Origin: a bacterium
GTDB taxonomy: Bacteria; Electryoneota; JAOADG01
Assembly: GCA_963681965.1 (NCBI GenBank)
Contig: OY820579.1
Span: forward strand, 2,080,001 to 2,144,000
DNA length: 64,000 nt
Reading direction: 5' to 3'
Shown here: one piece after another, positions 1 to 64,000 of the stretch
Layout: each line of letters opens with the position of its first letter
Position numbering within the stretch: position 1 is the stretch's first letter
The notes under the pieces: generated by a model
Databases searched by the model: none
What the model saw: the letters and a program-made list of their open reading frames with translations, nothing else
What the model was told of the DNA's origin: nothing
Position numbers and translations under genes: made by a program

Positions 1-577
1 AATCAGCCGACTCTTTTGATTTGTAAGCGGCGACTTGCACCTGCCAGCATTTTTCGCGCGATTGAACTGGCGGGGTAGTATCGATATCTGTTGCATCGCT
101 CGGAATATCCACCTGAAGCGGTATCTTCGATTCCACCGGTACGGCTTTGATGTACCCGCATCGATAAGCTTCATTCACCGCGGTTTGCGCTTTGGATAAA
201 TCGGCAAAGTTGCCAAACATTATTTCATATTGATCGTTGATATAGCGGAGCTGAGTCGGTTGCGAGAATTTTTTAGCAACTATTTTTATCAACGCTTTTG
301 CCGAATCTTCATTGGGGGTGATTGCCACCCGCACCCGCCAACCATTGATTAGCGGGTGCAGTGAATCAATTTGATCCGATTTATTCGTAGGGGGAGTATT
401 CGGTTTGAAAGTGCCGTAAGTTGCAGGATCCTGATAGCTTACTGGATCGGGATTGGCAATTTCATCCACTGGTCGTTTCTTCAACGAATCGACCACCGAT
501 TGTCGTCGATCCGCTGGAGCCGATAACGTTACCGAAACCAATGAAACCAGTGCGATCCACGAAATAAGGCTACGCAT
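1..577 (-). CDS. SPOR-domain secreted protein (3' end beyond window)
   Basis: Hand translation from ATG at 577: MRSLISWIALVSLVSVTLSA signal peptide, then SPOR-like GWRVRVA...YEIMFGNFADLSKAQ and CWQVQVAAYKSKESAD; open to window edge. Confidence 0.75.
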   Translation of the reverse strand, partial: MRSLISWIALVSLVSVTLSAPADRRQSVVDSLKKRPVDEIANPDPVSYQDPATYGTFKPNTPPTNKSDQIDSLHPLINGWRVRVAITPNEDSAKALIKIVAKKFSQPTQLRYINDQYEIMFGNFADLSKAQTAVNEAYRCGYIKAVPVESKIPLQVDIPSDATDIDTTPPVQSREKCWQVQVAAYKSKESAD

Positions 578-591
578 GTAACTTCCGATCA

Positions 592-2187
592 TTAACGCGG
601 CAACGCAGCAATTTTCTCGGCTTCGCCAAATAGCGTAATTGCCTGCTTCACCAAAGTGTCTTCGGGAATTACAACTTGATAGCGGCTCTGACGGGTATTG
701 AAAATCGCTTGCGCCAATTCACCCTTGAACGATAATGCCAGGAATTTTCGATCCTTCAGAATGTCTTCCTCTTTCATTTCCAATTTCGGATCGTTCAACT
801 TTGCCGCTTTCATCAAGTCAATCAAAATTGCATCGGTGATTTCGACTTCCGCTGCAAACTTGTTAATATCGCTGCCGTATTTTGTCGCATACGATGGTGC
901 GAGTTTCTGTGCATGATCGATCATCACACGCGAATTACGCAGTCGTGCTGACGATAATGTCAATCGTTCTACTGGTGCTTTCACATCCGGAGTGATTCCA
1001 CCACCACCGAACACCGTGCGTCCGGCACTGGTCTTGAATGGATCGCGTTTCACTGTGTCAACCGCTGTGGAATCTTCCTCTTTGTAAATTGCTTCGATAT
1101 ATTCTTCGCGCTGTCCAAGTTTGTAGGGTCGTTGAATCAATCGACCGGTCGGTGTGTAATACCGCGCCGTGGTTAGTCGAACGACCGAACCATCGCGCAA
1201 TGGAAGCTGGCTTTGCACCAAGCCTTTACCGAAAGTGGTCTGTCCGATAATCAGACCGCGATCGAGATCCTGTACTGCTCCGGAAACAATTTCAGATGCC
1301 GATGCCGAACCGGAATTGACCAGTACGACTAGTGGATATTTGCGATGGCGAATGGTACTCAAACTGGTATAATCGCGACGCGAACCGGCTTGACGTCCCT
1401 GCGTATAAACCACCAATTTTCCTTCGGGAATAAACTTCGATGCGACTTTCACCGCTTGATCGAGATACCCGCCGGTATTGTTGCGCAAGTCGAGAATCAA
1501 GCGTTTCATTCCGACTTTCTCGAGGGAATCAAGCGCTTGTTCCATTTCATCGCTGGTCGTAGCAGTGAATTGATTCAACAATACATAACCAGTGTTGCGG
1601 TCGACCATGATCGCGGTTTCTACTGATAATACCGGAATCTTGGCGCGTTTAATCGCGAATTCCATCGGATCGTCGACACCGGGTCGGCGGATTGTCAATT
1701 TCACGATTGAGTCTTTCGGACCGCGAATCCGTTTGAAAACTTCTTCTTCTGCGATACCAAAAGCGGTCTTTCCATCGATCGAAATGATTTTATCGCCAGT
1801 CCGGAGACCCATCCGTTCGGCAGGTGTACCGGGAATAGGAGCAATGACCGTCAGCACTTTATCGTAGATCATAAACTGAATGCCAATGCCTTCGAAATTA
1901 CCGGAAAAGACTTCATCCAAGCGCTGTTCTTCTTTCGCCGGAATGTAGGCGGAGTGCGGATCGAGTTTCTCCAACGCACCGCTGATCGCCCCTTCCATGA
2001 CATCGCCGAAATTCGGTTCTTCGACATAAGTACCGCGAATCGCGGCAATCACTTCGGAGAATTTCTGCATCTGGAATGTTAGCGAACTATCCTTCGAATC
2101 CTGACTGTGCGCCATCCGGAAGCCCGCAAAAAACGCAACCAAAATCAACAACATTCCGCCTCCAGCCCAAGCCAGTTTGCGTCTCAT
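592..2187 (-). CDS. ctpA: S41 family C-terminal processing protease
   Basis: LDPHSAY, PDZ-like GIGI segment, DLRNNTGG, SASASEI and FGKG catalytic motifs. Confidence 0.93.
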   Translation of the reverse strand: MRRKLAWAGGGMLLILVAFFAGFRMAHSQDSKDSSLTFQMQKFSEVIAAIRGTYVEEPNFGDVMEGAISGALEKLDPHSAYIPAKEEQRLDEVFSGNFEGIGIQFMIYDKVLTVIAPIPGTPAERMGLRTGDKIISIDGKTAFGIAEEEVFKRIRGPKDSIVKLTIRRPGVDDPMEFAIKRAKIPVLSVETAIMVDRNTGYVLLNQFTATTSDEMEQALDSLEKVGMKRLILDLRNNTGGYLDQAVKVASKFIPEGKLVVYTQGRQAGSRRDYTSLSTIRHRKYPLVVLVNSGSASASEIVSGAVQDLDRGLIIGQTTFGKGLVQSQLPLRDGSVVRLTTARYYTPTGRLIQRPYKLGQREEYIEAIYKEEDSTAVDTVKRDPFKTSAGRTVFGGGGITPDVKAPVERLTLSSARLRNSRVMIDHAQKLAPSYATKYGSDINKFAAEVEITDAILIDLMKAAKLNDPKLEMKEEDILKDRKFLALSFKGELAQAIFNTRQSRYQVVIPEDTLVKQAITLFGEAEKIAALPR

Positions 2188-3287
2188 AACTTTCCTCCAT
2201 TCCAGTGAAATTCACTTCCGACGGTAATGATCAAACCCTTTAATTGCATATCCGTAAGATGCGCTAATAGTTGCCCGATTGCCATACCTGTCTGGTCTGC
2301 CAATTGATCTGCCGAGAGTGGCGATTTTTGTAACACTTCCATAATCGGAAGTGCTTCCGGCGCAATCGTGGCAGTCTGTGCGGCGATTTCCCGTTTACTG
2401 AATTTGCCGTGGTACTCCGCGATGATGTCGTCGGCGCAAGTCACGAGCTTCGCCCCTTTTTGGATCAGGCGGTGTGGTCCGCGCGAGAGCGGGGAAGTCA
2501 GCATCCCCGGAACTGCATACAAATCGCGATTCTGATCGAGTGCGCTATCCGCCGTCAGCAACGCACCAGACTTCTCACGCGCTTCTACAACCACAGTTCC
2601 CAAAGTCAATCCGCTGATGATCCGATTGCGTTGCGGAAAAAACCGTGCATCCGGTTGAATTCCCGGTGGATACTCCGAGAGTATCAAGCCATGCGTTTCA
2701 ATTTCCGCCATCAATTCACGATGTTGCGGTGGATATACCACATCCAAACCACATCCAAGGACTGCGACAGTGCTACCCACCATCCCGGCAAGAGCCCCTT
2801 TGTGTACGGCACCATCGACCCCGATCGCCAAGCCACTCACTACCGTCCAACCGTTCGCAGACAAATCGTTTGCCAATTGATACGCGACTTTCTTGCCATA
2901 CTCGGTAGCGAGGCGACTGCCAACAATCGCAATCGACTTACCCCAGTCCGGTTTCAATGCGCCATTCGCATACAACACGATCGGAGAATCGGGAATCTCA
3001 CTCAACACCGCAGGATAATCCGGATGTTCAAATGTCCAGACCGCAAACCCTGCCGCTTCCGCTTTCGCGACAATTTTTTCCGCTTCAGCAAGCTGAGTAT
3101 GCGCACCGACAATCGCCAATGCCGTCTGTTCGCCGATATCTTCCACTTGCCGCAATTCGGCATAGGGTGTGCGCAGAATCGTTTGCGCATCGCCAAATAC
3201 CGACAGCAGTCGTTTGCAGCGGATCGGTCCTACCCCATCCACTGCCAGCAGCGCAATTCGCGCGACCAATTCCTCAGTAGTTATCAT
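2184..3287 (-). CDS. dprA: DNA-processing protein DprA
   Basis: AIVGSR, VVSGLAIGVD, FPQRNRIISG, VVEA..SGAL.TA motifs. Confidence 0.95.
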   Translation of the reverse strand: MITTEELVARIALLAVDGVGPIRCKRLLSVFGDAQTILRTPYAELRQVEDIGEQTALAIVGAHTQLAEAEKIVAKAEAAGFAVWTFEHPDYPAVLSEIPDSPIVLYANGALKPDWGKSIAIVGSRLATEYGKKVAYQLANDLSANGWTVVSGLAIGVDGAVHKGALAGMVGSTVAVLGCGLDVVYPPQHRELMAEIETHGLILSEYPPGIQPDARFFPQRNRIISGLTLGTVVVEAREKSGALLTADSALDQNRDLYAVPGMLTSPLSRGPHRLIQKGAKLVTCADDIIAEYHGKFSKREIAAQTATIAPEALPIMEVLQKSPLSADQLADQTGMAIGQLLAHLTDMQLKGLIITVGSEFHWNGGKL

Positions 3288-4272
3288 CTTCCGACTCCGC
3301 TACCGGAGGCTTCGGCATCGCTTCCAGTCGATGCCACACAAGACTAGTCAATTCATCCAAATTCAAGCGCGTTACAGCGCTGAAATCGATCTCGGATTGG
3401 AACGGGATCGTCTCATCGTTAATAAGATCCGCTTTTGATCGTGCGACGATGGACGGTTTCTTCGCCAGTTCCGGCGAGTATTTTTCGATTTCATTCTGTA
3501 ACATCGACAATTCCAAATTGGGATCTTCGGAATCGGCGGGGATGAGATAGAGCAGTAACCGGGTTCGCTCGATATGGCGCAGAAAGCGGATCCCAAGACC
3601 CTTTCCGTCGGCGGCACCTTCGATCAATCCCGGAATATCGGCAACAATAAATCCGGTAAATTCGGCAATTCGCACGATCCCAAGATTCGGTTCCAATGTG
3701 GTGAACGGATAATCTGCAATTTTTGGACGGGCTGCCGAAATCGTCGACAGCAACGTCGATTTTCCGGCATTCGGTTTCCCTACCAATCCGACATCGGCAA
3801 TCGATTTCAATTCGAGAATCAATTCGCGCTGTTCCGCTGCCCAACCCGGTGTTGCCTTGCGTGGTGCCTGATTCACCGACGTAGCGAAATGCGTGTTGCC
3901 GCGTCCGCCATCGCCCCCTTTTGCCGCAATCCAGCGTTGTCCGGCATCGGTCATGTCGGCAAGAATTTCACCGGTAATCTTATCGTGGATCACTGTTCCC
4001 GGTGGCACTGGAATGACAATATCCGCGCCACCTTTACCGGACATCCGGTTTCCACTGCCCGGTTTTCCGGCATCCGCTTCGTAATGCTTGGTGTACCGGA
4101 AGTCGAGTAGCGTCGTGCGATTTGGATCGACTTGAAAAATTACATCGCCCCCCTTGCCGCCATCGCCGCCATCGGGACCCCCTTTCGGGATAAACTTCTC
4201 GCGACGAAAACTGACACAGCCATCGCCACCTTTCCCGGCTTTGACGCGCAGGGTTGCATAATCGACAAACAT
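3274..4272 (-). CDS. obgE: GTPase ObgE
   Basis: MFVD...FRREKFIPKGGPDGGDGG, GKPNAGKST, ADYPFTT, DIPGLIEGA. Confidence 0.97.
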   Translation of the reverse strand: MFVDYATLRVKAGKGGDGCVSFRREKFIPKGGPDGGDGGKGGDVIFQVDPNRTTLLDFRYTKHYEADAGKPGSGNRMSGKGGADIVIPVPPGTVIHDKITGEILADMTDAGQRWIAAKGGDGGRGNTHFATSVNQAPRKATPGWAAEQRELILELKSIADVGLVGKPNAGKSTLLSTISAARPKIADYPFTTLEPNLGIVRIAEFTGFIVADIPGLIEGAADGKGLGIRFLRHIERTRLLLYLIPADSEDPNLELSMLQNEIEKYSPELAKKPSIVARSKADLINDETIPFQSEIDFSAVTRLNLDELTSLVWHRLEAMPKPPVAESEDDNY

Positions 4273-4357
4273 CAATCAGTACCTATCCTCAGTTAGGATC
4301 AAATGCTCTTGCAATAACATAGCGCGTGAATCGACAAATCCTGTCGTTTCACTGCGA

Positions 4358-5536
4358 TCAGACAACTAAAACCACTTCGCGCTGGATATGCGAAGTCACA
4401 CATGGACCAGATGGATCCAAATACACATTAATTTCACTCCGGACACCGAATTCCGGCAGATAAATACCCGGTTCGATCGTGAATCCGGTTCTGGTAATCA
4501 ATCTGCGGGTATCGTGGGTCTCGAAATTGTCGATATTCGCACCGATACCGTGAACATGATCGCCCGGACTCAAACTGTGACCAGTGCGATGAATAAAAAA
4601 TTCTCCGTAACCCCGGCTGGAAATCGCGTTGCGCGCGGCATCGTCGACTTCCCATCCGTACACGGGTTGATTGTGACGATAGCGCTCTTCAACCAACGAT
4701 AGTGCAGCATCGCGACCGCTGAGCACGGCATTGAATACATCGAAGTGCTTGCCGGGGACATCGGTTCCGGCATATCCCGTCCAGGTGATGTCGCTGAAAA
4801 CGTGCTCTTCGCCCGGTTCGCGCGCCCAAAGATCGATTAGAATCCAATCGCCGGGATCGATCGTAAAGCGTAGGTCCGACGACGGTGCGTAGTGCGGATT
4901 GCCGCTTCGCTCATTGGTTGAGACGATCGGCACATCTTCCTCTTCCAGATTGTGCGTTTGAAAGGCGTTGCGAATAAACTGCTGCACATCGAAATCGGTT
5001 ATCGTTTCACCGCCGCGCAGCGCATCGCCGATCCGGTGGAATGCCGCGTCTTTGACACTATTGACGATCTCGGCTGTGATTAAATGTTTGTTCTTCGCCC
5101 GATCACTCCAGCGCGCTGTCAGCCATTGCACCAGATCGGCGGACGATGTCACCGAAAAACCGATACGGTGCAACAGTTCCATCGTTCCGGCATCGACGAT
5201 CGACATGGTCGGGATCGAACTGAAGGGGCAATATTCCATCGCTACGGTCTGATGCCACCGGCTGCACCAGTCGCTGAGTTTCGCTTCCATCTCGACATAA
5301 TTGGTGAACAACTCGACTGTGCCGGGAAAATCGGTGAATTGTTCGCTATCGACTTTGTGTACCAACGCGCGCGCCTCGCCGTGTTGGGGTATCCCGACGA
5401 AGACGCGACGGGTGGTCCAGAGTGTTCTCCCGACCAATCGTTTCCAGATTGGATTTGTCGCGCGAAAATCGTAGATCAACCATGCCTGACAACCGGTGTC
5501 CTGCAACGACTTTTGAATTTTTTCCAGATCGAACAT
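4358..5536 (-). CDS. M24 family (Xaa-Pro) aminopeptidase
   Basis: SDITWT, FIHRTGH, FTIEPGIY, GVRSE metal-binding motifs; start placed at MFDLEK. Confidence 0.88.
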   Translation of the reverse strand: MFDLEKIQKSLQDTGCQAWLIYDFRATNPIWKRLVGRTLWTTRRVFVGIPQHGEARALVHKVDSEQFTDFPGTVELFTNYVEMEAKLSDWCSRWHQTVAMEYCPFSSIPTMSIVDAGTMELLHRIGFSVTSSADLVQWLTARWSDRAKNKHLITAEIVNSVKDAAFHRIGDALRGGETITDFDVQQFIRNAFQTHNLEEEDVPIVSTNERSGNPHYAPSSDLRFTIDPGDWILIDLWAREPGEEHVFSDITWTGYAGTDVPGKHFDVFNAVLSGRDAALSLVEERYRHNQPVYGWEVDDAARNAISSRGYGEFFIHRTGHSLSPGDHVHGIGANIDNFETHDTRRLITRTGFTIEPGIYLPEFGVRSEINVYLDPSGPCVTSHIQREVVLVV

Positions 5537-5708
5537 GACCTGCTCCAGAGTAGCCCTAACTAAGAAAGGTACGGAAAACAAAGCGAGAACGTAACCAGCC
5601 GGAAATGGGTCTGTCTATTTTTATTACAGTTATGTTATTATGGAAGATAGTAATGTTTATTCGAATGATGCTACGGTAGTGTCGCTCGAAACTAAGTTGT
5701 TATCGGAA

Positions 5709-6221
5709 GTCGGGGCTAGCCCCCACGCCCGCTCGCCAACCCTTTTTCTAGTAGGGGCTGACCCCCATGTCCGTCCGTGTCCTTAAATTCTGTCATTGCG
5801 AGGACGCCGCAAAGCGGCGGACGTGGCAATCCACTCTTTTCGTCTTTTCCCAACACCCAATCCCTACCACCCAACACCCATTCTGTTGGTGGCGCAGGCC
5901 TCCGAGCCTGTGATTTTCCTGTAGTACTACCGATCTCCGATTCGGCATTTTGGATCTTTATCTGTCGTTGCGAAGACGACGCGAAGCGGCGGACGTGGCA
6001 ACCTACTCTTTTTTATTCTGTAGTAGTAGGAGCCCTCCGCGGCCTCCCGTTCCAGTATCATTTCTTTGGTTTCCTGTATCCTATTCTGTCGTTGCGAAGA
6101 CGACGCGAAGCGGCGGACGTGGCAACCTACTCTTTTATATTCTGTAGTAGTAGGAGCCCTCCGCGGTCTCCCGTTCCTGTAATCTTTTTTTCGATCCCGT
6201 AGGTCAGAACTTGTTCTGACC
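5709..6221. repeat. Cluster of REP-like palindromes upstream of the beta-propeller gene
   Basis: GTAG-led hairpins (5751, 6199), TGTCATTGCGAGG...CGTGGCAATCC element (5791-5832), near-identical 93-bp direct repeats at 5961-6053 and 6085-6177. Confidence 0.85.
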
Positions 6222-6301
6222 ACCTCCTGTGTCTCAAATTGAAAACAGATATCGAATCTAAATCCTTTAATTAAATTTTCTCCTATCGCTTATCAATTTG
6301 T

Positions 6302-6330
6302 TTGTAAACACTCTTCGTCCGCATTATTAT
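6302..6330 (+). promoter_or_regulatory. Putative sigma70 promoter
   Basis: TTGTAA-N17-TATTAT, upstream of GGAG RBS and ATG 6362. Confidence 0.5.
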
Positions 6331-6361
6331 TGATAGAACCACCTGTCCGACCGGAGCCGCC

Positions 6362-9355
6362 ATGACTTTCCGCCATCGCAGATTTCCACAATCAATGCTC
6401 GCCTTCGCGACGACTCTTATCTTCGTCTTCACAATCCTTCTTCCGCAAATTTCCTACGCCGTCTCGGTACAATCTTCGCGTCTTCCCCACCCTTTCCAGT
6501 TTACCGAGAACAAGGGGCAGTGGGATTCTGCCGTCCTCTATAAATGCGAGGTGCGACGCGATGGTTTCACCTGGTTCCTTGAGCGCGATGGTGTCACCCT
6601 CGTCACTTCCGCAATCGATTCCTCCTCTGTCATTGCGAAGGCGCCGAATGGCGCCTGTGGCAATCCACTCTTTTCAACTTTTCCCAACACCCAATCCCTC
6701 CCACCCAACTCTTATTCTATTGGTGGCGCAGGCCTCCGAGCCTGCGATCCTCTTGTGTCTGGTAAATTCCCCCTAAAATCTCACGCCCTCAAATTTAAAT
6801 TTGTCGTCTCCCGTAGGGGCGAATCGCAAAGTGCTCGCCGAAGGCAATCGCATTCGCCCCTATCTGTTCAAGATGCTCTCACTTGTCGTTGCGAGGAACG
6901 CAGCGAAGGATCGTCCGCCGTAGGCGGAAAGCCGCAGCGAAGTGACGAAGCAATCTACTCTTTTAAAGATTCAATGATACAGGAGGAGATTACCTTCGGT
7001 GAGCCCTTCGGGATTGCTTCGTCATTCCACTTCGGAAGTGCTTCGCACGTTCCTACGTTCATTCCTCGCAAAGACAAAATCAGGATTCAAGATACAAGAT
7101 TAGGGCGTATGCCATACGCCCCTACAGAAAAATATTCGACACAAGAGGATGTCGGAATAAATTCCGACCTACGAAAATACACTTGCGCGAAATGGATTGA
7201 TGCACAAGGTGAACGATCGTGGCATAACAATTATTTCCTCGGAAATGATTCCTCGAAATGGGCACCGGATTGCCGCAATTTTACACGCGTGGTGTATCAT
7301 GAGGTGTGGGAAGGCATCGACGTCGAGTGGTATGAGAGCAAAGGTCATCTCGAATTCGATTTCGTCGTCCATCCCGGTGCGGATCCCAAGCAAATTAAGA
7401 TGGTGTGTGAAGGGTTGGATGCGCCGATAGCAGGCGGAGGACGGACACTCTTGTCCGTCGACTCAGATATTTCTGTCACAAAAGGGAGTCGGACAGGAGT
7501 GTCCGACCTCCACTTATCGAATGAACTTTCGCTTCCCACCTCCCTCGGCGAACTCCGGATGTCAATTCCGGGGGCATACCAAACCACCTCCAACGGCACC
7601 CGCGGAAACGCTGTCACAGCACAATTCAGACTCGAGACAGGAAATGTCTTCGCCATCGATTTGCCGAATGGCTACGATGCATCACAAACGCTGAGAATCG
7701 ATCCTTTGGTGTATTCAACGTATTTGGGAGGAAGCGGAGGTGATCGTGCTGAGGCAATTGTAAGTGATCGAGTTGGGGGTACAGTTATGACTGGTCATAC
7801 ATCCAGCACCGATTTTCCCACGACTCCCGGAACGGGTGATCCCAGCGCTAATGGATATTCAGATTGTTTTATAGCAAAGATAGATTCAATAGGATCGAAT
7901 CTATTGTATGGTACTTATCTGGGGGGAAGTTACCACGATGAAGGGATGAGTGTCGATTACTACTTGGATGGCAGCATCTTAGTAACAGGTGAAACCCAAA
8001 GTCAAAACTTCCCAGTGACCGCCAACAGTCGTCCCTTCATGGGAAGTAGAAATGCATTTGTCACAAAAATTGGGACTAGTGGAAGCAATCTGGTATACAG
8101 TATTTTACTGGGTGGTGTAGGCATTTCTCTGGGTGATTGGGGTGAAACGATTTTGGACGATGGTTCAGGAGGTTGTTATGTTGCCGGTTTTACGGACAGC
8201 CCCAACTTTCCTACAACTTCGATCGACACCACCCTGGGCGGTGAAAGTGATGGTTTCATAACGCATATTGGGCAGACCGGACTTCTCTTTGCGAGTACCT
8301 ATTTAGGGGGGAGTGGGGGAGATTTTATTACTGATGTGCGAATTTCCTCCGATAGCAGTTTGTATGTATGCGGTTTCACGAATAGCAATGATTTCCCTAC
8401 AACACTTAATGCTTATTCTACAACACTGCATAGTACAGCCGATGAAGCTTTTATTGTTAAAATGAATATTACTTGTACTCAATTGATGCTAGGCACTTAC
8501 CTAGGTGGGGGAGCGCGAGATGGCGCTAGCTCACTTAAGGTAATGTCTGATGGAAGCATTGTTGTTGTGGGAACAACAGCCAGTCCTGATTTTCCAGTTC
8601 AAACTGTTTCTTTTGACACAATTTTCAATGCGCAAGTGAAAGGATATATAGCGATCCTGTCCAGTAACTTATCCACACTGCTTGCGAGCACATATTTAGG
8701 TGGAAATACCATTTCGAATTGCATGTCGTTGGACATCTCCCAAAACGGAAATTTAACCATCTCTGGAATAACCACCAGTATTAACTTTCCTACCACATCC
8801 AATGCTTTGCAGAGAGCGAGTGGAGGGTTGCGTGATGGTTTTTTCGCAGTCATGAATCGATCTTGTTCTCATCTGCTTTACAGCAGTTACTTGGGTGGTT
8901 CGAATGATGATGAATGCTATGCCCACTACTTAAAGGATTCAAATAACGTCGTACTAACTGGATGGACAGCTAGCTCGAATTTTCCACTTACTCCAGGGAG
9001 TTTCGACACCACATACACCGCATACACCTCCTTTCTCACCAATCTTCAATTTGAACCCGAAGTTTCGGTTATCAATGTGCCCCCTCTTCCTGTTAGCGAA
9101 AGACTGCTTTACGCTTACCCCAACCCCTTCAACTCCACCACCACACTTTCCTACATCCTCCCGATCACCTCTCACGTCGATCTCCGTCTCTACGATCTGA
9201 CCGGTCGCGAAGTCTCGACGCTGGTGCAACGCGAGCAGCACGCCGGAACGTATCGCCTACTGCTCGATGGTTCACGCTTAGCGAGTGGAACCTATTTCGT
9301 GCGGTTGCAAGCGGGAACATTTTCGAAGACACAGAAGATCGTGTTGTTAAAGTAG
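6362..9355 (+). CDS. Secreted SBBP-repeat beta-propeller protein with N-terminal FTENKGQW domain and T9SS-like C-terminal sorting domain; carries in-frame REP insertions
   Basis: Signal peptide; FTENKGQWD, NYFLGND, EFDFVVHPGADP, RIDPLVYSTYLGGS; repeated STYLGG/TxSxDFP; C-terminal AYPNPFN...YDLTGR...TQKIVLLK. Confidence 0.85.
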   Translation: MTFRHRRFPQSMLAFATTLIFVFTILLPQISYAVSVQSSRLPHPFQFTENKGQWDSAVLYKCEVRRDGFTWFLERDGVTLVTSAIDSSSVIAKAPNGACGNPLFSTFPNTQSLPPNSYSIGGAGLRACDPLVSGKFPLKSHALKFKFVVSRRGESQSARRRQSHSPLSVQDALTCRCEERSEGSSAVGGKPQRSDEAIYSFKDSMIQEEITFGEPFGIASSFHFGSASHVPTFIPRKDKIRIQDTRLGRMPYAPTEKYSTQEDVGINSDLRKYTCAKWIDAQGERSWHNNYFLGNDSSKWAPDCRNFTRVVYHEVWEGIDVEWYESKGHLEFDFVVHPGADPKQIKMVCEGLDAPIAGGGRTLLSVDSDISVTKGSRTGVSDLHLSNELSLPTSLGELRMSIPGAYQTTSNGTRGNAVTAQFRLETGNVFAIDLPNGYDASQTLRIDPLVYSTYLGGSGGDRAEAIVSDRVGGTVMTGHTSSTDFPTTPGTGDPSANGYSDCFIAKIDSIGSNLLYGTYLGGSYHDEGMSVDYYLDGSILVTGETQSQNFPVTANSRPFMGSRNAFVTKIGTSGSNLVYSILLGGVGISLGDWGETILDDGSGGCYVAGFTDSPNFPTTSIDTTLGGESDGFITHIGQTGLLFASTYLGGSGGDFITDVRISSDSSLYVCGFTNSNDFPTTLNAYSTTLHSTADEAFIVKMNITCTQLMLGTYLGGGARDGASSLKVMSDGSIVVVGTTASPDFPVQTVSFDTIFNAQVKGYIAILSSNLSTLLASTYLGGNTISNCMSLDISQNGNLTISGITTSINFPTTSNALQRASGGLRDGFFAVMNRSCSHLLYSSYLGGSNDDECYAHYLKDSNNVVLTGWTASSNFPLTPGSFDTTYTAYTSFLTNLQFEPEVSVINVPPLPVSERLLYAYPNPFNSTTTLSYILPITSHVDLRLYDLTGREVSTLVQREQHAGTYRLLLDGSRLASGTYFVRLQAGTFSKTQKIVLLK
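6626..6748 (+). repeat. In-frame repeat insertion 1 (copy of intergenic 5789-5914)
   Basis: 123 bp, TCTGTCATTGCGA...GCAGGCCTCCGAGCCTGCGAT; peptide SVIAKAPNGACGNPLFSTFPNTQSLPP matches the translation of the upstream non-coding copy. Confidence 0.9.
6813..7172 (+). repeat. In-frame repeat insertion 2 (nested palindrome pairs)
   Basis: GTAG at 6813 to CTAC at 7172 (360 bp); outer pair 6813-6862 / 7101-7125, inner pair 6884-6956 / 7011-7076, extra hairpin 7151-7172. Confidence 0.85.
7436..7511 (+). repeat. In-frame repeat insertion 3 (inverted GGAG-led REP pair)
   Basis: GGAGGACGGACACTCTTGTCCGTC ... GTCGGACAGGAGTGTCCGACCTCC. Confidence 0.8.
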
Positions 9356-9650
9356 GGGAGGGCTCGTGAGCCCTCCCGCCAGTAGGGGCGGGCTCCCACG
9401 CCCGCCCGTTCTTGTATCTTTTTCCTTTCCCAATTCCCAACACCTACCCCCTAACACCCTTATTTTCGGAGATGGCCCTTTAGGGCCGTCATTGCTGTTC
9501 TGTAGGGTTCATTCGCGAACGAACCGAGAGCGGTGCTACCTGCACCGCCGTAGGGCGTATGCGATTACCTTCGGTGAGCGCAGAGCGATACGCCCCTATG
9601 GAAAAAAGAGTAGGTTGCCACATCCGTTAGCCAACGGATTCGCACCGACA
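9352..9650. repeat. Cluster of REP-like palindromes downstream of the beta-propeller gene
   Basis: Several GTAGGG-led hairpins (the first overlaps the TAG stop); 9601-9650 is an inverted relative of the 5961/6085 repeat unit. Confidence 0.85.
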
Positions 9651-9671
9651 ATTCACGATTACGAAACAGCA

Positions 9672-9705
9672 GAAATACAAAACGCAGGCTTTCGCCTGCG
9701 TTGTT
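9672..9705 (-). terminator. Intrinsic terminator (possibly bidirectional)
   Basis: Stem AACGCAGGC/GCCTGCGTT with 4-nt loop and a U-rich tail on the minus strand, between convergent genes. Confidence 0.7.
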
Positions 9706-9744
9706 CGCACTTGTACTAAAACACCAAGAACTAATTTCGAAGCA

Positions 9745-11271
9745 CTATTGTCTTGCTTCATCTTCCGACTGAGGACCGACCCGAATCGAACCAATATAGA
9801 AATACCGCAGATTTAAATCGTGGCTGTAAATCCTGATCGAATTCTTCCCTTCGATCAATCGTTCGGAAATCGAAACCCGTTCCCAGCCGTCGGGATCGGA
9901 GGTATTCCACACCCGCGACGGTGCCCATTCGCTGGCGACCGGACGACCATTCACTTCAATCACGCCGAGTGTCCGGTTCATAAATGTCAATGGATAATTC
10001 GTCGTACCGCGAACCGCTTGCACCCAGAGGAACATCTGTGGATCGTTCGGGTTGTGTTTCGGTAAATTGAAATCGATCTGCAGGAACTGACCGCCCACCG
10101 GATTCTTGTTGGCATAAGCTAATCCGAATTCCCACGCATATCGATTCCACTGTCGCACAAACGAGATCTTCGGACCGGCATTGATATCATTCTTGAATCC
10201 ACCGACATCGGGATGAACGATCCCGGCAAACCATCGAGTCAGGTTGCTTGATACCGGTTTACCGTCCCCATCGACCCGCAATTCTACTGCATACCCGGTT
10301 TTGTAATAACCCGCGACCGGTTGCGATGGATCGGTTTGCGTCACGATGATCCGCATTTCCGGAGGTTTGATGTAACCCGTTACATCGCCGAATTCGATCA
10401 AGTGCGCACCGAACGAGAGATTGCCTTCCCATTTACCGATGCTGTGGAATGAATTGTCGATTGTAATCGGACCATCGATCGGACTCGTCTGAATTATCAC
10501 CGGACGCTGGGTCGAGACATTAATCGGAGTCAACTGAAAATTCAGTCGCTGCTCTTGAAATGCCGTACTGATCAGGACACTGGCTTCGGGAATATCGACT
10601 TTGAATCCGGCTTTCATCACTTGAATCCGGTGCATTCCCAACGGCATCAACAACCATGCGTCGGTTTCTTGCGGACTCAACTGTCCATCCAAGTAAATGG
10701 AAGCGCCCGGAATATTGGTCGAAACAAAAACGCGACCACTGCCACCCACCGAGGGGAACCGGTTTCGTTCACGAGGAATCGGTGCCGGTACAAAGTCCGA
10801 GCGAGGATAATCCAGATCCGGTCGATAATCCCGTGATTCGGTCGGTGGTACCGGTTTCGCTGGTGTCGGTGGAACGTACGGTTCGACTTGAGCCGGAAGT
10901 GAGTCTTGGTGAATCAGCCGAAATTTTGCAACCGATTGCTTTCCCGGTTCTACGTGAATAGCCAAACCGGATGGAAATGATACATAGGATTCACGTCGAA
11001 TTTCGACGATATAATCGCCCGGTTTCAACCCGCGAATGACAGCAGGCGTGACAAATCCAGTGGGTGCACGGTTGACGAGGATTTCCGCCCCTTTCGGTTT
11101 GGAAACGACCCCCAGTTCGCCGGGTAATTCGTATGTAAAATAAAAATATCCACTAACGATTAATACTAACGCGGTAAACGCAATAATAAACTGGATCAGC
11201 CAGCGGCGATCTTTAATCCCACTAGTAACCAACGTATCTGATTGCGGGCGGCTTCTCCAGAATAGAAGCAT
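9745..11271 (-). CDS. Membrane-anchored PEGA-domain protein
   Basis: N-terminal TM helix; repeated SKPKGAEILVN / STNIPGASIYLDG PEGA motifs. Confidence 0.75.
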   Translation of the reverse strand: MLLFWRSRPQSDTLVTSGIKDRRWLIQFIIAFTALVLIVSGYFYFTYELPGELGVVSKPKGAEILVNRAPTGFVTPAVIRGLKPGDYIVEIRRESYVSFPSGLAIHVEPGKQSVAKFRLIHQDSLPAQVEPYVPPTPAKPVPPTESRDYRPDLDYPRSDFVPAPIPRERNRFPSVGGSGRVFVSTNIPGASIYLDGQLSPQETDAWLLMPLGMHRIQVMKAGFKVDIPEASVLISTAFQEQRLNFQLTPINVSTQRPVIIQTSPIDGPITIDNSFHSIGKWEGNLSFGAHLIEFGDVTGYIKPPEMRIIVTQTDPSQPVAGYYKTGYAVELRVDGDGKPVSSNLTRWFAGIVHPDVGGFKNDINAGPKISFVRQWNRYAWEFGLAYANKNPVGGQFLQIDFNLPKHNPNDPQMFLWVQAVRGTTNYPLTFMNRTLGVIEVNGRPVASEWAPSRVWNTSDPDGWERVSISERLIEGKNSIRIYSHDLNLRYFYIGSIRVGPQSEDEARQ

Positions 11272-11327
11272 ACTTTATTGAGCTCCAATTGTTCTTTAAC
11301 TTACTAACGTAATGAATTGAGACTAAG

Positions 11328-12044
11328 TTGGCAAGACATTCAGAATGGTATGAGACTGCATTTAACTCAAGGTATCTGGAACTGTACGCTCACCGCGATC
11401 GTTCGGAATGCCTTAAGATGTATAATACGTTGCAGCAACGGGAGATGTTTCCGATTACTGGTTTCGTCGTCGATGCTGCCTGTGGAACTGGCAGATGGAT
11501 GCAGATTTTAACCGAACATGCGATTCCCACCATCGGGTTTGATTTGTCCCGGGATTTGCTTGATCATACCGGTAATCTATCAGTGATACGCGGAAATCTG
11601 TTACAAATCCCATTTCAATCGAAATCTGCCAGTGCCATCACCAGCCTCTTTTCCAGTTTTGGTTACTTTGCCTCATCGGAGCTGGATTATCAACAACTTT
11701 CGGAGTTCTCGCGAATTCTGAAACCAAACGGATGGCTGCTGCTCGATACTGCCCCCATTAGAACTCTCGATACATTGGTTGTAGAAAATCTGCAGCGCTT
11801 CTCCGATGGTAGCACTGCGAAAATTACCCGGCGACGCGAGGATAATGTTGTAATCAAGACTATTCTCCTCGATTCCGATGAATATTGGGAAGAACATCTC
11901 CGGATTTATGATTCTGACACTCTAGATCGCATATTGTTCAAAATAGGTTTTGAGTTAAGCTGGCGAATCGGCGATTACGACAATAAACCATTCAATGAAA
12001 CCGATTCACCCCGAATGATCGGATGTTATGTTCGAAGAGATTAA
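11328..12044 (+). CDS. Class I SAM-dependent methyltransferase
   Basis: VVDAACGTGR motif I, SLFSSFGYF, LKPNGWLLLD; overlaps bshC start. Confidence 0.88.
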   Translation: MARHSEWYETAFNSRYLELYAHRDRSECLKMYNTLQQREMFPITGFVVDAACGTGRWMQILTEHAIPTIGFDLSRDLLDHTGNLSVIRGNLLQIPFQSKSASAITSLFSSFGYFASSELDYQQLSEFSRILKPNGWLLLDTAPIRTLDTLVVENLQRFSDGSTAKITRRREDNVVIKTILLDSDEYWEEHLRIYDSDTLDRILFKIGFELSWRIGDYDNKPFNETDSPRMIGCYVRRD

Positions 12045-13440
12045 CCGCTGTTCTTGGTTAGCGACTACCCTTCCGGCGATTGTCCGCAGCGGTCTGACTG
12101 CGAATACCCCCATTTCAGCTTTCCCTAATGGACTATTCGAACGGCTGGATCCGGTTCCGGGGCGGGTAGCAACTGGTCAACAACCCGGTTTCGGTGGTGG
12201 ACCCCTCTACAGCGTGTACAAACGGTGGACGGCGGAATATCTGAGTAATCACGATCGGAATCGATGTTTCTACTGGATCGAAGCCGGGGACAGCGATTGG
12301 AACGAGATCGCTCGGATTGAGACTGAAAAGGGTACGATCCACTGGGAAGATCGCGATGTCGGAGTTCCTGTAGGTGCTCGGGTAATGCCACCGGATTTCG
12401 TCGAGAAACTTACTGGATTGTGGTCGAATATCGATCGGAACATGTTAAATCCATTTGTTCACTCCACAATTCTCGATGCATTTCAAGCAGCACACCAATT
12501 ATTCGACCCAGACAACCATCATTCACAATGGTATCCCGGTCCTCCATTTCTTTCCGACGCAGATAGTATTCGCTTTCGAGCGCTCATCGCCGATTGGTTC
12601 GAGCGATTGACTGAAGGAAAAACGGCATTACTCAAGGGAATATCGCGAGTTGAGACGGATTTTGGTCATGCTCAAGCGACTCTGCATGGTAATCGAACCG
12701 GTTGGTTTTATTGTAAAACCTTGAATTCCCGTCGCTTTCCGGTTGAATCAGTCGATTCCGACACTTATGTTATTGATGATGTCCAGTATTCTGCGCACGA
12801 TTTGAGTGAATACGCTCGATCCGATGACGGGTATTTCATTCCCGGTGCGTTGTGGCGTATTGTCGTTCAGCAAGCACTGTTACAACCGGAAGCGGTTGTC
12901 GTCGGAACGTCCGAGGCTGCTTATTGGGGTGAAGTCGCGGAGTTATTTCATTGGGCAGGTCAACCGTTTCCCAAGCTGGTTATTCGGGTCGGTGGAACCA
13001 TTTTACCGGTGAAGTATCGGACACTTGGTTGTTCAGAATTGTTATCTGCAACACCACCAGAGTTACCCGTTTCTGGAGCATGGAAACAGCTTAACGATCA
13101 GATCGAATCACTTTCGCAAACCTTGGAGCAACTGCAGACAGATCTTCCGCAACATCTAACCGATGCCGTTGCCAAAGGTAGCGAAAAAGCGATCTATCAA
13201 TTACACCGAATTCTGGAACTCGGTCAGAAATATCGCGACGAGCAGACTGGTAGTCGTCGTAAATTATGGGAACAAGCTCAAACACTACTCTTAGGTAGTG
13301 GTTCCAAAGCCGCACAGGAACGGTGGTGTACGTTATTGGAAGCGAATCTTCGCTGGGGTGGATCTGGATTGTCGGATATTCAATCTACTATGTTTTCTAC
13401 TGCGACAGGTGGTAGAGTAGTACTTCAGGAGAACCATTAA
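12028..13440 (+). CDS. bshC: Bacillithiol biosynthesis protein BshC (divergent)
   Basis: VATGQQPGFGGGPLYSVYK, FYWIEAGDSDWNEI, GTSEAAYW, QER motifs; next to bshB1. Confidence 0.82.
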   Translation: MFEEINRCSWLATTLPAIVRSGLTANTPISAFPNGLFERLDPVPGRVATGQQPGFGGGPLYSVYKRWTAEYLSNHDRNRCFYWIEAGDSDWNEIARIETEKGTIHWEDRDVGVPVGARVMPPDFVEKLTGLWSNIDRNMLNPFVHSTILDAFQAAHQLFDPDNHHSQWYPGPPFLSDADSIRFRALIADWFERLTEGKTALLKGISRVETDFGHAQATLHGNRTGWFYCKTLNSRRFPVESVDSDTYVIDDVQYSAHDLSEYARSDDGYFIPGALWRIVVQQALLQPEAVVVGTSEAAYWGEVAELFHWAGQPFPKLVIRVGGTILPVKYRTLGCSELLSATPPELPVSGAWKQLNDQIESLSQTLEQLQTDLPQHLTDAVAKGSEKAIYQLHRILELGQKYRDEQTGSRRKLWEQAQTLLLGSGSKAAQERWCTLLEANLRWGGSGLSDIQSTMFSTATGGRVVLQENH

Positions 13441-13441
13441 T

Positions 13442-14164
13442 ATGGCAGATGTCCTTGTCATTGCAGCACATCCCGATGATGTCGAACTGGCATGTGCGGG
13501 ATCGGTTGCAAAGTTCGTCAATGCTGGTAAAGAAGTTGTGATCGTCGATCTGACTCGCGGTGAATTAGGTACTCGTGGAACACCGGAACTACGACAAGAA
13601 GAGGCGACTGCTGCTGCCAAAATTCTTGGTGTATCGATCCGGGAGAACCTCGGTTTGCCCGATGGACGGATCAGTGAATCCAATGAGGAACACCGCGCTG
13701 CGATCATTAAAGCGATCCGAAAGTACCGACCGCATCTCCTGCTTTATCCCTATCCTGATGATCGACACCCCGATCACGGCGCGACCGGTCGGCTCTGCGA
13801 GGAAACCTCCTATTTAGCCGGGTTGGCGAAAATTGTCGATGGTTTGGAACCATTCCGACCGCAGGTCAAAGTCGCTTTTCAGCAGGCATGGGAACAGAAA
13901 ACGACCTTTGTCATTGATGTGTCCGATACGTGGGAACAGCGCCTAGCGGCAATTAGATGCTTCAAATCGCAGTTCTACGATCCAAACTCTGTGGAACCGG
14001 AGACTTGGATCGCTTCACCGGAATTTCTCGTCGGTATTGAAGCGCGCGGGAAAAACAATGGCTTCAAAATCGGCGTAAAATATGGGGAAGCGTTTTGGCA
14101 TCGGGGACCGCTACCCATATTGGATCTTGGCTTTTTCTTTACCGGTCCGATCCGGCACGTATAA
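13442..14164 (+). CDS. bshB1: Bacillithiol biosynthesis deacetylase BshB1
   Basis: AAHPDDVEL, DLTRGELGTRGT, DRHPDH, FKSQF. Confidence 0.92.
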   Translation: MADVLVIAAHPDDVELACAGSVAKFVNAGKEVVIVDLTRGELGTRGTPELRQEEATAAAKILGVSIRENLGLPDGRISESNEEHRAAIIKAIRKYRPHLLLYPYPDDRHPDHGATGRLCEETSYLAGLAKIVDGLEPFRPQVKVAFQQAWEQKTTFVIDVSDTWEQRLAAIRCFKSQFYDPNSVEPETWIASPEFLVGIEARGKNNGFKIGVKYGEAFWHRGPLPILDLGFFFTGPIRHV

Positions 14165-14194
14165 CATCCAGCGAGTTTCTTTTCTGTAATAAAT

Positions 14195-14217
14195 CGGGGC
14201 GTAGGAATTACGCCCCG
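14195..14217. terminator. Hairpin between bshB1 and tatC (terminator or REP)
   Basis: CGGGGCGTA-GGAAT-TACGCCCCG perfect stem, weak U tract. Confidence 0.45.
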
Positions 14218-14274
14218 TTAAGTATTCCGATCGCGAACCAGATTTGACCATTAAGGGATGTAATACTACTCACA

Positions 14275-15036
14275 ATGCCCGGGCTATTTTCCGAAGAACT
14301 CCATTTCTGGGATCACATTTCCGAATTACGGAAACGGTTGATTCACGCCCTGCTGGGAGTAGCTGTTACGTCATCGGTCGGTTTGTACTATGCCGACTTA
14401 ATCATGAAATGGCTGACAAAACCGTTTCGCGACAGTGGTATTGCCAACGGGCATCTATCCGTGTTGTCTCCCGTGGAAGCATTTAACGTCTATATCATGG
14501 TCGGAATTTGGGGCGGGGTGATCATCGCACTGCCGTGGGTTTTCTACCAACTGTGGCGTTTTGTGGCACCCGGATTGTATAAAAAAGAGCGGCGAACGGT
14601 AATTTATCTTGTGTTCGCATCGACCTTCTTTTTTCTCGGTGGTGTGGCTTTTTGCTGGTGGCTGCTGCCGCGCGGGATTGCCTTTCTGGCAAGCTTTTCG
14701 ATCGGCAATTCCGAAGTTTTCTGGTCTCTCGATAAATACTTGAGTTTTGTCGTCTTTATGGCGCTTGCTTTTGGAATTTGTTTCCAACTCCCACTTGTGA
14801 TGGCGGTGTTAATTCGGTTGGGATTGGTAAAACCGAAGACTTTTCGCGAATCACGTCGCTTTGCTTACGTTGCGATTGCCGTATTGTCGGCGGCGGTTAC
14901 CCCGACCACCGATATGTTCACGATGTCGGCAATGATGATTCCCCTGATCATTTTATATGAAATTTCGATCGTTTTTGGGGCAATGTGGCAACGAAAAGCC
15001 CAGAAAAAGGATCAGGAAACTGTCCTCTATGGATAA
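14275..15036 (+). CDS. tatC: Twin-arginine translocase subunit TatC
   Basis: FWDHISELRKRL, YQLWRFVAPGLY, FQLP, six TM helices. Confidence 0.95.
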   Translation: MPGLFSEELHFWDHISELRKRLIHALLGVAVTSSVGLYYADLIMKWLTKPFRDSGIANGHLSVLSPVEAFNVYIMVGIWGGVIIALPWVFYQLWRFVAPGLYKKERRTVIYLVFASTFFFLGGVAFCWWLLPRGIAFLASFSIGNSEVFWSLDKYLSFVVFMALAFGICFQLPLVMAVLIRLGLVKPKTFRESRRFAYVAIAVLSAAVTPTTDMFTMSAMMIPLIILYEISIVFGAMWQRKAQKKDQETVLYG

Positions 15037-15253
15037 AGTATAGAACTATTTCTGAAGTGAATTCATCGTTCGAATAGCATCCCTCTGTCGAGATTGCGAG
15101 ACAATATCAAATAGCTAATTTTCTCACGACTTCGATCTTTTCGAGTTTACTTCCAACCAAGGTCATTGTATTTTATACTAAGGCAGACGATTTTCGACCT
15201 GTCGTATCGTCTTCTTCGCAATTCAATGGTCTGAACTAAATCGGAGACCTGCC

Positions 15254-17641
15254 ATGAAAACATCTCTAATACGCTCTGCGTGGTTAGCGTTATTACTCGC
15301 AATCACCGGAATTATCCTTGCGCAACCGATCGAACCGTGGGTCGCGAACAATCAGGATATCCACGATTATCTCTTGAATCTTCAGACCCGGTTCCCTGCC
15401 AATATTCATCTGGATTCGGTCGGACATAGCCAACAATTGAATATGCCGATCTGGATGGCGCGCATTTCGAGCAATGCCACCATCGAGCAGGATAAACCGC
15501 GCATTCTGTTGATCGGTCAGGTACACGCCGAAGAGTATCTTGGCGTCATGCTTAGCCTGCGCCTGGCGGCGGAACTCTGCTCGCTGCAATCGAATACCGC
15601 TCCGGCACGTTATCGCGATTGGCGAAATCAACTGGAAATCTACATCATGCCGACTGCCAATCCCGAAGGTTTGCAAGTCGTGACCAGCAATGACGATCCC
15701 TATTTTCGCAAAAATCAACGTCAATTGATGGGTAATTCACTGCACTATTTCCCCGGTGTCGGAAATGATTCCGATGGCGTCGACATCAATCGCAATTTCC
15801 CGATTAATTGGGAATTCGGCGATACCATCTGGCAAGTAGGTGCGCATCCGAATGAATTATTCGATTACTATCGCGGACCTGCAGCGGCTTCGGAAGCTGA
15901 AACTCAGGCGCTGATGGCGATCAACCTGCGGTTGAGACCGATGTTCGGAATCGTTTATCACTCATCGCAGACCGGATCGTTGTCACAGAAGATATATTAT
16001 CCGTGGGATTGGGAAGCAACCGGTACCGACGTAGTTACCCCCGGTCGGCATAGTCCCGACTATGGCGTGATTAGCGAGGTCTGCAACGATGTCGGTGCCA
16101 ATATGCAGAAGCATACGCACGACGGTTTCTATCAAGCTTCCGGTTATCGTACGCGTAATGGCGCGTTGCAGGATTGGTTCTACCAATCGACTGGATGCAT
16201 CATGATGGAATGTGAAATTGGTCCTGCTGTACGTAATGCGAATCATCCCGATTCCATCACCGCCATCGGTCAGATGAATGACGTGATTGCCGGAAATTAT
16301 GTCTTGTTCAATCGAGCACTGAATACCAATCCAACCGGATCGAGTCTCACTGGTCTCGTCACCGATTCCATTTCGCATTCTCCGATCGAAGGGGTAGAAG
16401 TTCGATTAGTCGAGTTATACGATCCGATACTGGCACCGCGCTTGACCAATAGTGTCGGTCGTTACAATCGTCCGGTGTCACAGGGCTCCTATAATCTGGA
16501 GTTCCGGAAATACGGTTACGCAACCCGACGGATCTCTAATGTGATCGTCGGATCTAATCAACGTCGACCGGTGAGCACCACTTTAGTTGCGCTTCCAACG
16601 TACAATGTGACATTCCAAGTGGTGAATCCGAACAGCGCCGGTTTAGGTGCCAGTGTGATCATCAGCCATCCTGATCGACCCGATGATACTTTACAAACCA
16701 ACCGCTCCGGATTGGCTACTACCCGGCTTGTCGCCGATACCTTCCGCGTAATAGTGAACAACGAATACTATGTGGTTCAGATTCGCTCGATTGTTCCTTC
16801 CTTCGAAGGCGAGACCTTCCAGTTTAGGTTAGTTCCGTATGTAATGAATTATACCGATGGCTTCGAGCAGGGAACCGATTTCTGGACATTTGATACGAAT
16901 GCGAATTGGGGTACCGACGGACAGTCGCATACCGATTTATATGCGCTTGCCGACTCACCAGATGGAACGCCGTTTTACCCTCGACCTGAAGATATGTATC
17001 ATGCGAACACGAATACGACGGCGTTGTGTCTGACGACCATCCCACTGGGATCGGGCGCAACCGATGCCTCGCTATCGTATTGGATCAAAGGATTTCTTGA
17101 ACCGGCACACGATTCCTGCTGGGCGGAAGCATCGATCGATAACGGCGTCAACTGGAGCGTTTGTCCGGGAACAACGATCTCGATGCTGCGATTCGATTGG
17201 CGACGTGTCAATATCTCTTTGCGTCAATTCCTCGGGCATCAAGTACGGTTCCGGATTCGGATGATGACCGATGATAAAATCAATCAGGATGGTATTCATC
17301 TCGACGATATCGATTTGCGCATCGGAAACACAACTTCTGTTGACCTAACGCCGCAGATTCCGGGCGAGTACCGTCTCGCGACACCGTATCCCAATCCGTT
17401 CAACGCAACCTTGCGAATTCCGTACATCGTACCGAAAGCGGGTGAAGTGTCGTTCCGAATCTACGATCTGACCGGACGAACTGTTGCTACTTTCAACACC
17501 CATCCCCGCACTGCCGGTGCGACTTACTACCTGTGGAATGCGTCGAGCGCACTACACGGCGAACCAGCCAGCGGTATTTATTTCATTGAGATGAAGGCGG
17601 GTAGTTATCACGCGGTAAAGAAGGCAATGCTGTTGAAGTAG
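15254..17641 (+). CDS. M14 zinc carboxypeptidase with C-terminal sorting domain
   Basis: HAEE, NPEG, RKN, GVDINRNF, YRGP..SEAET; C-terminal PYPNPFN...KKAMLLK. Confidence 0.88.
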   Translation: MKTSLIRSAWLALLLAITGIILAQPIEPWVANNQDIHDYLLNLQTRFPANIHLDSVGHSQQLNMPIWMARISSNATIEQDKPRILLIGQVHAEEYLGVMLSLRLAAELCSLQSNTAPARYRDWRNQLEIYIMPTANPEGLQVVTSNDDPYFRKNQRQLMGNSLHYFPGVGNDSDGVDINRNFPINWEFGDTIWQVGAHPNELFDYYRGPAAASEAETQALMAINLRLRPMFGIVYHSSQTGSLSQKIYYPWDWEATGTDVVTPGRHSPDYGVISEVCNDVGANMQKHTHDGFYQASGYRTRNGALQDWFYQSTGCIMMECEIGPAVRNANHPDSITAIGQMNDVIAGNYVLFNRALNTNPTGSSLTGLVTDSISHSPIEGVEVRLVELYDPILAPRLTNSVGRYNRPVSQGSYNLEFRKYGYATRRISNVIVGSNQRRPVSTTLVALPTYNVTFQVVNPNSAGLGASVIISHPDRPDDTLQTNRSGLATTRLVADTFRVIVNNEYYVVQIRSIVPSFEGETFQFRLVPYVMNYTDGFEQGTDFWTFDTNANWGTDGQSHTDLYALADSPDGTPFYPRPEDMYHANTNTTALCLTTIPLGSGATDASLSYWIKGFLEPAHDSCWAEASIDNGVNWSVCPGTTISMLRFDWRRVNISLRQFLGHQVRFRIRMMTDDKINQDGIHLDDIDLRIGNTTSVDLTPQIPGEYRLATPYPNPFNATLRIPYIVPKAGEVSFRIYDLTGRTVATFNTHPRTAGATYYLWNASSALHGEPASGIYFIEMKAGSYHAVKKAMLLK

Positions 17642-17665
17642 CTACGCTCCGATTTGATAGAATGC

Positions 17666-17700
17666 AAACAGGCGCGATCACTCGCGCCTGTTTTGTTGTT
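17666..17700 (+). terminator. Intrinsic terminator
   Basis: ACAGGCGCGA-TCAC-TCGCGCCTGT followed by TTTGTTGTT. Confidence 0.8.
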
Positions 17701-17730
17701 GTGGATATCGAAAGTTAGTTGTCATCGGTA

Positions 17731-17782
17731 GTAGGGGCGGACCCCCGTGTCCGCCCGTAGTCAGACGAAGCCTGAAACCGAA
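17731..17782 (+). repeat. Dispersed GTAG-type REP with conserved tail
   Basis: GTAGGGGCGGACCCCCGTGTCCGCCCG...CGAAGCCTGAAACCGAA; related to 5751 and 37042. Confidence 0.7.
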
Positions 17783-17828
17783 TCGCGATTTATAAAAATT
17801 CAGGTAATACAATTCTCGATCTTGGATT

Positions 17829-18182
17829 TTATTTCGGTGCCCAAATCGCCATCGGTGTGCCGTCGGGTGTCAGAAACGTTGCCCAAGCGCCCATATTGTT
17901 CGGTAGCGCCTGATATTCTACTAGGATCGTACCACCCAACTCGCGGATCTTTGCAACGGTCGTCGCGATATCGGCGACTTCAATGTAGGTAATGGTTTTC
18001 GTCCCTTCGGGGAGTTCGGTGGTCAACCCGCCACCACTCGCTTTCTCGCCTTCTTCACCATTTGACCAGACCGAATAGTCTTCACCGAACGGTCTAATCT
18101 TCCAATCGAACAGTGTTTCGAAAAATTTTGCCGATTGCGTCAGATCTTTCACTAGAAATTCGGTGTGAATTACGCCATGCAT
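17829..18182 (-). CDS. VOC/glyoxalase family protein
   Basis: HTEF...SAKFFETLFDW, YIEVADI...ELGG, FLTPDG. Confidence 0.85.
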   Translation of the reverse strand: MHGVIHTEFLVKDLTQSAKFFETLFDWKIRPFGEDYSVWSNGEEGEKASGGGLTTELPEGTKTITYIEVADIATTVAKIRELGGTILVEYQALPNNMGAWATFLTPDGTPMAIWAPK

Positions 18183-18223
18183 TGTTCATTCTCCTATCAA
18201 ATAATCCACATTTAAATTCAATG

Positions 18224-19624
18224 CTATTTCTGAAACCGTTCGGTAAGATCTTTCGCAATGCGCTCTTTCAAACCGCCAAACGCGCCATTGCTGAACATCA
18301 CGATAACGTCGCGATCGCGAACTTCGGCAAGGATACCCGCGATAATTTCGTCGACTTGATCGCACGCGAACGCAGTGGCGCCGCTAGCCATGATATCGCT
18401 TACCAATTGATTCCGGTCTAGTCGATCTGCTTCGGGGATCTTTTCCAAGCGGTGCAATTGATGGATCCAACTGATATCGGCACGGGATAGCGCTTCCGCC
18501 CATTCCAGTTGAAAGAATTTTCGAACCGATGTATTACTGCGAGGATCGAACGCGGCCAGTATTCTGCGATTGGGATAGGTTTTTCGCAAACCGTCGATGG
18601 TGGTCGCAACCGCTGTTGGGTGATGACCGAAATCGTCGATCAGTGTGACTGTACCATCGCACAAAACGTCTGCACGCCTCGCTACGCCTTTGAATGTTCC
18701 CAGACCGGCAACGAACCGGTCGCGCTTCGCATTCGACGCATAAGCCACACCAAGCGCGGCTAGCGCATTCATCAGATTGTGTCGTCCGGAAAGTGGTAAT
18801 TCGAAATCGATCCGGTCGTCGTTCGGCAACACTGCCGTCACCCGCCAACCAGTGGGAGTGCATTCGGCGTGTTCCGTCCAGATATCGCCATCGGTCACTC
18901 CGAACCGAAGCACGTGGCATCGCGCGGTCGCTGCGATCTTATCCAGTCGTTCGTCTTCGGCATTGACAATCAACGTTCCATTTTCCGGAATCGTCAGTAC
19001 CAGTCGGCGGAAAGCCAAATCAATCTCTTCGATATTGGCGAAGATGTCGGCATGATCGAATTCCAGATTCAGCATCACCACGATTTGCGGAACATAATGC
19101 AGAAATTTCGAACGTTTATCGAAAAATGCGGTATCGTACTCATCCCCCTCGATCACAAACCATTTACCGGTACCTGTCCGCGCGTTAATCTCAAAATTCT
19201 TCGGGATACCGCCTACTAGAAATCCAGGATTTTCGCCGGCTTCCTGCATCGCGTGGGCAACGATACTGGTCGTGGTGGTTTTGCCGTGTGTTCCGGTGAT
19301 TACGATCGGATGCCGTTTGCGCAGGATTTCCCAGCGCAGTAGTTCCGCCATTGAACAGTAGCTATCGCGGTGACTAAGCACCGCTTCCAATTCTGGATTA
19401 CCACGCGAGAGCGCGTTACCAATCACCGCTGTATAAGCCCATTTCGGAAGATTAGTGGCAGCAAATGGGGAGGCGATATCAATCTTCTGAGATTCCAGTA
19501 GAGTCGACATCGGGGGATAGATCGCTTCGTCGGATCCCGAGACGGTATGTCCCATCTCTTTCATCAATAGTGCTGCGCCTGCCATCGCGGTACCGGCGAT
19601 GCCTAAAAAATGATAATGGCTCAT
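18224..19624 (-). CDS. mpl: Murein peptide ligase Mpl
   Basis: HFLGIAGTAM, YPPMST, GTHGKTTT, EGDEYDTAFFDKRSKF, EFDHADIF. Confidence 0.92.
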   Translation of the reverse strand: MSHYHFLGIAGTAMAGAALLMKEMGHTVSGSDEAIYPPMSTLLESQKIDIASPFAATNLPKWAYTAVIGNALSRGNPELEAVLSHRDSYCSMAELLRWEILRKRHPIVITGTHGKTTTTSIVAHAMQEAGENPGFLVGGIPKNFEINARTGTGKWFVIEGDEYDTAFFDKRSKFLHYVPQIVVMLNLEFDHADIFANIEEIDLAFRRLVLTIPENGTLIVNAEDERLDKIAATARCHVLRFGVTDGDIWTEHAECTPTGWRVTAVLPNDDRIDFELPLSGRHNLMNALAALGVAYASNAKRDRFVAGLGTFKGVARRADVLCDGTVTLIDDFGHHPTAVATTIDGLRKTYPNRRILAAFDPRSNTSVRKFFQLEWAEALSRADISWIHQLHRLEKIPEADRLDRNQLVSDIMASGATAFACDQVDEIIAGILAEVRDRDVIVMFSNGAFGGLKERIAKDLTERFQK

Positions 19625-20418
19625 ACAATTTCACTCGCTTCGTCGATTGCTTCCTGCCATAGCGTACATTCGGCGTTCGGCAATCGCTCGCGACAGACGT
19701 CGAAATATTCTTCATTCATTTCCATACCGATAAAGCAGTGTCCCAAACTCGTCGCGGCGACACCGGTTGTTCCCGAACCCATGAATGGATCGAGTACAAT
19801 CCAAGGTGCAGTATATACTTCACCGAAACCACGCGGCGGAGTCGACTTTCCAATCAGGACTTTGAGGAGGTCTATCGGTTTTTCGGTCGGGTGACGCAAT
19901 TTGACTGAGGCGATTCGCGGCACTTCAATCACATTCGAAATACGAGGTGGTTCGAGGAATCGGCGTCCTTTCGATGCGAAGATGATCCATTCGTCCTGAG
20001 GTGCGTAATCGCCGCGCAAATCGCCGCTGCCGTGATTATCCTTCACCCAGACCAGCGTCCGCTTCATCGTGAAGCCTGCCGCTTTTATCGCATGGAAGAA
20101 ATCCGGGTAAGTATCCCACCGGCAGAAACAGTACATGTGCCGATTGTCTTTCAGTAAATCGTACGCTTTCGCACAAAAACCGGGAATCCAAGATGTATCG
20201 TCGTCGAGTGCAATCCGGTTGTATTTCGGGAGTACTTCGCGGCGATTGGATCGATAATTGATTGCATAGGGAGGATCGGTGACGATGACATCCACCGAAC
20301 TATTGGGTAACGACTCGAGGATTTCTCGATTGTCGCCGAGAAAGATTTTACTCTTCGCTAGTGCTTCGTTCACCAGTTCCGAACTTACTACTTCTGGGAT
20401 GTCCGGTGTTCGTGCCAT
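19621..20418 (-). CDS. Beta-class N4/N6 DNA methyltransferase (orphan)
   Basis: VTDPPY catalytic motif precedes HPTEKP and LDPFMGSGTT SAM-binding motif. Confidence 0.9.
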   Translation of the reverse strand: MARTPDIPEVVSSELVNEALAKSKIFLGDNREILESLPNSSVDVIVTDPPYAINYRSNRREVLPKYNRIALDDDTSWIPGFCAKAYDLLKDNRHMYCFCRWDTYPDFFHAIKAAGFTMKRTLVWVKDNHGSGDLRGDYAPQDEWIIFASKGRRFLEPPRISNVIEVPRIASVKLRHPTEKPIDLLKVLIGKSTPPRGFGEVYTAPWIVLDPFMGSGTTGVAATSLGHCFIGMEMNEEYFDVCRERLPNAECTLWQEAIDEASEIV

Positions 20419-21071
20419 TGCTCCAACATTTGGTGAATTTCGCCGATTTGCTGCTCAACTAGTGCCGTCGAGATTGCAGTTGCAGTGGCTGCCAGCGTTT
20501 GCCAAGGGTCGGTAAAGATCGGATCCTGCCAATAACTGCCGGATTGTCCCCCAATGAGCCAAACCGCTGCACCGCCACCCAAGATATACAACACGGGATG
20601 TTCTGCAGTCGCTCCCAAAATCGTTCCGGCGGAGAATGCCTCCGGTGATGACCCGAATTTGATCTTCGCTAGCTCTGCGGTAACTACTCGCAAGCCGCGC
20701 TGCGACTCGCATTGCCAACCTAATTCCACAATCAATGGCTGCCCGGACGGCTTCAATACGACCGGAGCGTCGGTTACGACAACTGCATAATCTTCGTCTA
20801 TAGTGTACGAATCGCGCCTCTCTCCTGTCAAGTGAAATCGCGTCGGTTTGATTTCTCCCGGCGACTGAATCGTGATTTCTTCAGGAAATTCGGGCTTTGG
20901 CAGGCAAATCCGACAATCTTCGACGCCCTCGAGAGGTGTGATCGCATCGGCTAACGGATGAGTCTCAGTCGCAGTTGTTGTGGGAATAGCAATCTTTTCG
21001 CCGGCTTTGGGAAAGTACGGCAGTCGCCATTGCCACGTCCAATTTGAGCGCGCGACAATCAGCCGTTTCAC
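20388..21071 (-). CDS. Hypothetical protein
   Basis: 227-aa ORF overlapping both neighbours in the operon; no recognised motif. Confidence 0.6.
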   Translation of the reverse strand: MKRLIVARSNWTWQWRLPYFPKAGEKIAIPTTTATETHPLADAITPLEGVEDCRICLPKPEFPEEITIQSPGEIKPTRFHLTGERRDSYTIDEDYAVVVTDAPVVLKPSGQPLIVELGWQCESQRGLRVVTAELAKIKFGSSPEAFSAGTILGATAEHPVLYILGGGAAVWLIGGQSGSYWQDPIFTDPWQTLAATATAISTALVEQQIGEIHQMLEQWHEHRTSQK

Positions 21072-22774
21072 GGTTGATCCTCGGTCGAATCCGGCGCCAC
21101 GATCGAGAACCGTTTCGTCAGATTTTGATCGATCATCTTCCGTCCGATCTCTTGGGCATCGCGTTTCCGGGCGAAGTGACCGACGCGCATCCGGATCTTC
21201 CCGTCGCGTTTCAGTTCACGGTAGAGATAAGCCGCAAAACCGTTCTCCTGCAGCATATTCAATTCCTGATTCGCTTGCTTCAGAGTGCTCCGTTCACCTA
21301 AATCGAGTGTGAATTTTAGCGATGGAAGTCGTACCGGTTCCGGCATCGAAGCCTCTGGCGACAATTCCGGTGATGTCGAGATTGTATCTGTCACATACTT
21401 TACTAGCCCGAGTACGCTAAATCCTGCAACCACGACTGCTGCTAAAATCACCAGTGTTACGACCATATTCTTCGCGTTATCGCGCGAGAAACTGAATCGT
21501 TTCGGCGGTTTGCTCGGTCGTTTCGGAACCGGAGCTGCTTCTTCGCGTTGCCGGGTGGCACTGGTATATATCGGTAGCGGTGGCAGCTTCGGAGGGGTAT
21601 ACGAATAGCTGGGTCGAGCCGGTTGCGGCGGCAATTCGAATTTAGTAACTGATGGTAGTCTCGGTTCGATTCGTGGAATCGGTGGAACCTGAATTTCTGG
21701 CTCAGGTGAAGGTGGTTCGGGAATCGGTTCTGGTTCCGGCTCCTTTGCGATTGGTGCTTCAGGCAATTCCAGAGCTTCTTGTACTTCTTCTGTTACTTCT
21801 GATACTTCCGGTTCCGGCAATTCGGCATGATAATCGATTGCAACATCGTGATCGGCAAGTTCATGCGCGATCAGATCGGCGGTGATTTCATGAATCGGCT
21901 CGTCAATCAATTGCGTCGGATGAATCTCTTCTTCAACTACACCAGTTGGTTCCGATGGTAAGAGTATTGGTTCTGGTGCCGGAACGATCGGTTCGGTCGG
22001 CGGTTGGGGAGTTGCTGATGGTGGTGGAACTGGTTCGCGACGTTTACCCTTGGCAATAATCTGCTGCCATTTATCCAAATCGTACTTGAAAACTTTCGAT
22101 GGTGAGACCGTTTGTTCCGCTTCCAATTCCGATTCTGCGTGGGCCGGTGTTGCTGTTGCAGATTCAACTGGTAAAGGTGCCGTAGTTCGATAGCTGGTCG
22201 CTGGAATTGGTGCTGAGGCGATCTTCGCCGGCAAGATAATACTTGCCGGGTCCTCGATGGGCTGCATTGTTACTGGTTGAGTTGCAGGTTCTGTTGGAAC
22301 GCTAGCTGCAATTGGTTCGACCGTAACAACCGGTTCGATTTCCAATTCTGGTGCATGTTCACCCGTCTCGATACTGGTGATACCCAGCATGGCAAACCAG
22401 GCGTCCTGCAGTGGATCGTTCATCACTGCACGATTGGCAGCCGCCGTATACCAGATGTGCCAGAATCCGTTGCATTCCTTGTGCGTCCAGATCGGTAATT
22501 CGCACATGTTCCAAAGTCGCCGGAGCCGCTTTCGCGAAACGTGCATGTTATCGGCGGCTTTCCGGATCCGTTTCGCAAGGAACTGGCTAAGAAACGGAAA
22601 GATCAGGATTCCACCGAGACTGCAGACGACTGGAGTAACAATGGCTTCGATGTACCACCGCATCCCGCCGATCAACCATCCGACCGGTTGAAACGTAATG
22701 AGGAACGTTACAATCCAGCCCAAGACAAAGCGGAGTAGTCTTCGTTCAATCTCTGTGTAGGGAGCGCGACTCAT
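21068..22774 (-). CDS. Membrane protein with Pro/Glu-rich linker and C-terminal SPOR domain
   Basis: TM helices, long PE-rich region, C-terminal LQENGFAAY...RMRVGHFARKRDA. Confidence 0.7.
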   Translation of the reverse strand: MSRAPYTEIERRLLRFVLGWIVTFLITFQPVGWLIGGMRWYIEAIVTPVVCSLGGILIFPFLSQFLAKRIRKAADNMHVSRKRLRRLWNMCELPIWTHKECNGFWHIWYTAAANRAVMNDPLQDAWFAMLGITSIETGEHAPELEIEPVVTVEPIAASVPTEPATQPVTMQPIEDPASIILPAKIASAPIPATSYRTTAPLPVESATATPAHAESELEAEQTVSPSKVFKYDLDKWQQIIAKGKRREPVPPPSATPQPPTEPIVPAPEPILLPSEPTGVVEEEIHPTQLIDEPIHEITADLIAHELADHDVAIDYHAELPEPEVSEVTEEVQEALELPEAPIAKEPEPEPIPEPPSPEPEIQVPPIPRIEPRLPSVTKFELPPQPARPSYSYTPPKLPPLPIYTSATRQREEAAPVPKRPSKPPKRFSFSRDNAKNMVVTLVILAAVVVAGFSVLGLVKYVTDTISTSPELSPEASMPEPVRLPSLKFTLDLGERSTLKQANQELNMLQENGFAAYLYRELKRDGKIRMRVGHFARKRDAQEIGRKMIDQNLTKRFSIVAPDSTEDQP

Positions 22775-24759
22775 GGTGTGCTCCCTTTCGGTGGTGTTGA
22801 AGTTCCTGTCTTGGTTGTATCTGGAGTCGGAACAAGTACTGTGATCGAATCGGTTTCTCCACCACCCATAACAACACGTTTTGCTGTGAAGCCACTGACA
22901 TTGTCGAAATTAGTCGGTTTGCTGGTTGTTCCGTAAGCAGCTTTCATCACTTCGGCGAAAATCGGTCCGCAGACTTCACCGCCTGTCCAACCTTTGCGAT
23001 TCTTTCCGATTAATGGTCGATTGTCGTCATGTCCGATCCAAATTGCAGCGGTGAAATCGGGAGTAAAGCCGATAAACCAAACATCGCGATTGTCATTCGT
23101 CGTTCCCGTTTTGCCTGCCGCCGGTCCAGCGAATCCGGCTCGCCGCACAGTATTACCAGTTCCACCATCGACCACACCGCGCATCATATCGCGCAACATA
23201 AAGATCTTATTCGGTTCGAGACGGCGTTCGATGAGCGGTTTTTGAGTGTAAATCAGTTTACCGTCGAAGTCGCGAATCGTTTTTACGCCATTCACTTCGC
23301 GCCATTCGCCCAGTCGCCGAATTGTGCCATAGGCACCTGCCATTTCCAATGGGGATACTGCTGTTGCGCCTAATGCTAGCGATAATGTCGGATAGAGATT
23401 GGAAACGATACCGCATTGATGAGCAATTCGTACGACTGAATCCGGGGTTGCATCCATAATCAATCGCACTGCCACGGTATTGAGTGATAACTGCAACGCT
23501 TTCTTCAAAACCAGTTTACCGTGATATTTACCATCGTAATTTTGCGGTCGCCAGATCGTGTCGTCGACCGAAATTGCCAGCGAATCGTCGGTCACTTCGT
23601 CACTTGGCAATTTATTATTCACGATCATTGCCGTCAGATAGACAAACGGCTTGAAACTTGATCCCGGCGGTCGATAACCCGATATCGCACGATTGAATTG
23701 GCTTTCGGAATAATCGCGACCGCCAACCATGGCAAGAATCTCATTTGTCCGCGAATCCAACACGACGGCTGCGCCTTGAAGTGGTTCCGTGGTGGAATAT
23801 TCTTTCTGTTTCGGCGGAAGTAGCGTCTTGTCGAGTTCATCTAATTTCTGGCGGAGAATACGTTGGACATCACCTTGCAGACGGAAGTCGAGCGTCGTAT
23901 TGACCTGCAAACCACCAGCGTACAGTAGATCGAGGGAAAGCATCCCTTCCAGACGATCCATCAAATAATCCTGGAAGTACGCAACACCGGTTGCAGCCGG
24001 ATAACTGGCGCTCAGTTTGATCGAATCCGATAGTGCTTGTTGCGCTTCCTGTTCCGATACCATTCCCGCACTGACCATTTCACCCAGAATGTAGCTCATG
24101 CGCTGTTTCGCACGTTCCGGGTAGCGGAATGGATTCAGCCGCGATGGCGCATTCGGCAATCCTGCCAGCATCGCCGCTTCTGCCAGTGAAAGATCCGAGG
24201 CACGTTTCGCAAAGTAGGCTTGCGATGCCGCTTCGACGCCGTACGCACCTAGTCCGAAATATATCGAATTGCAATAACCTTCGAGGATCTTATCCTTCGA
24301 GAACATTTGCTCCAACTGCATCGCAAGGAATACTTCTTTGATCTTGCGATCCCACGTTTGAGCGAAAGTGAAAAAGAGATTTTTTACCAACTGCTGTGTG
24401 ATGGTTGAACCGCTTTGGACGTGCTTCTTAAAGATTCCCATCCGGATCGAGGCGCGGATGATGGCAATCTTATCGATCCCGGCGTGGAGATAGAAATTCT
24501 TGTCTTCGGCAGCCAATACCGCTTTGCGGAAATAGGGGGAGATTTCGTTGAGATGAACCGGAATACGACCGTCGAGTGAACTCAACCGATGCCCATCCTT
24601 GTCGTAGAATTCGGTCGGCTTGATTGCCGTCAACTGGTTTAGATCGTCCGGCAATCGCGGCAAAGTCGAGGTAAGCCATGCCAATCCTACCGTTCCGACA
24701 AGTAGAATCAGAATTATCACAAGTAACGCTATGGTCCGCAATGTCGAGCGGATTCTCAT
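22771..24759 (-). CDS. Class A penicillin-binding protein (PBP1A family)
   Basis: AEDKNFY.H.G, GSTITQQLVKN, SSFK, SLN, KTG motifs; ATGA overlap start. Confidence 0.93.
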   Translation of the reverse strand: MRIRSTLRTIALLVIILILLVGTVGLAWLTSTLPRLPDDLNQLTAIKPTEFYDKDGHRLSSLDGRIPVHLNEISPYFRKAVLAAEDKNFYLHAGIDKIAIIRASIRMGIFKKHVQSGSTITQQLVKNLFFTFAQTWDRKIKEVFLAMQLEQMFSKDKILEGYCNSIYFGLGAYGVEAASQAYFAKRASDLSLAEAAMLAGLPNAPSRLNPFRYPERAKQRMSYILGEMVSAGMVSEQEAQQALSDSIKLSASYPAATGVAYFQDYLMDRLEGMLSLDLLYAGGLQVNTTLDFRLQGDVQRILRQKLDELDKTLLPPKQKEYSTTEPLQGAAVVLDSRTNEILAMVGGRDYSESQFNRAISGYRPPGSSFKPFVYLTAMIVNNKLPSDEVTDDSLAISVDDTIWRPQNYDGKYHGKLVLKKALQLSLNTVAVRLIMDATPDSVVRIAHQCGIVSNLYPTLSLALGATAVSPLEMAGAYGTIRRLGEWREVNGVKTIRDFDGKLIYTQKPLIERRLEPNKIFMLRDMMRGVVDGGTGNTVRRAGFAGPAAGKTGTTNDNRDVWFIGFTPDFTAAIWIGHDDNRPLIGKNRKGWTGGEVCGPIFAEVMKAAYGTTSKPTNFDNVSGFTAKRVVMGGGETDSITVLVPTPDTTKTGTSTPPKGSTP

Positions 24760-25565
24760 CCACCGGCTCCCAACGTTGAAGCGATCGAGTTGGGAATCAC
24801 ATAACCGATCGAAGTGATGGTGGGTGATTGATATTCCATCCATAGCACCGAATAACTATCGTCGAGTGCATTGATACCATAGCGGAGGATCGGGCGATGC
24901 AATAGAATATCGACGCTCAACATCGACCATGCGACTTTACGATCGGCTGGTTGCAATTTAAGGAAACGTTCATTAAAGGATTTTCCGTCGATCAATCGCA
25001 TTTCAACATTTGATTTCGTCACGGAATCGTTAATGACCTGATTATGCAACATCAACCGATTGGCAATACCGCGCTTCATATTGATCCGCATGACCGGTCT
25101 ATTACTGGCAGTGAGGAATGTCAGTTCTACCCCTTTTTTAGATACAGTAGGTCGAACGCGGTCGGCTTCCGGATTCATTGCAAGTTTTTGCCAGTCGTCG
25201 TTTTCAATAGCGGTTTCGGAAAGAAAACCCGGTAATGAAGTCCAAAGCGTAGCAAATCGTTGAAGCGATAAAGTCGTTGGGCGTCCCCGCTCTGCACGGA
25301 GAAACCATTGCGCCAAATCGCCGCGAACACCATTGGTTACTTCCGGTACTTCGGAGCGACCGGCTGCCAGTTCTTTCTCGACACCGGAAGTCCACGCTTG
25401 TCCCGCAAGCGGACGTTCCGAATTGTGAACGGCTAAATAACGCCCGATGATGCGCTCGATCAGCGAATATTGGATCAACAAAAATGCCGCAAAGATTGCG
25501 ATGAAGATTTTTGTAAAGCCAATTTTCCTTACTGTCGACCCTGGAACATCGAAAGGATTATTCAC
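24756..25565 (-). CDS. Hypothetical membrane-anchored protein
   Basis: One N-terminal TM helix, translationally coupled on both sides. Confidence 0.6.
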   Translation of the reverse strand: MNNPFDVPGSTVRKIGFTKIFIAIFAAFLLIQYSLIERIIGRYLAVHNSERPLAGQAWTSGVEKELAAGRSEVPEVTNGVRGDLAQWFLRAERGRPTTLSLQRFATLWTSLPGFLSETAIENDDWQKLAMNPEADRVRPTVSKKGVELTFLTASNRPVMRINMKRGIANRLMLHNQVINDSVTKSNVEMRLIDGKSFNERFLKLQPADRKVAWSMLSVDILLHRPILRYGINALDDSYSVLWMEYQSPTITSIGYVIPNSIASTLGAGG

Positions 25566-26491
25566 TTAGGTTTCTCCCATTCGATCGCATTACCCCCTCC
25601 ACGCAATCCGTCACGCCACCCCTGCCACGTTGCCACCATGCCTTGCCAACCCTTGCCGCGGATTGCACTTGCCAGATTATATCCCAGAACCCCTAAATCG
25701 GCGAAGTAGTTTTTTCCAAAATGCAAGGTGAATAGCCGTATCTGAGCTGCTGTTCGCTTCCGGTATTTAAATGTCGATCCTGTTACACTAGAACTGACCC
25801 GATGGAATGCCAAAGTACGATGCAAGACGTAACAATTCCCGTGGTAAGTTTTCTTCAATCGCAGCGACAAATCAACATCTTCACAATAGTGAGGAAAGCC
25901 TTGATCGAATCCCCTCAATTCTCTGAAATATCGGGCAGGGAGGAGCATACTGCAAGCGGTTGTATAATCGGTTGCCTCGACACTGCCGTCTTCTTCACCA
26001 ATGTAATTGTGTCTTAATAATTTATGACCAATAAAACCGATGCTGGAAAGAACAATTCCACCCCCAAACCACAATCGATCGGATGGTTCGGCATAGGCAA
26101 TCCATGGCGCGATTGCGACTGCATCCGGATGCAATTCGCCCACAGCCCGCAATTTCTGGATCGTATCGGGAGGATAATAAACATCGTTGTTGCTGAAAAA
26201 CAGCCACCCATTCTGCCAATCTGCTTCCGACCAGCCCTGCCAATCAAGCACTGCATTGTTTCCCCGAGCAAACCCCAAATTATCGGGTAATCGAACCAGT
26301 TCAGCTTCCGGAAATTCCTGCGGTAGACAATCGACCGATCCATCGGTCGAACCGTTGTCGATCACCAGAACTTTATGGTTAATATCGTTTTGTGCAACTA
26401 GTTGCGAGACCGTTTCGGAAAGCGTCTTCGCGCCATTCCAATTCAAGATCACCGAGAGGACCGGTGCACCACGGGGAATACCGTGATTCAC
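25562..26491 (-). CDS. Glycosyltransferase family 2
   Basis: VILNWN, IDNGSTDGS, NLGFARGNN, YCEDVDL; GTG start inferred from overlap. Confidence 0.88.
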   Translation of the reverse strand: MNHGIPRGAPVLSVILNWNGAKTLSETVSQLVAQNDINHKVLVIDNGSTDGSVDCLPQEFPEAELVRLPDNLGFARGNNAVLDWQGWSEADWQNGWLFFSNNDVYYPPDTIQKLRAVGELHPDAVAIAPWIAYAEPSDRLWFGGGIVLSSIGFIGHKLLRHNYIGEEDGSVEATDYTTACSMLLPARYFRELRGFDQGFPHYCEDVDLSLRLKKTYHGNCYVLHRTLAFHRVSSSVTGSTFKYRKRTAAQIRLFTLHFGKNYFADLGVLGYNLASAIRGKGWQGMVATWQGWRDGLRGGGNAIEWEKPK

Positions 26492-27582
26492 AATACCTCG
26501 CGATCCATGGTCGTGGTGAATGATTGCATCCATTCAACCATTGCCGGAAGTTCAACGGATTTAGCCCGCTCCCGAACAACATCGTCGAATAACCACTTGC
26601 GAATGGCAAATGCCAGCAATTTGGCATCGTTGGGGGGGATGATCGCTCCGGTTTTACCCTCGCGGACTAAATCGGGTAGCGATCCGACTCGGGTTACGAC
26701 TGCCGGCAATCCTGCCGCATAGGCGATCGGAAGTATTCCAGTCGAAGTAGCATCTTTATATGGCAAAGCAATTACATCCGCAGCCGCAAAGATTGCCGGA
26801 ACATCGTCATCGGCGACATAGTGGTCGTACCAATACACGCGTCCGGGGAATTGCTTCAGCCGTCGTCGCAATTCGTCCGTATTGGAATAACCTTCACCGG
26901 CAATCAGTAGATTTGTTCCGGTGAGTTCCGGCATCGCAAAGGCATCCAATAACACATCGAGACCTTTGTAATCGCGGATCAAACCGAAAAAGAGAATCGT
27001 CGGACGTTTCTGGTCGAATGGCGCGGCATAAGGTGTGACTTTTTCCTTGAATTTTGCAAGGAACGAGGGATACATCGGCGATGGATGCCACGAGCCTCGA
27101 CCTTTAAAACCAAGTGTTTTGGCACGTTCGAGTTCTGACCGTCCCAGTGTCATGATCCCATCGGCGGATGCAACGACTTTTCGGCTGAGAAACTCACCCA
27201 TCGGAAATGATTCGTGCGGTAATACATTATGTCCGATCAGAATGAACTTTGTCCCTTTGATCCTCATTGATAACCACATCGGAGCAAAGAATGGATGCCA
27301 GTAGGGGATAATGATCGCATCGAATTTTTCACGACGCAACCGTCTTCTAATGCCGAACCATTTCCAAAAGCCGATTGAATCGAGCACGCGTTCACCGATC
27401 TCAAGTGCGTTCGGTTCGGGTCGGAATTGACTGCTGCCGGGAAAGAGAAAAGAGGGGTACATCCGGTGGAAATTCCACACCGTCACGTCATGCTGCTTCT
27501 GCAGATCTAGCAGAATAGCATCGTTTACCGCGGCAATTCCGCCACGGAATGGTGAAGTGGGTCCACACAGCAACAGCTTCAT
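26488..27582 (-). CDS. Glycosyltransferase family 4
   Basis: PFRGGIA, FFGLIRDYKGLD, LPY..ATSTG. Confidence 0.88.
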   Translation of the reverse strand: MKLLLCGPTSPFRGGIAAVNDAILLDLQKQHDVTVWNFHRMYPSFLFPGSSQFRPEPNALEIGERVLDSIGFWKWFGIRRRLRREKFDAIIIPYWHPFFAPMWLSMRIKGTKFILIGHNVLPHESFPMGEFLSRKVVASADGIMTLGRSELERAKTLGFKGRGSWHPSPMYPSFLAKFKEKVTPYAAPFDQKRPTILFFGLIRDYKGLDVLLDAFAMPELTGTNLLIAGEGYSNTDELRRRLKQFPGRVYWYDHYVADDDVPAIFAAADVIALPYKDATSTGILPIAYAAGLPAVVTRVGSLPDLVREGKTGAIIPPNDAKLLAFAIRKWLFDDVVRERAKSVELPAMVEWMQSFTTTMDREVL

Positions 27583-28529
27583 TTTTTGTCGTCCAAATTG
27601 CGAAGCGGAAAACGCTCTTCGCGCTGCTGAGCTGCAAGCATTTCACCCAGCAAACCGAGTGAAATAAGTTGAACGCCGACCAAAATGAAGAGTACCGAGA
27701 AGAGTAATAGTGGACGATTACCCAATGCTTGACCGCAAATTTTTAGAATCGTCAGATAGACTGCGACAAAGAATCCAATACCGCCAATCACTGCACCGAC
27801 ACCACCGAAGATATGCGATGGTCTCCGTAAATATCGCTGGAGGAAAATTACCGTTAGAAAATCCAGCAAACCTTTCAACAGTCGCGATGCGCCGTATTTG
27901 GTCTTACCCCATTTCCGGGCATAATGCTGCACCGGTTTTTCGGTGACACGGAAACCGCGTTGATTTGCCAATACGGGGATATAACGATGCATCTCGCCAT
28001 AGATGCGGATTTCTTTGATTACTTCTCGGCGATAAAGCTTCAAGCCGCAATTAAAGTCATGCAGTCGGATTCCGGCGATTTTGCTGGTTGCCCAATTGAA
28101 TAATTTTGACGGGATGGTTTTCGAAAGTGGGTCGTTGCGCTTGATTTTCCAGCCGGAAATCATGTCCCACCCTTCTTCCAATTTCTCCAATAATCCCGGC
28201 AATTCTTCCGGTGCGTCCTGCAGGTCGGCGTCCATAGTAAAAATGTAATCACCAGCAGCTTGCTCGAAGCCAATTTGTAATGCTGCTGCCTTACCGCAAT
28301 TTTTTCGCAGGGAGAAAACACGAACACGCGGATCGGCTTTTGATATAGCAAGAGCCGTTTCTAGTGAACCGTCGCTCGATCCATCGTCGATCAGCAGCAT
28401 TTCGAAGGTTTTCCCAGTCGTGCTCAGCGCTGATTCTACCCGGTCGTGAAGTTCTTGCAAAGTACCTTGTTCGTTCAGAAAAGGAACGATCACGGTAATT
28501 TCGGGACTGTTCAATTCGGTGGATTTCAT
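27579..28529 (-). CDS. Polyprenol-phosphate glycosyltransferase (GT2, ArnC/DPM1-like)
   Basis: IDDGSSD, MDADLQD, DFNCGLK, HRYIP, two C-terminal TM helices. Confidence 0.88.
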   Translation of the reverse strand: MKSTELNSPEITVIVPFLNEQGTLQELHDRVESALSTTGKTFEMLLIDDGSSDGSLETALAISKADPRVRVFSLRKNCGKAAALQIGFEQAAGDYIFTMDADLQDAPEELPGLLEKLEEGWDMISGWKIKRNDPLSKTIPSKLFNWATSKIAGIRLHDFNCGLKLYRREVIKEIRIYGEMHRYIPVLANQRGFRVTEKPVQHYARKWGKTKYGASRLLKGLLDFLTVIFLQRYLRRPSHIFGGVGAVIGGIGFFVAVYLTILKICGQALGNRPLLLFSVLFILVGVQLISLGLLGEMLAAQQREERFPLRNLDDKK

Positions 28530-29914
28530 TTGCGGATTTCATCCAATTTAAGTTTGACTTCCCGCATCGTGTGGTCTAAGTCGAGTGCGCGCTGCCACGA
28601 TTCAATAGCATCTTCGTCCTCACCCATCGAGTGATAGACATCCCCTAGGTGATCCATAATTTCACCATTGGTAGAATCAAGCCGTGATGCTCGCTTCAAA
28701 TCGTCGATTGCCTGATCGTATTTTCCCTGTCGATATAAGATCCAGCCGCGAGTATCATAATAACTGGCGTTATCCGGTTCTTTCGATACTGCTCGGGTTA
28801 CCATACTAAAAGCGCGATCCAGATCCCGATTTTGGGTAGCTAGCAAATAGGCATAATTGTTCAAAACCAATGCTGCATTCGAATCAAGACTTAACGCCTT
28901 TACATAAGCAAATTCGGCTTCATTGGGCTTATTCAAGGTATGCGATAGAAAACCGAGATCGAGATAAAACGAAAGTCGCGTGGTATCTTCGGCTATCGCC
29001 CGGTGAAGCATCGCAACCGCATCTTCGTACTTCTTCTCATGCTGTAATTTTTGTGCTTTCAAACCGAGTAGATCCGGTGATTTCGGATTCGCAATCAGTC
29101 CCGATTCGATCAATGAATCGATCGTCAATGAATCTGCAGTTAATCCGGCAATCATGATTGCAAAACGCCACCCGCGAGCATCTTTTGGATCGATTAATAT
29201 CGCCCGATCAACCAACTTCTTCCCACCGATTGTATCGCCAGAGGCAATCGCGGCATCGGCAGCGTCGAGCCAACGCTGTACATCGGATGAATCGAGCGAA
29301 GCAAGCTGCAGAAGTACTGCTGCAGCAGCTTTCCAGTCTTTCTCGATGATCAGTAATGCCGAATATCTATCGAGCCATTCTTCGCGAGCACCAAACCGCT
29401 TGATTGCGTCGTGATACATCGATTTCGATCGAAGTCGGTCGCCTAGCAGAAAGTACATTCCAGCGATTTTGGTGATTTGCTCGGGTTTATCTTTGGCTAC
29501 TTCATACCAATGGGTCAGGCATTGATTCAAACCGTATGCGTCGCGTTGAGATACGCAGATGGTACTCTTCATTTCCAGCAGCGTGAAATTGTTCGGATCA
29601 AGATCCAGCGCGCGTTCGATCGTATTTCTTGCCGGTCCGATTTCCCTGACACGAATGTACAATTCAGCCAAAGCCTGAAGAATACTAGAAGAGGAAGTAT
29701 CGTAATCGGCGGCAAGCCGGTAGAGCGAAATTGCCTGCCACACATCGCCCGATGCTTCAGCTGTCGCCGCTCGCAAGACATAGTCGATTGCTTCGGCGGA
29801 CGTAGCTTGCGAAGGTGGTTCGACGATAATCGGTTTCGGTTTTTGCGTACTAGCGCATCCAACCAAAATCGAAAGAAAAATAAATGCAACGGCGAATCGG
29901 ACTAGCTTACTCAA
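28526..29914 (-). CDS. TPR-repeat lipoprotein
   Basis: Lipobox LVGC; LNNYAY, YDTRGW, DHLGDVY TPR motifs; TTG start overlapping rseP stop. Confidence 0.82.
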   Translation of the reverse strand: MSKLVRFAVAFIFLSILVGCASTQKPKPIIVEPPSQATSAEAIDYVLRAATAEASGDVWQAISLYRLAADYDTSSSSILQALAELYIRVREIGPARNTIERALDLDPNNFTLLEMKSTICVSQRDAYGLNQCLTHWYEVAKDKPEQITKIAGMYFLLGDRLRSKSMYHDAIKRFGAREEWLDRYSALLIIEKDWKAAAAVLLQLASLDSSDVQRWLDAADAAIASGDTIGGKKLVDRAILIDPKDARGWRFAIMIAGLTADSLTIDSLIESGLIANPKSPDLLGLKAQKLQHEKKYEDAVAMLHRAIAEDTTRLSFYLDLGFLSHTLNKPNEAEFAYVKALSLDSNAALVLNNYAYLLATQNRDLDRAFSMVTRAVSKEPDNASYYDTRGWILYRQGKYDQAIDDLKRASRLDSTNGEIMDHLGDVYHSMGEDEDAIESWQRALDLDHTMREVKLKLDEIRK

Positions 29915-31020
29915 TTTCCACTCCAGATCCGCAGGATATCGTGATAGCTGACAAAGATGACCATCATCAGCAGAAATACAATACCAACTTGTTGAATCTT
30001 GAGCTTTATCTCGATCGGAACCGTCTTTCCCAGCATCGTTTCGATCCAAACCATGGCGATATGACCGCCATCGAGGATTGGGAATGGTAAAATATTGATC
30101 ATTCCGACACTAATCGAAATTAGCATCAAAAAACCGAAGAATGTCATTAACCCGGAGCGTGCCGATTCACCCGACATCTGCGCGATCCCGATCGGTCCGA
30201 CCAGTTCCTTGATCGAAGATGCCCCGGTGAATAACTGCAGGAAGCCGATTGTCGAACCTTTTAAGATCGACCATGCTAATTTATGACCCGCAGCAATTCC
30301 CGGGAAAATCCCCATCGATTCGTAATGAAATCGCGGAGAAATACCAAGGAGTCCTACCTTGCGAACGGTGCCTGTGGAATCCGGTGCATCTTTCAAAAGT
30401 GGAGTGGCTTTACCATGCAGTGTATCGGCGCCGCGTAACCAAGTCAACGTAATTTCTTTTCCACCACTGTTGTGGATGACTTCGGTCAGTGACTCCCATG
30501 TCGGAGTGGGTAGTGAATCGACTGACAGAATTCGATCGTTCGGTTCCAATTTGAGTACGGCACTTGCCGGCATTTTCGGCGACACTGCACCGATAAAGGG
30601 ACCGTCTACAACCGCACGACCCTGTACGAGCACCAGTGAAATCGCAATCAACCAGGCGAACAGAAAATTCATAATCACGCCGGCACTTAGCACCCACACC
30701 TTCTGCAGTGGATTCTTAGCGGCAAATTCATCGTCGGCTCCCGTTATCGCGCTTTCGTCGTCGCCAAACGATTCATCGATTATACCTGCCATTTTTACGT
30801 AGCCGCCAACGGGAATCATGCCAATCTGATAATCGGTTTTTCCGCGACGCCAGGATAGAATTTTCGGGGGAAAGCCAATACTGAAGCGAATTACCCGGAT
30901 CCCGACCGATCGTGCCGCAAGAAAATGCCCGAGTTCGTGAACCAGCACGATGATGCCGATCACGACCAGGAAGGATCCCAATCGGTAAAGAAGGTCGCCG
31001 ATACTCGATAAATCAAACAT
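29911..31020 (-). CDS. rseP: RIP metalloprotease RseP
   Basis: HELGH, GGYVKM, NILP.PILDGG. Confidence 0.95.
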   Translation of the reverse strand: MFDLSSIGDLLYRLGSFLVVIGIIVLVHELGHFLAARSVGIRVIRFSIGFPPKILSWRRGKTDYQIGMIPVGGYVKMAGIIDESFGDDESAITGADDEFAAKNPLQKVWVLSAGVIMNFLFAWLIAISLVLVQGRAVVDGPFIGAVSPKMPASAVLKLEPNDRILSVDSLPTPTWESLTEVIHNSGGKEITLTWLRGADTLHGKATPLLKDAPDSTGTVRKVGLLGISPRFHYESMGIFPGIAAGHKLAWSILKGSTIGFLQLFTGASSIKELVGPIGIAQMSGESARSGLMTFFGFLMLISISVGMINILPFPILDGGHIAMVWIETMLGKTVPIEIKLKIQQVGIVFLLMMVIFVSYHDILRIWSGN

Positions 31021-32179
31021 TACGTGCCCTCTTTATGATTTGTTCGTGAGTCCAACTTCTCACATTCCGATCCAAGTCGAATAATTCATCAAGTGATTCT
31101 GCCGTCGCACCAGCGAAATGAGTCATCGCATCTTCAATTACCGCCGGAATTCCGAGATAGGAAATTCGATTTGCTAGAAACTCCGGAACTGCGATTTCAT
31201 CGGCGGCATTGAACACTGCAGCCATTCCATTGCTACCGTCGAGTGCCTGTTTTGCCAATCGTAATGCCGGAAAGCGCGCTTCATCCGGCGCATAAAAAGT
31301 TAAATCTCGCAATGCCGGTAAATCATTCGGTACATAATCGGCTTCCCAGCGATCGGGATAGGATAATGCAAATTGAATCGGAATGCGCATATCCGGATTA
31401 CTGAGCTGCGCTTTCATCGATCCATCCACATATTCAACCAGCGAATGCACAATCGATTGGGGATGTACTACAACATCCAATTCATTTGAACTTGCCTGAA
31501 ACAACCACTTCGCTTCAATTAACTCCAGACCTTTATTCACTAGTGTCGACGAATCGATCGTTACTTTCGGACCCATTTTCCAAGTCGGATGCTTGAGTGC
31601 AGCCTCCGGAGTTATCTGCCGGAGTTCTTCCAACGGAGTTTCGCGAAACGGTCCGCCCGAGGCGGTAAGAATTAAACGCTTGACCCGCGCTCTTGGTTCG
31701 CCAATCAGCGCTTGAAACAACGCACTATGTTCGGAATCGACCGGAAGTATTGCGGTATTGGTTTTTACCGCTTCACGGGTAACGAATGCACCGCCGCAAA
31801 CCAGTGTCTCCTTGTTTGCCAATACAACCGGTTTTCCATGATGCAATGCCGTCAAAGTCGGAGCCACTCCAGCAGCACCAACCAGTGCATTCAAAACAAT
31901 ATCGACGTCATCGCGACTGCAAATCTCGGCAATCGCCGCATCACCTGATTGCGCTTCGATGCCCGTTCCAGCAAGTGCAGAGCAAAGGTCGGTGTATGCC
32001 GATGACTGCGCAATTACTGCAACTTTCGCACCGACTTGTTTCGCAACCGAGGCTAATTCTTGAACCCGTGAATAACCGATGACCGCTGTAATACACAGCA
32101 GATCGGGATGGCGCGACACTACGTCGATCGTGGATATCCCGATCGATCCCGTAGCGCCAAGTAATGCAATACGTTTCAC
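31013..32179 (-). CDS. dxr: 1-deoxy-D-xylulose-5-phosphate reductoisomerase
   Basis: LGATGSIG, LANKE, PVDSEH, LTASGGPF, HPTW.MG.K. Confidence 0.96.
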   Translation of the reverse strand: MKRIALLGATGSIGISTIDVVSRHPDLLCITAVIGYSRVQELASVAKQVGAKVAVIAQSSAYTDLCSALAGTGIEAQSGDAAIAEICSRDDVDIVLNALVGAAGVAPTLTALHHGKPVVLANKETLVCGGAFVTREAVKTNTAILPVDSEHSALFQALIGEPRARVKRLILTASGGPFRETPLEELRQITPEAALKHPTWKMGPKVTIDSSTLVNKGLELIEAKWLFQASSNELDVVVHPQSIVHSLVEYVDGSMKAQLSNPDMRIPIQFALSYPDRWEADYVPNDLPALRDLTFYAPDEARFPALRLAKQALDGSNGMAAVFNAADEIAVPEFLANRISYLGIPAVIEDAMTHFAGATAESLDELFDLDRNVRSWTHEQIIKRARNV

Positions 32180-32209
32180 TTGTTCTGAACAGCCTACATT
32201 AGCTATTTA

Positions 32210-32875
32210 TCACAACGGAAAATAACCGAGACCTACTGTTACACTCGGAACAAATCCCGGTTTATCGAACGTCGAGGACGGTAAGACCATCCCTTTAAAA
32301 CCGACTTGTAATCCAAACGGTACTGCCGGTGGTTTGATCCGTGCCTGAACCATCACGTGAATACCGATTTTATTCGATTTGCTTAAAATATCGCTAGCTT
32401 TGACTTCGAATTTATCAGATGAATTTTTTAGCAGATCCTTCACTAAATCCTGTCCCGCTACCGGTGGCGTCACTTGCACTCCAGCACCCAATCCGGCAAA
32501 CACCGCAACTGCTGGAATCGAAAATACCTTTTTCTTCAACGTGGCACTGAGTCCGACGCGACCGGCTGTCAGCTCCGGAGAATCGGTTTTTCCGCCTGTC
32601 AAGACAGCGACTTTATATTTTTTAATTGCATATTCGGCATCGAATTGCAATTCATAATCGCTGACACCCATCACCACGAACATCCCAATGCCACTCGGAT
32701 TGGACATCCCATCGCGAATGAGCGTCGCGTCATTGTTGTCGCTCAATTTAAACGTCTTACCGGACAATTCGTTGAATTTCCAGTAATCGCCCACATAATT
32801 GACACCAATACCCACGGTTGCAAACGACTGACCAACCAATAATAATGCAGCGATAATCCAGATCCATCGGCTCAT
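32210..32875 (-). CDS. Putative outer-membrane beta-barrel protein
   Basis: Signal peptide, amphipathic beta strands, aromatic C-terminus (VTVGLGYFPL). Confidence 0.55.
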   Translation of the reverse strand: MSRWIWIIAALLLVGQSFATVGIGVNYVGDYWKFNELSGKTFKLSDNNDATLIRDGMSNPSGIGMFVVMGVSDYELQFDAEYAIKKYKVAVLTGGKTDSPELTAGRVGLSATLKKKVFSIPAVAVFAGLGAGVQVTPPVAGQDLVKDLLKNSSDKFEVKASDILSKSNKIGIHVMVQARIKPPAVPFGLQVGFKGMVLPSSTFDKPGFVPSVTVGLGYFPL

Positions 32876-32895
32876 GATGTTACTCCGTTGTAGTT

Positions 32896-33669
32896 TTACG
32901 CAACTTGATAATCGGCTTCGATCGATTCGGCTAGTTCGATTTCGCAATTCGTTACCGTCGCATCGAAGAGTTTGTGACCCGTGCTTGATAAAACATGGTG
33001 AATTGATGAAATAATCTTGTTGTTATCCGGTACTTCGGAAATTTCTTCAACGATCGAAGTTGCAACAGTCGTTTCATCCGGTTCGCGAGCATTGACTTCG
33101 AAAAAAATTTCTCGCGCCTGAATTCGTGGTCGATGAATTCGCAATGAACCGTGCTGTAATGCTGCGTTGGGAAATCGCCGCTGGGCGCTGCCGAGGATTT
33201 TCCGACCTCGTACAACCGCTTCGTAGCGATTACCACTGGCAAAACAACCGTCGAAATTCGCACCCGGTCGCGATAGCGGTTCGTCGACAAGTTCGACTGG
33301 TATTCCCAAGTCGACCAAAGCGCTTGCCCACCATTCGCCGATCCAGCGATACAGTTCCCACAACGATGGTGATCCTTCGGCTAGGGGAACAACGACGCTG
33401 TAAGTCAGCACGCGATCGTGAACGACTGCTCTACCGCCGGTGGGGCGGCGGCAAATGCCTAACCCCAATGCTGTCAATTTCGAGCGATCGATTCGATCGC
33501 TCTTCTGATGAAATCCCAATGAAACTGTGGCAGGATCCCAGTCGTAAAACCGGATCGTCGGTTCCGTAGTATTTGTCGACATCGCCACATCGATTGCCAT
33601 ATGCAGCGAGCCGCGTCGATCGGAATCGACAATCCAGCGCCAATTACTTGGTGGTTGCCACACCGTCAT
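32896..33669 (-). CDS. Lipoate-protein ligase / octanoyltransferase (LipM-like)
   Basis: MAID, RRPTGGRAVVH, KILGSAQRR, LQHGS. Confidence 0.85.
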   Translation of the reverse strand: MTVWQPPSNWRWIVDSDRRGSLHMAIDVAMSTNTTEPTIRFYDWDPATVSLGFHQKSDRIDRSKLTALGLGICRRPTGGRAVVHDRVLTYSVVVPLAEGSPSLWELYRWIGEWWASALVDLGIPVELVDEPLSRPGANFDGCFASGNRYEAVVRGRKILGSAQRRFPNAALQHGSLRIHRPRIQAREIFFEVNAREPDETTVATSIVEEISEVPDNNKIISSIHHVLSSTGHKLFDATVTNCEIELAESIEADYQVA

Positions 33670-34474
33670 CGTCCGAGCGATCGAATGCGCCGCGTCGTCC
33701 GCCACCGATGACACCGCGCTTCGTTCCTTCGAAAAAGTCGAATACCAGTTTCGTTTCAGGAATCATCGGAACTTCCTGTTTTGCCCGTTCCAAGCCCTGA
33801 GTTATGTTCAGACCGGAGCGATACAAAATGCGGTACAACTGGTGTAACGCGCGCAACGTCTGCTGCGAAAATCCTTTGCGTCGAAGACCGACGACATTCA
33901 GATTGGAAAACCGTAACGGCTCGCCGACCGCCAACGAATATGGCGGTACATCTTTCGGTACCCGATACCCGCCACCGATGAAGCTATACGAGCCAATCCG
34001 GACAAACTGGTGAATCGGAACCAATCCGCCGATATTGACAAAATCGCCAATTTCGGTATGACCTGCCATATTCACACTATTTGCCAAAATCACGTTCTTG
34101 CCAACGATACAGTCGTGTGCCACGTGAGCATACGCCATCAACATGCAACCTTCGCCGATGGTGGTCTCACCGTGTGCCGAAGTGCCGCGATTGATCGTAA
34201 CAAATTCCCGAATCATACAGTCGCTTCCGACTACGGCGATAGTATGTTCACTCTTGAATTTCAAATCCTGAGGATCGGTACCGATCACTGCTCCGTGGCT
34301 AATGCGGCAGCGTTCGCCGATTCGGGCATATTGCGTGATGAGTGCGTTGGATGCGATGCTAGTATCGGCGCCGATAATCGCACCACCTTCGACGACTGTA
34401 TTGGGACCAATCTTTACGCCGTCGTGGATTTCTGCTTTGGAATCGACAATTGCCGATGGATGAATTTCAATCAT
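33644..34474 (-). CDS. lpxA: UDP-N-acetylglucosamine acyltransferase
   Basis: IHPSAIV, PQDLKF, IREFVTINRGT, HVAHDC, HQFVRIG. Confidence 0.96.
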   Translation of the reverse strand: MIEIHPSAIVDSKAEIHDGVKIGPNTVVEGGAIIGADTSIASNALITQYARIGERCRISHGAVIGTDPQDLKFKSEHTIAVVGSDCMIREFVTINRGTSAHGETTIGEGCMLMAYAHVAHDCIVGKNVILANSVNMAGHTEIGDFVNIGGLVPIHQFVRIGSYSFIGGGYRVPKDVPPYSLAVGEPLRFSNLNVVGLRRKGFSQQTLRALHQLYRILYRSGLNITQGLERAKQEVPMIPETKLVFDFFEGTKRGVIGGGRRGAFDRSDDDGVATTK

Positions 34475-34565
34475 GTTGCTCTCTCGAACTACGTTGGTGA
34501 TTTTTGTTTTCTGCGCTGAATCGAACCTACAGTTCAGATCTTCAGTTAAGTTTTAATTAAACCGA

Positions 34566-35975
34566 TTAACTTTGAGTCGGATTGCGGTCGACGATCGCCG
34601 CGGACATCTCCGCTTCGGCAACAAGTGTATTGGCTACGTAAGCGCGTCCCTTCATCACACACATATTACGGCGCATCGACATCAACTCGACTCGAATAAA
34701 TAATTGATCGCCGGGAGTTACGGTTCGGCGGAATTTTACTTTGTCCAAACCGGTAAAGTATACCAGTTTTTCTCCGGGATTGGCTGACGAATTCAACAGC
34801 AGAATACCGCCGACTTGACCCATGGCTTCGACGATCAGGACGCCCGGCATAACCGGTCGACCGGGGAAGTGTCCTTGAAAAAATGGCTCGTTAATCGATA
34901 CATTTTTTACACCGGTGACATATTCCTGCGGCACCAATTCCAATACGCGATCTACCAATAAGAACGGATAGCGATGGGGTAAAATGCGTTGGATCGCTTC
35001 GATATCGAATACAAAATCGTGCGTCGATTGGATCTGGTACTTCTTAACCATCTGCTCGGTTTTGTAAATCTTGCTGAGCATTTTTGTCAACTCGACGTGT
35101 GCACCGTGTCCGGCACGGGCTGCGAGTACATGCCCCTTTATCGGCAGCCCGAGTAAAGCTAAATCACCGATTAGATCGACTACTTTATGACGGACAGGTT
35201 CGTTGTAATACCGCAATTCCAAATCGCCCAGAATTCCATTTAGCGTGATCTCGTATTCGGCTGGAACTTCGAATTCCTTGCGTAACCGACCTTCCTCTTC
35301 CGGTTTGACTTCGTGATCGACAAAGACACAGGCGTTGTCGTACATCCCGCCTTGAATCAGGTTGTTCCGTTTCAAGTACTCGACTTCGCTTAAAAGACAG
35401 AATGTTCGCGATGCGGCGAAATCGTCGATGTATTCCTTGTCGAGATCGTAAAGCGAAGTGTATTGCGTTCCAATCTTGGGGTGTTTGTATTCGATCATGT
35501 AGGTGACGCGAAATTCGTCGCTCGGAACGACAACGATATCGGTACGGGTTTCTTCATTGTGATAGATTACCGTCCGATCGACGTTGAAATATTTCTTCGG
35601 AGCATCCTGAGTAATCACGACTGCCTGTTTCAGCGCATTCACGAATGGGATCGCCGAGCCATCGACGCGCGGTGGTTCCGGAGCATCCAATTCAATTAGA
35701 ATATTGTCAATCTGCATTCCCGCAATCGCCGAAAGTACGTGTTCTACGGTATGCACTTTCGCTTCGCCATTCGATAAGGTGGTTCCACGCTGGATGTCGG
35801 TGACATAATCGATCAATGCCGGGATCACTTCACTGCCGGGCAGATCCACCCGTTTGAAGACGATGCCGTGATCGATCGGAGCGGGTTTGAATCGAATCGT
35901 CGATTTACAGCCAGTATGCAAACCGATACCGGAAATTTCATTCTCAAATTGAATTGTGCGCTGTTTAATGTTCAT
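34566..35975 (-). CDS. lpxC-fabZ: Bifunctional LpxC-FabZ
   Basis: KQRT..GIGLHTG, TVEH, RHKVVD (LpxC) then LPHRYPFLLVD, FFQGHFP (FabZ). Confidence 0.95.
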   Translation of the reverse strand: MNIKQRTIQFENEISGIGLHTGCKSTIRFKPAPIDHGIVFKRVDLPGSEVIPALIDYVTDIQRGTTLSNGEAKVHTVEHVLSAIAGMQIDNILIELDAPEPPRVDGSAIPFVNALKQAVVITQDAPKKYFNVDRTVIYHNEETRTDIVVVPSDEFRVTYMIEYKHPKIGTQYTSLYDLDKEYIDDFAASRTFCLLSEVEYLKRNNLIQGGMYDNACVFVDHEVKPEEEGRLRKEFEVPAEYEITLNGILGDLELRYYNEPVRHKVVDLIGDLALLGLPIKGHVLAARAGHGAHVELTKMLSKIYKTEQMVKKYQIQSTHDFVFDIEAIQRILPHRYPFLLVDRVLELVPQEYVTGVKNVSINEPFFQGHFPGRPVMPGVLIVEAMGQVGGILLLNSSANPGEKLVYFTGLDKVKFRRTVTPGDQLFIRVELMSMRRNMCVMKGRAYVANTLVAEAEMSAAIVDRNPTQS

Positions 35976-35987
35976 CGGGCTTTCCAG

Positions 35988-37010
35988 TTAAATTTTTTGT
36001 TCCAATTTCTTTACGCGATCGAATAAGTCCGGTAGTTGTTTCCATAACACTGCGATTTTGAGCATTAAGCGATGGGGAATTGCCGGCGTACCCCAGACCG
36101 TGGTTTCGTCATGTACACTGCCGGTTACACCGGATTGTGCGGCGATCGTGGCATGATCGACGGTTTCAATATGACCATTAAATCCAACTTGTCCACCGAT
36201 CCGGTTATAGGCACCGATCCGCGTCGAACCGGAAACGCCGGTTTGAGCGGCGATTACAGTATGGGCACCAACCCGCACGTTGTGGGCGATATGCACCATA
36301 TTATCTAATTTCGTCCCGGTTTCGATGATCGTTGCACCACTCAATGCCCGATCGACACAAGCATTCGCACCGATTGATACGCCATCTTGCAACACCACGG
36401 TTCCGAGTTGAGGAACTGCTTGGTAAACGCCATTGGCATCGGGTAAAAACGCAAATCCTTCCGACCCGATCACTGCCCCTTCTTTGACGACGACGCGATT
36501 TCGCAATTCGACGCGATCGCGCAGGGAAACTTGCGGATAGATACGGCACTGCTCGCCTATTTGAACTTCCCGTCCAACCCAGACGTGTCCATATAAAATT
36601 GTCCCGGAACCGATCGTCGAATTATCGCCTATTACACAGAGGGGACCGATCGATACATTTTCACCGAGAGTGACATTCGTTCCGATGACGGCGGTAGGGT
36701 GAATACCGGTTGGTTCCGGTAACGGAGGATGAAATCTCGGCAATAAAGTCTGGAATACCGCATAGGGATTTTCCACGCGGATGAGTGAGCAACCGATTGC
36801 CGGTTCATCCGGCTTCACCAGAATTGCGGAAGCGTGGCTCTTGACTGCAGCAGCACGATAACGTTGGTCTTGCAGAAATGAGAGTTCGCCGGATTGGGCA
36901 TCTTCCAATCGTGCCAACCGTTCGATCACGACATCGTCCCCAATAAGGGTGCCGTGAAATTCGGTTGCGATTTCCGAAAGCATCATCCGCATAATTAGTC
37001 CTATCGTCAT
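35988..37010 (-). CDS. lpxD: UDP-3-O-acylglucosamine N-acyltransferase (start may be a few codons downstream)
   Basis: Hexapeptide repeats, GSEGFAF, KLDNMVHIAHNV, AQTGVSGS. Confidence 0.95.
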   Translation of the reverse strand: MTIGLIMRMMLSEIATEFHGTLIGDDVVIERLARLEDAQSGELSFLQDQRYRAAAVKSHASAILVKPDEPAIGCSLIRVENPYAVFQTLLPRFHPPLPEPTGIHPTAVIGTNVTLGENVSIGPLCVIGDNSTIGSGTILYGHVWVGREVQIGEQCRIYPQVSLRDRVELRNRVVVKEGAVIGSEGFAFLPDANGVYQAVPQLGTVVLQDGVSIGANACVDRALSGATIIETGTKLDNMVHIAHNVRVGAHTVIAAQTGVSGSTRIGAYNRIGGQVGFNGHIETVDHATIAAQSGVTGSVHDETTVWGTPAIPHRLMLKIAVLWKQLPDLFDRVKKLEQKI

Positions 37011-37041
37011 CTATAGCGGTTCTAAAATAAGTTGCCATCGG

Positions 37042-37094
37042 GTTGGGGCTAACCCCCGAGTCCGCCAGCAGGTCAAGCGAAGCCTGACACCGAA
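37042..37094 (+). repeat. Degenerate REP with same tail as 17731 element
   Basis: GTTGGGGCTAACCCCCGAGTCCGCC...CGAAGCCTGACACCGAA. Confidence 0.6.
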
Positions 37095-37314
37095 GCACAA
37101 ATTGAATTATGACAGCTTATTTCACCGATACTCTACCTGCAAATTCTAGGTAGTATCGAACAATCGACCCAAACCAGTAAAATAAGCGGAAAACTACCCC
37201 GTTCAAACCCCTATGAGCTAGCTGTGCAGGCTTAGTTCAGCCTGCACAGTAGATGCGAATATCGTAGTATCTTGAAAAAAACGTCTAAAAGCAAGTAAAT
37301 CGGATCGAAATTCG

Positions 37315-37863
37315 TTATTTTTTCGAAAGTTCCTCAATAATTCGACTCGTTAAATCGTCAGACGGTTTTGCATAGACCACACCACCGGGAACGACATCGA
37401 AAATGATATCATAGCCGTCCTGTTCACCAACTTTCTTGATGATACCGTTGACTTTGTCCAAAATCGGCTTAGTAAGTTCTGAATTACGCTGGTAAAGCTT
37501 CCCTTCGGGACCCCAAGTGTCCTGTTGAAACTTCTTCAGAGCGTCCATTTTGGTGAGAATCTCAGTCTCTTTGTCCTTTTTCTTCTCATCCGTCATCATC
37601 GCCGACTGTTTTTCGTAGAGGTCGCGCAATTTTTCGATTTCGGTCTTCAATGAATCGGCTTTCTTGGAATACTCGCCTTCTTCCTTCTCCAGTTTCTTTT
37701 GTGCTTCTTGCGATTCTGAGAAATCAGCCATGATCTGTTGACTATTGATATATCCAATTTTAGTGTCTTTGGCTGAGGCGATCTTCCACGATGACACACC
37801 GGCTAACAGTGCCACGACGGCGAAACAGTGAATCCATTTCATTCGATTAGTTCTCCATTGCAT
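37315..37863 (-). CDS. skp: OmpH/Skp periplasmic chaperone
   Basis: KIGYIN, coiled coil, GYDIIFD...DLT; follows bamA. Confidence 0.9.
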   Translation of the reverse strand: MQWRTNRMKWIHCFAVVALLAGVSSWKIASAKDTKIGYINSQQIMADFSESQEAQKKLEKEEGEYSKKADSLKTEIEKLRDLYEKQSAMMTDEKKKDKETEILTKMDALKKFQQDTWGPEGKLYQRNSELTKPILDKVNGIIKKVGEQDGYDIIFDVVPGGVVYAKPSDDLTSRIIEELSKK

Positions 37864-37916
37864 TGCTTGAACGATTTCTCAAGCGGTTATCGATCCATTA
37901 ATAAAAAAAATCTTCG

Positions 37917-40292
37917 CTAGAAGCCGCGACCGAATTGGAAGTGCGGCATCCATTCCCCTTGCCGATTGCCTTTGCTATCGGAATTATCAAATCCGTAGGC
38001 ATAATCCAAGCCGATCAAACCGACCATCGGCATAAATATTCGGACTCCCAAACCGGCGGAGCGCTTTAAATTACCCGGGTTGAGGTCGATTGGTGAAATC
38101 CAGACGTTGCCCGCTTCGGCAAACATCAAACCGTAAATCGTGGGATTAGGTACGATCGGAACCCGCAATTCTAGTGCTTGCTTGAAATACGATTTTCCGC
38201 CAATCGCGTAATCGCCCGATCTCGTTTGCGGTCCAATCGCACGCTCGTTATAGCCGCGTAATGGTACACCCAGACCCAAACCGGAACCACCCATGAAGAA
38301 ATAGTCAACATACGGAATATCGCGGGGATTTCCACTTAACCCGTTCATCATACCGGCTTCGGTTGATGAATACAAGACAAACTTCAAGAATGCGTGCTGA
38401 TACCATTCGCTGCTGATAGTCGTTTTGTAGTAACGGTCGTTTCCACCGAGAAATCCCCCCGACCAGGTTAAACCGATCGTTTGCACCGATCCTGTCGTCG
38501 GGAATTCGGGATTGTCGCGACTATCGCGCGTTAAAACCTGAGTCAGCGTGCTGCTGAGACGCGGTTTGTCTTCTTCGAGACTGTTGATATTGTTGGCAAT
38601 AAAGTCCGATGTAAAATTCGTGTAGACCGCTCGCTCCAAGGTGTAGTTGTAATTAACCTTGCAATAATCGTCGGGCCAGGTCAATCGCCGTCCTAAACGG
38701 AACGAACCACCATTTTGCAATTCGTCGAATCCGTAATACGACCCCCCGCGCCGTTGCGAATACAACGTTCCGCCGATAGATGTTTGCGGATAGGTCAAAT
38801 ACGGTTCATCGAAACTGATCGAGAAATTCCGGTAATACGATCCGAAGCTCCAATCGAATGAGAAGCGTTGTCCATTGCCCATAAAGTTCGGCATCGTAAA
38901 GCCAATCGAACCGATCGCACCGTCGCGTTGACTGTAGCCGACTTGCATGTTTGCCTGACTAGTTTGTTTTTCGGTAACGTCAAGTTTCAGGTCGACTTCT
39001 TTTTCGCCCGCAGGCAATACTTGCGGTTCGACGTTGCTAAAGAAATTCAGAATCGTTAACTCGCGAACTGAACGTTGCAATTTCGAGCGATCGAAGGTTT
39101 CACCCGGCAATTGCACGATTTCCCGTCGAATGACATGGTCTTTGGTGGTGGTGTTGCCGGAAATATCGATTCGGCGGACTTTGAATTCTGCACCTTCGCC
39201 GATTTCAATTTTAACATTCAACGTATCGATTTGTTTCGATCCCGCCACTGGAATTAGCGTCGGTTGGATCTGAGCCGCCAGATAACCCTTGTCCAAGTAT
39301 GAACCGCGGATCGCTTCGGTGACGCCGATATCCAATTTTTCTTCGGCGAATTTATCGCCACGGCGCACGTCGATTTTCGATTTCAATTCGTCATCGGTGA
39401 AGATCGAGTTGCCGGTAAATGTGACATCCCCGAAATAGTATAATGGTCCCGGATCGACAGTCACTTTGATCGACAACGATTTGCCGTTCTTGGCGTATTC
39501 GATCGTGTCTTTGATCACCTGTCCATCGCGATAACCGTGATTGCGGAAAAACGCTGCCACTAATTTCTTGTCGTCTTCGAATTGCGATTTATCGAATTTT
39601 CCGGTGCGAAAAACAAAAATGCGTTGCTTGGTGTCTTTGAACTGCTTGCGCAATTTACCTTGTGAGAACGGCAATTTCGAACCGTCGCTCGAGACGAATT
39701 CGATTTTGGCGATTCGAATTTTTTTGTGTTCTTGAATCGTTGTTTCAAGGCATTTTGTCGTTGGGAGTGTACCGTCGACTATTTTCGTGTCGATCTCGAC
39801 CGACAGATATCCTTCTTCGGCATACATCTCGCGGATAATTTTATTGGCGCGAAAAATATCGACATCACGCAATGTCTGACCGCGATTCAATTTCACTTTA
39901 TCGCGGATATCGTCGACTTTGATTTTCTTGGCTCCGGAAATCTTCCAATTTTCCATTCGCGGATATTCGCGTACTTTGATCACAAGATACCAACCGTCGC
40001 CGGTTTCACGTTCCTTGACAATCTCGATATCGGAGAATAGTTTCAGTTTCCAGAGTGATCGTATACCCTCTTGCACGTCGTCACCGGTTACATACATTCC
40101 CGGCAGCAAACCACTTTGTTTGATCACCATACTGCTATCGACAGTAAGTCGTCCACCCAGCGCTTCGATGTGTATATCCAGAACCCGCACTTTCGGTGCG
40201 TCACCTTCGCTGCTCTTTGATTTGCTGTCGGCAGCAAAACTGGAACAAAACGAAAAAAGCGTCAAAGCGATGAGAACCCAAATATGTTTCAT
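37917..40292 (-). CDS. bamA: Outer membrane protein assembly factor BamA
   Basis: POTRA repeats (GNTTTKDHVIRRE), LRGY motif, C-terminal FQFGRGF. Confidence 0.95.
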   Translation of the reverse strand: MKHIWVLIALTLFSFCSSFAADSKSKSSEGDAPKVRVLDIHIEALGGRLTVDSSMVIKQSGLLPGMYVTGDDVQEGIRSLWKLKLFSDIEIVKERETGDGWYLVIKVREYPRMENWKISGAKKIKVDDIRDKVKLNRGQTLRDVDIFRANKIIREMYAEEGYLSVEIDTKIVDGTLPTTKCLETTIQEHKKIRIAKIEFVSSDGSKLPFSQGKLRKQFKDTKQRIFVFRTGKFDKSQFEDDKKLVAAFFRNHGYRDGQVIKDTIEYAKNGKSLSIKVTVDPGPLYYFGDVTFTGNSIFTDDELKSKIDVRRGDKFAEEKLDIGVTEAIRGSYLDKGYLAAQIQPTLIPVAGSKQIDTLNVKIEIGEGAEFKVRRIDISGNTTTKDHVIRREIVQLPGETFDRSKLQRSVRELTILNFFSNVEPQVLPAGEKEVDLKLDVTEKQTSQANMQVGYSQRDGAIGSIGFTMPNFMGNGQRFSFDWSFGSYYRNFSISFDEPYLTYPQTSIGGTLYSQRRGGSYYGFDELQNGGSFRLGRRLTWPDDYCKVNYNYTLERAVYTNFTSDFIANNINSLEEDKPRLSSTLTQVLTRDSRDNPEFPTTGSVQTIGLTWSGGFLGGNDRYYKTTISSEWYQHAFLKFVLYSSTEAGMMNGLSGNPRDIPYVDYFFMGGSGLGLGVPLRGYNERAIGPQTRSGDYAIGGKSYFKQALELRVPIVPNPTIYGLMFAEAGNVWISPIDLNPGNLKRSAGLGVRIFMPMVGLIGLDYAYGFDNSDSKGNRQGEWMPHFQFGRGF

Positions 40293-40299
40293 ATTGCCA

Positions 40300-41058
40300 T
40301 CAAATCGTCTTCAGTTGTTCGGATACTTTGCCAAAGCGCCGCTCGCGCGTCTGAAACCATTCGACGGCGGCTGATAGCTCGTTTTTCCGAAAATCGGGCC
40401 AATGTACGTCGGTGACGAAAATCTCCGCATACGCGATTTGCCATAACAGGAAGTTCGAGACCCGCATTTCGCCCGAAGTGCGAATTAATAAATCGGGGTC
40501 GGGGAGACCAGTGGTCATCAATGCACTGCTAAAATCTTCTTCCGTTACTGCTTGTACGTCCGACTGGATCAATTTGTTCACGGCAGCCACAATCTCGGCT
40601 CGACCGCTGTAGTTTATCGCGAGATTTAAAGTAATTCCGGTATTATGTTTGGTTTCCTCGATCGCTCGAAGCATTTCAAGGCGAGCGCTATCGGGCAATG
40701 CGGATAGATTGCCGATCGTTCTGACTCGAACATTATTACGCTTCAAGTCTTCAATTTCGCGATTCATCGCGGTAACCATCAAACTCCAAAGCGCACTGAT
40801 TTCGGCGCGCGGACGTTTCCAATTTTCAGTTGAGAAAGTATAAAACGTCATAACTTCGATGCCAAGATCGTTTCCCGCTTCGATCATGGCACGAACCGAG
40901 GCAACCCCTTCCCGATGTCCTGCAATACGAGGCAAACCGCGTCGCTTTGCCCATCGCCCGTTTCCGTCCATGATAAAAGCGATATGACGGGGGATCGATA
41001 GTCGCTGCAACGCGGTTACTTTGGCTTGCCATTCGGCTTTGGAAAGAGATTTACTCAC
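40300..41058 (-). CDS. uppS: Undecaprenyl diphosphate synthase
   Basis: HIAFIMDGNGRWA, FSTENWKRP, IRTSGE.R.SNFLLWQ. Confidence 0.96.
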   Translation of the reverse strand: MSKSLSKAEWQAKVTALQRLSIPRHIAFIMDGNGRWAKRRGLPRIAGHREGVASVRAMIEAGNDLGIEVMTFYTFSTENWKRPRAEISALWSLMVTAMNREIEDLKRNNVRVRTIGNLSALPDSARLEMLRAIEETKHNTGITLNLAINYSGRAEIVAAVNKLIQSDVQAVTEEDFSSALMTTGLPDPDLLIRTSGEMRVSNFLLWQIAYAEIFVTDVHWPDFRKNELSAAVEWFQTRERRFGKVSEQLKTI

Positions 41059-42286
41059 CGAAGCCGCGTTTCTTCATCTCTTCTTGGACGGCAGTTAAGC
41101 GCTTTTGTAATTCGGCGCGTTTCGCTGCGTCTTTCTTCTCATCAAGCACAAGAAATTGATTGGCAATCGCACCAGTCAATGTGACCCAAGCCGACTTATT
41201 GTCGCTCTTTACTACGAGGTACGCCTGTAACAGTTTCTCGGCTTCGACGAAGTCTTTCTTCTGAAATTTCGTTAGTGCCAATACATATTTTGTGTCGACG
41301 ATTAAATCGGTGTCGGCAGTTTCAATCTTCAATACGTTCATTAGTGCAGATTCGGCTTTCTCGTATTCGTTTGCCGAAAAATAACGCTGACCCAGATTGA
41401 ACCACAAGACACTGTTCTGGGAATCGACTTTTAATGCCTGTTCGTAACATTCCGCAGCTTCTTTTTTTCGATCTAGTCGGTCGAGGCAGATCGCTTTATT
41501 GGCAATCGATTGGTTGCGGATGTTGATGTAACTCTCTAGACGGGCAGAATCGGCTTCGCTGCGCGGATTTGCCGGAGCCGGGATCGCTAACACAGTATTA
41601 TATCCGTTCAGAGCGTCCGTCCATTTTTCATTGCTATAGAAATAATTTGCAATACCGGCGCGCGAAAGAAAGTCCATTTTATCTTTATCTTCCGCCGCAA
41701 TTGCACGATGGAACCAACTTAATGCTTCTTCACTATTTGCATTCTGTTGGAGGAGCACTTCGCCGATTAATCGTGCCGGATCTTTATGACTGCTCTTGAT
41801 ACTGTCGACAGACCATGCCAATTTGAATGCGTTGATGGCGTCGTTCCATTTCTTTGCTTTGAATGGCGAAACACCACTATTGAAGTATTCAATCCAGTGC
41901 GCTTCGCGAAGGGTATCGAGAACCCCGGCATATGTATTGCTACTCTGGATGCAAAAGTTGATTTCGGAATTGAGTTGAGTGAACTTGTCGATGCGTTTTT
42001 CCAACAATTCCGCGATTAACTTCTGGTCTTTTTCTTTGGCGGATTGCGCTTTTTTCGCCTGAGTGTTCAATGCGACAATTTCGTTGTCGGTCATCTTAAC
42101 CAGCATATAATACGCTTCGGCTTTGGTCGAACCGGACAGCAACGGTAAGTTTTCATTGATGACACGACGGGCGTTTGCCGGGTCGTTTTGTTGCAAGTAG
42201 ATCTCAGCGGAGCGGATGGTCGAATTTCCGCAACCCATTGCAGCAAGCAAAGCAAAGATGGCTATGCAATAGATACACTTTTTCAC
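41051..42286 (-). CDS. TPR-repeat lipoprotein
   Basis: Lipobox AMGC, helical TPR-like repeats. Confidence 0.7.
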   Translation of the reverse strand: MKKCIYCIAIFALLAAMGCGNSTIRSAEIYLQQNDPANARRVINENLPLLSGSTKAEAYYMLVKMTDNEIVALNTQAKKAQSAKEKDQKLIAELLEKRIDKFTQLNSEINFCIQSSNTYAGVLDTLREAHWIEYFNSGVSPFKAKKWNDAINAFKLAWSVDSIKSSHKDPARLIGEVLLQQNANSEEALSWFHRAIAAEDKDKMDFLSRAGIANYFYSNEKWTDALNGYNTVLAIPAPANPRSEADSARLESYINIRNQSIANKAICLDRLDRKKEAAECYEQALKVDSQNSVLWFNLGQRYFSANEYEKAESALMNVLKIETADTDLIVDTKYVLALTKFQKKDFVEAEKLLQAYLVVKSDNKSAWVTLTGAIANQFLVLDEKKDAAKRAELQKRLTAVQEEMKKRGFGE

Positions 42287-42321
42287 GATTTCATCTCCTA
42301 TCGGATAACTTAGTCCGGTGC

Positions 42322-43353
42322 TTACCGGATCGAAACAGTGGTAAATCGATCGTGTTCGAAATAACCGCGATCGGTGATATAACCGGTCACCCAGTCGTTG
42401 GGCGTAACGTCAAATGCCGGATTCCAGACTGCTGGTTGTTGCAGTTCGGGAAACCGGGTAGCCTGTAATACTTCGGTCGAGTGTCGTAGCTCGATCGGAA
42501 TTAAGTTCCCATTCGCCATTTCCGGGTCGATCGTTGACCACGGGAATGCCGTATAAAACTTCACACCAGCGTGTTTTGCCATCCCGGCGAGACCACAAGT
42601 GCCGATTTTATTCGCAAAATCGCCATTCACCGTGACCCGGTCGGCACCAACGACGATTGCATCGAGTCGGGTGGTCCGGATGAGCGAAGCTGCAGCAGTG
42701 TCCGGAATAAGCGTTACCGGGATACCCCATTGCTGTAATTCCCACACCGTCAGTCGAGCACCTTGTCGCAATGGACCAGTTTCGGTCGCAAATACCTGAA
42801 GTGCTTTGCCCTGTTCTTTCACGGCATACAGGATGATACCCAAAGCTGTACCAATACCGCCAGTAGCAAGTGGTCCGGTATTGCAATGAGTCAGTACTGT
42901 ACCATTAGACGGCAGAAGATCGGCACCGTTGCGCGCAATCGACCAACAAGCCTCGATTTCGTATCGATGTAGCGCGATCGCTTCCTGTAATGCTATTTCG
43001 AAAGCGTTCTCGTCCGAATGCGCTGCGATCTTTATTAATAGCCGGTCGATAGCATTCATCAAATTTACTGCTGTCGGGCGTACTTGAGCAATTTGCCGAA
43101 TCCGACCTAATTGGTCGGAGGTAAGTTCTTTACAGTGCAGGTTCGACCACGGTCGAAGCGCTAGAGCAGCAGCGTAAAGTGCTGCAATTCCAATCAGTGG
43201 TGCCCCGCGGATTGCCAAAGTCTTGATTGCCGCTTCGATTTCTTCGACGCGATCACTCTGCCGATAGCACAGTTCCGTCGGTAAAAGCGTCTGATCGATC
43301 CAGCGTACTTTTCCATCACGCCATTCGATCGGTTGATACGTCGGTTCGATCAC
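42322..43353 (-). CDS. mtnA: Methylthioribose-1-phosphate isomerase
   Basis: IRGAPLIG, RPTAVNL, LTHCNTG.LAT, GARLT.WEL, ANKIGT, NPAFDVTP. Confidence 0.9.
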   Translation of the reverse strand: MIEPTYQPIEWRDGKVRWIDQTLLPTELCYRQSDRVEEIEAAIKTLAIRGAPLIGIAALYAAALALRPWSNLHCKELTSDQLGRIRQIAQVRPTAVNLMNAIDRLLIKIAAHSDENAFEIALQEAIALHRYEIEACWSIARNGADLLPSNGTVLTHCNTGPLATGGIGTALGIILYAVKEQGKALQVFATETGPLRQGARLTVWELQQWGIPVTLIPDTAAASLIRTTRLDAIVVGADRVTVNGDFANKIGTCGLAGMAKHAGVKFYTAFPWSTIDPEMANGNLIPIELRHSTEVLQATRFPELQQPAVWNPAFDVTPNDWVTGYITDRGYFEHDRFTTVSIR

Positions 43354-44264
43354 GGAACGCGTACTGCCTCGATCAGCTTTGCTTCTGACGCAGCTAACTC
43401 TTCCGGAGTTACTGTAACCAAACGATCCAGTCCGAAGGCTTGAACCGTGAAGCTCGCTACCACTGTTCCGGATATGAGCGCGCGCCGGAATGCCGTATTG
43501 TCAAGCGTTCCTTCCATCGCCAACCGACCCATAAAACCACCACCAAACGAATCGCCGGCGCCGGTTGGATCGATCACTTCCTCGATCGGCAGGGCGGGGA
43601 GGGCGAAGTAATCGCCATTCGAGTGGTACATCGTCGCGCCATGTTCGCCGCGCTTGACAATCACCAGTTGCGGACCCCACTCATACAACTTCTTGACCGC
43701 TTTCGGAATGCTCATGATCCCGGTCAATTGCCGGATTTCTTCGTCGTTCAGTACAATTGCATCGACTTTTGCAATTACCTTTCGCAACCCTTCCAATCGA
43801 ATATTGATCCAAAGATTCATCGTATCGAGGACCACGAATTTCGGGCGTTCGATCTGTTCCAGCACCATCAACTGCAATTCGGGAAGAATATTACCCAGAA
43901 ATAGTAGATCGGAGTTTTTCAAATGATCGGGAATCTTCGGTTCGAAGGTTTCGAAGGAATTGAGTTCGGTGAACAGCGTTTCGCGTTTCAGAAAATCTTT
44001 GTCGTAGCGACCGCCCCAGCGGAAGGTAAGCCCCTCGGAAATTTCTAAACCGGATAGATCGGCTTTGCGTTTTGCGAGGAATTCCAATTTCCGGTGTGGA
44101 AAATCTTTGCCGACGATCGAAACGATCGATACCGGTGCGAACAGCGAGGCACCGGCAGCAAAGTATAACGACGATCCACCGACACAATCGTCGGCTCTTC
44201 CGGTAGCGGTTTCGATTGTATCGAGTGCCGCGGATCCTACTACTACAATCGAGTTCATACTCAA
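43350..44264 (-). CDS. PfkB family carbohydrate kinase
   Basis: VGGS, DPTGAGDSFGGG. Confidence 0.9.
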   Translation of the reverse strand: MSMNSIVVVGSAALDTIETATGRADDCVGGSSLYFAAGASLFAPVSIVSIVGKDFPHRKLEFLAKRKADLSGLEISEGLTFRWGGRYDKDFLKRETLFTELNSFETFEPKIPDHLKNSDLLFLGNILPELQLMVLEQIERPKFVVLDTMNLWINIRLEGLRKVIAKVDAIVLNDEEIRQLTGIMSIPKAVKKLYEWGPQLVIVKRGEHGATMYHSNGDYFALPALPIEEVIDPTGAGDSFGGGFMGRLAMEGTLDNTAFRRALISGTVVASFTVQAFGLDRLVTVTPEELAASEAKLIEAVRVP

Positions 44265-44283
44265 TTCCTATAGTGGTTGTAAA

Positions 44284-45939
44284 CTACATCTGTTCTGGAG
44301 CGTTAATGCCTAGTAAATCCAAACCATCTGCGAGAATTTTCTTCACGGAAAGCAACAGCAATACCCGTGCAGACATTAAATCCCGTTCTTGTCCCAGTAC
44401 CCGGTGATGATGATAAAACTTGTGAAATACACCCGCCAGTTCCGTTAAATATCCCGTCAGATTATTCGGATCGAGTGCCTGTACGCAGCGATCCAGTACG
44501 ATCGGATATTCCATTAATTTCCGAATCACGGCTCGGGTTTCATCTTCCGATAACAATTCGATGAAGCGATCCTGCCAAACGTAATCCGCCTCGGACCCAG
44601 CCTGTAACTGTCGTAAAATCGAACAGATCCGCGCGTGCGCATATTGCACGTAGAATGCCGGATTCTCTTCACTCTGCTGCTTTGCCAATTCCTGATCGAA
44701 ATCGAGCGGTGTCGAGAATTTTCGCTGCAAAAAGAAGTAGCGTGCTACATCGACCGCGGTTGCGTTATCGCCTAATTCTTCGAGCAAATCTTCCAGCGTA
44801 ACCAATTCGCCGGCACGCTTCGACATCTTCACCGCTTCACCGCCGCGCATCAAATTCACTTGCTGGATCAATCGGATTTCGTGAAAGTCGTCCGGGATGT
44901 CGAGCATCCGCAATGCCGCTTTCATCCGTGCGATCGAGCCGTGATGATCGGGACCGAGGAAGTTGATCGAGCGGTTGAAACCGCGATTGTACTTGTCGAG
45001 ATGATAGGCGATATCGGGCAGAAAATAGGTCGGTCGACCTTGCGAGGTTACCACGACACGGTCTTTGTCGTCCAAGCCATCGGCAGTTGTGCGAAGAAAT
45101 TGTGCACCGTCCTGCTCGTAGACATATCCTTTTGTACGAAGCGTTTCGAGCGTAGTCCACTCTGCTTTCGCTTTTCGCAGCGTCGTCTCTTTGAACCAGT
45201 GCTGATAGTTGACGCGATATTTTTCCAGTGTATTTCGGGCAGCGGCAACCATCTGATCGATCGCCCAGTTGCCGATACTTTCCGGATCAGTGTCGGATAA
45301 TCCTTCGGCAATCGCTTTCTTCGCCAGATCGACGACATAACTTCCGCGATACCCTTCTTCGGGAATTTCCGCCGCTTCACCGCGCTCCTGCTTCATTCGC
45401 GCGACAACCGATTCACCGAACAGACGCACTTGATTGCCCGCATCGTTGATGTAATATTCGCGGTGCGCAACTTGCCCCTGCGATTCGATGATCCGCGCGA
45501 GTGCATCGCCAATCGCCGCCGCGCGCGCCGAAACGATATTCAACGGACCAGTCGGATTTGCCGAAACGAATTCCAGCAACCACCGTTTACAATTTTCAGT
45601 TTGAGGTAGATGTCCGAACGGGAGTTCGTGTTCAAGGATAGAATGGAGAATTCCGGCGAAGGCGTCTTGTCGCAAACGGAGATTGATAAATCCCGGACCG
45701 GCGACGGTGGCTTCGCTAAATATTTCGTCGGGAATATTCCAGGTTGCGATCAGTTCCGTTGCCAATTCGCGGGGATTTTTCTTGAGTGCTTTCGCCCACA
45801 CCATCGCCGCGTTGGTGGTTAGATCGCCGAATTTTTCTTCACGGGTTACTTCAATGGCAGCTTGGGTCGGATCCGATCCAAGTTGTGCTGCCGAGGCGGC
45901 GATACGTATGCGCAACGCTTCGCGGAAATCATTGATCAT
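44284..45939 (-). CDS. argS: Arginine--tRNA ligase
   Basis: GPGFIN, EFVSANPTGPL, EYYIND, KMSKR, YVQYAHAR. Confidence 0.95.
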   Translation of the reverse strand: MINDFREALRIRIAASAAQLGSDPTQAAIEVTREEKFGDLTTNAAMVWAKALKKNPRELATELIATWNIPDEIFSEATVAGPGFINLRLRQDAFAGILHSILEHELPFGHLPQTENCKRWLLEFVSANPTGPLNIVSARAAAIGDALARIIESQGQVAHREYYINDAGNQVRLFGESVVARMKQERGEAAEIPEEGYRGSYVVDLAKKAIAEGLSDTDPESIGNWAIDQMVAAARNTLEKYRVNYQHWFKETTLRKAKAEWTTLETLRTKGYVYEQDGAQFLRTTADGLDDKDRVVVTSQGRPTYFLPDIAYHLDKYNRGFNRSINFLGPDHHGSIARMKAALRMLDIPDDFHEIRLIQQVNLMRGGEAVKMSKRAGELVTLEDLLEELGDNATAVDVARYFFLQRKFSTPLDFDQELAKQQSEENPAFYVQYAHARICSILRQLQAGSEADYVWQDRFIELLSEDETRAVIRKLMEYPIVLDRCVQALDPNNLTGYLTELAGVFHKFYHHHRVLGQERDLMSARVLLLLSVKKILADGLDLLGINAPEQM

Positions 45940-46318
45940 CTTCGGAGGGATCGCTTTTCTTTCGTTTGATCGGTGTGACCGGAATTCGCGGGACATCGCC
46001 CCAGAGCTTTTCCAACTGATAGTAGCGGCGGGATTCCGGACGATAGATGTGAACCACCACATCGCCGTAATCGAGAATGACCCAAGAGAGATTCGTCATC
46101 CCTTCGCGCGACATCGGTCGACGGGGAACCTTGCTCTCGCGCATGGAACGTTCGACAAAATCGGCGAGCGAGCGAACGTGTTGATCGACCGTACCGGTTG
46201 CAATCACAAAAAAGTCCGCAATCTGCGGAACTTTTCGAAGATCCAGGATCGCAATATCGCCCCCTTGTTTTTCATCGATCAGAGTGGCGATTTTTCGAGC
46301 GAATGAGAGTGAAGTCAC
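45929..46318 (-). CDS. rsfS: Ribosome silencing factor
   Basis: ADFFVIATG, WVILDYGDVVVH, YQLEKLW. Confidence 0.95.
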   Translation of the reverse strand: MTSLSFARKIATLIDEKQGGDIAILDLRKVPQIADFFVIATGTVDQHVRSLADFVERSMRESKVPRRPMSREGMTNLSWVILDYGDVVVHIYRPESRRYYQLEKLWGDVPRIPVTPIKRKKSDPSEDDQ

Positions 46319-46436
46319 AATTCTCCATAATTGAATGACAAAAACAAACGGCAGTTTCGCTAAGCTTGTTCAATATAGTGAAAAGCTGCGGTCGCTGCCG
46401 GATATGTTTTGCGATACAAGACTTTTGTAAATCGAA

Positions 46437-46955
46437 TTAACGCTCCGTGCCCGGAACGCTATTTACCCCCGGAACGACGTCGAACATCCGGTCGTTATCC
46501 CAACCAAAATGGTCGAATCGGTCGGATCCGGTAGAATACAGGTTGCGCGAGAAGGTGGCGGAAATCCAGACATTTTGTTTCGGTTGCCAGTTGAAACCGA
46601 CCATACCGCAGGGAGTACCGCCGGTTTGACCGCCGGGAAGGGTATTCATCGCGGTTCCGCCGTACCCAACGGCACCAATCCATTGAAATTTCGGATTGAC
46701 CTGATATGTCATTGTATTCAAGTACAGCGCCGATAGCGAATTCCCCGAATTACTCGACGAGTACCCGGACGAAAAATTGTGATTCATCCGCAGTTTCGAC
46801 ACATCGAGCAATCCTGAATACTTCAATGGAATACCGAGCGTGACGGGAGTGACTCCGCCGAGGGTCGCATTCGAAGCCGGTTTGCGATATTGTGCAAACA
46901 CCGTTGTCGCAATTACCAGAAGTAACGCCAACAAAATCATGCCAACCCGTTTCAT
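46437..46955 (-). CDS. Hypothetical secreted protein
   Basis: Signal peptide, beta-rich mature region. Confidence 0.65.
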   Translation of the reverse strand: MKRVGMILLALLLVIATTVFAQYRKPASNATLGGVTPVTLGIPLKYSGLLDVSKLRMNHNFSSGYSSSNSGNSLSALYLNTMTYQVNPKFQWIGAVGYGGTAMNTLPGGQTGGTPCGMVGFNWQPKQNVWISATFSRNLYSTGSDRFDHFGWDNDRMFDVVPGVNSVPGTER

Positions 46956-46958
46956 GGT

Positions 46959-47717
46959 CTATTTCCTTAACAATCGCTCCGACTGGATTGCCTCGAGTGT
47001 GGCAAGCTGTTCGAGCGTGTTGACCCCTTCGACTTCATAGCTATCGTGTGTCTCGGTGGTGGCGACTTTCATTCCGGAATCGACTGCGGATTTAACCACA
47101 TCGGTCAGGTAATATTCACCCTGAGCATTGTCCGGCTTCAGTCGTGTTAACTCTTTCCACAACCATCGAGCCTGAAAAATATAGATGCCGCTGTTCACTT
47201 CGTCGACTGCGAGTTCATCGGGAGTGGCGTCTTTAGCTTCAACGATTTTTTTGATCTGTTGGTTCCCATCGCGGATGATCCTGCCGTATGCGCCCGGATT
47301 GGACGTACGGAAGGTCAACACCGACGCGACGGCGCCCGATTTCTCGTGTGCATACCGTAAGTTGCTGACAGTTTTCGACGAAAGCAATGGTACATCGCCG
47401 GATAAAACTAAAATGTCGCCCATGTAGCGATGATGAATTGATCGCTTCGCGGACAACACGGCGTCGCCGGTACCGCGTTGATCCCATTGCACTGCGAACC
47501 AGGCATCGGTCGAAGACATTTCCTGCATCACCTGCTGGCGTCCGTGTCCAACCACGATCACGATGCGTTCCGAACCGACTTGCAGGGCGGTGTCCCAAAC
47601 CCAGCGGATCAGCGGTTTGTTGTTCAATTTATGGAGAACTTTCGGCAGCGAAGACTTCATCCGTTTCCCTTCGCCTGCCGCCAAAATGATTGTTCGTAAA
47701 GGATTAGTAGAGATCAT
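46959..47717 (-). CDS. GlmU-like nucleotidyltransferase (N-terminal domain only)
   Basis: ILAAGEGKRMKS.LPKVLH, LSGDVPL, YGRI, NAQGEYYLTD, GVN; no hexapeptide domain. Confidence 0.85.
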   Translation of the reverse strand: MISTNPLRTIILAAGEGKRMKSSLPKVLHKLNNKPLIRWVWDTALQVGSERIVIVVGHGRQQVMQEMSSTDAWFAVQWDQRGTGDAVLSAKRSIHHRYMGDILVLSGDVPLLSSKTVSNLRYAHEKSGAVASVLTFRTSNPGAYGRIIRDGNQQIKKIVEAKDATPDELAVDEVNSGIYIFQARWLWKELTRLKPDNAQGEYYLTDVVKSAVDSGMKVATTETHDSYEVEGVNTLEQLATLEAIQSERLLRK

Positions 47718-47720
47718 AGT

Positions 47721-48575
47721 TTAATGTTTCAATTCTGCTGTAGACACATTATCGATCAATCGAGTGGTACCGAACCGAACTGCTCCTACCGCGCGGATCG
47801 CACGCGGCGGTGTGGGAGTGCCGAAAGTTTCATCGTCTACGAAGGTTAAATAATCGATTCGATCGGGAGAATATGCGGAAATTGTTTCATACATCTTGCG
47901 TTCTGCTGCCGCTACGGGATCCCCTCCCAGCAGTGATCGAAGTCCTGCATTCAAGCTAACATATAAACCGAGAGCACGGCTTCGTTCGTCAGGCGAAAGA
48001 TACCGGTTTCGTGAGGAACATGCAAGCCCGTCGGTTTCGCGAATGGTCGGTGCAATTTCAATTACCGTAGGAATTGCAAAGTCTTGCACGATATGTTTAA
48101 TAACAAAGCATTGTTGGGCGTCTTTCTGTCCGAATACCGCAACATCAGGTTGTACGATTCCAAAGAGACGGACGACGACGGTTGCCACTCCCTGAAAATG
48201 TCCGGGACGGAACGCCCCTTCCAGAATTGTTCCGACGGGACCGGGGTCGATGCTGCTGGATGCCCCTTTCGGGTAAATCTCCTCGACGGCGGGGGCGAAT
48301 ACCCAGTCGCACGGCACGTCGGACAGAGTGTGGAGGTCAGCATCCAGTGTCCGGGGGTATTTGTTGAAATCCTCGCCCGGCAGAAATTGGGTCGGATTGA
48401 CGAAAATCGATACTCCGACGTTGTCGCAGTGCTGTTTTGCGAATTCGACCAGCGAGCGGTGACCGATGTGCAACGCACCCATCGTCGGTACGAAACCGAT
48501 TTTCTGGTCTGTTTGCCGGACACCACCGAGATAGTGCCGCAATTCGGTGATCGTGTGGAAGAGTTTGGGTGTCAT
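47721..48575 (-). CDS. panC: Pantoate--beta-alanine ligase
   Basis: VPTMGALH.GH, FVNPTQF, RPGHF.GV, FGQKD, SSRN, RLIDN. Confidence 0.96.
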   Translation of the reverse strand: MTPKLFHTITELRHYLGGVRQTDQKIGFVPTMGALHIGHRSLVEFAKQHCDNVGVSIFVNPTQFLPGEDFNKYPRTLDADLHTLSDVPCDWVFAPAVEEIYPKGASSSIDPGPVGTILEGAFRPGHFQGVATVVVRLFGIVQPDVAVFGQKDAQQCFVIKHIVQDFAIPTVIEIAPTIRETDGLACSSRNRYLSPDERSRALGLYVSLNAGLRSLLGGDPVAAAERKMYETISAYSPDRIDYLTFVDDETFGTPTPPRAIRAVGAVRFGTTRLIDNVSTAELKH

Positions 48576-48722
48576 GAGACCTGTCGATTTTAACTAGGGA
48601 ATAATATAAGGGATTTCACTAAGCCATTGCCAAGATGAGTTCAAAATATAAGTTTAAAAAAAATCAGTAAGTTGGAACTCAATGAATAACTTAAATTCTT
48701 CAACAATAGTTGATTTAGACTT

Positions 48723-48751
48723 TTGAAAGATTAAATTAAGAGTGCGATAAT
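48723..48751 (+). promoter_or_regulatory. Putative promoter of the DUF4393-like gene
   Basis: TTGAAA-N17-GATAAT with TG extended -10. Confidence 0.5.
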
Positions 48752-49242
48752 TTTGGTATGCTTAATCATTGCCTGAATCGAATCTCTAAAAAAATTGGAG
48801 TTGAAAAATGGAAGAATCGTTAAAACCAAAAGATCTTCTTGAGGTGACTCAAGGTGTCTTGAAAGAAATTCCAGTCTATCAAGATTTGCTTCAACCTACT
48901 GTTAAAGAAGTAGGAAATGCATTATGTTCTGCAGTTAAATTAGCTCTTTTACCATTAAAAGGGTTGATTTGGGGTTATGATAAAATTGAAGATTATTTGA
49001 TGTCTTCGATCACGAAAAAGCTTGAGAAAGTTCCTCCAGAGAAGATTATTACTCCCGATCCGCATGTTGTTGGTCCTGCAATTGAAGCCTTGAAATATAC
49101 TGCTCAAAATCCAAATTTGCGTGAAATGTTTTCGAGCCTAATTGCATCTTCAATGGATCCATCAATGAGGTGGTACCCTCAGTTTGGACAGTTTTGTGCG
49201 AATCTTAGTTAGATTGCACCGCCCACTGTCTGCTGTTTCTTG

Positions 49243-50127
49243 TCAGGCAGCTGCCTGACAAGAAAGATTTCTTAGACTATCGGTGTAGACTTCATCTGGG
49301 GTTTGATAGCCCAAGCCTTGGTGCGAACGTTCGCTGTTGTAGAACGAAAAATACTCACCGATGCTACGCTCTGCAATGCGAACTGAATCGTACCCTTTCA
49401 AGTATACTTCCTCGTACTTCAACGACTTCCACAACCGTTCGACAAAACGGTTATCCATCCACCGACCTTTACCATCCATACTGATCCGAACGCCTGCCTC
49501 TTTCAAAACATCCGTAAATGCGATGCTGGTAAACTGACACCCTTGATCGCTGTTGAAGATCTCAGGCTTCCCATACTTCGACAACGCATCCTTCAATGCT
49601 TCCACACAGGAATGCGTATCCAGCGTATTCGAAAGTCGCCACGACAGTACTTTCCGGCTGTACCAATCGATCACCGCCACCAGATACACAAAACCCCGAG
49701 CCAATGGGATGTACGTGATATCGGTTGCCCACACTTGATTCGCCCGATCTACCACAATATCGCGAAGCAAGTACGGATAAATCTTGTGTTCCTTGTCAGG
49801 AACCGTCGTACGCGGCTTGCGGTACAATGCTTCCAGACCGAGGAGGCGCAGCAGGGAACGAACCTTTTTCCGTCCAACGTCGATGCCCTGCTTCGATAAC
49901 TCCACCACCAGTTTACGAGCACCGTAGAACGGAACTTTCAGATGAAGCTCATCCAATGTTCGCAACAGCATCAACTCGGTCGAATCAAGCGGAACCGGAC
50001 GATAGTAGAAACTGCTGCGTGGAATCTGGATCAAAGAACACTGCTGAACCACCGGCAAACTGGCACCAGGATCGATCAGCGCTTCACGCTCAGAACGCCC
50101 AAGCGACTGAGCCCCCGTGACAAAAAA
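49243..50127 (-). CDS. IS3 OrfB DDE transposase (entered by -1 frameshift)
   Basis: [34 protein letters not shown]; frame stays open up to the T6 run at 50122-50127. Confidence 0.9.
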
Positions 50128-50378
50128 TCGTTCTCCATCGTTAACTGGCCAATCTTGGCGCGAAGCTCCTTAAGGTCTACTTCTTCACTTCCTGACGACT
50201 CGGTCTTGCCAAACACCGATGCAGCATGATCCAAAAGCTGCCTCTTCCACTGGCTGATCTGATTCGGATGAACCTGATACATACTCGCCAGTTCCGATAC
50301 CGTCTTTTCACCCTTGAGGGCTGCTAATGCTACCTTCGCCTTGAAATCAGGCGATAAGGTCCGTCGTAATCCCGACAT
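50076..50378 (-). CDS. IS3 OrfA
   Basis: FKAKVALAA...ELASMYQVHPNQISQWK HTH; [12 protein letters not shown]. Confidence 0.9.
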   Translation of the reverse strand: MSGLRRTLSPDFKAKVALAALKGEKTVSELASMYQVHPNQISQWKRQLLDHAASVFGKTESSGSEEVDLKELRAKIGQLTMENDFLSRGLSRLGVLSVKR

Positions 50379-50906
50379 TGTAAACTCCCTGCTTGCTGTC
50401 AAAATATCGGGCAAAGCAATCTAACTAACAAACTGTCCAGGAAAACGGGACCACTTCACAACTGCGGGATTAGTACATCCAGCATTTATAGATTTAATAA
50501 AAAATATGACTTCCGACGAAGCAAGAATATTAACAAGTTTTCGAGGAACAACACCATTTATTGAAGTTCGATTTAGAAAATTAGATTTATCTGATTATAG
50601 TTATAATGTGATCGAAAAATACTTTGGTTTTTCAGAACAAAAAGAAGTGTGTTTAAAAATTGAAAATTTTGATAGTTATTTAGATAATCTTTGTAGGATG
50701 CGCTTGATTGAAATTCCATTTGACAGTTCATTAGCCGATAAGACCGAATATGAAAGATTGAAAATTATCGCATATGAAAAGTATAATAACAATATACCTA
50801 TAGGAAAACGAGTAGATTATACAGATAAAATGCTATTAATCACTTCTTTTGGGAAGGACTTTTTAGCAGTTTGCATTCGCAATTGAAATAATTTCACCGA
50901 GATCAT

Positions 50907-50948
50907 CAAAAATAACCCCGGGCACAAATAAATGTGCTCGGGGTTTAT
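50907..50948 (-). terminator. Intrinsic terminator between convergent genes
   Basis: AACCCCGGGCACA/TGTGCTCGGGGTT stem with A/T flanks. Confidence 0.7.
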
Positions 50949-50967
50949 ACTTACGAAATAACCGAGC

Positions 50968-52434
50968 TTAGAACTTCACTTGCTCGATCTTGGTGTTCGG
51001 GATGCCGAGCATATTGATCTGCTGCTTCGACTTCTCGTTGTTGCCGACGATAATGCATAGCATGTTGTCGGGATGCATCAAGTCGATCGCGGCATTCTTC
51101 ACATCGCTCTTATTGATCTTGGCAATCTGCATCCGGTATTCTGGAATGGTTTTTGCCGGGAGACCCATCAGGTCGAGCCCAAGAATCTGGCTCGCGATAT
51201 CGTCCGGGGTTTCAAATCCGAGCGGATAGCTGCCGGTCAAAAACATCTTGGCTTGTTGTAATTCTGCATCGGTCGGACCATCTTTCTGGAAATCTTTGAT
51301 GATGTCCAGAACCGCTTTCACCATTTCTCCGGTCGATTCGACTTTCGTCGAGGTCGAGATACCCATCGGACCGGCAAGTTTGTCCATCCGGAAACCGCCG
51401 CCGATACCGTAGGTCATACCGCGCTTGGAGCGGATTTCTTTCATCATCCGGCAATCGAAATCGCCCGCCATCAGAATCGTTTCCATCACAGTAATCGCAT
51501 AGTAACGCGGATCGTTGCGGTTCACACCCTGATGACCCATGCGGATATTCGATTGAACTGCTTCCGGTTGTTCCAGTAACCGAACTTGGAAGCCCTTCAG
51601 ATTGACATTGGCTTCGGGAACTTGCGGAGGGGGAGTCCCTTTTTTCCAGTCGCCGAACACTTCGGAAATCTTCTTCAACATCGCGGATTTATCGAAATCG
51701 CCGACCACTGCGAGTACCGAATTGTTCGGCATCGAAATCTTCGACCACATCTCCACGACTTTCGCGCGGGTGAATTCGGAGACTGATGCGCTATCGCCTT
51801 CGGTCATGTTGCCCAGTGGATGATCGCCGTAAAGTTCCTTGCGGAACAATGCGCGACCCATTTCATCGGGCTGATCGCGTCGCGCCATGATTTGCGACAA
51901 TGTCTGGAATTTGACACGCTGAACTTCCGCTTCCGGGAACGTCGGTCGCTGTAAAACCGCGCCGAGTAATTCCAGCAACAGATCGCTGTGACGGGAAAGA
52001 CCTTCGGAAGAGGCGTAGATCCACGAAAGATTGGCACCGGCGTTGAGCGAACCACCGACGCTATCGATCAAGGTCGAAATCTGCGTTGCGGTCAGGTCTT
52101 TACCACGGAAAGTGGCACCATCGCGGGTGATGTTTGCGGCAAAGTTGGTAATACCGGCTTGTCCGGCAGGATCATTCAACGAACCGGATTTGATACAGAG
52201 CCGGAACGCGATCGTAGGTAATTTGTGCTGCTCGACCAGATAAACGGTCAAACCGTTCGGTAAGGTCTTCGAAGTGTACTGCGGTAAATTAACCGGCGTG
52301 ACTTTAAGCGAGTCGGTCGGCTTGTATGGAGGTACGACATCGGCTGCCAACGCAGCAGTGAAGATCGATCCCAACAACAGGATCGCGACGGACAGACACC
52401 AGATCGGTCGATTATTCAGGGAGGCGATACGCAT
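50968..52434 (-). CDS. M16 peptidase, non-catalytic subunit
   Basis: LPNGL.V, EIRSKRGMTY; lacks HXXEH. Confidence 0.85.
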   Translation of the reverse strand: MRIASLNNRPIWCLSVAILLLGSIFTAALAADVVPPYKPTDSLKVTPVNLPQYTSKTLPNGLTVYLVEQHKLPTIAFRLCIKSGSLNDPAGQAGITNFAANITRDGATFRGKDLTATQISTLIDSVGGSLNAGANLSWIYASSEGLSRHSDLLLELLGAVLQRPTFPEAEVQRVKFQTLSQIMARRDQPDEMGRALFRKELYGDHPLGNMTEGDSASVSEFTRAKVVEMWSKISMPNNSVLAVVGDFDKSAMLKKISEVFGDWKKGTPPPQVPEANVNLKGFQVRLLEQPEAVQSNIRMGHQGVNRNDPRYYAITVMETILMAGDFDCRMMKEIRSKRGMTYGIGGGFRMDKLAGPMGISTSTKVESTGEMVKAVLDIIKDFQKDGPTDAELQQAKMFLTGSYPLGFETPDDIASQILGLDLMGLPAKTIPEYRMQIAKINKSDVKNAAIDLMHPDNMLCIIVGNNEKSKQQINMLGIPNTKIEQVKF

Positions 52435-53834
52435 TATTTGACTCCTTTCGCTGAATCGGGTGCAGTCTCTTCTTCATCCTGAGTCGGAATTACAGTCAAT
52501 ACGGTACGCTTGTCGGGATTGAGGTATTTCTTGGCAACGCGCTGAACGTCGGCAATGGATACTTTGTTCAACGATTCGATGTCGTCTGCCAATTTCATGT
52601 AGCTGCCGTAACCGGTTTCATAGGCACCAAGCAACTTCGCACGATTTTCGGATTTGTCCAGCGATCCGATAATACCGGCTTCAAGCTGCATTCTGGCTTT
52701 GTTCAATTCATTTTCGGTAATCGGTTCATTGCGAACTTTTTCCACTTCTTCCCACATCGCCGCTTCACCTTTATCCAGCGATTTCCCTTGCTTCATTGCC
52801 AGGAAGAAAATGAACATACTGGGACCGATCCGTGTGTCGGAACTGCCGCCGGCGAATCGTGCCAGTTTATCCTTATACACCAATCGCTGATAAAGGCGAC
52901 TGGATTGACCGCCGGAAAGTACCAACGAAAGTACTTCCAACGCTGCCTGATCGGGATGGGTCTGGTCGGGAATCTGATAGGCTGCCATGAGCAACGGTAA
53001 TTCTGCTTGACGTTTGTAGGTCACGCGTCGTTCGCCACGTTGATCCAATTCCTGCATCACTGGTGGTGGCGGAGTCGGTTGTGCCGGGATTTTACCCCAG
53101 TACTTTTCAAATAATTTTATTGCTTCGGGGGCTTTGAAATCGCCGACAATCACTGCCACGACGTTGTTCGGCGAATAGTGCAGGCGGTAATATTCTTTGA
53201 CATCTTCCAGCGAGTAGCCTTGGATATCCTGTGCCCAACCGATGATCGGCCAAGCATAAGTGGAAGAGTGGTAGAAATTGATGCCGAGTTGTTCAAATGC
53301 ACCACCGAAAAGATTGTTGTCGGTGCGTTCGAGACGCTCTTCGCCGACGACTTTCTTCTCTTCTTTAAGCACTGCGGAGTCGAGTTTCAGGTTGGCGAAG
53401 CGTTCGGCTTCCAGATGAACGACCAATTCGAGTTGATCGCTGGCGATCGTTTCGAAGTAGACTGTTTCGTCTTGAGTAGTGTAGGCGTTATCGGTGCCGC
53501 CGTAACGCTTGATCAAACGCGAGTGTTCTTCGGGACCGTATTTGGTGGATCCACGGAACATCATGTGTTCGAACAGGTGCGAAACACCGGTAATGCCGGG
53601 ACGCTCGTTGCGGCTGCCGGTCTTGACCCAGAACTGAGCGGTGATAACCGGGGCGCTGTGATCTTCAAGCATCACGATTTTCAACCCATTCGATAGTTGA
53701 TGCGTGGCGACGGATTGTAACATTTCCTTCACCGGATCGCGCTTTTCCGCCGGTTTCGCGCCTATTGCCAGCAACGGCAAGAGAAGCGCAACGGCAAGCG
53801 TTACCGCGATTACAACTCTAACTATTGGTTTCAT
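52434..53834 (-). CDS. M16 zinc peptidase, catalytic subunit
   Basis: GSRNE..G.TG.SHLFEHMMF, NAYT, YSPNN. Confidence 0.92.
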   Translation of the reverse strand: MKPIVRVVIAVTLAVALLLPLLAIGAKPAEKRDPVKEMLQSVATHQLSNGLKIVMLEDHSAPVITAQFWVKTGSRNERPGITGVSHLFEHMMFRGSTKYGPEEHSRLIKRYGGTDNAYTTQDETVYFETIASDQLELVVHLEAERFANLKLDSAVLKEEKKVVGEERLERTDNNLFGGAFEQLGINFYHSSTYAWPIIGWAQDIQGYSLEDVKEYYRLHYSPNNVVAVIVGDFKAPEAIKLFEKYWGKIPAQPTPPPPVMQELDQRGERRVTYKRQAELPLLMAAYQIPDQTHPDQAALEVLSLVLSGGQSSRLYQRLVYKDKLARFAGGSSDTRIGPSMFIFFLAMKQGKSLDKGEAAMWEEVEKVRNEPITENELNKARMQLEAGIIGSLDKSENRAKLLGAYETGYGSYMKLADDIESLNKVSIADVQRVAKKYLNPDKRTVLTVIPTQDEEETAPDSAKGVK

Positions 53835-53991
53835 TCTGTCTCCGTGAGATTTGCGAGTAAGAAGCGAATAAGGTAATACGAAACAAACTCGGGGGTATTG
53901 TACCACCAACAAACGATTAGTTGCAAACTAGTATCAATTGGTTGCATTCGAAATAGTTGCTTCTCGGAGCGGTGTCTAATTTTGCGATGAC

Positions 53992-54020
53992 TTGACAGCG
54001 GGTGTATTTTCCTATAAATT
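53992..54020 (+). promoter_or_regulatory. Promoter for tRNA-Arg
   Basis: TTGACA-N17-TAAATT. Confidence 0.65.
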
Positions 54021-54039
54021 GCCTGACTGCGAATAGCAC

Positions 54040-54114
54040 GCGCCTTTAGCTCAATTGGATCAGAGCATCTGACTACGGATCAGAAGGTTGGGGGTTCGAA
54101 TCCCTCAAGGCGCG
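54040..54114 (+). tRNA. tRNA-Arg(ACG)
   Basis: Acceptor GCGCCTT/AAGGCGC, D arm GCTC/GAGC, anticodon arm TCTGA-CTACGGA-TCAGA, T loop TTCGAAT; CCA not encoded. Confidence 0.95.
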
Positions 54115-54128
54115 CGACTTCCAGCGAG

Positions 54129-54160
54129 GTGCTAACTAAAGTGCTAACGCTGGAGCTAAC
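54129..54160 (+). repeat. Three direct 8-mers at 12-bp period (putative integrase arm sites)
   Basis: GTGCTAAC 54129, GTGCTAAC 54141, GAGCTAAC 54153. Confidence 0.65.
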
Positions 54161-54189
54161 GGTTATTGGATCACTCAAAGGAGTTTCCA

Positions 54190-55245
54190 ATGGCTGTTTC
54201 CCTCTTCCTCCGCAAATCCGGCATCTGGTATTTGAAGATCTCCAACCTCGGCAAAATCACTTGGAAAAGCACTGGCACGAAAGACCGCAAAGCCGCGCGA
54301 GCGTGTTTGCTGCAATATTCTCAGCAACAGGTCACCACAAAATCTTCTGTGTCAAAAAACAGCGACCGATCAGCACTGACATTGTCAGAATTTACCGCTG
54401 AATGTATGCGGTGGTCGCTGACGAATCACCGTAAATCGACAACCGTGATGTTTCGTGCAACTTTGGCTAATTTTCGTCGAATAGTTGGCGATCTTCCAAT
54501 TACTGATATCACCCTACGAAATGTTGACCAATTTAAAGCGAAACGATTAACTGAGGTTAACTCAACTTCGGTTAACATCGAGCTTCGCACGTTACGCTCA
54601 GCTCTACATCAAGCAAAGAAATGGGGTCTAATTTCGGAAGTACCGATTACCGGGAAAAATTTACTCAAAGTACCATCCGATACGATTGCACTGTCAGAGA
54701 GTGAAGTAAAACAGCTTCTGGATTCGATACAAGAGCCGTGGTTGCGTTCAATAGTACTGGTGGCAGTTTATACTGGTTTACGGAGAAACGAGCTTTGTCG
54801 ACTAACGTGGAGCGATTTTGACGAGTCCAGAGGATTATTGACGGTACATGAGTCGAAAGCGGGAAAGGCAAGGTGCATTCCATTATCCGAGGGGGTAACC
54901 CAAATCCTGGTTAGTATACCCAAAACGAGTGACAGGATCTTCACTTTGGATGGGAAACAACCGGTGCAAGGTTCGTGGGTATCACATTTGTTCAAGCGGT
55001 ATTGCCGGAAGCTAGGATTTTCAGAGAAGATTCATTTCCATACATTGCGACATACGTGTGCGTCGATCATGGTACGGAATGGAGTAAGTCTCTTCCATGC
55101 TAGTAAGGTGCTTGGTCATTCGTCGGTAGTTGTCACTGAGAAATTCTATGCGCACATGGGAGTCGAGGATTTGCGAAGTGCGGTGAATGTGGTGGGGCAG
55201 TTGCTCCAATCGAATCATAGGAATGGGAATCGATTGGTGGCGTGA
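54190..55245 (+). CDS. Tyrosine integrase with N-terminal arm-binding-like region
   Basis: TGLRR, SKAGK, HTLRH, LGH, KFY catalytic set; N-terminal WYL...WKSTGTKD; AAGGAG RBS. Confidence 0.93.
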   Translation: MAVSLFLRKSGIWYLKISNLGKITWKSTGTKDRKAARACLLQYSQQQVTTKSSVSKNSDRSALTLSEFTAECMRWSLTNHRKSTTVMFRATLANFRRIVGDLPITDITLRNVDQFKAKRLTEVNSTSVNIELRTLRSALHQAKKWGLISEVPITGKNLLKVPSDTIALSESEVKQLLDSIQEPWLRSIVLVAVYTGLRRNELCRLTWSDFDESRGLLTVHESKAGKARCIPLSEGVTQILVSIPKTSDRIFTLDGKQPVQGSWVSHLFKRYCRKLGFSEKIHFHTLRHTCASIMVRNGVSLFHASKVLGHSSVVVTEKFYAHMGVEDLRSAVNVVGQLLQSNHRNGNRLVA

Positions 55246-55331
55246 GGATAATCTGCGTCGAGACAATGTGGAACGAGTGATACAACCCGGAATTTGTATT
55301 GGGTGCTTTATCGAACCCTGACCCTAAATAT

Positions 55332-55697
55332 TCACGAATAACGGGGCTTCCGGGGCAAGGGCGAGAAGGTAATTACTCTTCCGCCAACAATATAAAATAA
55401 CACTTTTTTCACATTGTCTTCAACCGTTCGCGCAGCAATATTCGGTAACAACCAAGTCGGTAATGTCTCTTTCAACCGGTAGATTTGCCAGTAGTCGACT
55501 AGAATGATCTGCTTCAATTCGAAGATCAACCAGTCGGGACAATCGCACTTACCACGCTCAATTGCACTGATGAATTGCTGCGTGACTTGCAGTCGCGAAG
55601 CGAGATCGGTTTGCGTGAAGTTGCATCGCTTCCGTGACTCGCGAATGATATTACCGATCTCGACTCGAATGTCGATCGCATTTTCTTCTTGTTCCAT
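55332..55697 (-). CDS. XRE-family HTH regulator
   Basis: IGNIIRESR...FTQTDLASRLQVTQQFISAIERG; AGGAGG RBS. Confidence 0.85.
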   Translation of the reverse strand: MEQEENAIDIRVEIGNIIRESRKRCNFTQTDLASRLQVTQQFISAIERGKCDCPDWLIFELKQIILVDYWQIYRLKETLPTWLLPNIAARTVEDNVKKVLFYIVGGRVITFSPLPRKPRYS

Positions 55698-55842
55698 CTT
55701 TCCTCCTGTTTCCGAATCTCATTTTCGAATGTTCGGCAAAGATATTAACCGTAATTGTTTATTTATCATTAAGATCAAAAAATATTGCCGAACATGCCGG
55801 AGGTTTCGGACTTCATTGTCACCTTTACCCTATAAAAAAATC

Positions 55843-57060
55843 GAAACCTCTGAAAAAATCACTTTTGTATCACTCTCTTTTGCCTCATCAGTCTGATTTC
55901 GACGATTTTCGAAATGAATTGCAAATTTTAGTGTAATTGGGGTCGATTTTGGTTGGATTTTTTGATGATTTTCGGTGATTTCTGCTGCTTGGGCAGAGTT
56001 CACTCTCCGATTTATCGTTTTTCAGGTTACCAGCACCAGTTTGCAGGCCCGTTTCAAGTTCACTGCCATGGCGGTAAAGTAGACTTGTGTCAGATTCCGT
56101 TCGATACCGTAATAGCGCAAACGCGCGAGGTGTCCCCACCGCTTCAAGTCGTTCATCTTGGCTTCGATCCGGCTTCGGATCCGTGAGTTGGATCGATTGC
56201 GGCATCGCTCATGTTCCGTCAAGCGACGATTGCGTCTTGCCTTGTGAAGAATGCCGTCGTACCAGTGGCGGGCGTGAATCAAGTTGCGGTGTGCCGTCGA
56301 ATCGTACGCCTTGTCGGCAAACACGCCACCGGTGTCGTCGGGAAGCAATGCCTCGAACACCTGCGAGTCGTGAACAATATTCGATGTCAAGTCGACTGCT
56401 TCGATCAGCTCGCTTTCATGATCCATCGAAACATGCACTTTCATCCCGTCGACCGGTTTATCTTTGCGGACCGTGATGGTTACATCGGGGTCGACCGGAG
56501 TACCGTCGGCACGGGTGGAGCCCGCAGTCGTGGCACCCTTGACCAATGTCGCGTCGACCAGTGTACAACTGCGAACGAATAGACCGAACGAAGCCAACTG
56601 ACGGTTCAATTCATTGAACAATTCCTTCTCGTAACGAAAGTCGCGCAACCGTTGACGGAACCGAACCAGGGTCGAATCGTCCAACAGATAATCGCGAACG
56701 GTAAAACCGATAAACCGTTCGAAGCTGCGTCGGTCGTGGATCTCCTGCACCACTTGTACATCCGACAGACCGTACCATTGTTCCAACAGCAACGCTTTGA
56801 ACAACATCAACGGCGGGATCGGGGGGCGACCGCGGGTGCCGCGGTACATCCGCATTAGCAGCGACTCGATCGGACGAAAATCGATCAACCGATCGATCTC
56901 ATCAAGCATGCTCTTCTTGTGACGGCGACACTGATCGTCTAGTTCACCGAAGGTAATCCATTCGCGGGTAGAGGGAACGAGGGACATTGTAAACTCCGTT
57001 ATAGGCTCTAACGGCAATACGAGATAATCATCAAAAACGTGGGATTAAATCAGAGGTTTC
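55843..57060 (-). mobile_element. IS5-family insertion sequence, 1218 bp
   Basis: IRs GAAACCTCTGAAAAAATC / GAAACCTCTGATTTAATC (revcomp); AAATC duplicated at 55838-55842 and 57061-57065. Confidence 0.9.
56022..56987 (-). CDS. IS5 family transposase
   Basis: GRPP.PP..LFK..LL.QWY.LSD, VDATLV, FADKAY, IRSRIE. Confidence 0.92.
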   Translation of the reverse strand: MSLVPSTREWITFGELDDQCRRHKKSMLDEIDRLIDFRPIESLLMRMYRGTRGRPPIPPLMLFKALLLEQWYGLSDVQVVQEIHDRRSFERFIGFTVRDYLLDDSTLVRFRQRLRDFRYEKELFNELNRQLASFGLFVRSCTLVDATLVKGATTAGSTRADGTPVDPDVTITVRKDKPVDGMKVHVSMDHESELIEAVDLTSNIVHDSQVFEALLPDDTGGVFADKAYDSTAHRNLIHARHWYDGILHKARRNRRLTEHERCRNRSNSRIRSRIEAKMNDLKRWGHLARLRYYGIERNLTQVYFTAMAVNLKRACKLVLVT

Positions 57061-57284
57061 AAATCCTAATGTGATGACTCGTCTCAAAGGAGTGACGTAT
57101 TATCACATATTATTTTCATCCTCCTAAGATTGGAGTGAGGTTCGGCATGTCCGGCAGAAATCCGTCAAGCCTTTTAAATAGCCGTTTCCAGCTGCCGAAC
57201 ATCGATCTTGCGAGGCTCGGCAATCGATCGAATGTCCGGCAAAATCGACATAGGAATTCATTCTTTACTGTCCTTTCCTAAACC

Positions 57285-59939
57285 TCAATAAGTCTTTCGA
57301 TCTTCGATATCGGTCTTTTCAAGCAAACGATATAACCGGCATTTTCCGCGTGAAATGCTGTTATCGTGGACAATCTCGATTTGAAGATTTCCGAAAATGC
57401 GCCCCTTGATTCGATTAAGCGCTTTTCCGAGTCTCGTCTGCTTTGAGTGGTCGGAATCTTCACCCAAGATTGGAGATAGCAGCATTTTTCGATTGCAGAG
57501 ATCGAGTAATTGTTTGGTTTGTACCGGATCGCTTCTGTACTCATTCCACCAGCTTTCGGTAAATTCCAAGTACATCCCGGTATCCATACTCAGTTCTTGA
57601 AACACTTCATCGCTGTTACTCATAAAACCGGATATCGATACCGCATCGAAAAGACCTCCCATTTTTTTAACCCATTGTTCGAATGAACCCAGCGTTTGCT
57701 TCCCTTCGGGTTTTCCTAAAACAAACCATGCCCGAATTAATGTCAATGCTGCGATTACTAGTTTTCTTCGGTTGTGAAGTGTCCATTGTTCAATTTCGGG
57801 ATGAACAAAGCCCGTTCGCGACCAGGGTCGATCCGTATCAGGCGCTAATCGGCAGCGAATGCTTCTTCGTGCCAATTCTTCGGAGATGGAGATGTTATTG
57901 GCGGTGATTAGAATTATCATCCGATTGGGAACTGAGATGATTTCAGATTTACCGAGTAATCGTCCCGAATAACTCTGACTAGTAAGAATTAAAGCCAATA
58001 CGTCCGAGTTGAGTTTACGATGTTCAGGGAAGTTGTCGAATACTAAGATCGGGGTTCCGTGAATGAGTTCGGCGAGAATCATTTTCTTCAATTCATCGTT
58101 ATTTTCCGGAAAAGCTCTTGGACTACACACTTCACCGGTTGCAATAATCGACACGACATTGCACAATTTACTCTTTCCACTTCCTGCAACTGATGCTTCG
58201 ATGATATGTAATGGTGTATATCCATCAATTAGGTGTCGAACGAAGGGTAAGAGAATACATGCGATGATTGTCGCCTGATCCGTACTTTTTCGCTCAAATG
58301 GAAAATTGACCAATAAATCTTCAGTAAAGTACTTTTTTGCATCATCTATCTCTTCTAGTGTGGGGATTTCTGGAATCATGATATTGCACAAATCTTCCGG
58401 CAAATCGACGTAGATACCAGTTTCACTATCGTAACCTGATAATGATAACAACCTACCTTCGGTTGTAAATATCGGCAATCGCACAATTGATTCAAGTTTT
58501 GGAATTCGTGAATCAATACGTGTCAATATATCCTTCATGAGAGGATCGGTAGGTTGTGTCGCTATCAACTTTCCAGATCTGGTACTAAACCAGTTAGCAC
58601 ACCGGATAAGATGACCAAATAAGTCTGACATTTGAATTAAGTGGGTTTGTAACTGATTATTTACGGGATTATAGTTCAATTCGATAAGCTGTTGTCCATA
58701 TCGAAAAATATGTGGTGGATTGTTTTTCTCAATTAATGCGTTCCACGCATCACAGATTACATCGGGGAGCTGACGATTATATACATTGATCGTTGGAAGT
58801 AGACTGTCAAGATCGACATTCGGCATCGCTTCCATTGCTGGTAGTGACACTCCAGTTTTGTCCGCTACCCATCGACAAGCATCCTTGAAATCTTTTGCGA
58901 TTCCGCGATTGATCAGGAAATCGAAAACCGAGTAGGAACGACCACTCCGAAACGAATGAAAGGAGCCTTTTTGTGCCGATCCTTCGCCGGAAGCAACGCT
59001 GGCGGAAGGGTGACGATCGCCGGACGGCGAATCGGGATCGCGGCATTCCAACCAGCCACCCAATCTCGTTCGACCTGTCAGGTAGTCGCCATATACCGCA
59101 TTCAGGTTAAGTTTACCTAAAGCATGTTGACGCCATTCCGAATAATCGTTCGGAGCTTGAGTAGATACTTCAGATGAATCACAATCGCTCTTCGAAGGTT
59201 GTGACGTCGATGAATTTCGAGTAAGACATATGATTGCTTGTAGTACACGTTCGTGTGAAATCGTTTCAAAGATCTCCGGATCATACTGATAAAACTCGTA
59301 GTCATCATCCAACCGGTAGAATTGGTTGCAACCGGGATTTGCGCCGTGCCACATGGGCAGCCAGACGGCATTTCCGCAACCATTATTGCTGATCCGTTCG
59401 GTTTTGGGAAAGACCTCGATCCCGCGATTATCGCCGGGACTTGCATACCCGCCGTTTTCGAGCTGCTGATTGGGTGGACATAATAGAAAACCAAGTCGAC
59501 GCGCATCCTTCGCAGGAATTGATCCTTCGAAAAAGAGCCAGAGATGATAGCCATTGCCTCGCCCCGACCGTTCGATGAAACTTGGCAAGGATGCACTGTG
59601 AGCGATTTCATAAGCAGCTTTCACGGCACTTTCAGGATCACGTAAAGAATCTTTATGTTCAGGACCACCGTCGAAATCGATACAGAGCCATCGGGTCATT
59701 CCTTGTACGTCGGGTGTATAGGTTGCGATTCGAAAACAACTGGTTTTCAGTTGTGAACCACGATTATTGACGATTTCTACTGGACATTGAAAAAGTCTAT
59801 TCCCGGTAAGGTGACCTAATATCAGTTGATCCAAGGTACCATTCACTTGAATTGGATGGGGCTTACTTCCTAACATGACTGCAATTTTATCGGTTCGATT
59901 GAAGAACGCATTTCGGATCATTTCTACATTATTCATCAT
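57285..59939 (-). CDS. AEP primase fused to P-loop helicase-like domain
   Basis: WLCIDFDG, ERSGRGNGYHLWLFF, IEVFPK..GNAVWLP (AEP); AGSGKS, LVFDN, LITANN, ELARR (AAA+/SF3-like). Confidence 0.82.
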   Translation of the reverse strand: MMNNVEMIRNAFFNRTDKIAVMLGSKPHPIQVNGTLDQLILGHLTGNRLFQCPVEIVNNRGSQLKTSCFRIATYTPDVQGMTRWLCIDFDGGPEHKDSLRDPESAVKAAYEIAHSASLPSFIERSGRGNGYHLWLFFEGSIPAKDARRLGFLLCPPNQQLENGGYASPGDNRGIEVFPKTERISNNGCGNAVWLPMWHGANPGCNQFYRLDDDYEFYQYDPEIFETISHERVLQAIICLTRNSSTSQPSKSDCDSSEVSTQAPNDYSEWRQHALGKLNLNAVYGDYLTGRTRLGGWLECRDPDSPSGDRHPSASVASGEGSAQKGSFHSFRSGRSYSVFDFLINRGIAKDFKDACRWVADKTGVSLPAMEAMPNVDLDSLLPTINVYNRQLPDVICDAWNALIEKNNPPHIFRYGQQLIELNYNPVNNQLQTHLIQMSDLFGHLIRCANWFSTRSGKLIATQPTDPLMKDILTRIDSRIPKLESIVRLPIFTTEGRLLSLSGYDSETGIYVDLPEDLCNIMIPEIPTLEEIDDAKKYFTEDLLVNFPFERKSTDQATIIACILLPFVRHLIDGYTPLHIIEASVAGSGKSKLCNVVSIIATGEVCSPRAFPENNDELKKMILAELIHGTPILVFDNFPEHRKLNSDVLALILTSQSYSGRLLGKSEIISVPNRMIILITANNISISEELARRSIRCRLAPDTDRPWSRTGFVHPEIEQWTLHNRRKLVIAALTLIRAWFVLGKPEGKQTLGSFEQWVKKMGGLFDAVSISGFMSNSDEVFQELSMDTGMYLEFTESWWNEYRSDPVQTKQLLDLCNRKMLLSPILGEDSDHSKQTRLGKALNRIKGRIFGNLQIEIVHDNSISRGKCRLYRLLEKTDIEDRKTY

Positions 59940-60883
59940 TCACCTCGCAAACTCATCCGGTTCAGCTGACCATTATTCATCATATTGGATCGGTTCAGTA
60001 TCGGGAGACTTCCCAACTGTCGGTCGATAGTAGCAACAGCACCACGTAGATCTTCCACAGAGATGTGAGCATAAAACTTCTCAGTAACCACTACCGAGGA
60101 GTGTCCCAATACTTTCGAGGCGTGGTACAAACTGACCCCATTGGCAACCATAATACTCGCGCAAGTGTGTCGGAGAGTATGGAAGTGAATCTTTTCGGAA
60201 AAGCCGAGTTTTCGACAGTAACGTTTGAACAGGTGAGTCACCCACGAGCTGCCGATCATGTGTTCGCCATTGATTGAGAAGATGTATTGTGATGTTTGGG
60301 GTAATTGCTTCAGTGCTACACGTACTGACTCGGAAACGGGGATACAGCGCGACTTTCCTGCTTTAGACTCATGGACGGTGAGTAGTCCACGGATAGAGTC
60401 GTAATCGTTCCAAATCAAGCGACAGATCTCGCTCCGCCGCAGACCGGTGTGAACTGCAAGCAGTACCATCGCTTTGAACCACGGTTCCAGTATCGCATCG
60501 AGTAACCGATTGACTTCGGTTTCCGATAATGCAATTGTGTCGCAGGGAACTTTGATCAGGTGCTTGCCAGTGATTGGAACTCTATCGATCAACTCCCAGC
60601 GCTTCGCTTGATTGAGTGCGCTACGGATTGCTCTTAGTTCGACGTTCACCGATACCGGCTTAACGCTAATCAATCGTGCCGCTTTGAATTGCTCGATCAA
60701 CCGCTCGTTGATTTTGGCGATGGGTATATCACCAAAGATATCGAGCAGATTCCGAAAGGTATTCCCGTAGATTGTCGTCGTGCCCGGTCGATGATTCGAA
60801 CGTGACCAGGAAAGGCATTCATCACGGAATACCGTTAGCGATGGTGATTTACACCGAGGTTGTTTACTAGAAACCTTATTCAT
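59936..60883 (-). CDS. Second tyrosine recombinase, paralog of 54190 integrase lacking its N-terminal region
   Basis: Same catalytic residues; HLFKRYCRKLGFSEKIHFHTLRHTCASIMV identical; ATGA overlap with primase; start uncertain (60883 or 60904). Confidence 0.9.
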   Translation of the reverse strand: MNKVSSKQPRCKSPSLTVFRDECLSWSRSNHRPGTTTIYGNTFRNLLDIFGDIPIAKINERLIEQFKAARLISVKPVSVNVELRAIRSALNQAKRWELIDRVPITGKHLIKVPCDTIALSETEVNRLLDAILEPWFKAMVLLAVHTGLRRSEICRLIWNDYDSIRGLLTVHESKAGKSRCIPVSESVRVALKQLPQTSQYIFSINGEHMIGSSWVTHLFKRYCRKLGFSEKIHFHTLRHTCASIMVANGVSLYHASKVLGHSSVVVTEKFYAHISVEDLRGAVATIDRQLGSLPILNRSNMMNNGQLNRMSLRGE

Positions 60884-60890
60884 TTGTTGC

Positions 60891-61054
60891 AAGCCTTCAC
60901 ACAAAAAATAATATTTCCCGATTTTCTGCGTGTCAGCAGTTGAAATCGGTCAGTGAAGGCTTCGTAAAACGCAGGTGAGAAAATCGTGTCGGAAGTACGC
61001 CTTCATATTAGAAGGCGCTACTTTTGTCGTAGCATTTGCTACTTTTTTCGTAGC
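60891..61054. promoter_or_regulatory. Operator-like palindrome cluster
   Basis: GCTAC-N7-GTAGC at 61017-61033 and 61038-61054; CGCCTTC-N6-GAAGGCG at 60998-61017; AAGCCTTCAC 60891 / GTGAAGGCTT 60953. Confidence 0.65.
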
Positions 61055-61081
61055 GAATATAGAGTTTTAATTGATAACATG

Positions 61082-63121
61082 TTACGTAAACCATTCAATG
61101 TTTTGACCGGGATTATAACTTGGATATCTCCCACATGTCAAACGAGGAGACTTAAGATGCTCTGATAAATTTATATCGAATTTTGCTAAATCCATTTTCA
61201 CTCGTCGGATTGCAGCGATAAATGCTTTTCGCACTTTGTCAGAATCATCATGTAGTTTTCTCGTATGGTATCGGATGTCTTTACTTCTCTTTAAATATTC
61301 AAAGTAAGTACGAATCTCTTCATTAATTTCTGCTACTGATCGGAGCGTTGGTTCGCCTTTACATTCAGCATCTGTAGCGTCTTTAAGATCGACCTGCAAT
61401 TCTTTTATCTTGGCTTGACAAGCTAGAACTGTAGAATCGTCAATAACATCAAACCCCCTTTTGAGTATGAACATCTCCGGCTGTTTCGATTCGAGGCGTA
61501 CTAAATCATTAACTTTGAATTCCTGATTTGGATGAGACAATAAAGTATGAAGATATGCCGCACCAATAGAGGGAGGAATAACAAATTCCTTACCCCCATT
61601 GAATCTTACGAGCCATCCTTTGCCTTGCTGAATGAAAACGTTTTTATGTCCATCAGTTATCGACTGGTATGAAGAAGTATTTGCTTCTGAGGAATTACTC
61701 AGTCGTCTTGAATAATCACACACCATCGTTAGCAAACAATGCTCTGGAAGATTGTGCTCTCGAAATGAACTTGCGTAGTTTTTGATCGCAGTATCGACCA
61801 CTCTGGTCACTTCTACTGCATGTCTTCGATAGAGGTCGTACAATTTAGCAGCGACAGTGTCGGGCGATTCATTAAAATGTCTTAGTATCCTTGAAGCTTC
61901 CCCATATTTAATAAAGAATTCGTTCGAAGTCATTTTGCTTACTGCTGTAGCACTATCGACATAAGCAGCGAGCATTGTTCGCGTCAGCGCCTCTTCGCGA
62001 TTGCCGGTTAATAAATCAATCCCATATCCTTCAGCATTATCATACTTCTCAAGACCCGCTGAAAGGATTGAAAATCGGCGGTCGATACATTGCGAACATT
62101 TTCCGCAATGCGGAGTTTGATTGCTCATCTCCCATGTGTGATTGCAACTTGTCGAATTATTAATCAACTCACAACAATCGGCATTCTCAATTATCTTCAG
62201 TACCTCCGGTTTCGTCTTCCAGATGAAAGGATTTTCAACAACGAATTCGGTTCCAGATACCGCACTGATAATTTTAGAGAAGCCATTAATAACTTGTGGG
62301 TGAGTTGTTCGTGTAGCTCTTGCACCGACAACTTGCGGCGAAGGGGGGAGATTAAAACTAATAACCCCATTCTCGTAAAAACGAAGACGCTTCAATCCGA
62401 TCATTCGTGCAATCGTTGTCCCTAATGCAGCATATAGAAAAGATCGTGATCTTTGAGTGTATTCCTTAGTAAGAATGCTACTTTTAAAAATTGTTACGGA
62501 AATATGATGTGGTTTGAAGTGGGATCGTTCGTTTAATAATTCAATCAACTGCTCGAGGCGTTTGTGCATTTTCTGAGTCGGTCGGTGAGACACAAGAGCG
62601 ACTTTCCTTTCGTCGATAACAGCTTCTTGAACAGCACCACCCAACGAATCGATACCACCGGAAAACATCATTACTTCATCTATTTCGGGTAATTCGTATG
62701 GAATCAGTTTTTGTTCCGGTTGCATCTGCGTTAGCTTACAGAACTCAAAATTGTATTCATCTTCTGATAAGAAACCGAGTGTTTCACACAGTTGATTTTT
62801 GATCTTGGAGTCATTCCAGTGATCCGGTTCTCGAACTGCGATGCGAAAGAACAACCTTCGCCGCCAATCAGTACCAAAACTCGCGGCATTGTCGCTACCG
62901 CGAGGGATGGCTTGATCGGCACAGTAAACATAAGTCGCTATTTCAAGTAGATCGTGAATAAGAGATGGTACATCGCGAAGCAGATGCTCACGAACATCCG
63001 CAATTTCCAACTTGACGTTTTCTTTTTGCCCCCACAGATGAAACCATAAGTATTTATCGTCAACACAAGGAAGCCGATTAATTGGAACATCACCGCACAA
63101 AATTGCCCGTTCAGTTGGCAT
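61082..63121 (-). CDS. QueC/QatC-like PP-loop enzyme fused to C-terminal putative DNA-binding domain
   Basis: DLLEIATYVYCAD, FSGGIDS, QRSRSFLY, ENGVIS, TRTTHP, NPF..KTK, SC..HCGKCSQC; extra ~190-aa C-terminal domain. Confidence 0.82.
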   Translation of the reverse strand: MPTERAILCGDVPINRLPCVDDKYLWFHLWGQKENVKLEIADVREHLLRDVPSLIHDLLEIATYVYCADQAIPRGSDNAASFGTDWRRRLFFRIAVREPDHWNDSKIKNQLCETLGFLSEDEYNFEFCKLTQMQPEQKLIPYELPEIDEVMMFSGGIDSLGGAVQEAVIDERKVALVSHRPTQKMHKRLEQLIELLNERSHFKPHHISVTIFKSSILTKEYTQRSRSFLYAALGTTIARMIGLKRLRFYENGVISFNLPPSPQVVGARATRTTHPQVINGFSKIISAVSGTEFVVENPFIWKTKPEVLKIIENADCCELINNSTSCNHTWEMSNQTPHCGKCSQCIDRRFSILSAGLEKYDNAEGYGIDLLTGNREEALTRTMLAAYVDSATAVSKMTSNEFFIKYGEASRILRHFNESPDTVAAKLYDLYRRHAVEVTRVVDTAIKNYASSFREHNLPEHCLLTMVCDYSRRLSNSSEANTSSYQSITDGHKNVFIQQGKGWLVRFNGGKEFVIPPSIGAAYLHTLLSHPNQEFKVNDLVRLESKQPEMFILKRGFDVIDDSTVLACQAKIKELQVDLKDATDAECKGEPTLRSVAEINEEIRTYFEYLKRSKDIRYHTRKLHDDSDKVRKAFIAAIRRVKMDLAKFDINLSEHLKSPRLTCGRYPSYNPGQNIEWFT

Positions 63122-63896
63122 CGGTGTTTGCACCATCTTTCAGCATTTTTGTGATATTTTGCAATGCTGTCTGAGCAAATCCGGCCGCAATTCGTCGTGA
63201 GATACCAGTTTGTTTGCGTTTCTTCAGGGAAAACAACTCACCAGTGAATTCTTCTATTACTTCAGATGCTTCAAAAGTGTGTTTACTTAGAGCGTTGGTG
63301 AATTCTCCTTGCTGTGATATTGTTTTAAAACGAGCGTTTTCACCGATTTTTAGCGGTGTAATCATGCTCAAATGGTAGTTGAGACATTTATTGGTTAAGC
63401 GAGCGAAGAAATCTCTGATAAATGCGTTGTAATGTCGAGAAGTATTTAAATCGTAGAACGCTAATTGGGTTTCGATAGGGGTTGAGCGAAAAATATCCTT
63501 GATGCGTGTTAAAATTGAATTGGAAATGGTCTCGACTGCAGCCATCTGAGCCATTTCCCCCAAATCTGATCGACCACCGGAATTTCTAATCTTCTGATCG
63601 ATAGCATCGGAGAAAGCGCCAATAATTTCCATCACACTTGGAGCATTTGAAACTTGTAGACCGATTTTACGGAGGGCATCTGAAAATTCCTCCTTTTTCG
63701 CAGCTATCGGTAATTGCGTTAATAGCCAGACTGTCTCGGAAAGACATTTATCGTGAACAGCGTCATCGAATATATGTTCGATAGCAGAAGCCGTGGCTTG
63801 GGCAATTTGAGGAGAATCTGCCCCACAATCGAGCAAATTCTTTACTTCAGTCCATTTGCGGGTGTTTGGAAGTTTGCCTAATCTTATATGCCCCAT
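63111..63896 (-). CDS. Helical partner protein of the QueC-like enzyme (QatB-analogous)
   Basis: Likely start MGHIRLG at 63896; stop overlaps the QueC-like start (ATGCCAACTGA). Confidence 0.7.
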   Translation of the reverse strand: MGHIRLGKLPNTRKWTEVKNLLDCGADSPQIAQATASAIEHIFDDAVHDKCLSETVWLLTQLPIAAKKEEFSDALRKIGLQVSNAPSVMEIIGAFSDAIDQKIRNSGGRSDLGEMAQMAAVETISNSILTRIKDIFRSTPIETQLAFYDLNTSRHYNAFIRDFFARLTNKCLNYHLSMITPLKIGENARFKTISQQGEFTNALSKHTFEASEVIEEFTGELFSLKKRKQTGISRRIAAGFAQTALQNITKMLKDGANTDAN

Positions 63897-63960
63897 CAAT
63901 TCACCCAACCTTTACTAGATGAATAATCAAGAACTAATGATTTAGGACTAAGAGTGAAGC

Positions 63961-63990
63961 AACCGCCCCACCTTCCGGCAGGGCGGTTTT
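63961..63990. terminator. Possible terminator hairpin upstream of the module
   Basis: AACCGCCC...GGGCGGTT stem followed by TT. Confidence 0.4.
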
Positions 63991-64000
63991 GATAAGAGCA

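What the first reader, a model, noticed from the sequence alone, without database searches (positions are those of the whole stretch)
6626..7511. Three separate in-frame REP insertions add about 185 aa to a secreted protein
Seen: 6626-6748 (123 bp) copies the non-coding repeat at 5789-5914. 6813-7172 (360 bp) is nested palindrome pairs, and 7436-7511 is a GGAG REP pair. None breaks the 997-aa frame, and each lies between recognisable blocks of the N-terminal domain (after DGVTLV, after HALKFKF, after QIKMVCEG). Known: Rickettsia palindromic elements insert in-frame into proteins, usually one short element at a time. Inference: repeated, selected exaptation of several repeat families into permissive loops, which may diversify a surface protein or act through mRNA structure.
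Basis: partly seen in the sequence, partly recalled or inferred. Interest (0 to 1): 0.78.

Follow-up and report, generated by a model that had tools for sequence, protein, structure and literature searches.

The report
Palindromic repeats filling protein loops
A secreted bacterial surface-type protein carries stacks of small palindromic "selfish" DNA repeats translated in frame inside three loops of one domain, and about twenty sister genes in the same genome carry different repeat combinations in the same three loops.

Summary
ORF 6362-9355 (997 aa) has a signal peptide, DUF7948, an SBBP beta-propeller and a T9SS sorting domain. It holds three palindrome-rich inserts that leave the frame intact. 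Each insert is a composite of smaller hairpin units. Some are GTAG-tagged REPs. Copies also lie in the non-coding arrays flanking the gene and beside a homolog in another genome.

In the AlphaFold model the inserts are the only low-confidence parts of DUF7948, and they sit between confident strands. An insert-free paralog models cleanly and matches Pfam in one stretch.

Of 22 same-genome paralogs of 548 aa or more, 19 are full length. Their three loops vary from 23-80, 21-128 and 9-72 aa and hold modular repeat-derived peptides. At least five further gene copies are broken, one inside the cargo. Cargo is spread over the propeller tree like shuffled labels, which points to recombination or fast turnover.

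This is a new variant of known in-frame REP/RPE insertion. A function for the cargo, as peptide or RNA, is not shown. The genome's DNA outside the window could not be examined.

The parts
6362..9355 (+). Host gene, 997 aa: N-terminal signal-peptide-like segment (aa 1-34, judged by eye), DUF7948 domain (aa ~45-450) split by three inserts, SBBP beta-propeller (aa ~451-900), T9SS type A C-terminal sorting domain (aa 919-994)
   Evidence: ORF. Pfam DUF7948 144 bits in 3 stretches, Por_Secre_tail 41 bits, SBBP 29.3 bits. TIGR04183 45.7 bits against a cut-off of 23. AF2 model with propeller strands at pLDDT above 90. Best PDB fold matches are the CylK propeller enzymes.
6626..6748 (+). Insert 1 (loop 1; aa ~89-129). 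It has three parts: an 'H' unit 6626-6675 (head TGTCATTGCGA..., inner hairpin 6639-6656), a pyrimidine-rich spacer 6676-6722, and the 'e' hairpin 6727-6746 (peptide GAGLRACD)
   Evidence: 83% identical over 120 nt to non-coding 5803-5922, with alignment. Hairpins. Fold z = -3.41. pLDDT below 50 at aa 93-134. All three forward frames are stop-free.
6813..7172 (+). Insert 2 (loop 2; aa ~151-270), a nested composite. Units: GTAG REP 'F' 6813-6865 (stem 11, with a 27-nt loop that holds a further module); H-type unit forward 6882-6965; H-type unit reverse 6988-7080; GTAG REP 'i' on the minus strand 7100-7127; older hairpin 'j' 7151-7168
   Evidence: Inverted repeats I4, I7, I11 and direct families D3, D4, D9, D11, D13. 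Exact GTAGGGGCG at 6813(+) and 7117(-). Hairpins. One nested fold with z = -6.05. pLDDT below 50 at aa 153-269. Stops in the three forward frames are 4, 4 and 0, against about 4.8 per frame in shuffles.
7436..7511 (+). Insert 3 (loop 3; aa ~359-383). Two 8-bp-stem hairpins, 'k' 7440-7459 and 'k-prime' 7488-7507, in inverted orientation, forming a 22-nt-arm palindrome
   Evidence: I5. Hairpins. Fold z = -6.86. pLDDT below 50 at aa 360-381. A non-coding copy of the k-prime unit lies in another genome at L001 5274-5298, with 2 of 25 mismatches and 0 of 200 shuffles matching.
5696..6221 (.). Upstream non-coding repeat array in the divergent intergenic region. It holds two GTAG-type REPs (5708-5735, 5750-5777), the H + spacer + e composite 5789-5914 (source-like copy of insert 1), a 124-nt tandem pair of H-type units 5951-6198, and the hairpin 6202-6221
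   Evidence: Families D1-D6. H heads at 5791, 5963, 6087. Its translation matches the loop-1 cargo of paralog P0004 (aa 76-126, 67%) in the same unit order.
9352..9702 (.). Downstream non-coding repeat array between convergent genes. A GTAG REP 9352-9377 supplies the gene's TAG stop codon (9353-9355). It also holds the GTAG REP 9382-9407, a spacer like that of insert 1, a REP 9553-9595 with a 27-nt loop module, a reversed H-type unit ~9602-9660, and the hairpin 9681-9702
   Evidence: Sequence. D5, D6, D9, D11, D13, I1-I3. Pattern matches. Six perfect hairpins, 15.4 per kb.
6773..6805 (+). Conserved DUF7948 strand (LKSHALKFKFV, aa 138-148) between inserts 1 and 2
   Evidence: 92% mean identity among the 19 full-length paralogs. 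Strand E138-148 with block pLDDT 93.
7178..7426 (+). Conserved DUF7948 core between inserts 2 and 3 (aa 273-355)
   Evidence: 89% mean identity among paralogs. Best Pfam stretch is aa 279-354 on profile positions 74-149. Confident strands.

Best explanation
The gene encodes a secreted T9SS-cargo protein. Its N-terminal DUF7948 domain has three surface loops that tolerate extra sequence, and small palindromic repeat units have piled up in those loops. The units are several families of REP/REPIN-like hairpins, and some carry the GTAG tag of RAYT-type REPs.

How it works:
1. Shown: the same unit families lie in the intergenic arrays on both sides of the gene and beside a homolog in another genome.
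2. Shown: the units in the gene are nested and concatenated, including small modules inside REP loops.
3. Shown: the frame is kept, and the cargo is predicted to be disordered loop between intact beta strands.
4. Shown: about twenty paralogs in the same genome carry different combinations of the same units in the same loops. A few paralogs have almost none, and a few copies are broken.
5. Inferred: once a first hairpin sits in a permissive loop, it becomes a landing pad. Later units insert into or beside it, because REP-type elements cluster and because changes there are harmless.
6. Inferred: selection on the protein removes copies whose cargo shifts the frame or brings a stop, so what remains is in frame.
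7. Inferred: cargo blocks move between paralogs, and between loops and intergenic arrays, by homologous recombination or gene conversion. The roughly 90% identical DUF7948 core and the shared repeat units help this.
8. Inferred: the peptides themselves are mostly tolerated passengers that lengthen flexible surface loops. They are not a designed functional module.
For: Repeat origin:
- Insert 1 against non-coding 5803-5922: 83% over 120 nt.
- Units of insert 2 recur in the downstream array: D9, D11 (17 of 17 nt) and D13.
- Exact GTAGGGGCG occurs 4 times in the 64 kb: at 6813, 7117, 9382 and 17731.
- The six H heads with 2 or fewer mismatches all lie between 5791 and 7076.
- The k-prime unit of insert 3 has a non-coding copy in L001.
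- An H unit sits in frame in loop 3 of the L001 homolog.

Loops:
- pLDDT is below 50 exactly at aa 93-134, 153-269 and 360-381, between confident strands.
- The insert-free paralog P0019 has no segment below 50 in the domain and matches DUF7948 in one stretch, 1-214 of 214.

Selection for an open frame:
- Insert 2 has 0 stops in the gene's frame, against 4 and 4 in the other two forward frames and about 4.8 per frame in shuffles.
- 19 of the 22 same-genome paralogs of 548 aa or more are full length despite 2-8 units each.

Modularity:
- Loop lengths are 23-80, 21-128 and 9-72 aa.
- Long and short forms of one REP differ by 8 aa. In the window, REPs with 27-nt loops sit at 6814-6862 and 9553-9595, beside the short-looped 7103-7121, a difference of 24 nt.

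Recombination or turnover:
- Cargo states need 12, 13 and 5 changes on the propeller tree, against 11.6, 13.3 and 5.0 for shuffled labels.
- Paralogs with near-identical propellers differ in cargo: P0004/P0013, P0014/P0015, P0007/P0016.
- P0001 and P0003 share loop-1 cargo at 51 of 52 aa although their propellers are distant.
- The DUF7948 core is 89-94% identical, against 43% for the propeller.
- The loop-1 cargo of P0004 is colinear with the non-coding array 5696-5848.

Precedent:
- In-frame intragenic GTAG/CGTC REPs and RPEs are documented, and neutral placement in loops has been proposed (PMC3733652 and PMC10969869, passages read).
Against: - No DNA of the paralogs or of the rest of the genome could be obtained. 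Copy numbers of the unit families, their coding versus non-coding split and recombination breakpoints are therefore untested.
- No RAYT or IS200-like transposase lies in the window, so no mobilising enzyme is identified.
- Within this window the units are almost confined to this one locus. That would also fit repeats specific to this gene family rather than genome-wide mobile REPs.
- The repeat arrays are only weakly depleted of stop codons, with 6-8% of shuffles having as few.
- The deep nodes of the propeller tree are poorly supported: 12 of 23 forks fall below 80.
- The same-genome assignment of paralogs rests on the shared longest-contig length of 4,339,467. It does not rest on coordinates.
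- Neutrality of the peptides is an inference. Conservation of the kk' cargo in 15 of the 19 full-length paralogs could reflect function.
Confidence: 0.67

Rival explanations
1. The cargo is co-opted. The three loops act as cassette sites of a surface-variation system. Repeat units are shuffled among about 25 paralogs to vary exposed loops, and frame-shifting changes in the cargo switch individual paralogs off and on, in the manner of a contingency locus.
For: - Different loop-cargo combinations occur across the 19 full-length paralogs, with 9, 9 and 5 states in the three loops, decoupled from the propeller tree.
- The same loops hold repeat-like peptides in homologs from other genomes.
- One broken copy, P0122, is 96% identical to P0007 up to residue 186 inside the loop-2 cargo, then continues in the +1 frame of the core.
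- At least 5 loci are broken, against 19 intact.
- The protein is secreted and probably surface-attached through its T9SS CTD.
Against: - The cargo is predicted to be disordered and has no recognisable motif.
- Only one break is shown to lie in cargo. Two others lie in the propeller (P0124 and the C-terminal end of P0150).
- There is no population or time-series data and no evidence of reversible switching.
- A random distribution on the tree is equally expected from neutral turnover.
Confidence: 0.15
2. The inserts act at the nucleic-acid level. Their strong hairpins in the mRNA would tune stability, translation speed or co-translational export, or in the DNA would act as supercoiling or recombination sites. 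Translation of the inserts would be a side effect.
For: - Fold z-scores are very strong at -6.05, -6.86 and -3.41, against -0.45 and -0.34 for control stretches of the same gene.
- REPs elsewhere are proposed to act as RNA elements (PMC3733652, passages read).
- None of the in-gene hairpins is followed by a T-run on the coding strand, so the simple scan predicts no termination of the transcript.
Against: - The cargo differs widely between paralogs and is nearly absent in P0019, P0018, P0012 and P0006, so no fixed RNA structure is required by the family.
- No Rfam family matches.
- No expression data are available.
Confidence: 0.08
3. The direction of copying is the reverse, or purely local. 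The 'repeats' are sequences proper to this gene family and its flanks, spread by gene duplication and gene conversion, and are not mobile REP-type elements that invaded the gene.
For: - Within the 64-kb window the units are almost confined to 5.7-9.7 kb.
- No RAYT lies in the window.
- Whole blocks are colinear between P0004 loop 1 and the upstream array.
Against: - The units are palindromic hairpins with GTAG tags, typical of REPs.
- One exact GTAG REP lies downstream of an unrelated gene at 17731.
- Copies of the H head, GTAG and k-prime units lie in intergenic DNA of other genomes: L001 5261-5298 and L065 3057-3070.
- Insert-free paralogs and outgroups show that the loops were originally short.
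Confidence: 0.07
4. Artefact or decay. The inserts are misassembled repeat sequence, or the gene is a decaying pseudogene whose open frame is accidental.
For: - Repeat-rich regions are prone to assembly error, and read data were not available.
Against: - The 997-aa frame is open through 559 nt of repeat DNA. Insert 2 alone would be expected to carry about 4.8 stops.
- 18 other full-length paralogs and homologs from other assemblies show the same pattern in the same loops.
- The core domain is 89-94% conserved.
Confidence: 0.03

Closest known systems
Rickettsia palindromic elements (RPEs) inserted in frame in protein-coding genes (Ogata et al. 2000 and 2002, as summarised in PMC10969869; passages read)
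   Same: Palindromic repeat families are translated in frame inside otherwise conserved proteins. The placement is compatible with the protein fold, and several families occur in one genome.
   Different: - RPEs are units of about 150 bp, mostly one per gene, scattered over unrelated housekeeping genes of an intracellular alphaproteobacterium.
- Here short hairpin units of about 20-50 nt from several families are stacked and nested, up to a 128-aa loop.
- They sit in three fixed loops of one domain and recur across about 20 paralogs of a secreted T9SS protein.
- Sequence relatedness to RPEs was not tested.
Intragenic GTAG- and CGTC-tagged REPs (Di Nocera et al. 2013, PMC3733652; passages read)
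   Same: - Short stem-loops with a terminal GTAG.
- Dimers in inverted orientation.
- REP termini that supply a TAG stop codon, as at 9352-9355 here.
- REPs wholly inside ORFs, sometimes twice per gene.
- Different REPs at the same site of recB in two Xanthomonas species.
   Different: - That survey reports inserts that mostly encode 20-30 aa and clusters encoding 43-82 aa, often in DNA repair genes.
- Here one loop window reaches 128 aa and one protein gains 161 aa net.
- The same sites are polymorphic across a large paralog family.
- Several units here (H, e, k) lack the GTAG tag.
REPINs and their RAYT transposases (Bertels and Rainey; PMC3337134, search listing and abstract only)
   Same: [quoted passage not shown] The F...i pair of insert 2 and the k...k-prime pair of insert 3 have this form.
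   Different: - No RAYT gene was found in the window, and the genome could not be searched.
- REPINs are described as extragenic, whereas these are translated.
In-frame MITE insertions in bacteria (ERIC, Coxiella QMITE1, Anabaena MITEs; PMC10969869 passages; PMC5896051 listing and abstract only)
   Same: Small non-autonomous repeats carry open frames and form in-frame fusions with host ORFs.
   Different: - No terminal inverted repeats with target-site duplications could be shown for these units.
- The units are shorter and hairpin-like.

Membership tests
GTAG-tagged REP (RAYT-type repetitive extragenic palindrome) | Short G+C-rich stem-loop (stem about 5-13 bp, loop 2-20 nt) | tested here: met
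   Perfect stems of 7-11 bp at 6814-6862, 7103-7121, 9356-9377, 9386-9407 and 9553-9595. Two of them have 27-nt loops, longer than the range quoted from PMC3733652 Table 1.
GTAG-tagged REP (RAYT-type repetitive extragenic palindrome) | GTAG tetranucleotide at one end of the palindrome | tested here: met
   Met for part of the units: exact GTAGGGGCG at 6813(+), 7117(-), 9382(+) and 17731(+), and one-mismatch forms at 5751, 9352 and others. The H, e, j and k units show no GTAG, so they are not members by this feature.
GTAG-tagged REP (RAYT-type repetitive extragenic palindrome) | Many dispersed copies in the genome, mostly intergenic | not testable with these tools
   Only 64 kb of the genome is available, and the genome-contig scan did not return this genome. 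In the window the copies cluster at one locus, plus one at 17731.
GTAG-tagged REP (RAYT-type repetitive extragenic palindrome) | Cognate RAYT (Y1 / IS200-like tyrosine transposase) gene in the genome | tested here: inconclusive
   None of the 46 window proteins scanned has a Y1 transposase domain. The transposases present are of rve and DDE_Tnp_1 type.
REPIN | Two REPs in inverted orientation with a spacer, folding into one long hairpin | tested here: met
   The GTAG REPs at 6813 (+) and 7117 (-) form the outer stem of one nested fold (I11, 40). The arms 7436-7457 / 7490-7511 do so in insert 3. Paralogs carry the F + spacer + i doublet without the inner units.
Rickettsia palindromic elements | Membership of one of the described RPE sequence families of Rickettsia | not tested
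The resemblance is functional only (passages).
MITE | Terminal inverted repeats flanked by a target-site duplication | tested here: inconclusive
   The borders of insert 1 were read by eye. Short similar words flank it, but the non-coding copy has them too, so they may belong to the element. No clear duplication was seen.
Pfam DUF7948 (PF25778) | Score above the gathering cut-off over the profile | tested here: met
   144 bits against a cut-off of 27, in 3 stretches. Insert-free paralog P0019 scores 156 bits in 1 stretch over 1-214 of 214.
T9SS type A C-terminal sorting domain | Score above the curated cut-off at the C-terminus | tested here: met
   TIGR04183 45.7 bits against 23 at aa 919-994. 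PF18962 41 bits against 27.
SBBP beta-propeller repeat (PF06739) | Score above the gathering cut-off; propeller fold | tested here: met
   29.3 bits against 20.5. The model shows repeated four-strand blades at pLDDT above 90. Top PDB fold hits are CylK propellers, E 2.6e-20.

The most novel reading that the evidence does not exclude
The three DUF7948 loops are conserved landing pads where palindromic repeats are captured. Recombination among about 25 paralogs, and with intergenic repeat arrays, reshuffles them. This gives the cell a combinatorial, switchable repertoire of T9SS-exported surface proteins: a surface-variation system built from selfish REP-type DNA. Frame-breaking cargo changes would act as the off switch. 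The same loops are used in related genomes.
Probability: 0.15. Interest if true: 0.8.

Novelty: new variant of a known kind. Interest (0 to 1): 0.62.

Why it matters
In-frame palindromic repeats in proteins are known mainly from Rickettsia and from scattered single REPs. Whether they are junk that selection merely tolerates, or raw material for new protein sequence, is still open.

This locus offers a natural experiment with replication. There is one domain with three fixed loops, and about twenty paralogs in one genome carry different stacks of the same repeat units. Insert-free copies, broken copies and non-coding source-like arrays lie beside the gene. Homologs in other genomes use the same loops.

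That makes several questions directly testable:
- the rates of gain and loss;
- the share of in-frame survivors;
- recombination between repeat arrays;
- the structural tolerance of a fold.

It also warns annotators that long low-complexity 'linkers' in secreted proteins of uncultured FCB-type bacteria may be translated repeat DNA.

Tried and rejected
- The genome-contig scan with the paralog alignment returned 78 loci, but not the window's own genome. Only L001 is a full-length relative, so no paralog DNA, frameshift sites or recombination breakpoints could be examined.
Accessions, names and the organism of the paralogs therefore stayed unknown.
- Rfam with permissive thresholds over 5400-9900 gave only two sub-threshold chance matches, to mir-541 and Histone3.
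- The exhaustive representative search with the 124-aa insert-2 peptide found 3 proteins. Two are paralog-family members (P0122, P0010). The third, P0123, is a repetitive 2,624-aa ORF judged spurious.
- The last homolog search used the ORF over the non-coding array against longer proteins. It found only P0003 and P0001 among 1841 candidates. This gives no evidence that other protein families carry this composite, but single units are too short to reach significance.
- blastn-short of the inserts against the 78 loci (420,871 nt) gave one hit at E 0.028. The control coding stretches gave 3 equally weak hits, so this test has no power. A 25-nt pattern search was used instead. The H-tail pattern found nothing in L001 at 2 or fewer mismatches.
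- Stop-codon depletion of the repeat arrays over all six frames is weak, with a fraction of 0.06-0.21 of shuffles having as few stops. It is not used as evidence of adaptation to coding.
- The promoter and terminator scan gave counts near the shuffle expectation.
- PMC186582 (Ogata 2002) is not held. RPE facts are taken from the review passages.
- 'DUF7948' occurs in 0 papers. Searches for REPs within coding regions of surface-protein paralogs, and for SBBP with T9SS, found nothing relevant.
- The pseudogene and misassembly readings were considered and rated low (see rivals).

Full report
**The locus.** ORF 6362..9355 on the plus strand encodes 997 aa.
- Pfam finds DUF7948 (PF25778, 144 bits, matched in three separate stretches), an SBBP beta-propeller repeat and a T9SS C-terminal sorting domain. 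NCBIfam confirms the type A sorting domain at 45.7 bits against a cut-off of 23.
- The N-terminus looks like a Sec signal peptide, judged by eye only.
- The neighbours are ordinary chromosomal genes: an M24 peptidase and a PEGA protein next door, then Obg, DprA, BamA, LpxA/C/D, ArgRS and BshC. No Y1/RAYT transposase is present among the 46 window proteins scanned.
T9SS and the nearest database relatives suggest an uncultured FCB-type bacterium. This is an inference.

**Checking the observation.**
- Insert 1 matches the non-coding stretch upstream at 83% over 120 nt (D2) and 92% over 88 nt by BLAST. The two copies differ by a 3-nt indel.
- Insert 2 contains three nested inverted-repeat pairs (I4, I7, I11). 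It folds as one long nested hairpin with z = -6.05, and 0 of 100 shuffles fold as well.
- Insert 3 is a 22-nt-arm palindrome with 91% complementarity (I5) and z = -6.86. Insert 1 gives z = -3.41, and two control stretches of the same gene give -0.45 and -0.34.
- All 7 perfect hairpins with stems of 7 or more in 6362-7720 lie in the three inserts. The density is 5.2 per kb there, 2.2 per kb in the propeller part and 15.4 per kb in the downstream array.
- The inserts have 50-55% G+C, against 44% for the propeller part.

**Anatomy.** Each insert is a composite.
- Insert 1 has three parts: an 'H' unit (head TGTCATTGCGA..., tail ...GGCAATCCACTCTTTT) with an inner hairpin, a pyrimidine-rich spacer, and an 'e' hairpin.
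- Insert 2 starts with a GTAG-tagged REP at 6813 and ends with a GTAG REP on the other strand at 7117. Together these form a REPIN-like doublet.
- Between the two REPs lie two H-type units in opposite orientation. The first REP also carries a further module in its 27-nt loop.
- That loop module recurs at 6988-7004 and 9563-9579, matching at 17 of 17 nt (D11).
- A last hairpin, 7151-7168, is shared by the loop 2 of 16 of the 19 full-length paralogs.
- Insert 3 is two 8-bp-stem hairpins in inverted orientation.
- The same unit families make up the non-coding arrays at 5696-6221 and 9352-9702.
- The gene's TAG stop codon lies inside a GTAG REP at 9352-9377. This arrangement has been described for GTAG REPs (PMC3733652, passage read).
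- In the window, exact GTAGGGGCG occurs four times: at 6813, 7117, 9382 and 17731. With one mismatch allowed there are 14 matches against 7.4 expected, and 0 of 100 shuffles reach 14.
- The six H heads with 2 or fewer mismatches all lie between 5791 and 7076. The count at 3 or fewer mismatches, 11 against 7.3 expected, is not significant.

**Structure.**
- An AlphaFold2 model built from a 65-sequence alignment has mean pLDDT 76.4. Within the domain, pLDDT falls below 50 exactly at aa 93-134, 153-269 and 360-381. These segments are flanked by confident strands E77-85, E138-148, E278-291, E346-350 and E388-393.
- The insert-free paralog P0019 (844 aa) has no such segment in the domain. Its only segments below 50 are 1-47 and 747-768.
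- P0019 matches DUF7948 in a single stretch covering profile positions 1-214 of 214.
- The inserts therefore lie in loops between strands of an otherwise intact fold and are predicted to be disordered.
- Fold search of the whole model returns propeller proteins, with CylK first at E 2.6e-20. This says nothing about the N-terminal domain.

**The paralog test.**
- The homolog search scored 8000 candidates, found 3373 with E of 0.001 or less, and listed 120. Twenty-two proteins share the window protein's longest-contig length of 4,339,467. I take these as paralogs in the same genome, which is an inference from that column.
- Nineteen are full length (844-1018 aa) and three lack the N-terminus.
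- Measured over aa 86-137, 148-275 and 352-385 of the window protein, the three loop windows span 23-80, 21-128 and 9-72 aa.
- P0019 has 23, 21 and 9 aa. The window protein has 52, 128 and 34 aa, a net gain of 161 aa.
- The cargo is modular. The same peptide words recur in different combinations and in different loops. Examples are SLVGAVREPPVS, SRGGSPRPP, VGAYGIRPDH, VIARTPQSGGRGN, GGAGLRAC, RRGE(PQSARRRQ)SHSPL, CRCEERS...SDEAIYSF, GRMRYAPT and GGGRTLLSV...SRTGVSD.
- Several of these words are translations of non-coding units in the window. Loop 1 of P0004 (aa 76-126) matches the translated array 5696-5848 at 67%, with the units in the same order.
- By my own reading, the REP at 9381-9408 translates to SRGGLPRPP. 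The same peptide occurs in the loop 1 of P0017 and in fragment P0124.
- Homologs from other assemblies also carry repeat-like peptides in loops 2 and 3.
- In L001, a 42% identical homolog from another genome, loop 3 holds a reversed H unit in frame. The intergenic DNA after that gene holds a GTAG REP and a k-prime-type copy with 2 of 25 mismatches, matched by 0 of 200 shuffles.
- An H head also lies after the match in L065, in what looks like intergenic DNA. ORFs were not checked there.

**Is the open frame chance?**
- Inserts 1 and 3 are stop-free in all three forward frames, so only their length matters.
- Insert 2 has 4, 4 and 0 stops in the three forward frames. Shuffles average about 4.8 per frame, so an open 120-codon frame has a chance of roughly e^-4.8, under 1% (my calculation).
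- With 2-8 units per gene, 19 intact genes cannot be explained without selection for the reading frame. That means the proteins, cargo included, are made and matter.
- Casualties exist.
- P0122 (278 aa) is 96% identical to P0007 up to residue 186 inside the loop-2 cargo. It then runs in the +1 frame of the conserved core, matching the window's +1-frame translation at 50% identity, E 1e-16. It probably belongs with the N-truncated P0036.
- P0124 breaks in the propeller. P0150 is a middle fragment. P0020 and P0066 lack N-termini. P0175 is a divergent protein with DUF7948 only.
- That makes at least five broken loci against 19 intact. Short fragments may have been missed, because only the top 120 hits were listed.

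**Cargo against gene tree.**
- A maximum-likelihood tree of the propeller region is well supported at the tips and poorly supported deep down. It has 7 starred forks and 12 below 80, out of 23.
- Sister paralogs with near-identical propellers differ in cargo. P0004/P0013 have loop 2 of 119 and 54 aa, and P0014/P0015 and P0007/P0016 also differ.
- Distant propellers share cargo. P0001 and P0003 match at 51 of 52 aa in loop 1, and P0001, P0002 and P0004 share the full loop-2 composite.
- The number of state changes on the tree equals that of shuffled labels:

| Trait | Observed changes | Shuffled mean |
|---|---|---|
| Loop 1 | 12 | 11.6 |
| Loop 2 | 13 | 13.3 |
| Loop 3 | 5 | 5.0 |
| H-pair | 6 | 5.4 |
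| F/f REP | 6 | 6.6 |

- Among the 19 full-length paralogs the DUF7948 core is 89-94% identical, the propeller 43% and the CTD 66%.
- The simplest reading is concerted evolution and recombination of the N-terminal domain, with cargo blocks carried along or exchanged. Very fast independent gain and loss is the alternative. DNA would be needed to tell them apart.

**What it is and how it probably works.** My best explanation, with confidence about 0.67, is as follows.
- Several families of REP/REPIN-like palindromic units have accumulated, repeatedly and in nested fashion, in three permissive surface loops of DUF7948.
- Selection on the secreted protein lets through only in-frame, stop-free states.
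- Recombination among the many paralogs, and with the flanking arrays, redistributes the blocks.
- The peptides are tolerated, disordered loop extensions.
- Shown: the repeat identity, loop position, modular polymorphism, intact frames, broken copies, and decoupling from the propeller tree.
- Inferred: the insertion mechanism (no transposase was seen), the landing-pad effect, recombination as the spreader, and neutrality of the peptides.
- The rivals are a co-opted variation or switch system (0.15), an RNA- or DNA-level function (0.08), family-specific rather than mobile repeats (0.07), and artefact or pseudogene (0.03).

**Comparison with what is known.**
- In-frame palindromic repeats are known. 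RPEs in Rickettsia were reported as 44 insertions in R. conorii genes (PMC10969869, passages read).
- Intragenic GTAG/CGTC REPs are known in Opitutus terrae, R. conorii, Thauera and others. Their inserts mostly encode 20-30 aa, clusters encode 43-82 aa, some genes are hit twice, and different REPs occupy the same recB site in two Xanthomonas species. The authors suggest neutral placement in loops (PMC3733652, passages read).
- What differs here is the scale and the arrangement. Units from several families are stacked to loop lengths of up to 128 aa. They sit in three fixed loops of one domain and are polymorphic across about twenty paralogs of a T9SS-secreted family, with source-like arrays next to the gene.
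- I found no paper mentioning DUF7948. The searches found nothing that describes this pattern. Supplements of PMC3733652 (its list of intragenic REPs) were not opened.
- I therefore rate it a new variant of a known kind, with interest 0.62.

**Limits.**
- Genome-wide copy numbers, a RAYT gene, paralog DNA, expression and read support are therefore all unchecked.

Noticed in passing
window 5951-6198: Two tandem 124-nt copies (89% identical) of an H-type unit plus spacer lie in the upstream intergenic region. The period is not a multiple of three, unlike the length differences seen between coding copies (D1).
   Followed up: partly
window 9352-9377: The gene's TAG stop codon (9353-9355) lies inside a GTAG-tagged hairpin (stem 10, loop 2) that starts the downstream repeat array.
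   Followed up: partly
window 15254-17641 and 17666-17758: A second T9SS cargo gene (M14 carboxypeptidase with CarboxypepD_reg and a Por_Secre_tail) is followed by a 12-bp-stem hairpin and by the window's only other exact GTAGGGGCG REP, at 17731.
   Followed up: partly
window 49243-63908: A mobile-looking stretch holds an rve-type transposase, a DDE_Tnp_1/DUF772 transposase, two tyrosine integrases, an 884-aa protein with an AEP-TOTE primase-like domain and a QueC-like protein. A perfect 30-nt palindrome sits at 49236-49265, over the end of the rve ORF (49243-50058, minus strand).
   Followed up: no
paralog proteins P0001-P0019 (alignment A3): Conservation is mosaic. The DUF7948 core is 89-94% identical among paralogs, the propeller only 43% and the CTD 66%. 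This suggests concerted evolution of the ends and divergence of the propeller.
   Followed up: partly
protein P0123 (2,624 aa, other source): A huge ORF made of short tandem peptide repeats matched part of insert 2 in 16 stretches at 29% identity. It looks like a translated DNA repeat array and was set aside as spurious.
   Followed up: no
   Followed up: no
window 12028-14164: BshC-like and PIG-L (BshB-like) genes lie side by side, suggesting bacillithiol synthesis. This is a small hint about the lineage.
   Followed up: no

What the first reader, a model, noticed from the sequence alone, without database searches (positions are those of the whole stretch)
61082..63896. Candidate new system: QueC-like ligase-regulator fusion plus Gly-N-terminal partner, wired to element mobilisation
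Seen: a coupled gene pair. The first protein probably begins M-G-H, exposing Gly after Met removal. The second has a QatC-like N-terminal extension, an SGGIDS PP-loop and a Cys cluster. It ends in an extra domain (NVF..GWLVRF..GAAYLHTLL..DKVRKA..LSEHL..SYNP...W) resembling the C-terminal domain of large actinobacterial ATPase regulators. No TatD gene follows it and no ATPase, cyclase or other que genes are in view. Known: QueC homologs in type IV CBASS (Cap9) and QatABCD (QatC with QatB) engage a partner's N-terminus, and Cap9 conjugates a deazaguanine base to an N-terminal glycine. Inference: similar chemistry acts here as a sensor switch whose output is transcription of the recombinase and replicase through the adjacent palindromes, for example on phage infection, rather than or in addition to direct defence.
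Basis: partly seen in the sequence, partly recalled or inferred. Interest (0 to 1): 0.88.

Follow-up and report, generated by a model that had tools for sequence, protein, structure and literature searches.

The report
QatBC-like switch fused to DNA-binding domain
A two-gene relative of the QatB-QatC phage-defence core sits on a mobile island, and its enzyme is fused to a DNA-binding domain whose conserved target-like sites lie right after the gene, so its output may be gene control rather than direct killing.

Summary
The partner (63896..63111, minus strand) starts Met-Gly-His, invariant in 25 of 25 aligned homologs. Its model matches only QatB well (Z 13.0; next 6.7). The 684-aa protein is QatC-like (PADLOC 6e-50) with all catalytic motifs. 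A complex model puts partner residues 1-10 in its active site (ipSAE 0.93, best control 0.05). No qatA, qatD or CBASS genes lie nearby or beyond 64000.

New here:
- The C-terminal domain is an OmpR/PhoB-type winged helix with a coiled-coil insert (BaeR Z 9.0). It has no Pfam model, yet 16,522 cluster representatives carry it behind many other N-terminal parts.
- The two palindromes after the stop codon are conserved across phyla. GCTAC-N7-GTAGC gave 35 hits in 80 loci, all within 65 nt of the QatC-like stop.
- They track this domain: 22 strict plus 4 variants in 27 loci that have it, against 1 of 53 without.
- They also follow non-QatC proteins that carry the domain.
- A conserved hairpin and a terminator come next, then integrase and primase.

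Best reading: a QatBC-type switch with transcriptional output on a tRNA-Arg island. The target genes, DNA versus RNA binding, and any defence role are not shown. New variant of a known kind.

The parts
63111..63896 (-). Partner gene, 261 aa: QatB-fold all-helical protein with an invariant N-terminal M-G-H..L-G.LP.T..W
   Evidence: Model. Foldseek top 2 of 350,542 chains are QatB. VIA Z 13.0, rmsd 4.1 A, 201 residues aligned to 9y01_A; next best 6.7. No hit to QatB HMMs.
61709..63136 (-). QatC-like part of the 684-aa protein (residues 1-476): N-extension, PP-loop core, Zn site, C-extension
   Evidence: PADLOC QatC 6.3e-50. NCBIfam QatC 194 bits, below the cut-off of 280. PDB QatC 2e-25. Invariant catalytic columns in a 32-sequence alignment.
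62645..62662 (-). PP-loop SGGIDS (residues 159-164)
   Evidence: S159 G160 G161 D163 S164 are invariant.
62087..62146 (-). Zinc-site cysteines C331, C344, C347, C350 (SC...HCGKCSQCIDRR)
   Evidence: The motif is as listed for the QatC cluster in PMC13329287.
61085..61654 (-). C-terminal domain (residues about 495-684): OmpR/PhoB-type winged helix with a coiled-coil hairpin of about 70 residues inserted before the putative recognition helix (DDSDKVRKAFIAAIRRV) and wing (L..G....Y.P.....W)
   Evidence: Model pLDDT 84. VIA wide: BaeR Z 9.0, 97 residues aligned; GlnR, CssR, ToxR, CpxR, CadC, OmpR-C at Z 6.7-7.8 with 84-99 aligned. No Pfam hit. 16,522 cluster representatives.
61038..61054 (-). Site P1: GCTAC-N7-GTAGC palindrome, 28 nt after the stop codon
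61017..61033 (-). Site P2: second GCTAC-N7-GTAGC palindrome, 21 nt from P1
60999..61016 (-). P3: conserved GCCTTC-loop-GAAGGC hairpin
60918..60949 (-). 3' hairpin followed by a U-rich tail (terminator-like), just before the integrase start
   Evidence: Fold z-score -3.84; coordinates. The homologous position in other loci is a covarying terminator.
61112..61141 (-). Perfect sigma-70-type consensus TTGACA-18-TATAAT inside the last codons of the QatC-like gene, reading into P1/P2
   Evidence: 12 of 12 matches. Not found in 35 related loci.
59936..60904 (-). Tyrosine integrase (int2), next gene downstream on the same strand
   Evidence: Pfam Phage_integrase 5e-32.
57285..59939 (-). 884-aa primase-type protein (AEP-TOTE domain), overlapping int2 by 4 nt
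   Evidence: Pfam PF22548 9e-17.
54040..54115 (+). tRNA-Arg(ACG): left end of an island of about 21 kb. A 57-nt copy of its 3' part lies at window-scale 74961-75017, outside the window

Best explanation
This is a three-part cassette carried on an integrative island.

(1) The partner is a QatB-fold protein whose Gly2 amine is exposed after Met removal.

(2) The QatC-type PP-loop enzyme clamps the partner and holds its N-terminus in the ATP-dependent active site. It most likely attaches an activated carboxylate to that amine, as inferred from QatBC and Cap9.

(3) The enzyme is fused to an OmpR/PhoB-type winged-helix domain. Its cognate cis element starts 28 nt after its own stop codon: two GCTAC-N7-GTAGC sites 21 bp apart, then a conserved hairpin and a terminator.

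The likeliest working is that the QatBC-type reaction is the input and the fused domain is the output. Occupancy of the two sites would decide what is transcribed across the element into the genes behind it, here integrase and primase.

Shown: homology, folds, conservation, and linkage of the sites to the domain.
Inferred: binding, direction of control, the signal, and the chemistry.
For: Partner.
- M1 G2 H3 L6 G7 L9 P10 T12 W15 are invariant in 25 of 25 sequences.
- QatB is the only strong fold match: Z 13.0 and 12.8, next best 6.7.

Enzyme.
- It matches QatC models.
- The PP-loop, RxR, TRTTHP, PxxxxTK and Zn cysteines are invariant in 32 sequences.

Complex model.
- ipSAE was 0.93 in 3 of 3 runs; best of 3 controls 0.05. 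That mark was reached by 58 of 80 solved complexes and 2 of 110 mismatched pairs.
- Runs agree in at least 91% of contacts, and partner pLDDT is at least 87.
- Partner residues 1-10 and 12 touch enzyme residues 82-94, 227, 258-277, 332 and 348-352.
- QatBC complexes are solved, so the pass may reflect likeness to them.

Pairing. The partner is followed by the QatC-like gene in 76 of 80 genome loci and 19 of 20 viral contigs.

Domain fold. BaeR Z 9.0, plus at least 12 other OmpR-family DNA-binding domains covering 84-99 residues.

Sites.
- There are 35 strict hits in about 1.1 Mb of loci, all between -15 and +65 nt of the QatC-like stop.
- Of 27 loci with this domain, 22 have strict sites, 4 have both half-sites changed, and 1 has none. 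Of 53 other loci, 1 has a hit.
- This repeated in viral contigs: 8 strict plus 1 variant of 9, against 0 of 10.

Same element after non-QatC proteins carrying the domain.
- L123 has 2x GCCAG-N7-CTGGC 21 nt apart, followed by a Prim-Pol-like ORF.
- 9 of 24 non-QatC Planctomycetota loci have GCNAC-N7-GTNGC sites.
- Across the 27 Planctomycetota loci there are 31 palindromes near the stop, against 6.1 expected.

Downstream genes are often replication or recombination genes.
Against: - No binding has been measured.
- The sites lie before a terminator, which is an odd place for a simple operator. Parts of the element (the CGCCGG loop of P2, CCGGCG, GCCGGGCC) are conserved in ways that fit an RNA.
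- The domain and the sites are physically adjacent, so some co-occurrence would follow from shared descent alone.
- Downstream genes vary. Only 9 of 80 loci have an int2-like gene and 7 of 80 a primase like the window's.
- Sister QatC-like proteins carry other tails, one of them a DpnII/MboI-type nuclease domain (L078). That fits a classical defence effector slot.
- QatBC alone defends against some phages (PMC13279940).
- This genome lacks QueC and QueD, so Cap9-type chemistry with 7-carboxy-7-deazaguanine is doubtful here.
- The Pfam Trans_reg_C model does not hit the domain, and hhalign gave only P 0.001, probability 21%.
Confidence: 0.5

Rival explanations
1. Plain defence cargo. The pair is a minimal QatBC-type anti-phage system carried in a cargo slot of mobile elements. 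The winged-helix domain senses or tethers to DNA, or autoregulates the operon. The palindromes and terminator only set the operon's own expression and end, and mobilisation genes are not controlled.
For: - QatBC alone protects against lambda-vir (PMC13279940).
- About two thirds of QatC-cluster genes lack qatA/qatD neighbours (PMC13329287).
- The pair sits beside varied recombinases, SNF2/NOV_C helicases and other genes.
- A sister clade has a nuclease tail.
- A covarying terminator closes the cassette.
Against: - The same domain-plus-site cassette follows proteins with no QatC part. It also ends STAND-like AAA_16-TPR proteins, which looks like a general regulatory output.
- Two sites on one DNA face just ahead of replication genes recur.
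Confidence: 0.3
2. RNA element. The conserved stretch acts as RNA: either a 3' UTR or leader with protein-binding hairpins and a terminator (as in phage nut/boxB antitermination), or a small RNA. The C-terminal domain's arginine-rich helix would bind the hairpins, or the RNA would act on its own.
For: - The window's 177 nt fold with z -3.84.
- In the 14-locus alignment, 11 of 27 predicted pairs show compensatory changes, mostly in the terminator.
- Asymmetric loop sequences are conserved, and complementary CGCCGG/CCGGCG/GCCGGGCC blocks are present.
- ACGCC is enriched only on the coding strand after actinobacterial genes, 16 against 5.3 expected, with the reverse complement at 3 against 4.3. 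The motif was chosen after looking.
Against: - The domain's fold is that of double-stranded-DNA binders.
- Stem sequences are conserved rather than freely covarying. Several P2 copies carry a mid-stem mismatch that a 5-bp RNA stem would not tolerate.
- No Rfam family matches.
- No RNA data exist for this organism.
Confidence: 0.12
3. Decaying remnant. The island is eroding (an IS5 has inserted, there are two integrases and further IS copies), and the cassette is no longer used in this host.
For: - An IS5-type transposase lies between the primase and an XRE gene, with further IS copies in the island.
- The host lacks QueC and QueD.
- The domain was found in only 3 of 79 genomes of the phylum and not in the same-genus genome.
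Against: Both genes are intact with every conserved residue, and the cis element is intact.
Confidence: 0.05

Closest known systems
QatB-QatC core of the QatABCD anti-phage system (structures 9y01/9y02, 9vlk, 9zee)
   Same: - The enzyme has the QatC-specific N- and C-extensions, PP-loop, TRTTHP, PxxxxTK and the variant Zn motif.
- The partner has the QatB fold and an N-terminal Met-Gly.
- The predicted interface uses the same parts as the crystal complexes: the C-extension helices and the loop at residues 264-275.
- Gene order is the same, with the partner first and the genes overlapping.
   Different: - There is no qatA or qatD.
- The partner is not recognised by QatB HMMs.
- Its motif is MGH rather than MGTS, and its tail is about 12-20 residues rather than 30-90.
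- The enzyme scores below the NCBIfam equivalog cut-off.
- It carries an extra 190-residue winged-helix domain with a conserved cis element behind the gene.
Cap9-CD-NTase of type IV CBASS
   Same: A QueC-family enzyme acts on the N-terminal glycine of a partner protein.
   Different: - Cap9 is about 185 aa and keeps the canonical QueC substrate residues.
- Its partner is a CD-NTase.
- No cyclase, Cap10 or effector is present here.
OmpR/PhoB, CadC/ToxR and SARP winged-helix transcription activators
   Same: - The fold of the C-terminal domain.
- Repeated sites spaced by whole helical turns next to a target promoter region.
- In other proteins the domain is fused to AAA_16-TPR, as in large ATP-binding regulators.
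   Different: - It is not detected by Pfam Trans_reg_C.
- A coiled-coil hairpin of about 70 residues is inserted before the recognition helix.
- It always sits at the C-terminus.
- Its sites lie directly after its own stop codon and are palindromic.
Repressor and antiterminator switches of temperate phages and satellites (lambda cro-nutR-tR1-replication genes; SaPI Stl)
   Same: Position between the recombinase module and the replication module, with hairpins or sites followed by a terminator ahead of replication genes.
   Different: No sequence or fold relation to those proteins. The comparison is by layout only and comes from recall.

Membership tests
QatC (NCBIfam NF041925, PADLOC PDLC02214) | PP-loop SGGxDS and ATP-site residues | tested here: met
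   FSGGIDS at 158-164, invariant in 32 sequences.
QatC (NCBIfam NF041925, PADLOC PDLC02214) | QatC-specific motifs listed in PMC13329287 (D..R..WxR, DxYxxxF, RxRxxxF/Y, ExG, HP, P(x)4TK, C..CGxCxxC..RR) and the two Thr of TRTTHP | tested here: met
   Read against the list. The first motif has a longer spacer (R79 to W91).
QatC (NCBIfam NF041925, PADLOC PDLC02214) | Score above the curated equivalog cut-off | tested here: not met
   194.1 bits against a cut-off of 280; 195.3.
QatABCD system | qatA (KAP NTPase) and qatD (TatD) in the operon | tested here: not met
   Neither is within 16 kb either side. The genome-wide best matches are QatA 89 bits against a cut-off of 600, about 440 kb away, and QatD 87 against 230, about 1.7 Mb away. 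No recurrent QatA/QatD-like neighbour cluster appears in 80 loci.
QatB (NCBIfam NF041924) | Match to the family HMM | tested here: not met
   No match at E <= 1 in the whole genome. No QatB hit in PADLOC or NCBIfam. No PDB sequence hit at E <= 10.
QatB (NCBIfam NF041924) | All-helical QatB fold | tested here: met
   Z 13.0, rmsd 4.1 A, 201 of 215 residues, 12% identity; next unrelated chain 6.7. Foldseek ranks 1 and 2. Model mean pLDDT is 74.
QatB (NCBIfam NF041924) | Conserved N-terminal Met-Gly on a flexible tail that enters the QatC active site | tested here: met
   MGH is invariant. Residues 1-21 have low confidence and look flexible. In the complex model residues 1-10 touch active-site residues. 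The tail is shorter than the 30-90 residues reported for QatB.
Cap9 / type IV CBASS | Short QueC core with canonical substrate residues, and a CD-NTase neighbour | tested here: not met
   The protein is 684 aa with QatC-type motifs. No cyclase is nearby.
OmpR/PhoB winged helix (Pfam PF00486 Trans_reg_C) | Match to the Pfam model | tested here: not met
   No hit at E <= 1 for the protein or for 27 domain sequences. hhalign against 31 OmpR-type domains gave P 0.001, probability 21%.
OmpR/PhoB winged helix (Pfam PF00486 Trans_reg_C) | Fold: N-terminal sheet, three helices, C-terminal wing | tested here: met
   BaeR Z 9.0 (97 residues aligned, model 27-214). GlnR 7.8 (90 of 95), ToxR 7.3 (99), CadC 7.2 (99 of 107), OmpR-C 6.7. 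Alignments bridge the inserted helical hairpin. Z values near 7 are common for helical models, so the weight lies on coverage and the number of family members.
OmpR/PhoB winged helix (Pfam PF00486 Trans_reg_C) | Sequence-specific DNA binding | not testable with these tools
   Only indirect: the conserved, domain-linked sites.

The most novel reading that the evidence does not exclude
N-terminal protein modification by a QatC-type enzyme is the input of a transcription factor. The cassette would be the master switch of a family of integrative or phage-like elements, sensing infection or induction and opening transcription into their replication and recombination genes. More broadly, the unnamed winged-helix domain plus the cis element behind its gene would be a portable output module that evolution has attached to many different sensor enzymes: QatC, AAA_16-TPR-cyclase, primase-reverse transcriptase, helicase.
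Probability: 0.3. Interest if true: 0.88.

Novelty: new variant of a known kind. Interest (0 to 1): 0.78.

Why it matters
How QatB-QatC stops phage is an open question. The reaction product, the signal and the effector are all unresolved in the three 2026 structure papers.

A natural fusion of QatC to a DNA-binding domain with an identifiable target points to one concrete output, transcription, that can be tested with gel shifts and reporters.

The host lacks the deazaguanine pathway. That makes it a natural test of whether QatC-type enzymes need 7-carboxy-7-deazaguanine.

Separately, the C-terminal domain is a very large family (3,780 cluster representatives at E <= 1e-30) with no Pfam model and a recognisable cis element. 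That would allow regulons to be predicted for thousands of uncharacterised proteins.

Tried and rejected
Leads that went nowhere or stayed open:
- CBASS or a full Qat system just outside the window: rejected.
- Chance palindromes: rejected.
- Known RNA family for the downstream element: none in Rfam at E <= 1 in five loci. The window gave only chance-level rows.
- A conserved internal promoter: the perfect sigma-70 consensus in the window is not shared by 35 related loci.
- Foldseek alone gave no match at E <= 0.001 for either model. The VIA aligner settled both.
- The protein atlas gave only unnamed clusters.
- Expression: no RNA holder was listed for this stretch, and read laying was not used.
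- Finding DNA for other proteins with the domain in viral contigs failed. The alignment was too weakly conserved, and two single proteins found nothing.
- Actinobacterial loci show few clean 5-7-5 palindromes. They show only a post-hoc ACGCC enrichment, and the 20-22 nt repeat count is not significant at 21 against 14 expected.
- The script crashed part-way, and its naive downstream-ORF calls in high-GC DNA were not used.
- A code linking recognition-helix residues to half-site variants could not be read from the few variants.
- Supplementary tables and figures of PMC13329287 and PMC13279940 could not be seen. They may already list QatC fusions or two-gene forms.
- The literature searches listed no paper on a QatC fusion to a regulator domain or on this cis element.
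Full report
**The genes.** On the minus strand the window holds a 261-aa ORF (63896..63111) overlapping a 684-aa ORF (63136..61082). On the same strand follow a tyrosine integrase (60904..59936) and an 884-aa protein with an AEP-TOTE primase domain (59939..57285). The window is bases 2080001-2144000 of a single-contig 4.24-Mb genome. Upstream of the pair, beyond 64000, lie a 900-aa beta-helix protein with a type IX secretion tail, IS elements and more secreted proteins. There is no qatA, qatD or CBASS gene.

**The island.** tRNA-Arg lies at 54040-54115, with an integrase beside it. A 57-nt copy of the tRNA's 3' part lies at window-scale 74961-75017. The pair therefore sits inside an island of about 21 kb that also holds an IS5-type transposase and an XRE gene.

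**The enzyme.** The 684-aa protein matches PADLOC QatC at 6.3e-50 over residues 59-377 and solved QatC chains at 2e-25 and 1e-19. It matches NCBIfam QatC at 194 bits, below the equivalog cut-off of 280. Pfam QueC covers only residues 281-354.

In an alignment of 32 relatives the following are invariant: the PP-loop (S159 G160 G161 D163 S164), R229/R231, N256-G257, H279-P280, P303, and the zinc cysteines C331, C344, C347, C350. These are the motifs that Libby et al. list for the QatC cluster (PMC13329287, section read). They include the TRTTHP threonines that Gao et al. found essential (PMC13279940).

**The partner.** It has no hit in Pfam, NCBIfam, the PADLOC QatB model or PDB sequences. It belongs to a tight family of about 260-aa proteins, with 839 hits at E <= 0.001. 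In 25 aligned members M1 G2 H3 L6 G7 L9 P10 T12 W15 are invariant.

Its AlphaFold model is all-helical with a low-confidence N-terminus, mean pLDDT 74. Of 350,542 PDB chains the two best Foldseek matches are QatB. The second-look aligner gives Z 13.0 (rmsd 4.1 A, 201 residues) and 12.8, against 6.7 for the next chain. It is a QatB-fold protein that sequence models miss. Its tail before the first helix is about 12-20 residues, against 30-90 reported for QatB.

**The complex.** The test used residues 1-480 of the enzyme with the partner, both as alignments.
- ipSAE was 0.93 in all three runs, against 0.05 for the best of three controls. This mark was reached by 58 of 80 solved complexes and 2 of 110 mismatched pairs.
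- Runs agree in at least 91% of contacts, and partner pLDDT is at least 87.
- Partner residues 1-10 and 12 touch enzyme residues 82-94, 227, 258-277, 332 and 348-352.
- The enzyme's C-extension (383-430, 465-476) and the loop at 264-275 touch the partner's helices, as in the QatBC crystal structures.
- Because such complexes are solved, the pass shows likeness rather than proof of binding.

**Distribution.** A scan of one genome per species found 80 loci in many phyla.
- The QatC-like gene follows the partner in 76 of them, 75 directly.
- Recurrent neighbours are large serine recombinases (19 loci), tyrosine integrases (11 and 4), DUF2924 (5), a primase-like family (8), SNF2/NOV_C helicases (7) and a weakly sigma-like 215-aa family (10).
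- Only 9 loci have an integrase like int2, and 7 a primase like the window's.
- Twenty IMG/VR contigs also carry the partner, 19 of them with the QatC-like gene. Their downstream genes include PD-(D/E)XK nucleases, RecD2 and DEAD helicases, Prim-Pol with DUF3987, and a methylase.
- Within the host's phylum the C-terminal domain was found in 3 of 79 genomes, and not in the same-genus genome.

**The tail is a slot.** Relatives are 563-922 aa long. Only 27 of the 80 loci have the window's type of C-terminal domain over its full length. One relative (L078) has a DpnII/MboI-type nuclease domain instead (1.5e-7). Others have tails with no Pfam match.

**The C-terminal domain.** No Pfam, NCBIfam or PADLOC model hits it. 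A profile of 27 sequences found 16,522 cluster representatives at E <= 0.001, 12,467 at 1e-10 and 3,780 at 1e-30. In most of the 150 listed, the match lies at the protein's C-terminus, and the proteins range from 146 to 1683 aa.

Sampled N-terminal parts include AAA_16-TPR-guanylate cyclase, a DnaG zinc ribbon with reverse transcriptase, an archaeal-type helicase domain, and several with no family. The domain occurs in 73 of 401 sampled Actinomycetota genomes (the sample includes 7 unpublished genomes) and in 35 of 301 Planctomycetota.

Its model (pLDDT 84) has a three-stranded sheet and helices, then a long helical hairpin, then an arginine-rich helix and a small hairpin.
- Foldseek gave only weak, repeated OmpR-type rows.
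- The wide structural search put BaeR first (Z 9.0, rmsd 2.8 A, 97 residues, model 27-214). At least 12 other OmpR/PhoB, CadC and ToxR DNA-binding domains scored Z 6.7-7.8 with 84-99 residues aligned, spanning both sides of the inserted hairpin.
- Rows of similar Z that match only residues 93-157 are generic helical hairpins.
- A profile comparison with 31 OmpR-type domains taken from this phylum gave P 0.001, probability 21%.

I read the domain as an OmpR/PhoB-type winged helix with a coiled-coil insert.

**The cis element.** After the stop codon come GCTACGAAAAAAGTAGC (61054..61038) and GCTACGACAAAAGTAGC (61033..61017), 21 nt apart. A GCCTTC/GAAGGC hairpin follows, then a hairpin with a U-rich tail just before the integrase. 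This form of the palindrome occurs nowhere else in the genome.

The same element is conserved in other phyla.
- The strict pattern GCTAC-N7-GTAGC gave 35 hits in 23 of the 80 loci, every one between -15 and +65 nt of the QatC-like stop.
- Of the 27 loci with the window's domain type, 22 have it and 1 (L018) has none. The other 4 have both half-sites changed: GCAAC/GTTGC, GCGAC/GTCGC, GGGAC/GTCCC and GCCAC/GTGGC.
- Of the other 53 loci, some of them cut by contig ends, 1 has a hit.
- The viral contigs repeat this: 8 strict and 1 variant of 9 with the domain, 0 of 10 without.
- Where there are two copies they are 20-22 nt apart.

The alignment shows further conserved blocks and a terminator with compensatory changes; 11 of 27 predicted pairs changed on both sides. 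No Rfam family matches.

**The element follows the domain, not QatC.** In the host's phylum, a 612-aa protein shares only the C-terminal domain with the window's protein (24% identity over residues 498-682). It is followed by two GCCAG-N7-CTGGC sites 21 nt apart and then a Prim-Pol-like ORF.

I analysed 27 Planctomycetota loci. L178 and L179 repeat loci L017 and L007, and 24 of the 27 have no QatC part.
- There are 31 palindromes of 5-7-5 form within about 100 nt of the stop, in 18 loci. The rest of the same loci predict 6.1.
- Eight loci have two copies 19-23 nt apart.
- Nine of the 24 non-QatC loci have GCNAC-N7-GTNGC sites.

Actinobacterial loci (25 analysed, 5 from unpublished genomes left out) rarely show clean palindromes. 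They show an excess of ACGCC on the coding strand, 16 against 5.3 expected. I chose that motif after looking, so it counts only as a hint.

**Chemistry.** The genome is 99.9% complete. Its only PF06508 match is this gene. It has no PTPS/QueD match and only a 24-bit radical-SAM match to B. subtilis-type QueE, but it has TGT. So it probably cannot make 7-carboxy-7-deazaguanine.

Five other hosts of the pair have both QueC and QueD. Published work disagrees on QatC's substrate:
- no activity with that base (PMC13376578, Discussion);
- an unresolved reaction (PMC13279940);
- a low-level deazaguanine adduct on QatB by LC-MS/MS (PMC13639016, section read).

**Reading.** The settled part is the anatomy: a QatB-fold partner, a QatC-type enzyme, a fused winged-helix domain, and a conserved cis element tied to that domain, all on a mobile island.

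The mechanism is inferred. The enzyme-partner reaction would set the state of the DNA-binding domain, which would act at the two sites to control transcription across the element. In this window the genes behind it are the integrase and primase, and a perfect sigma-70 consensus inside the end of the ORF points into the element. That promoter is not conserved elsewhere.

Three points keep the rivals alive:
- the terminator behind the sites;
- the RNA-like conservation;
- the nuclease-tailed sister proteins.

The rivals are plain defence cargo with autoregulation, or an RNA element.

**Novelty.** The QatBC core is known, and it is known to work without QatA and QatD. The fusion to a DNA-binding output, the cis element, and the size of the unnamed domain family are not described in the papers I read. 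They also did not appear in the searches. Supplements were not visible to me.

Noticed in passing
window 54040-55245 and window-scale 74961-75017 (L001:14961-15017): tRNA-Arg(ACG) with an adjacent tyrosine integrase, and a 57-nt direct copy of the tRNA 3' part about 21 kb away. This is a composite island holding two related integrases, an IS5-type and other IS copies, and four secreted or T9SS-tailed proteins.
   Followed up: partly
window 61112-61141 (-): An exact TTGACA-18-TATAAT consensus inside the last codons of the QatC-like gene, pointing into the palindromes and the integrase. It is absent from 35 related loci.
   Followed up: yes
whole genome (G000): No canonical QueC and no QueD/PTPS in a 99.9% complete genome that keeps TGT. 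The organism probably salvages queuosine precursors, and the QatC-like enzyme has no home-made 7-carboxy-7-deazaguanine.
   Followed up: partly
L078:9434-11290: A QatC-like relative, still paired with the partner, whose C-terminal tail is a DpnII/MboI-type restriction-nuclease domain (PF18742, 1.5e-7) in place of the winged helix.
   Followed up: no
P0131 (210 aa, from the representative library): A protein that starts with the partner-type motif MGHxxLGxLP and runs straight into the winged-helix domain. It looks as if everything between was deleted, or it is an assembly artefact.
   Followed up: no
L021:about 4900-9960 and L127: A 1683-aa protein with a DnaG zinc ribbon, a reverse transcriptase (PADLOC RT_UG19 3.8e-43 for its relative P0162) and the same C-terminal winged-helix domain lies directly upstream of a partner/QatC-like pair.
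   Followed up: no
L006, L007, L008, L013, L017, L019, L022, L031, L035, L036: There is a recurrent backbone around the pair. Upstream lie DUF2924, a serine recombinase and a 140-aa family. Downstream lie a weakly sigma-like 215-aa family, a 114-aa family and then a primase-like gene. The pair may sit at a fixed place in one family of integrative elements.
   Followed up: partly
L128-L157 (Actinomycetota; published ones only): The coding-strand motif ACGCC, often as CACGCC 25-55 nt after the stop, is enriched behind genes that end in the domain: 16 against 5.3 expected, with the reverse complement not enriched. The motif was chosen after looking.
   Followed up: partly
window 57285-59939 (-): The 884-aa protein behind the integrase has an archaeo-eukaryotic primase domain of the TOTE conflict-system type (PF22548, 9e-17). 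The rest of the protein has no Pfam match.
   Followed up: no
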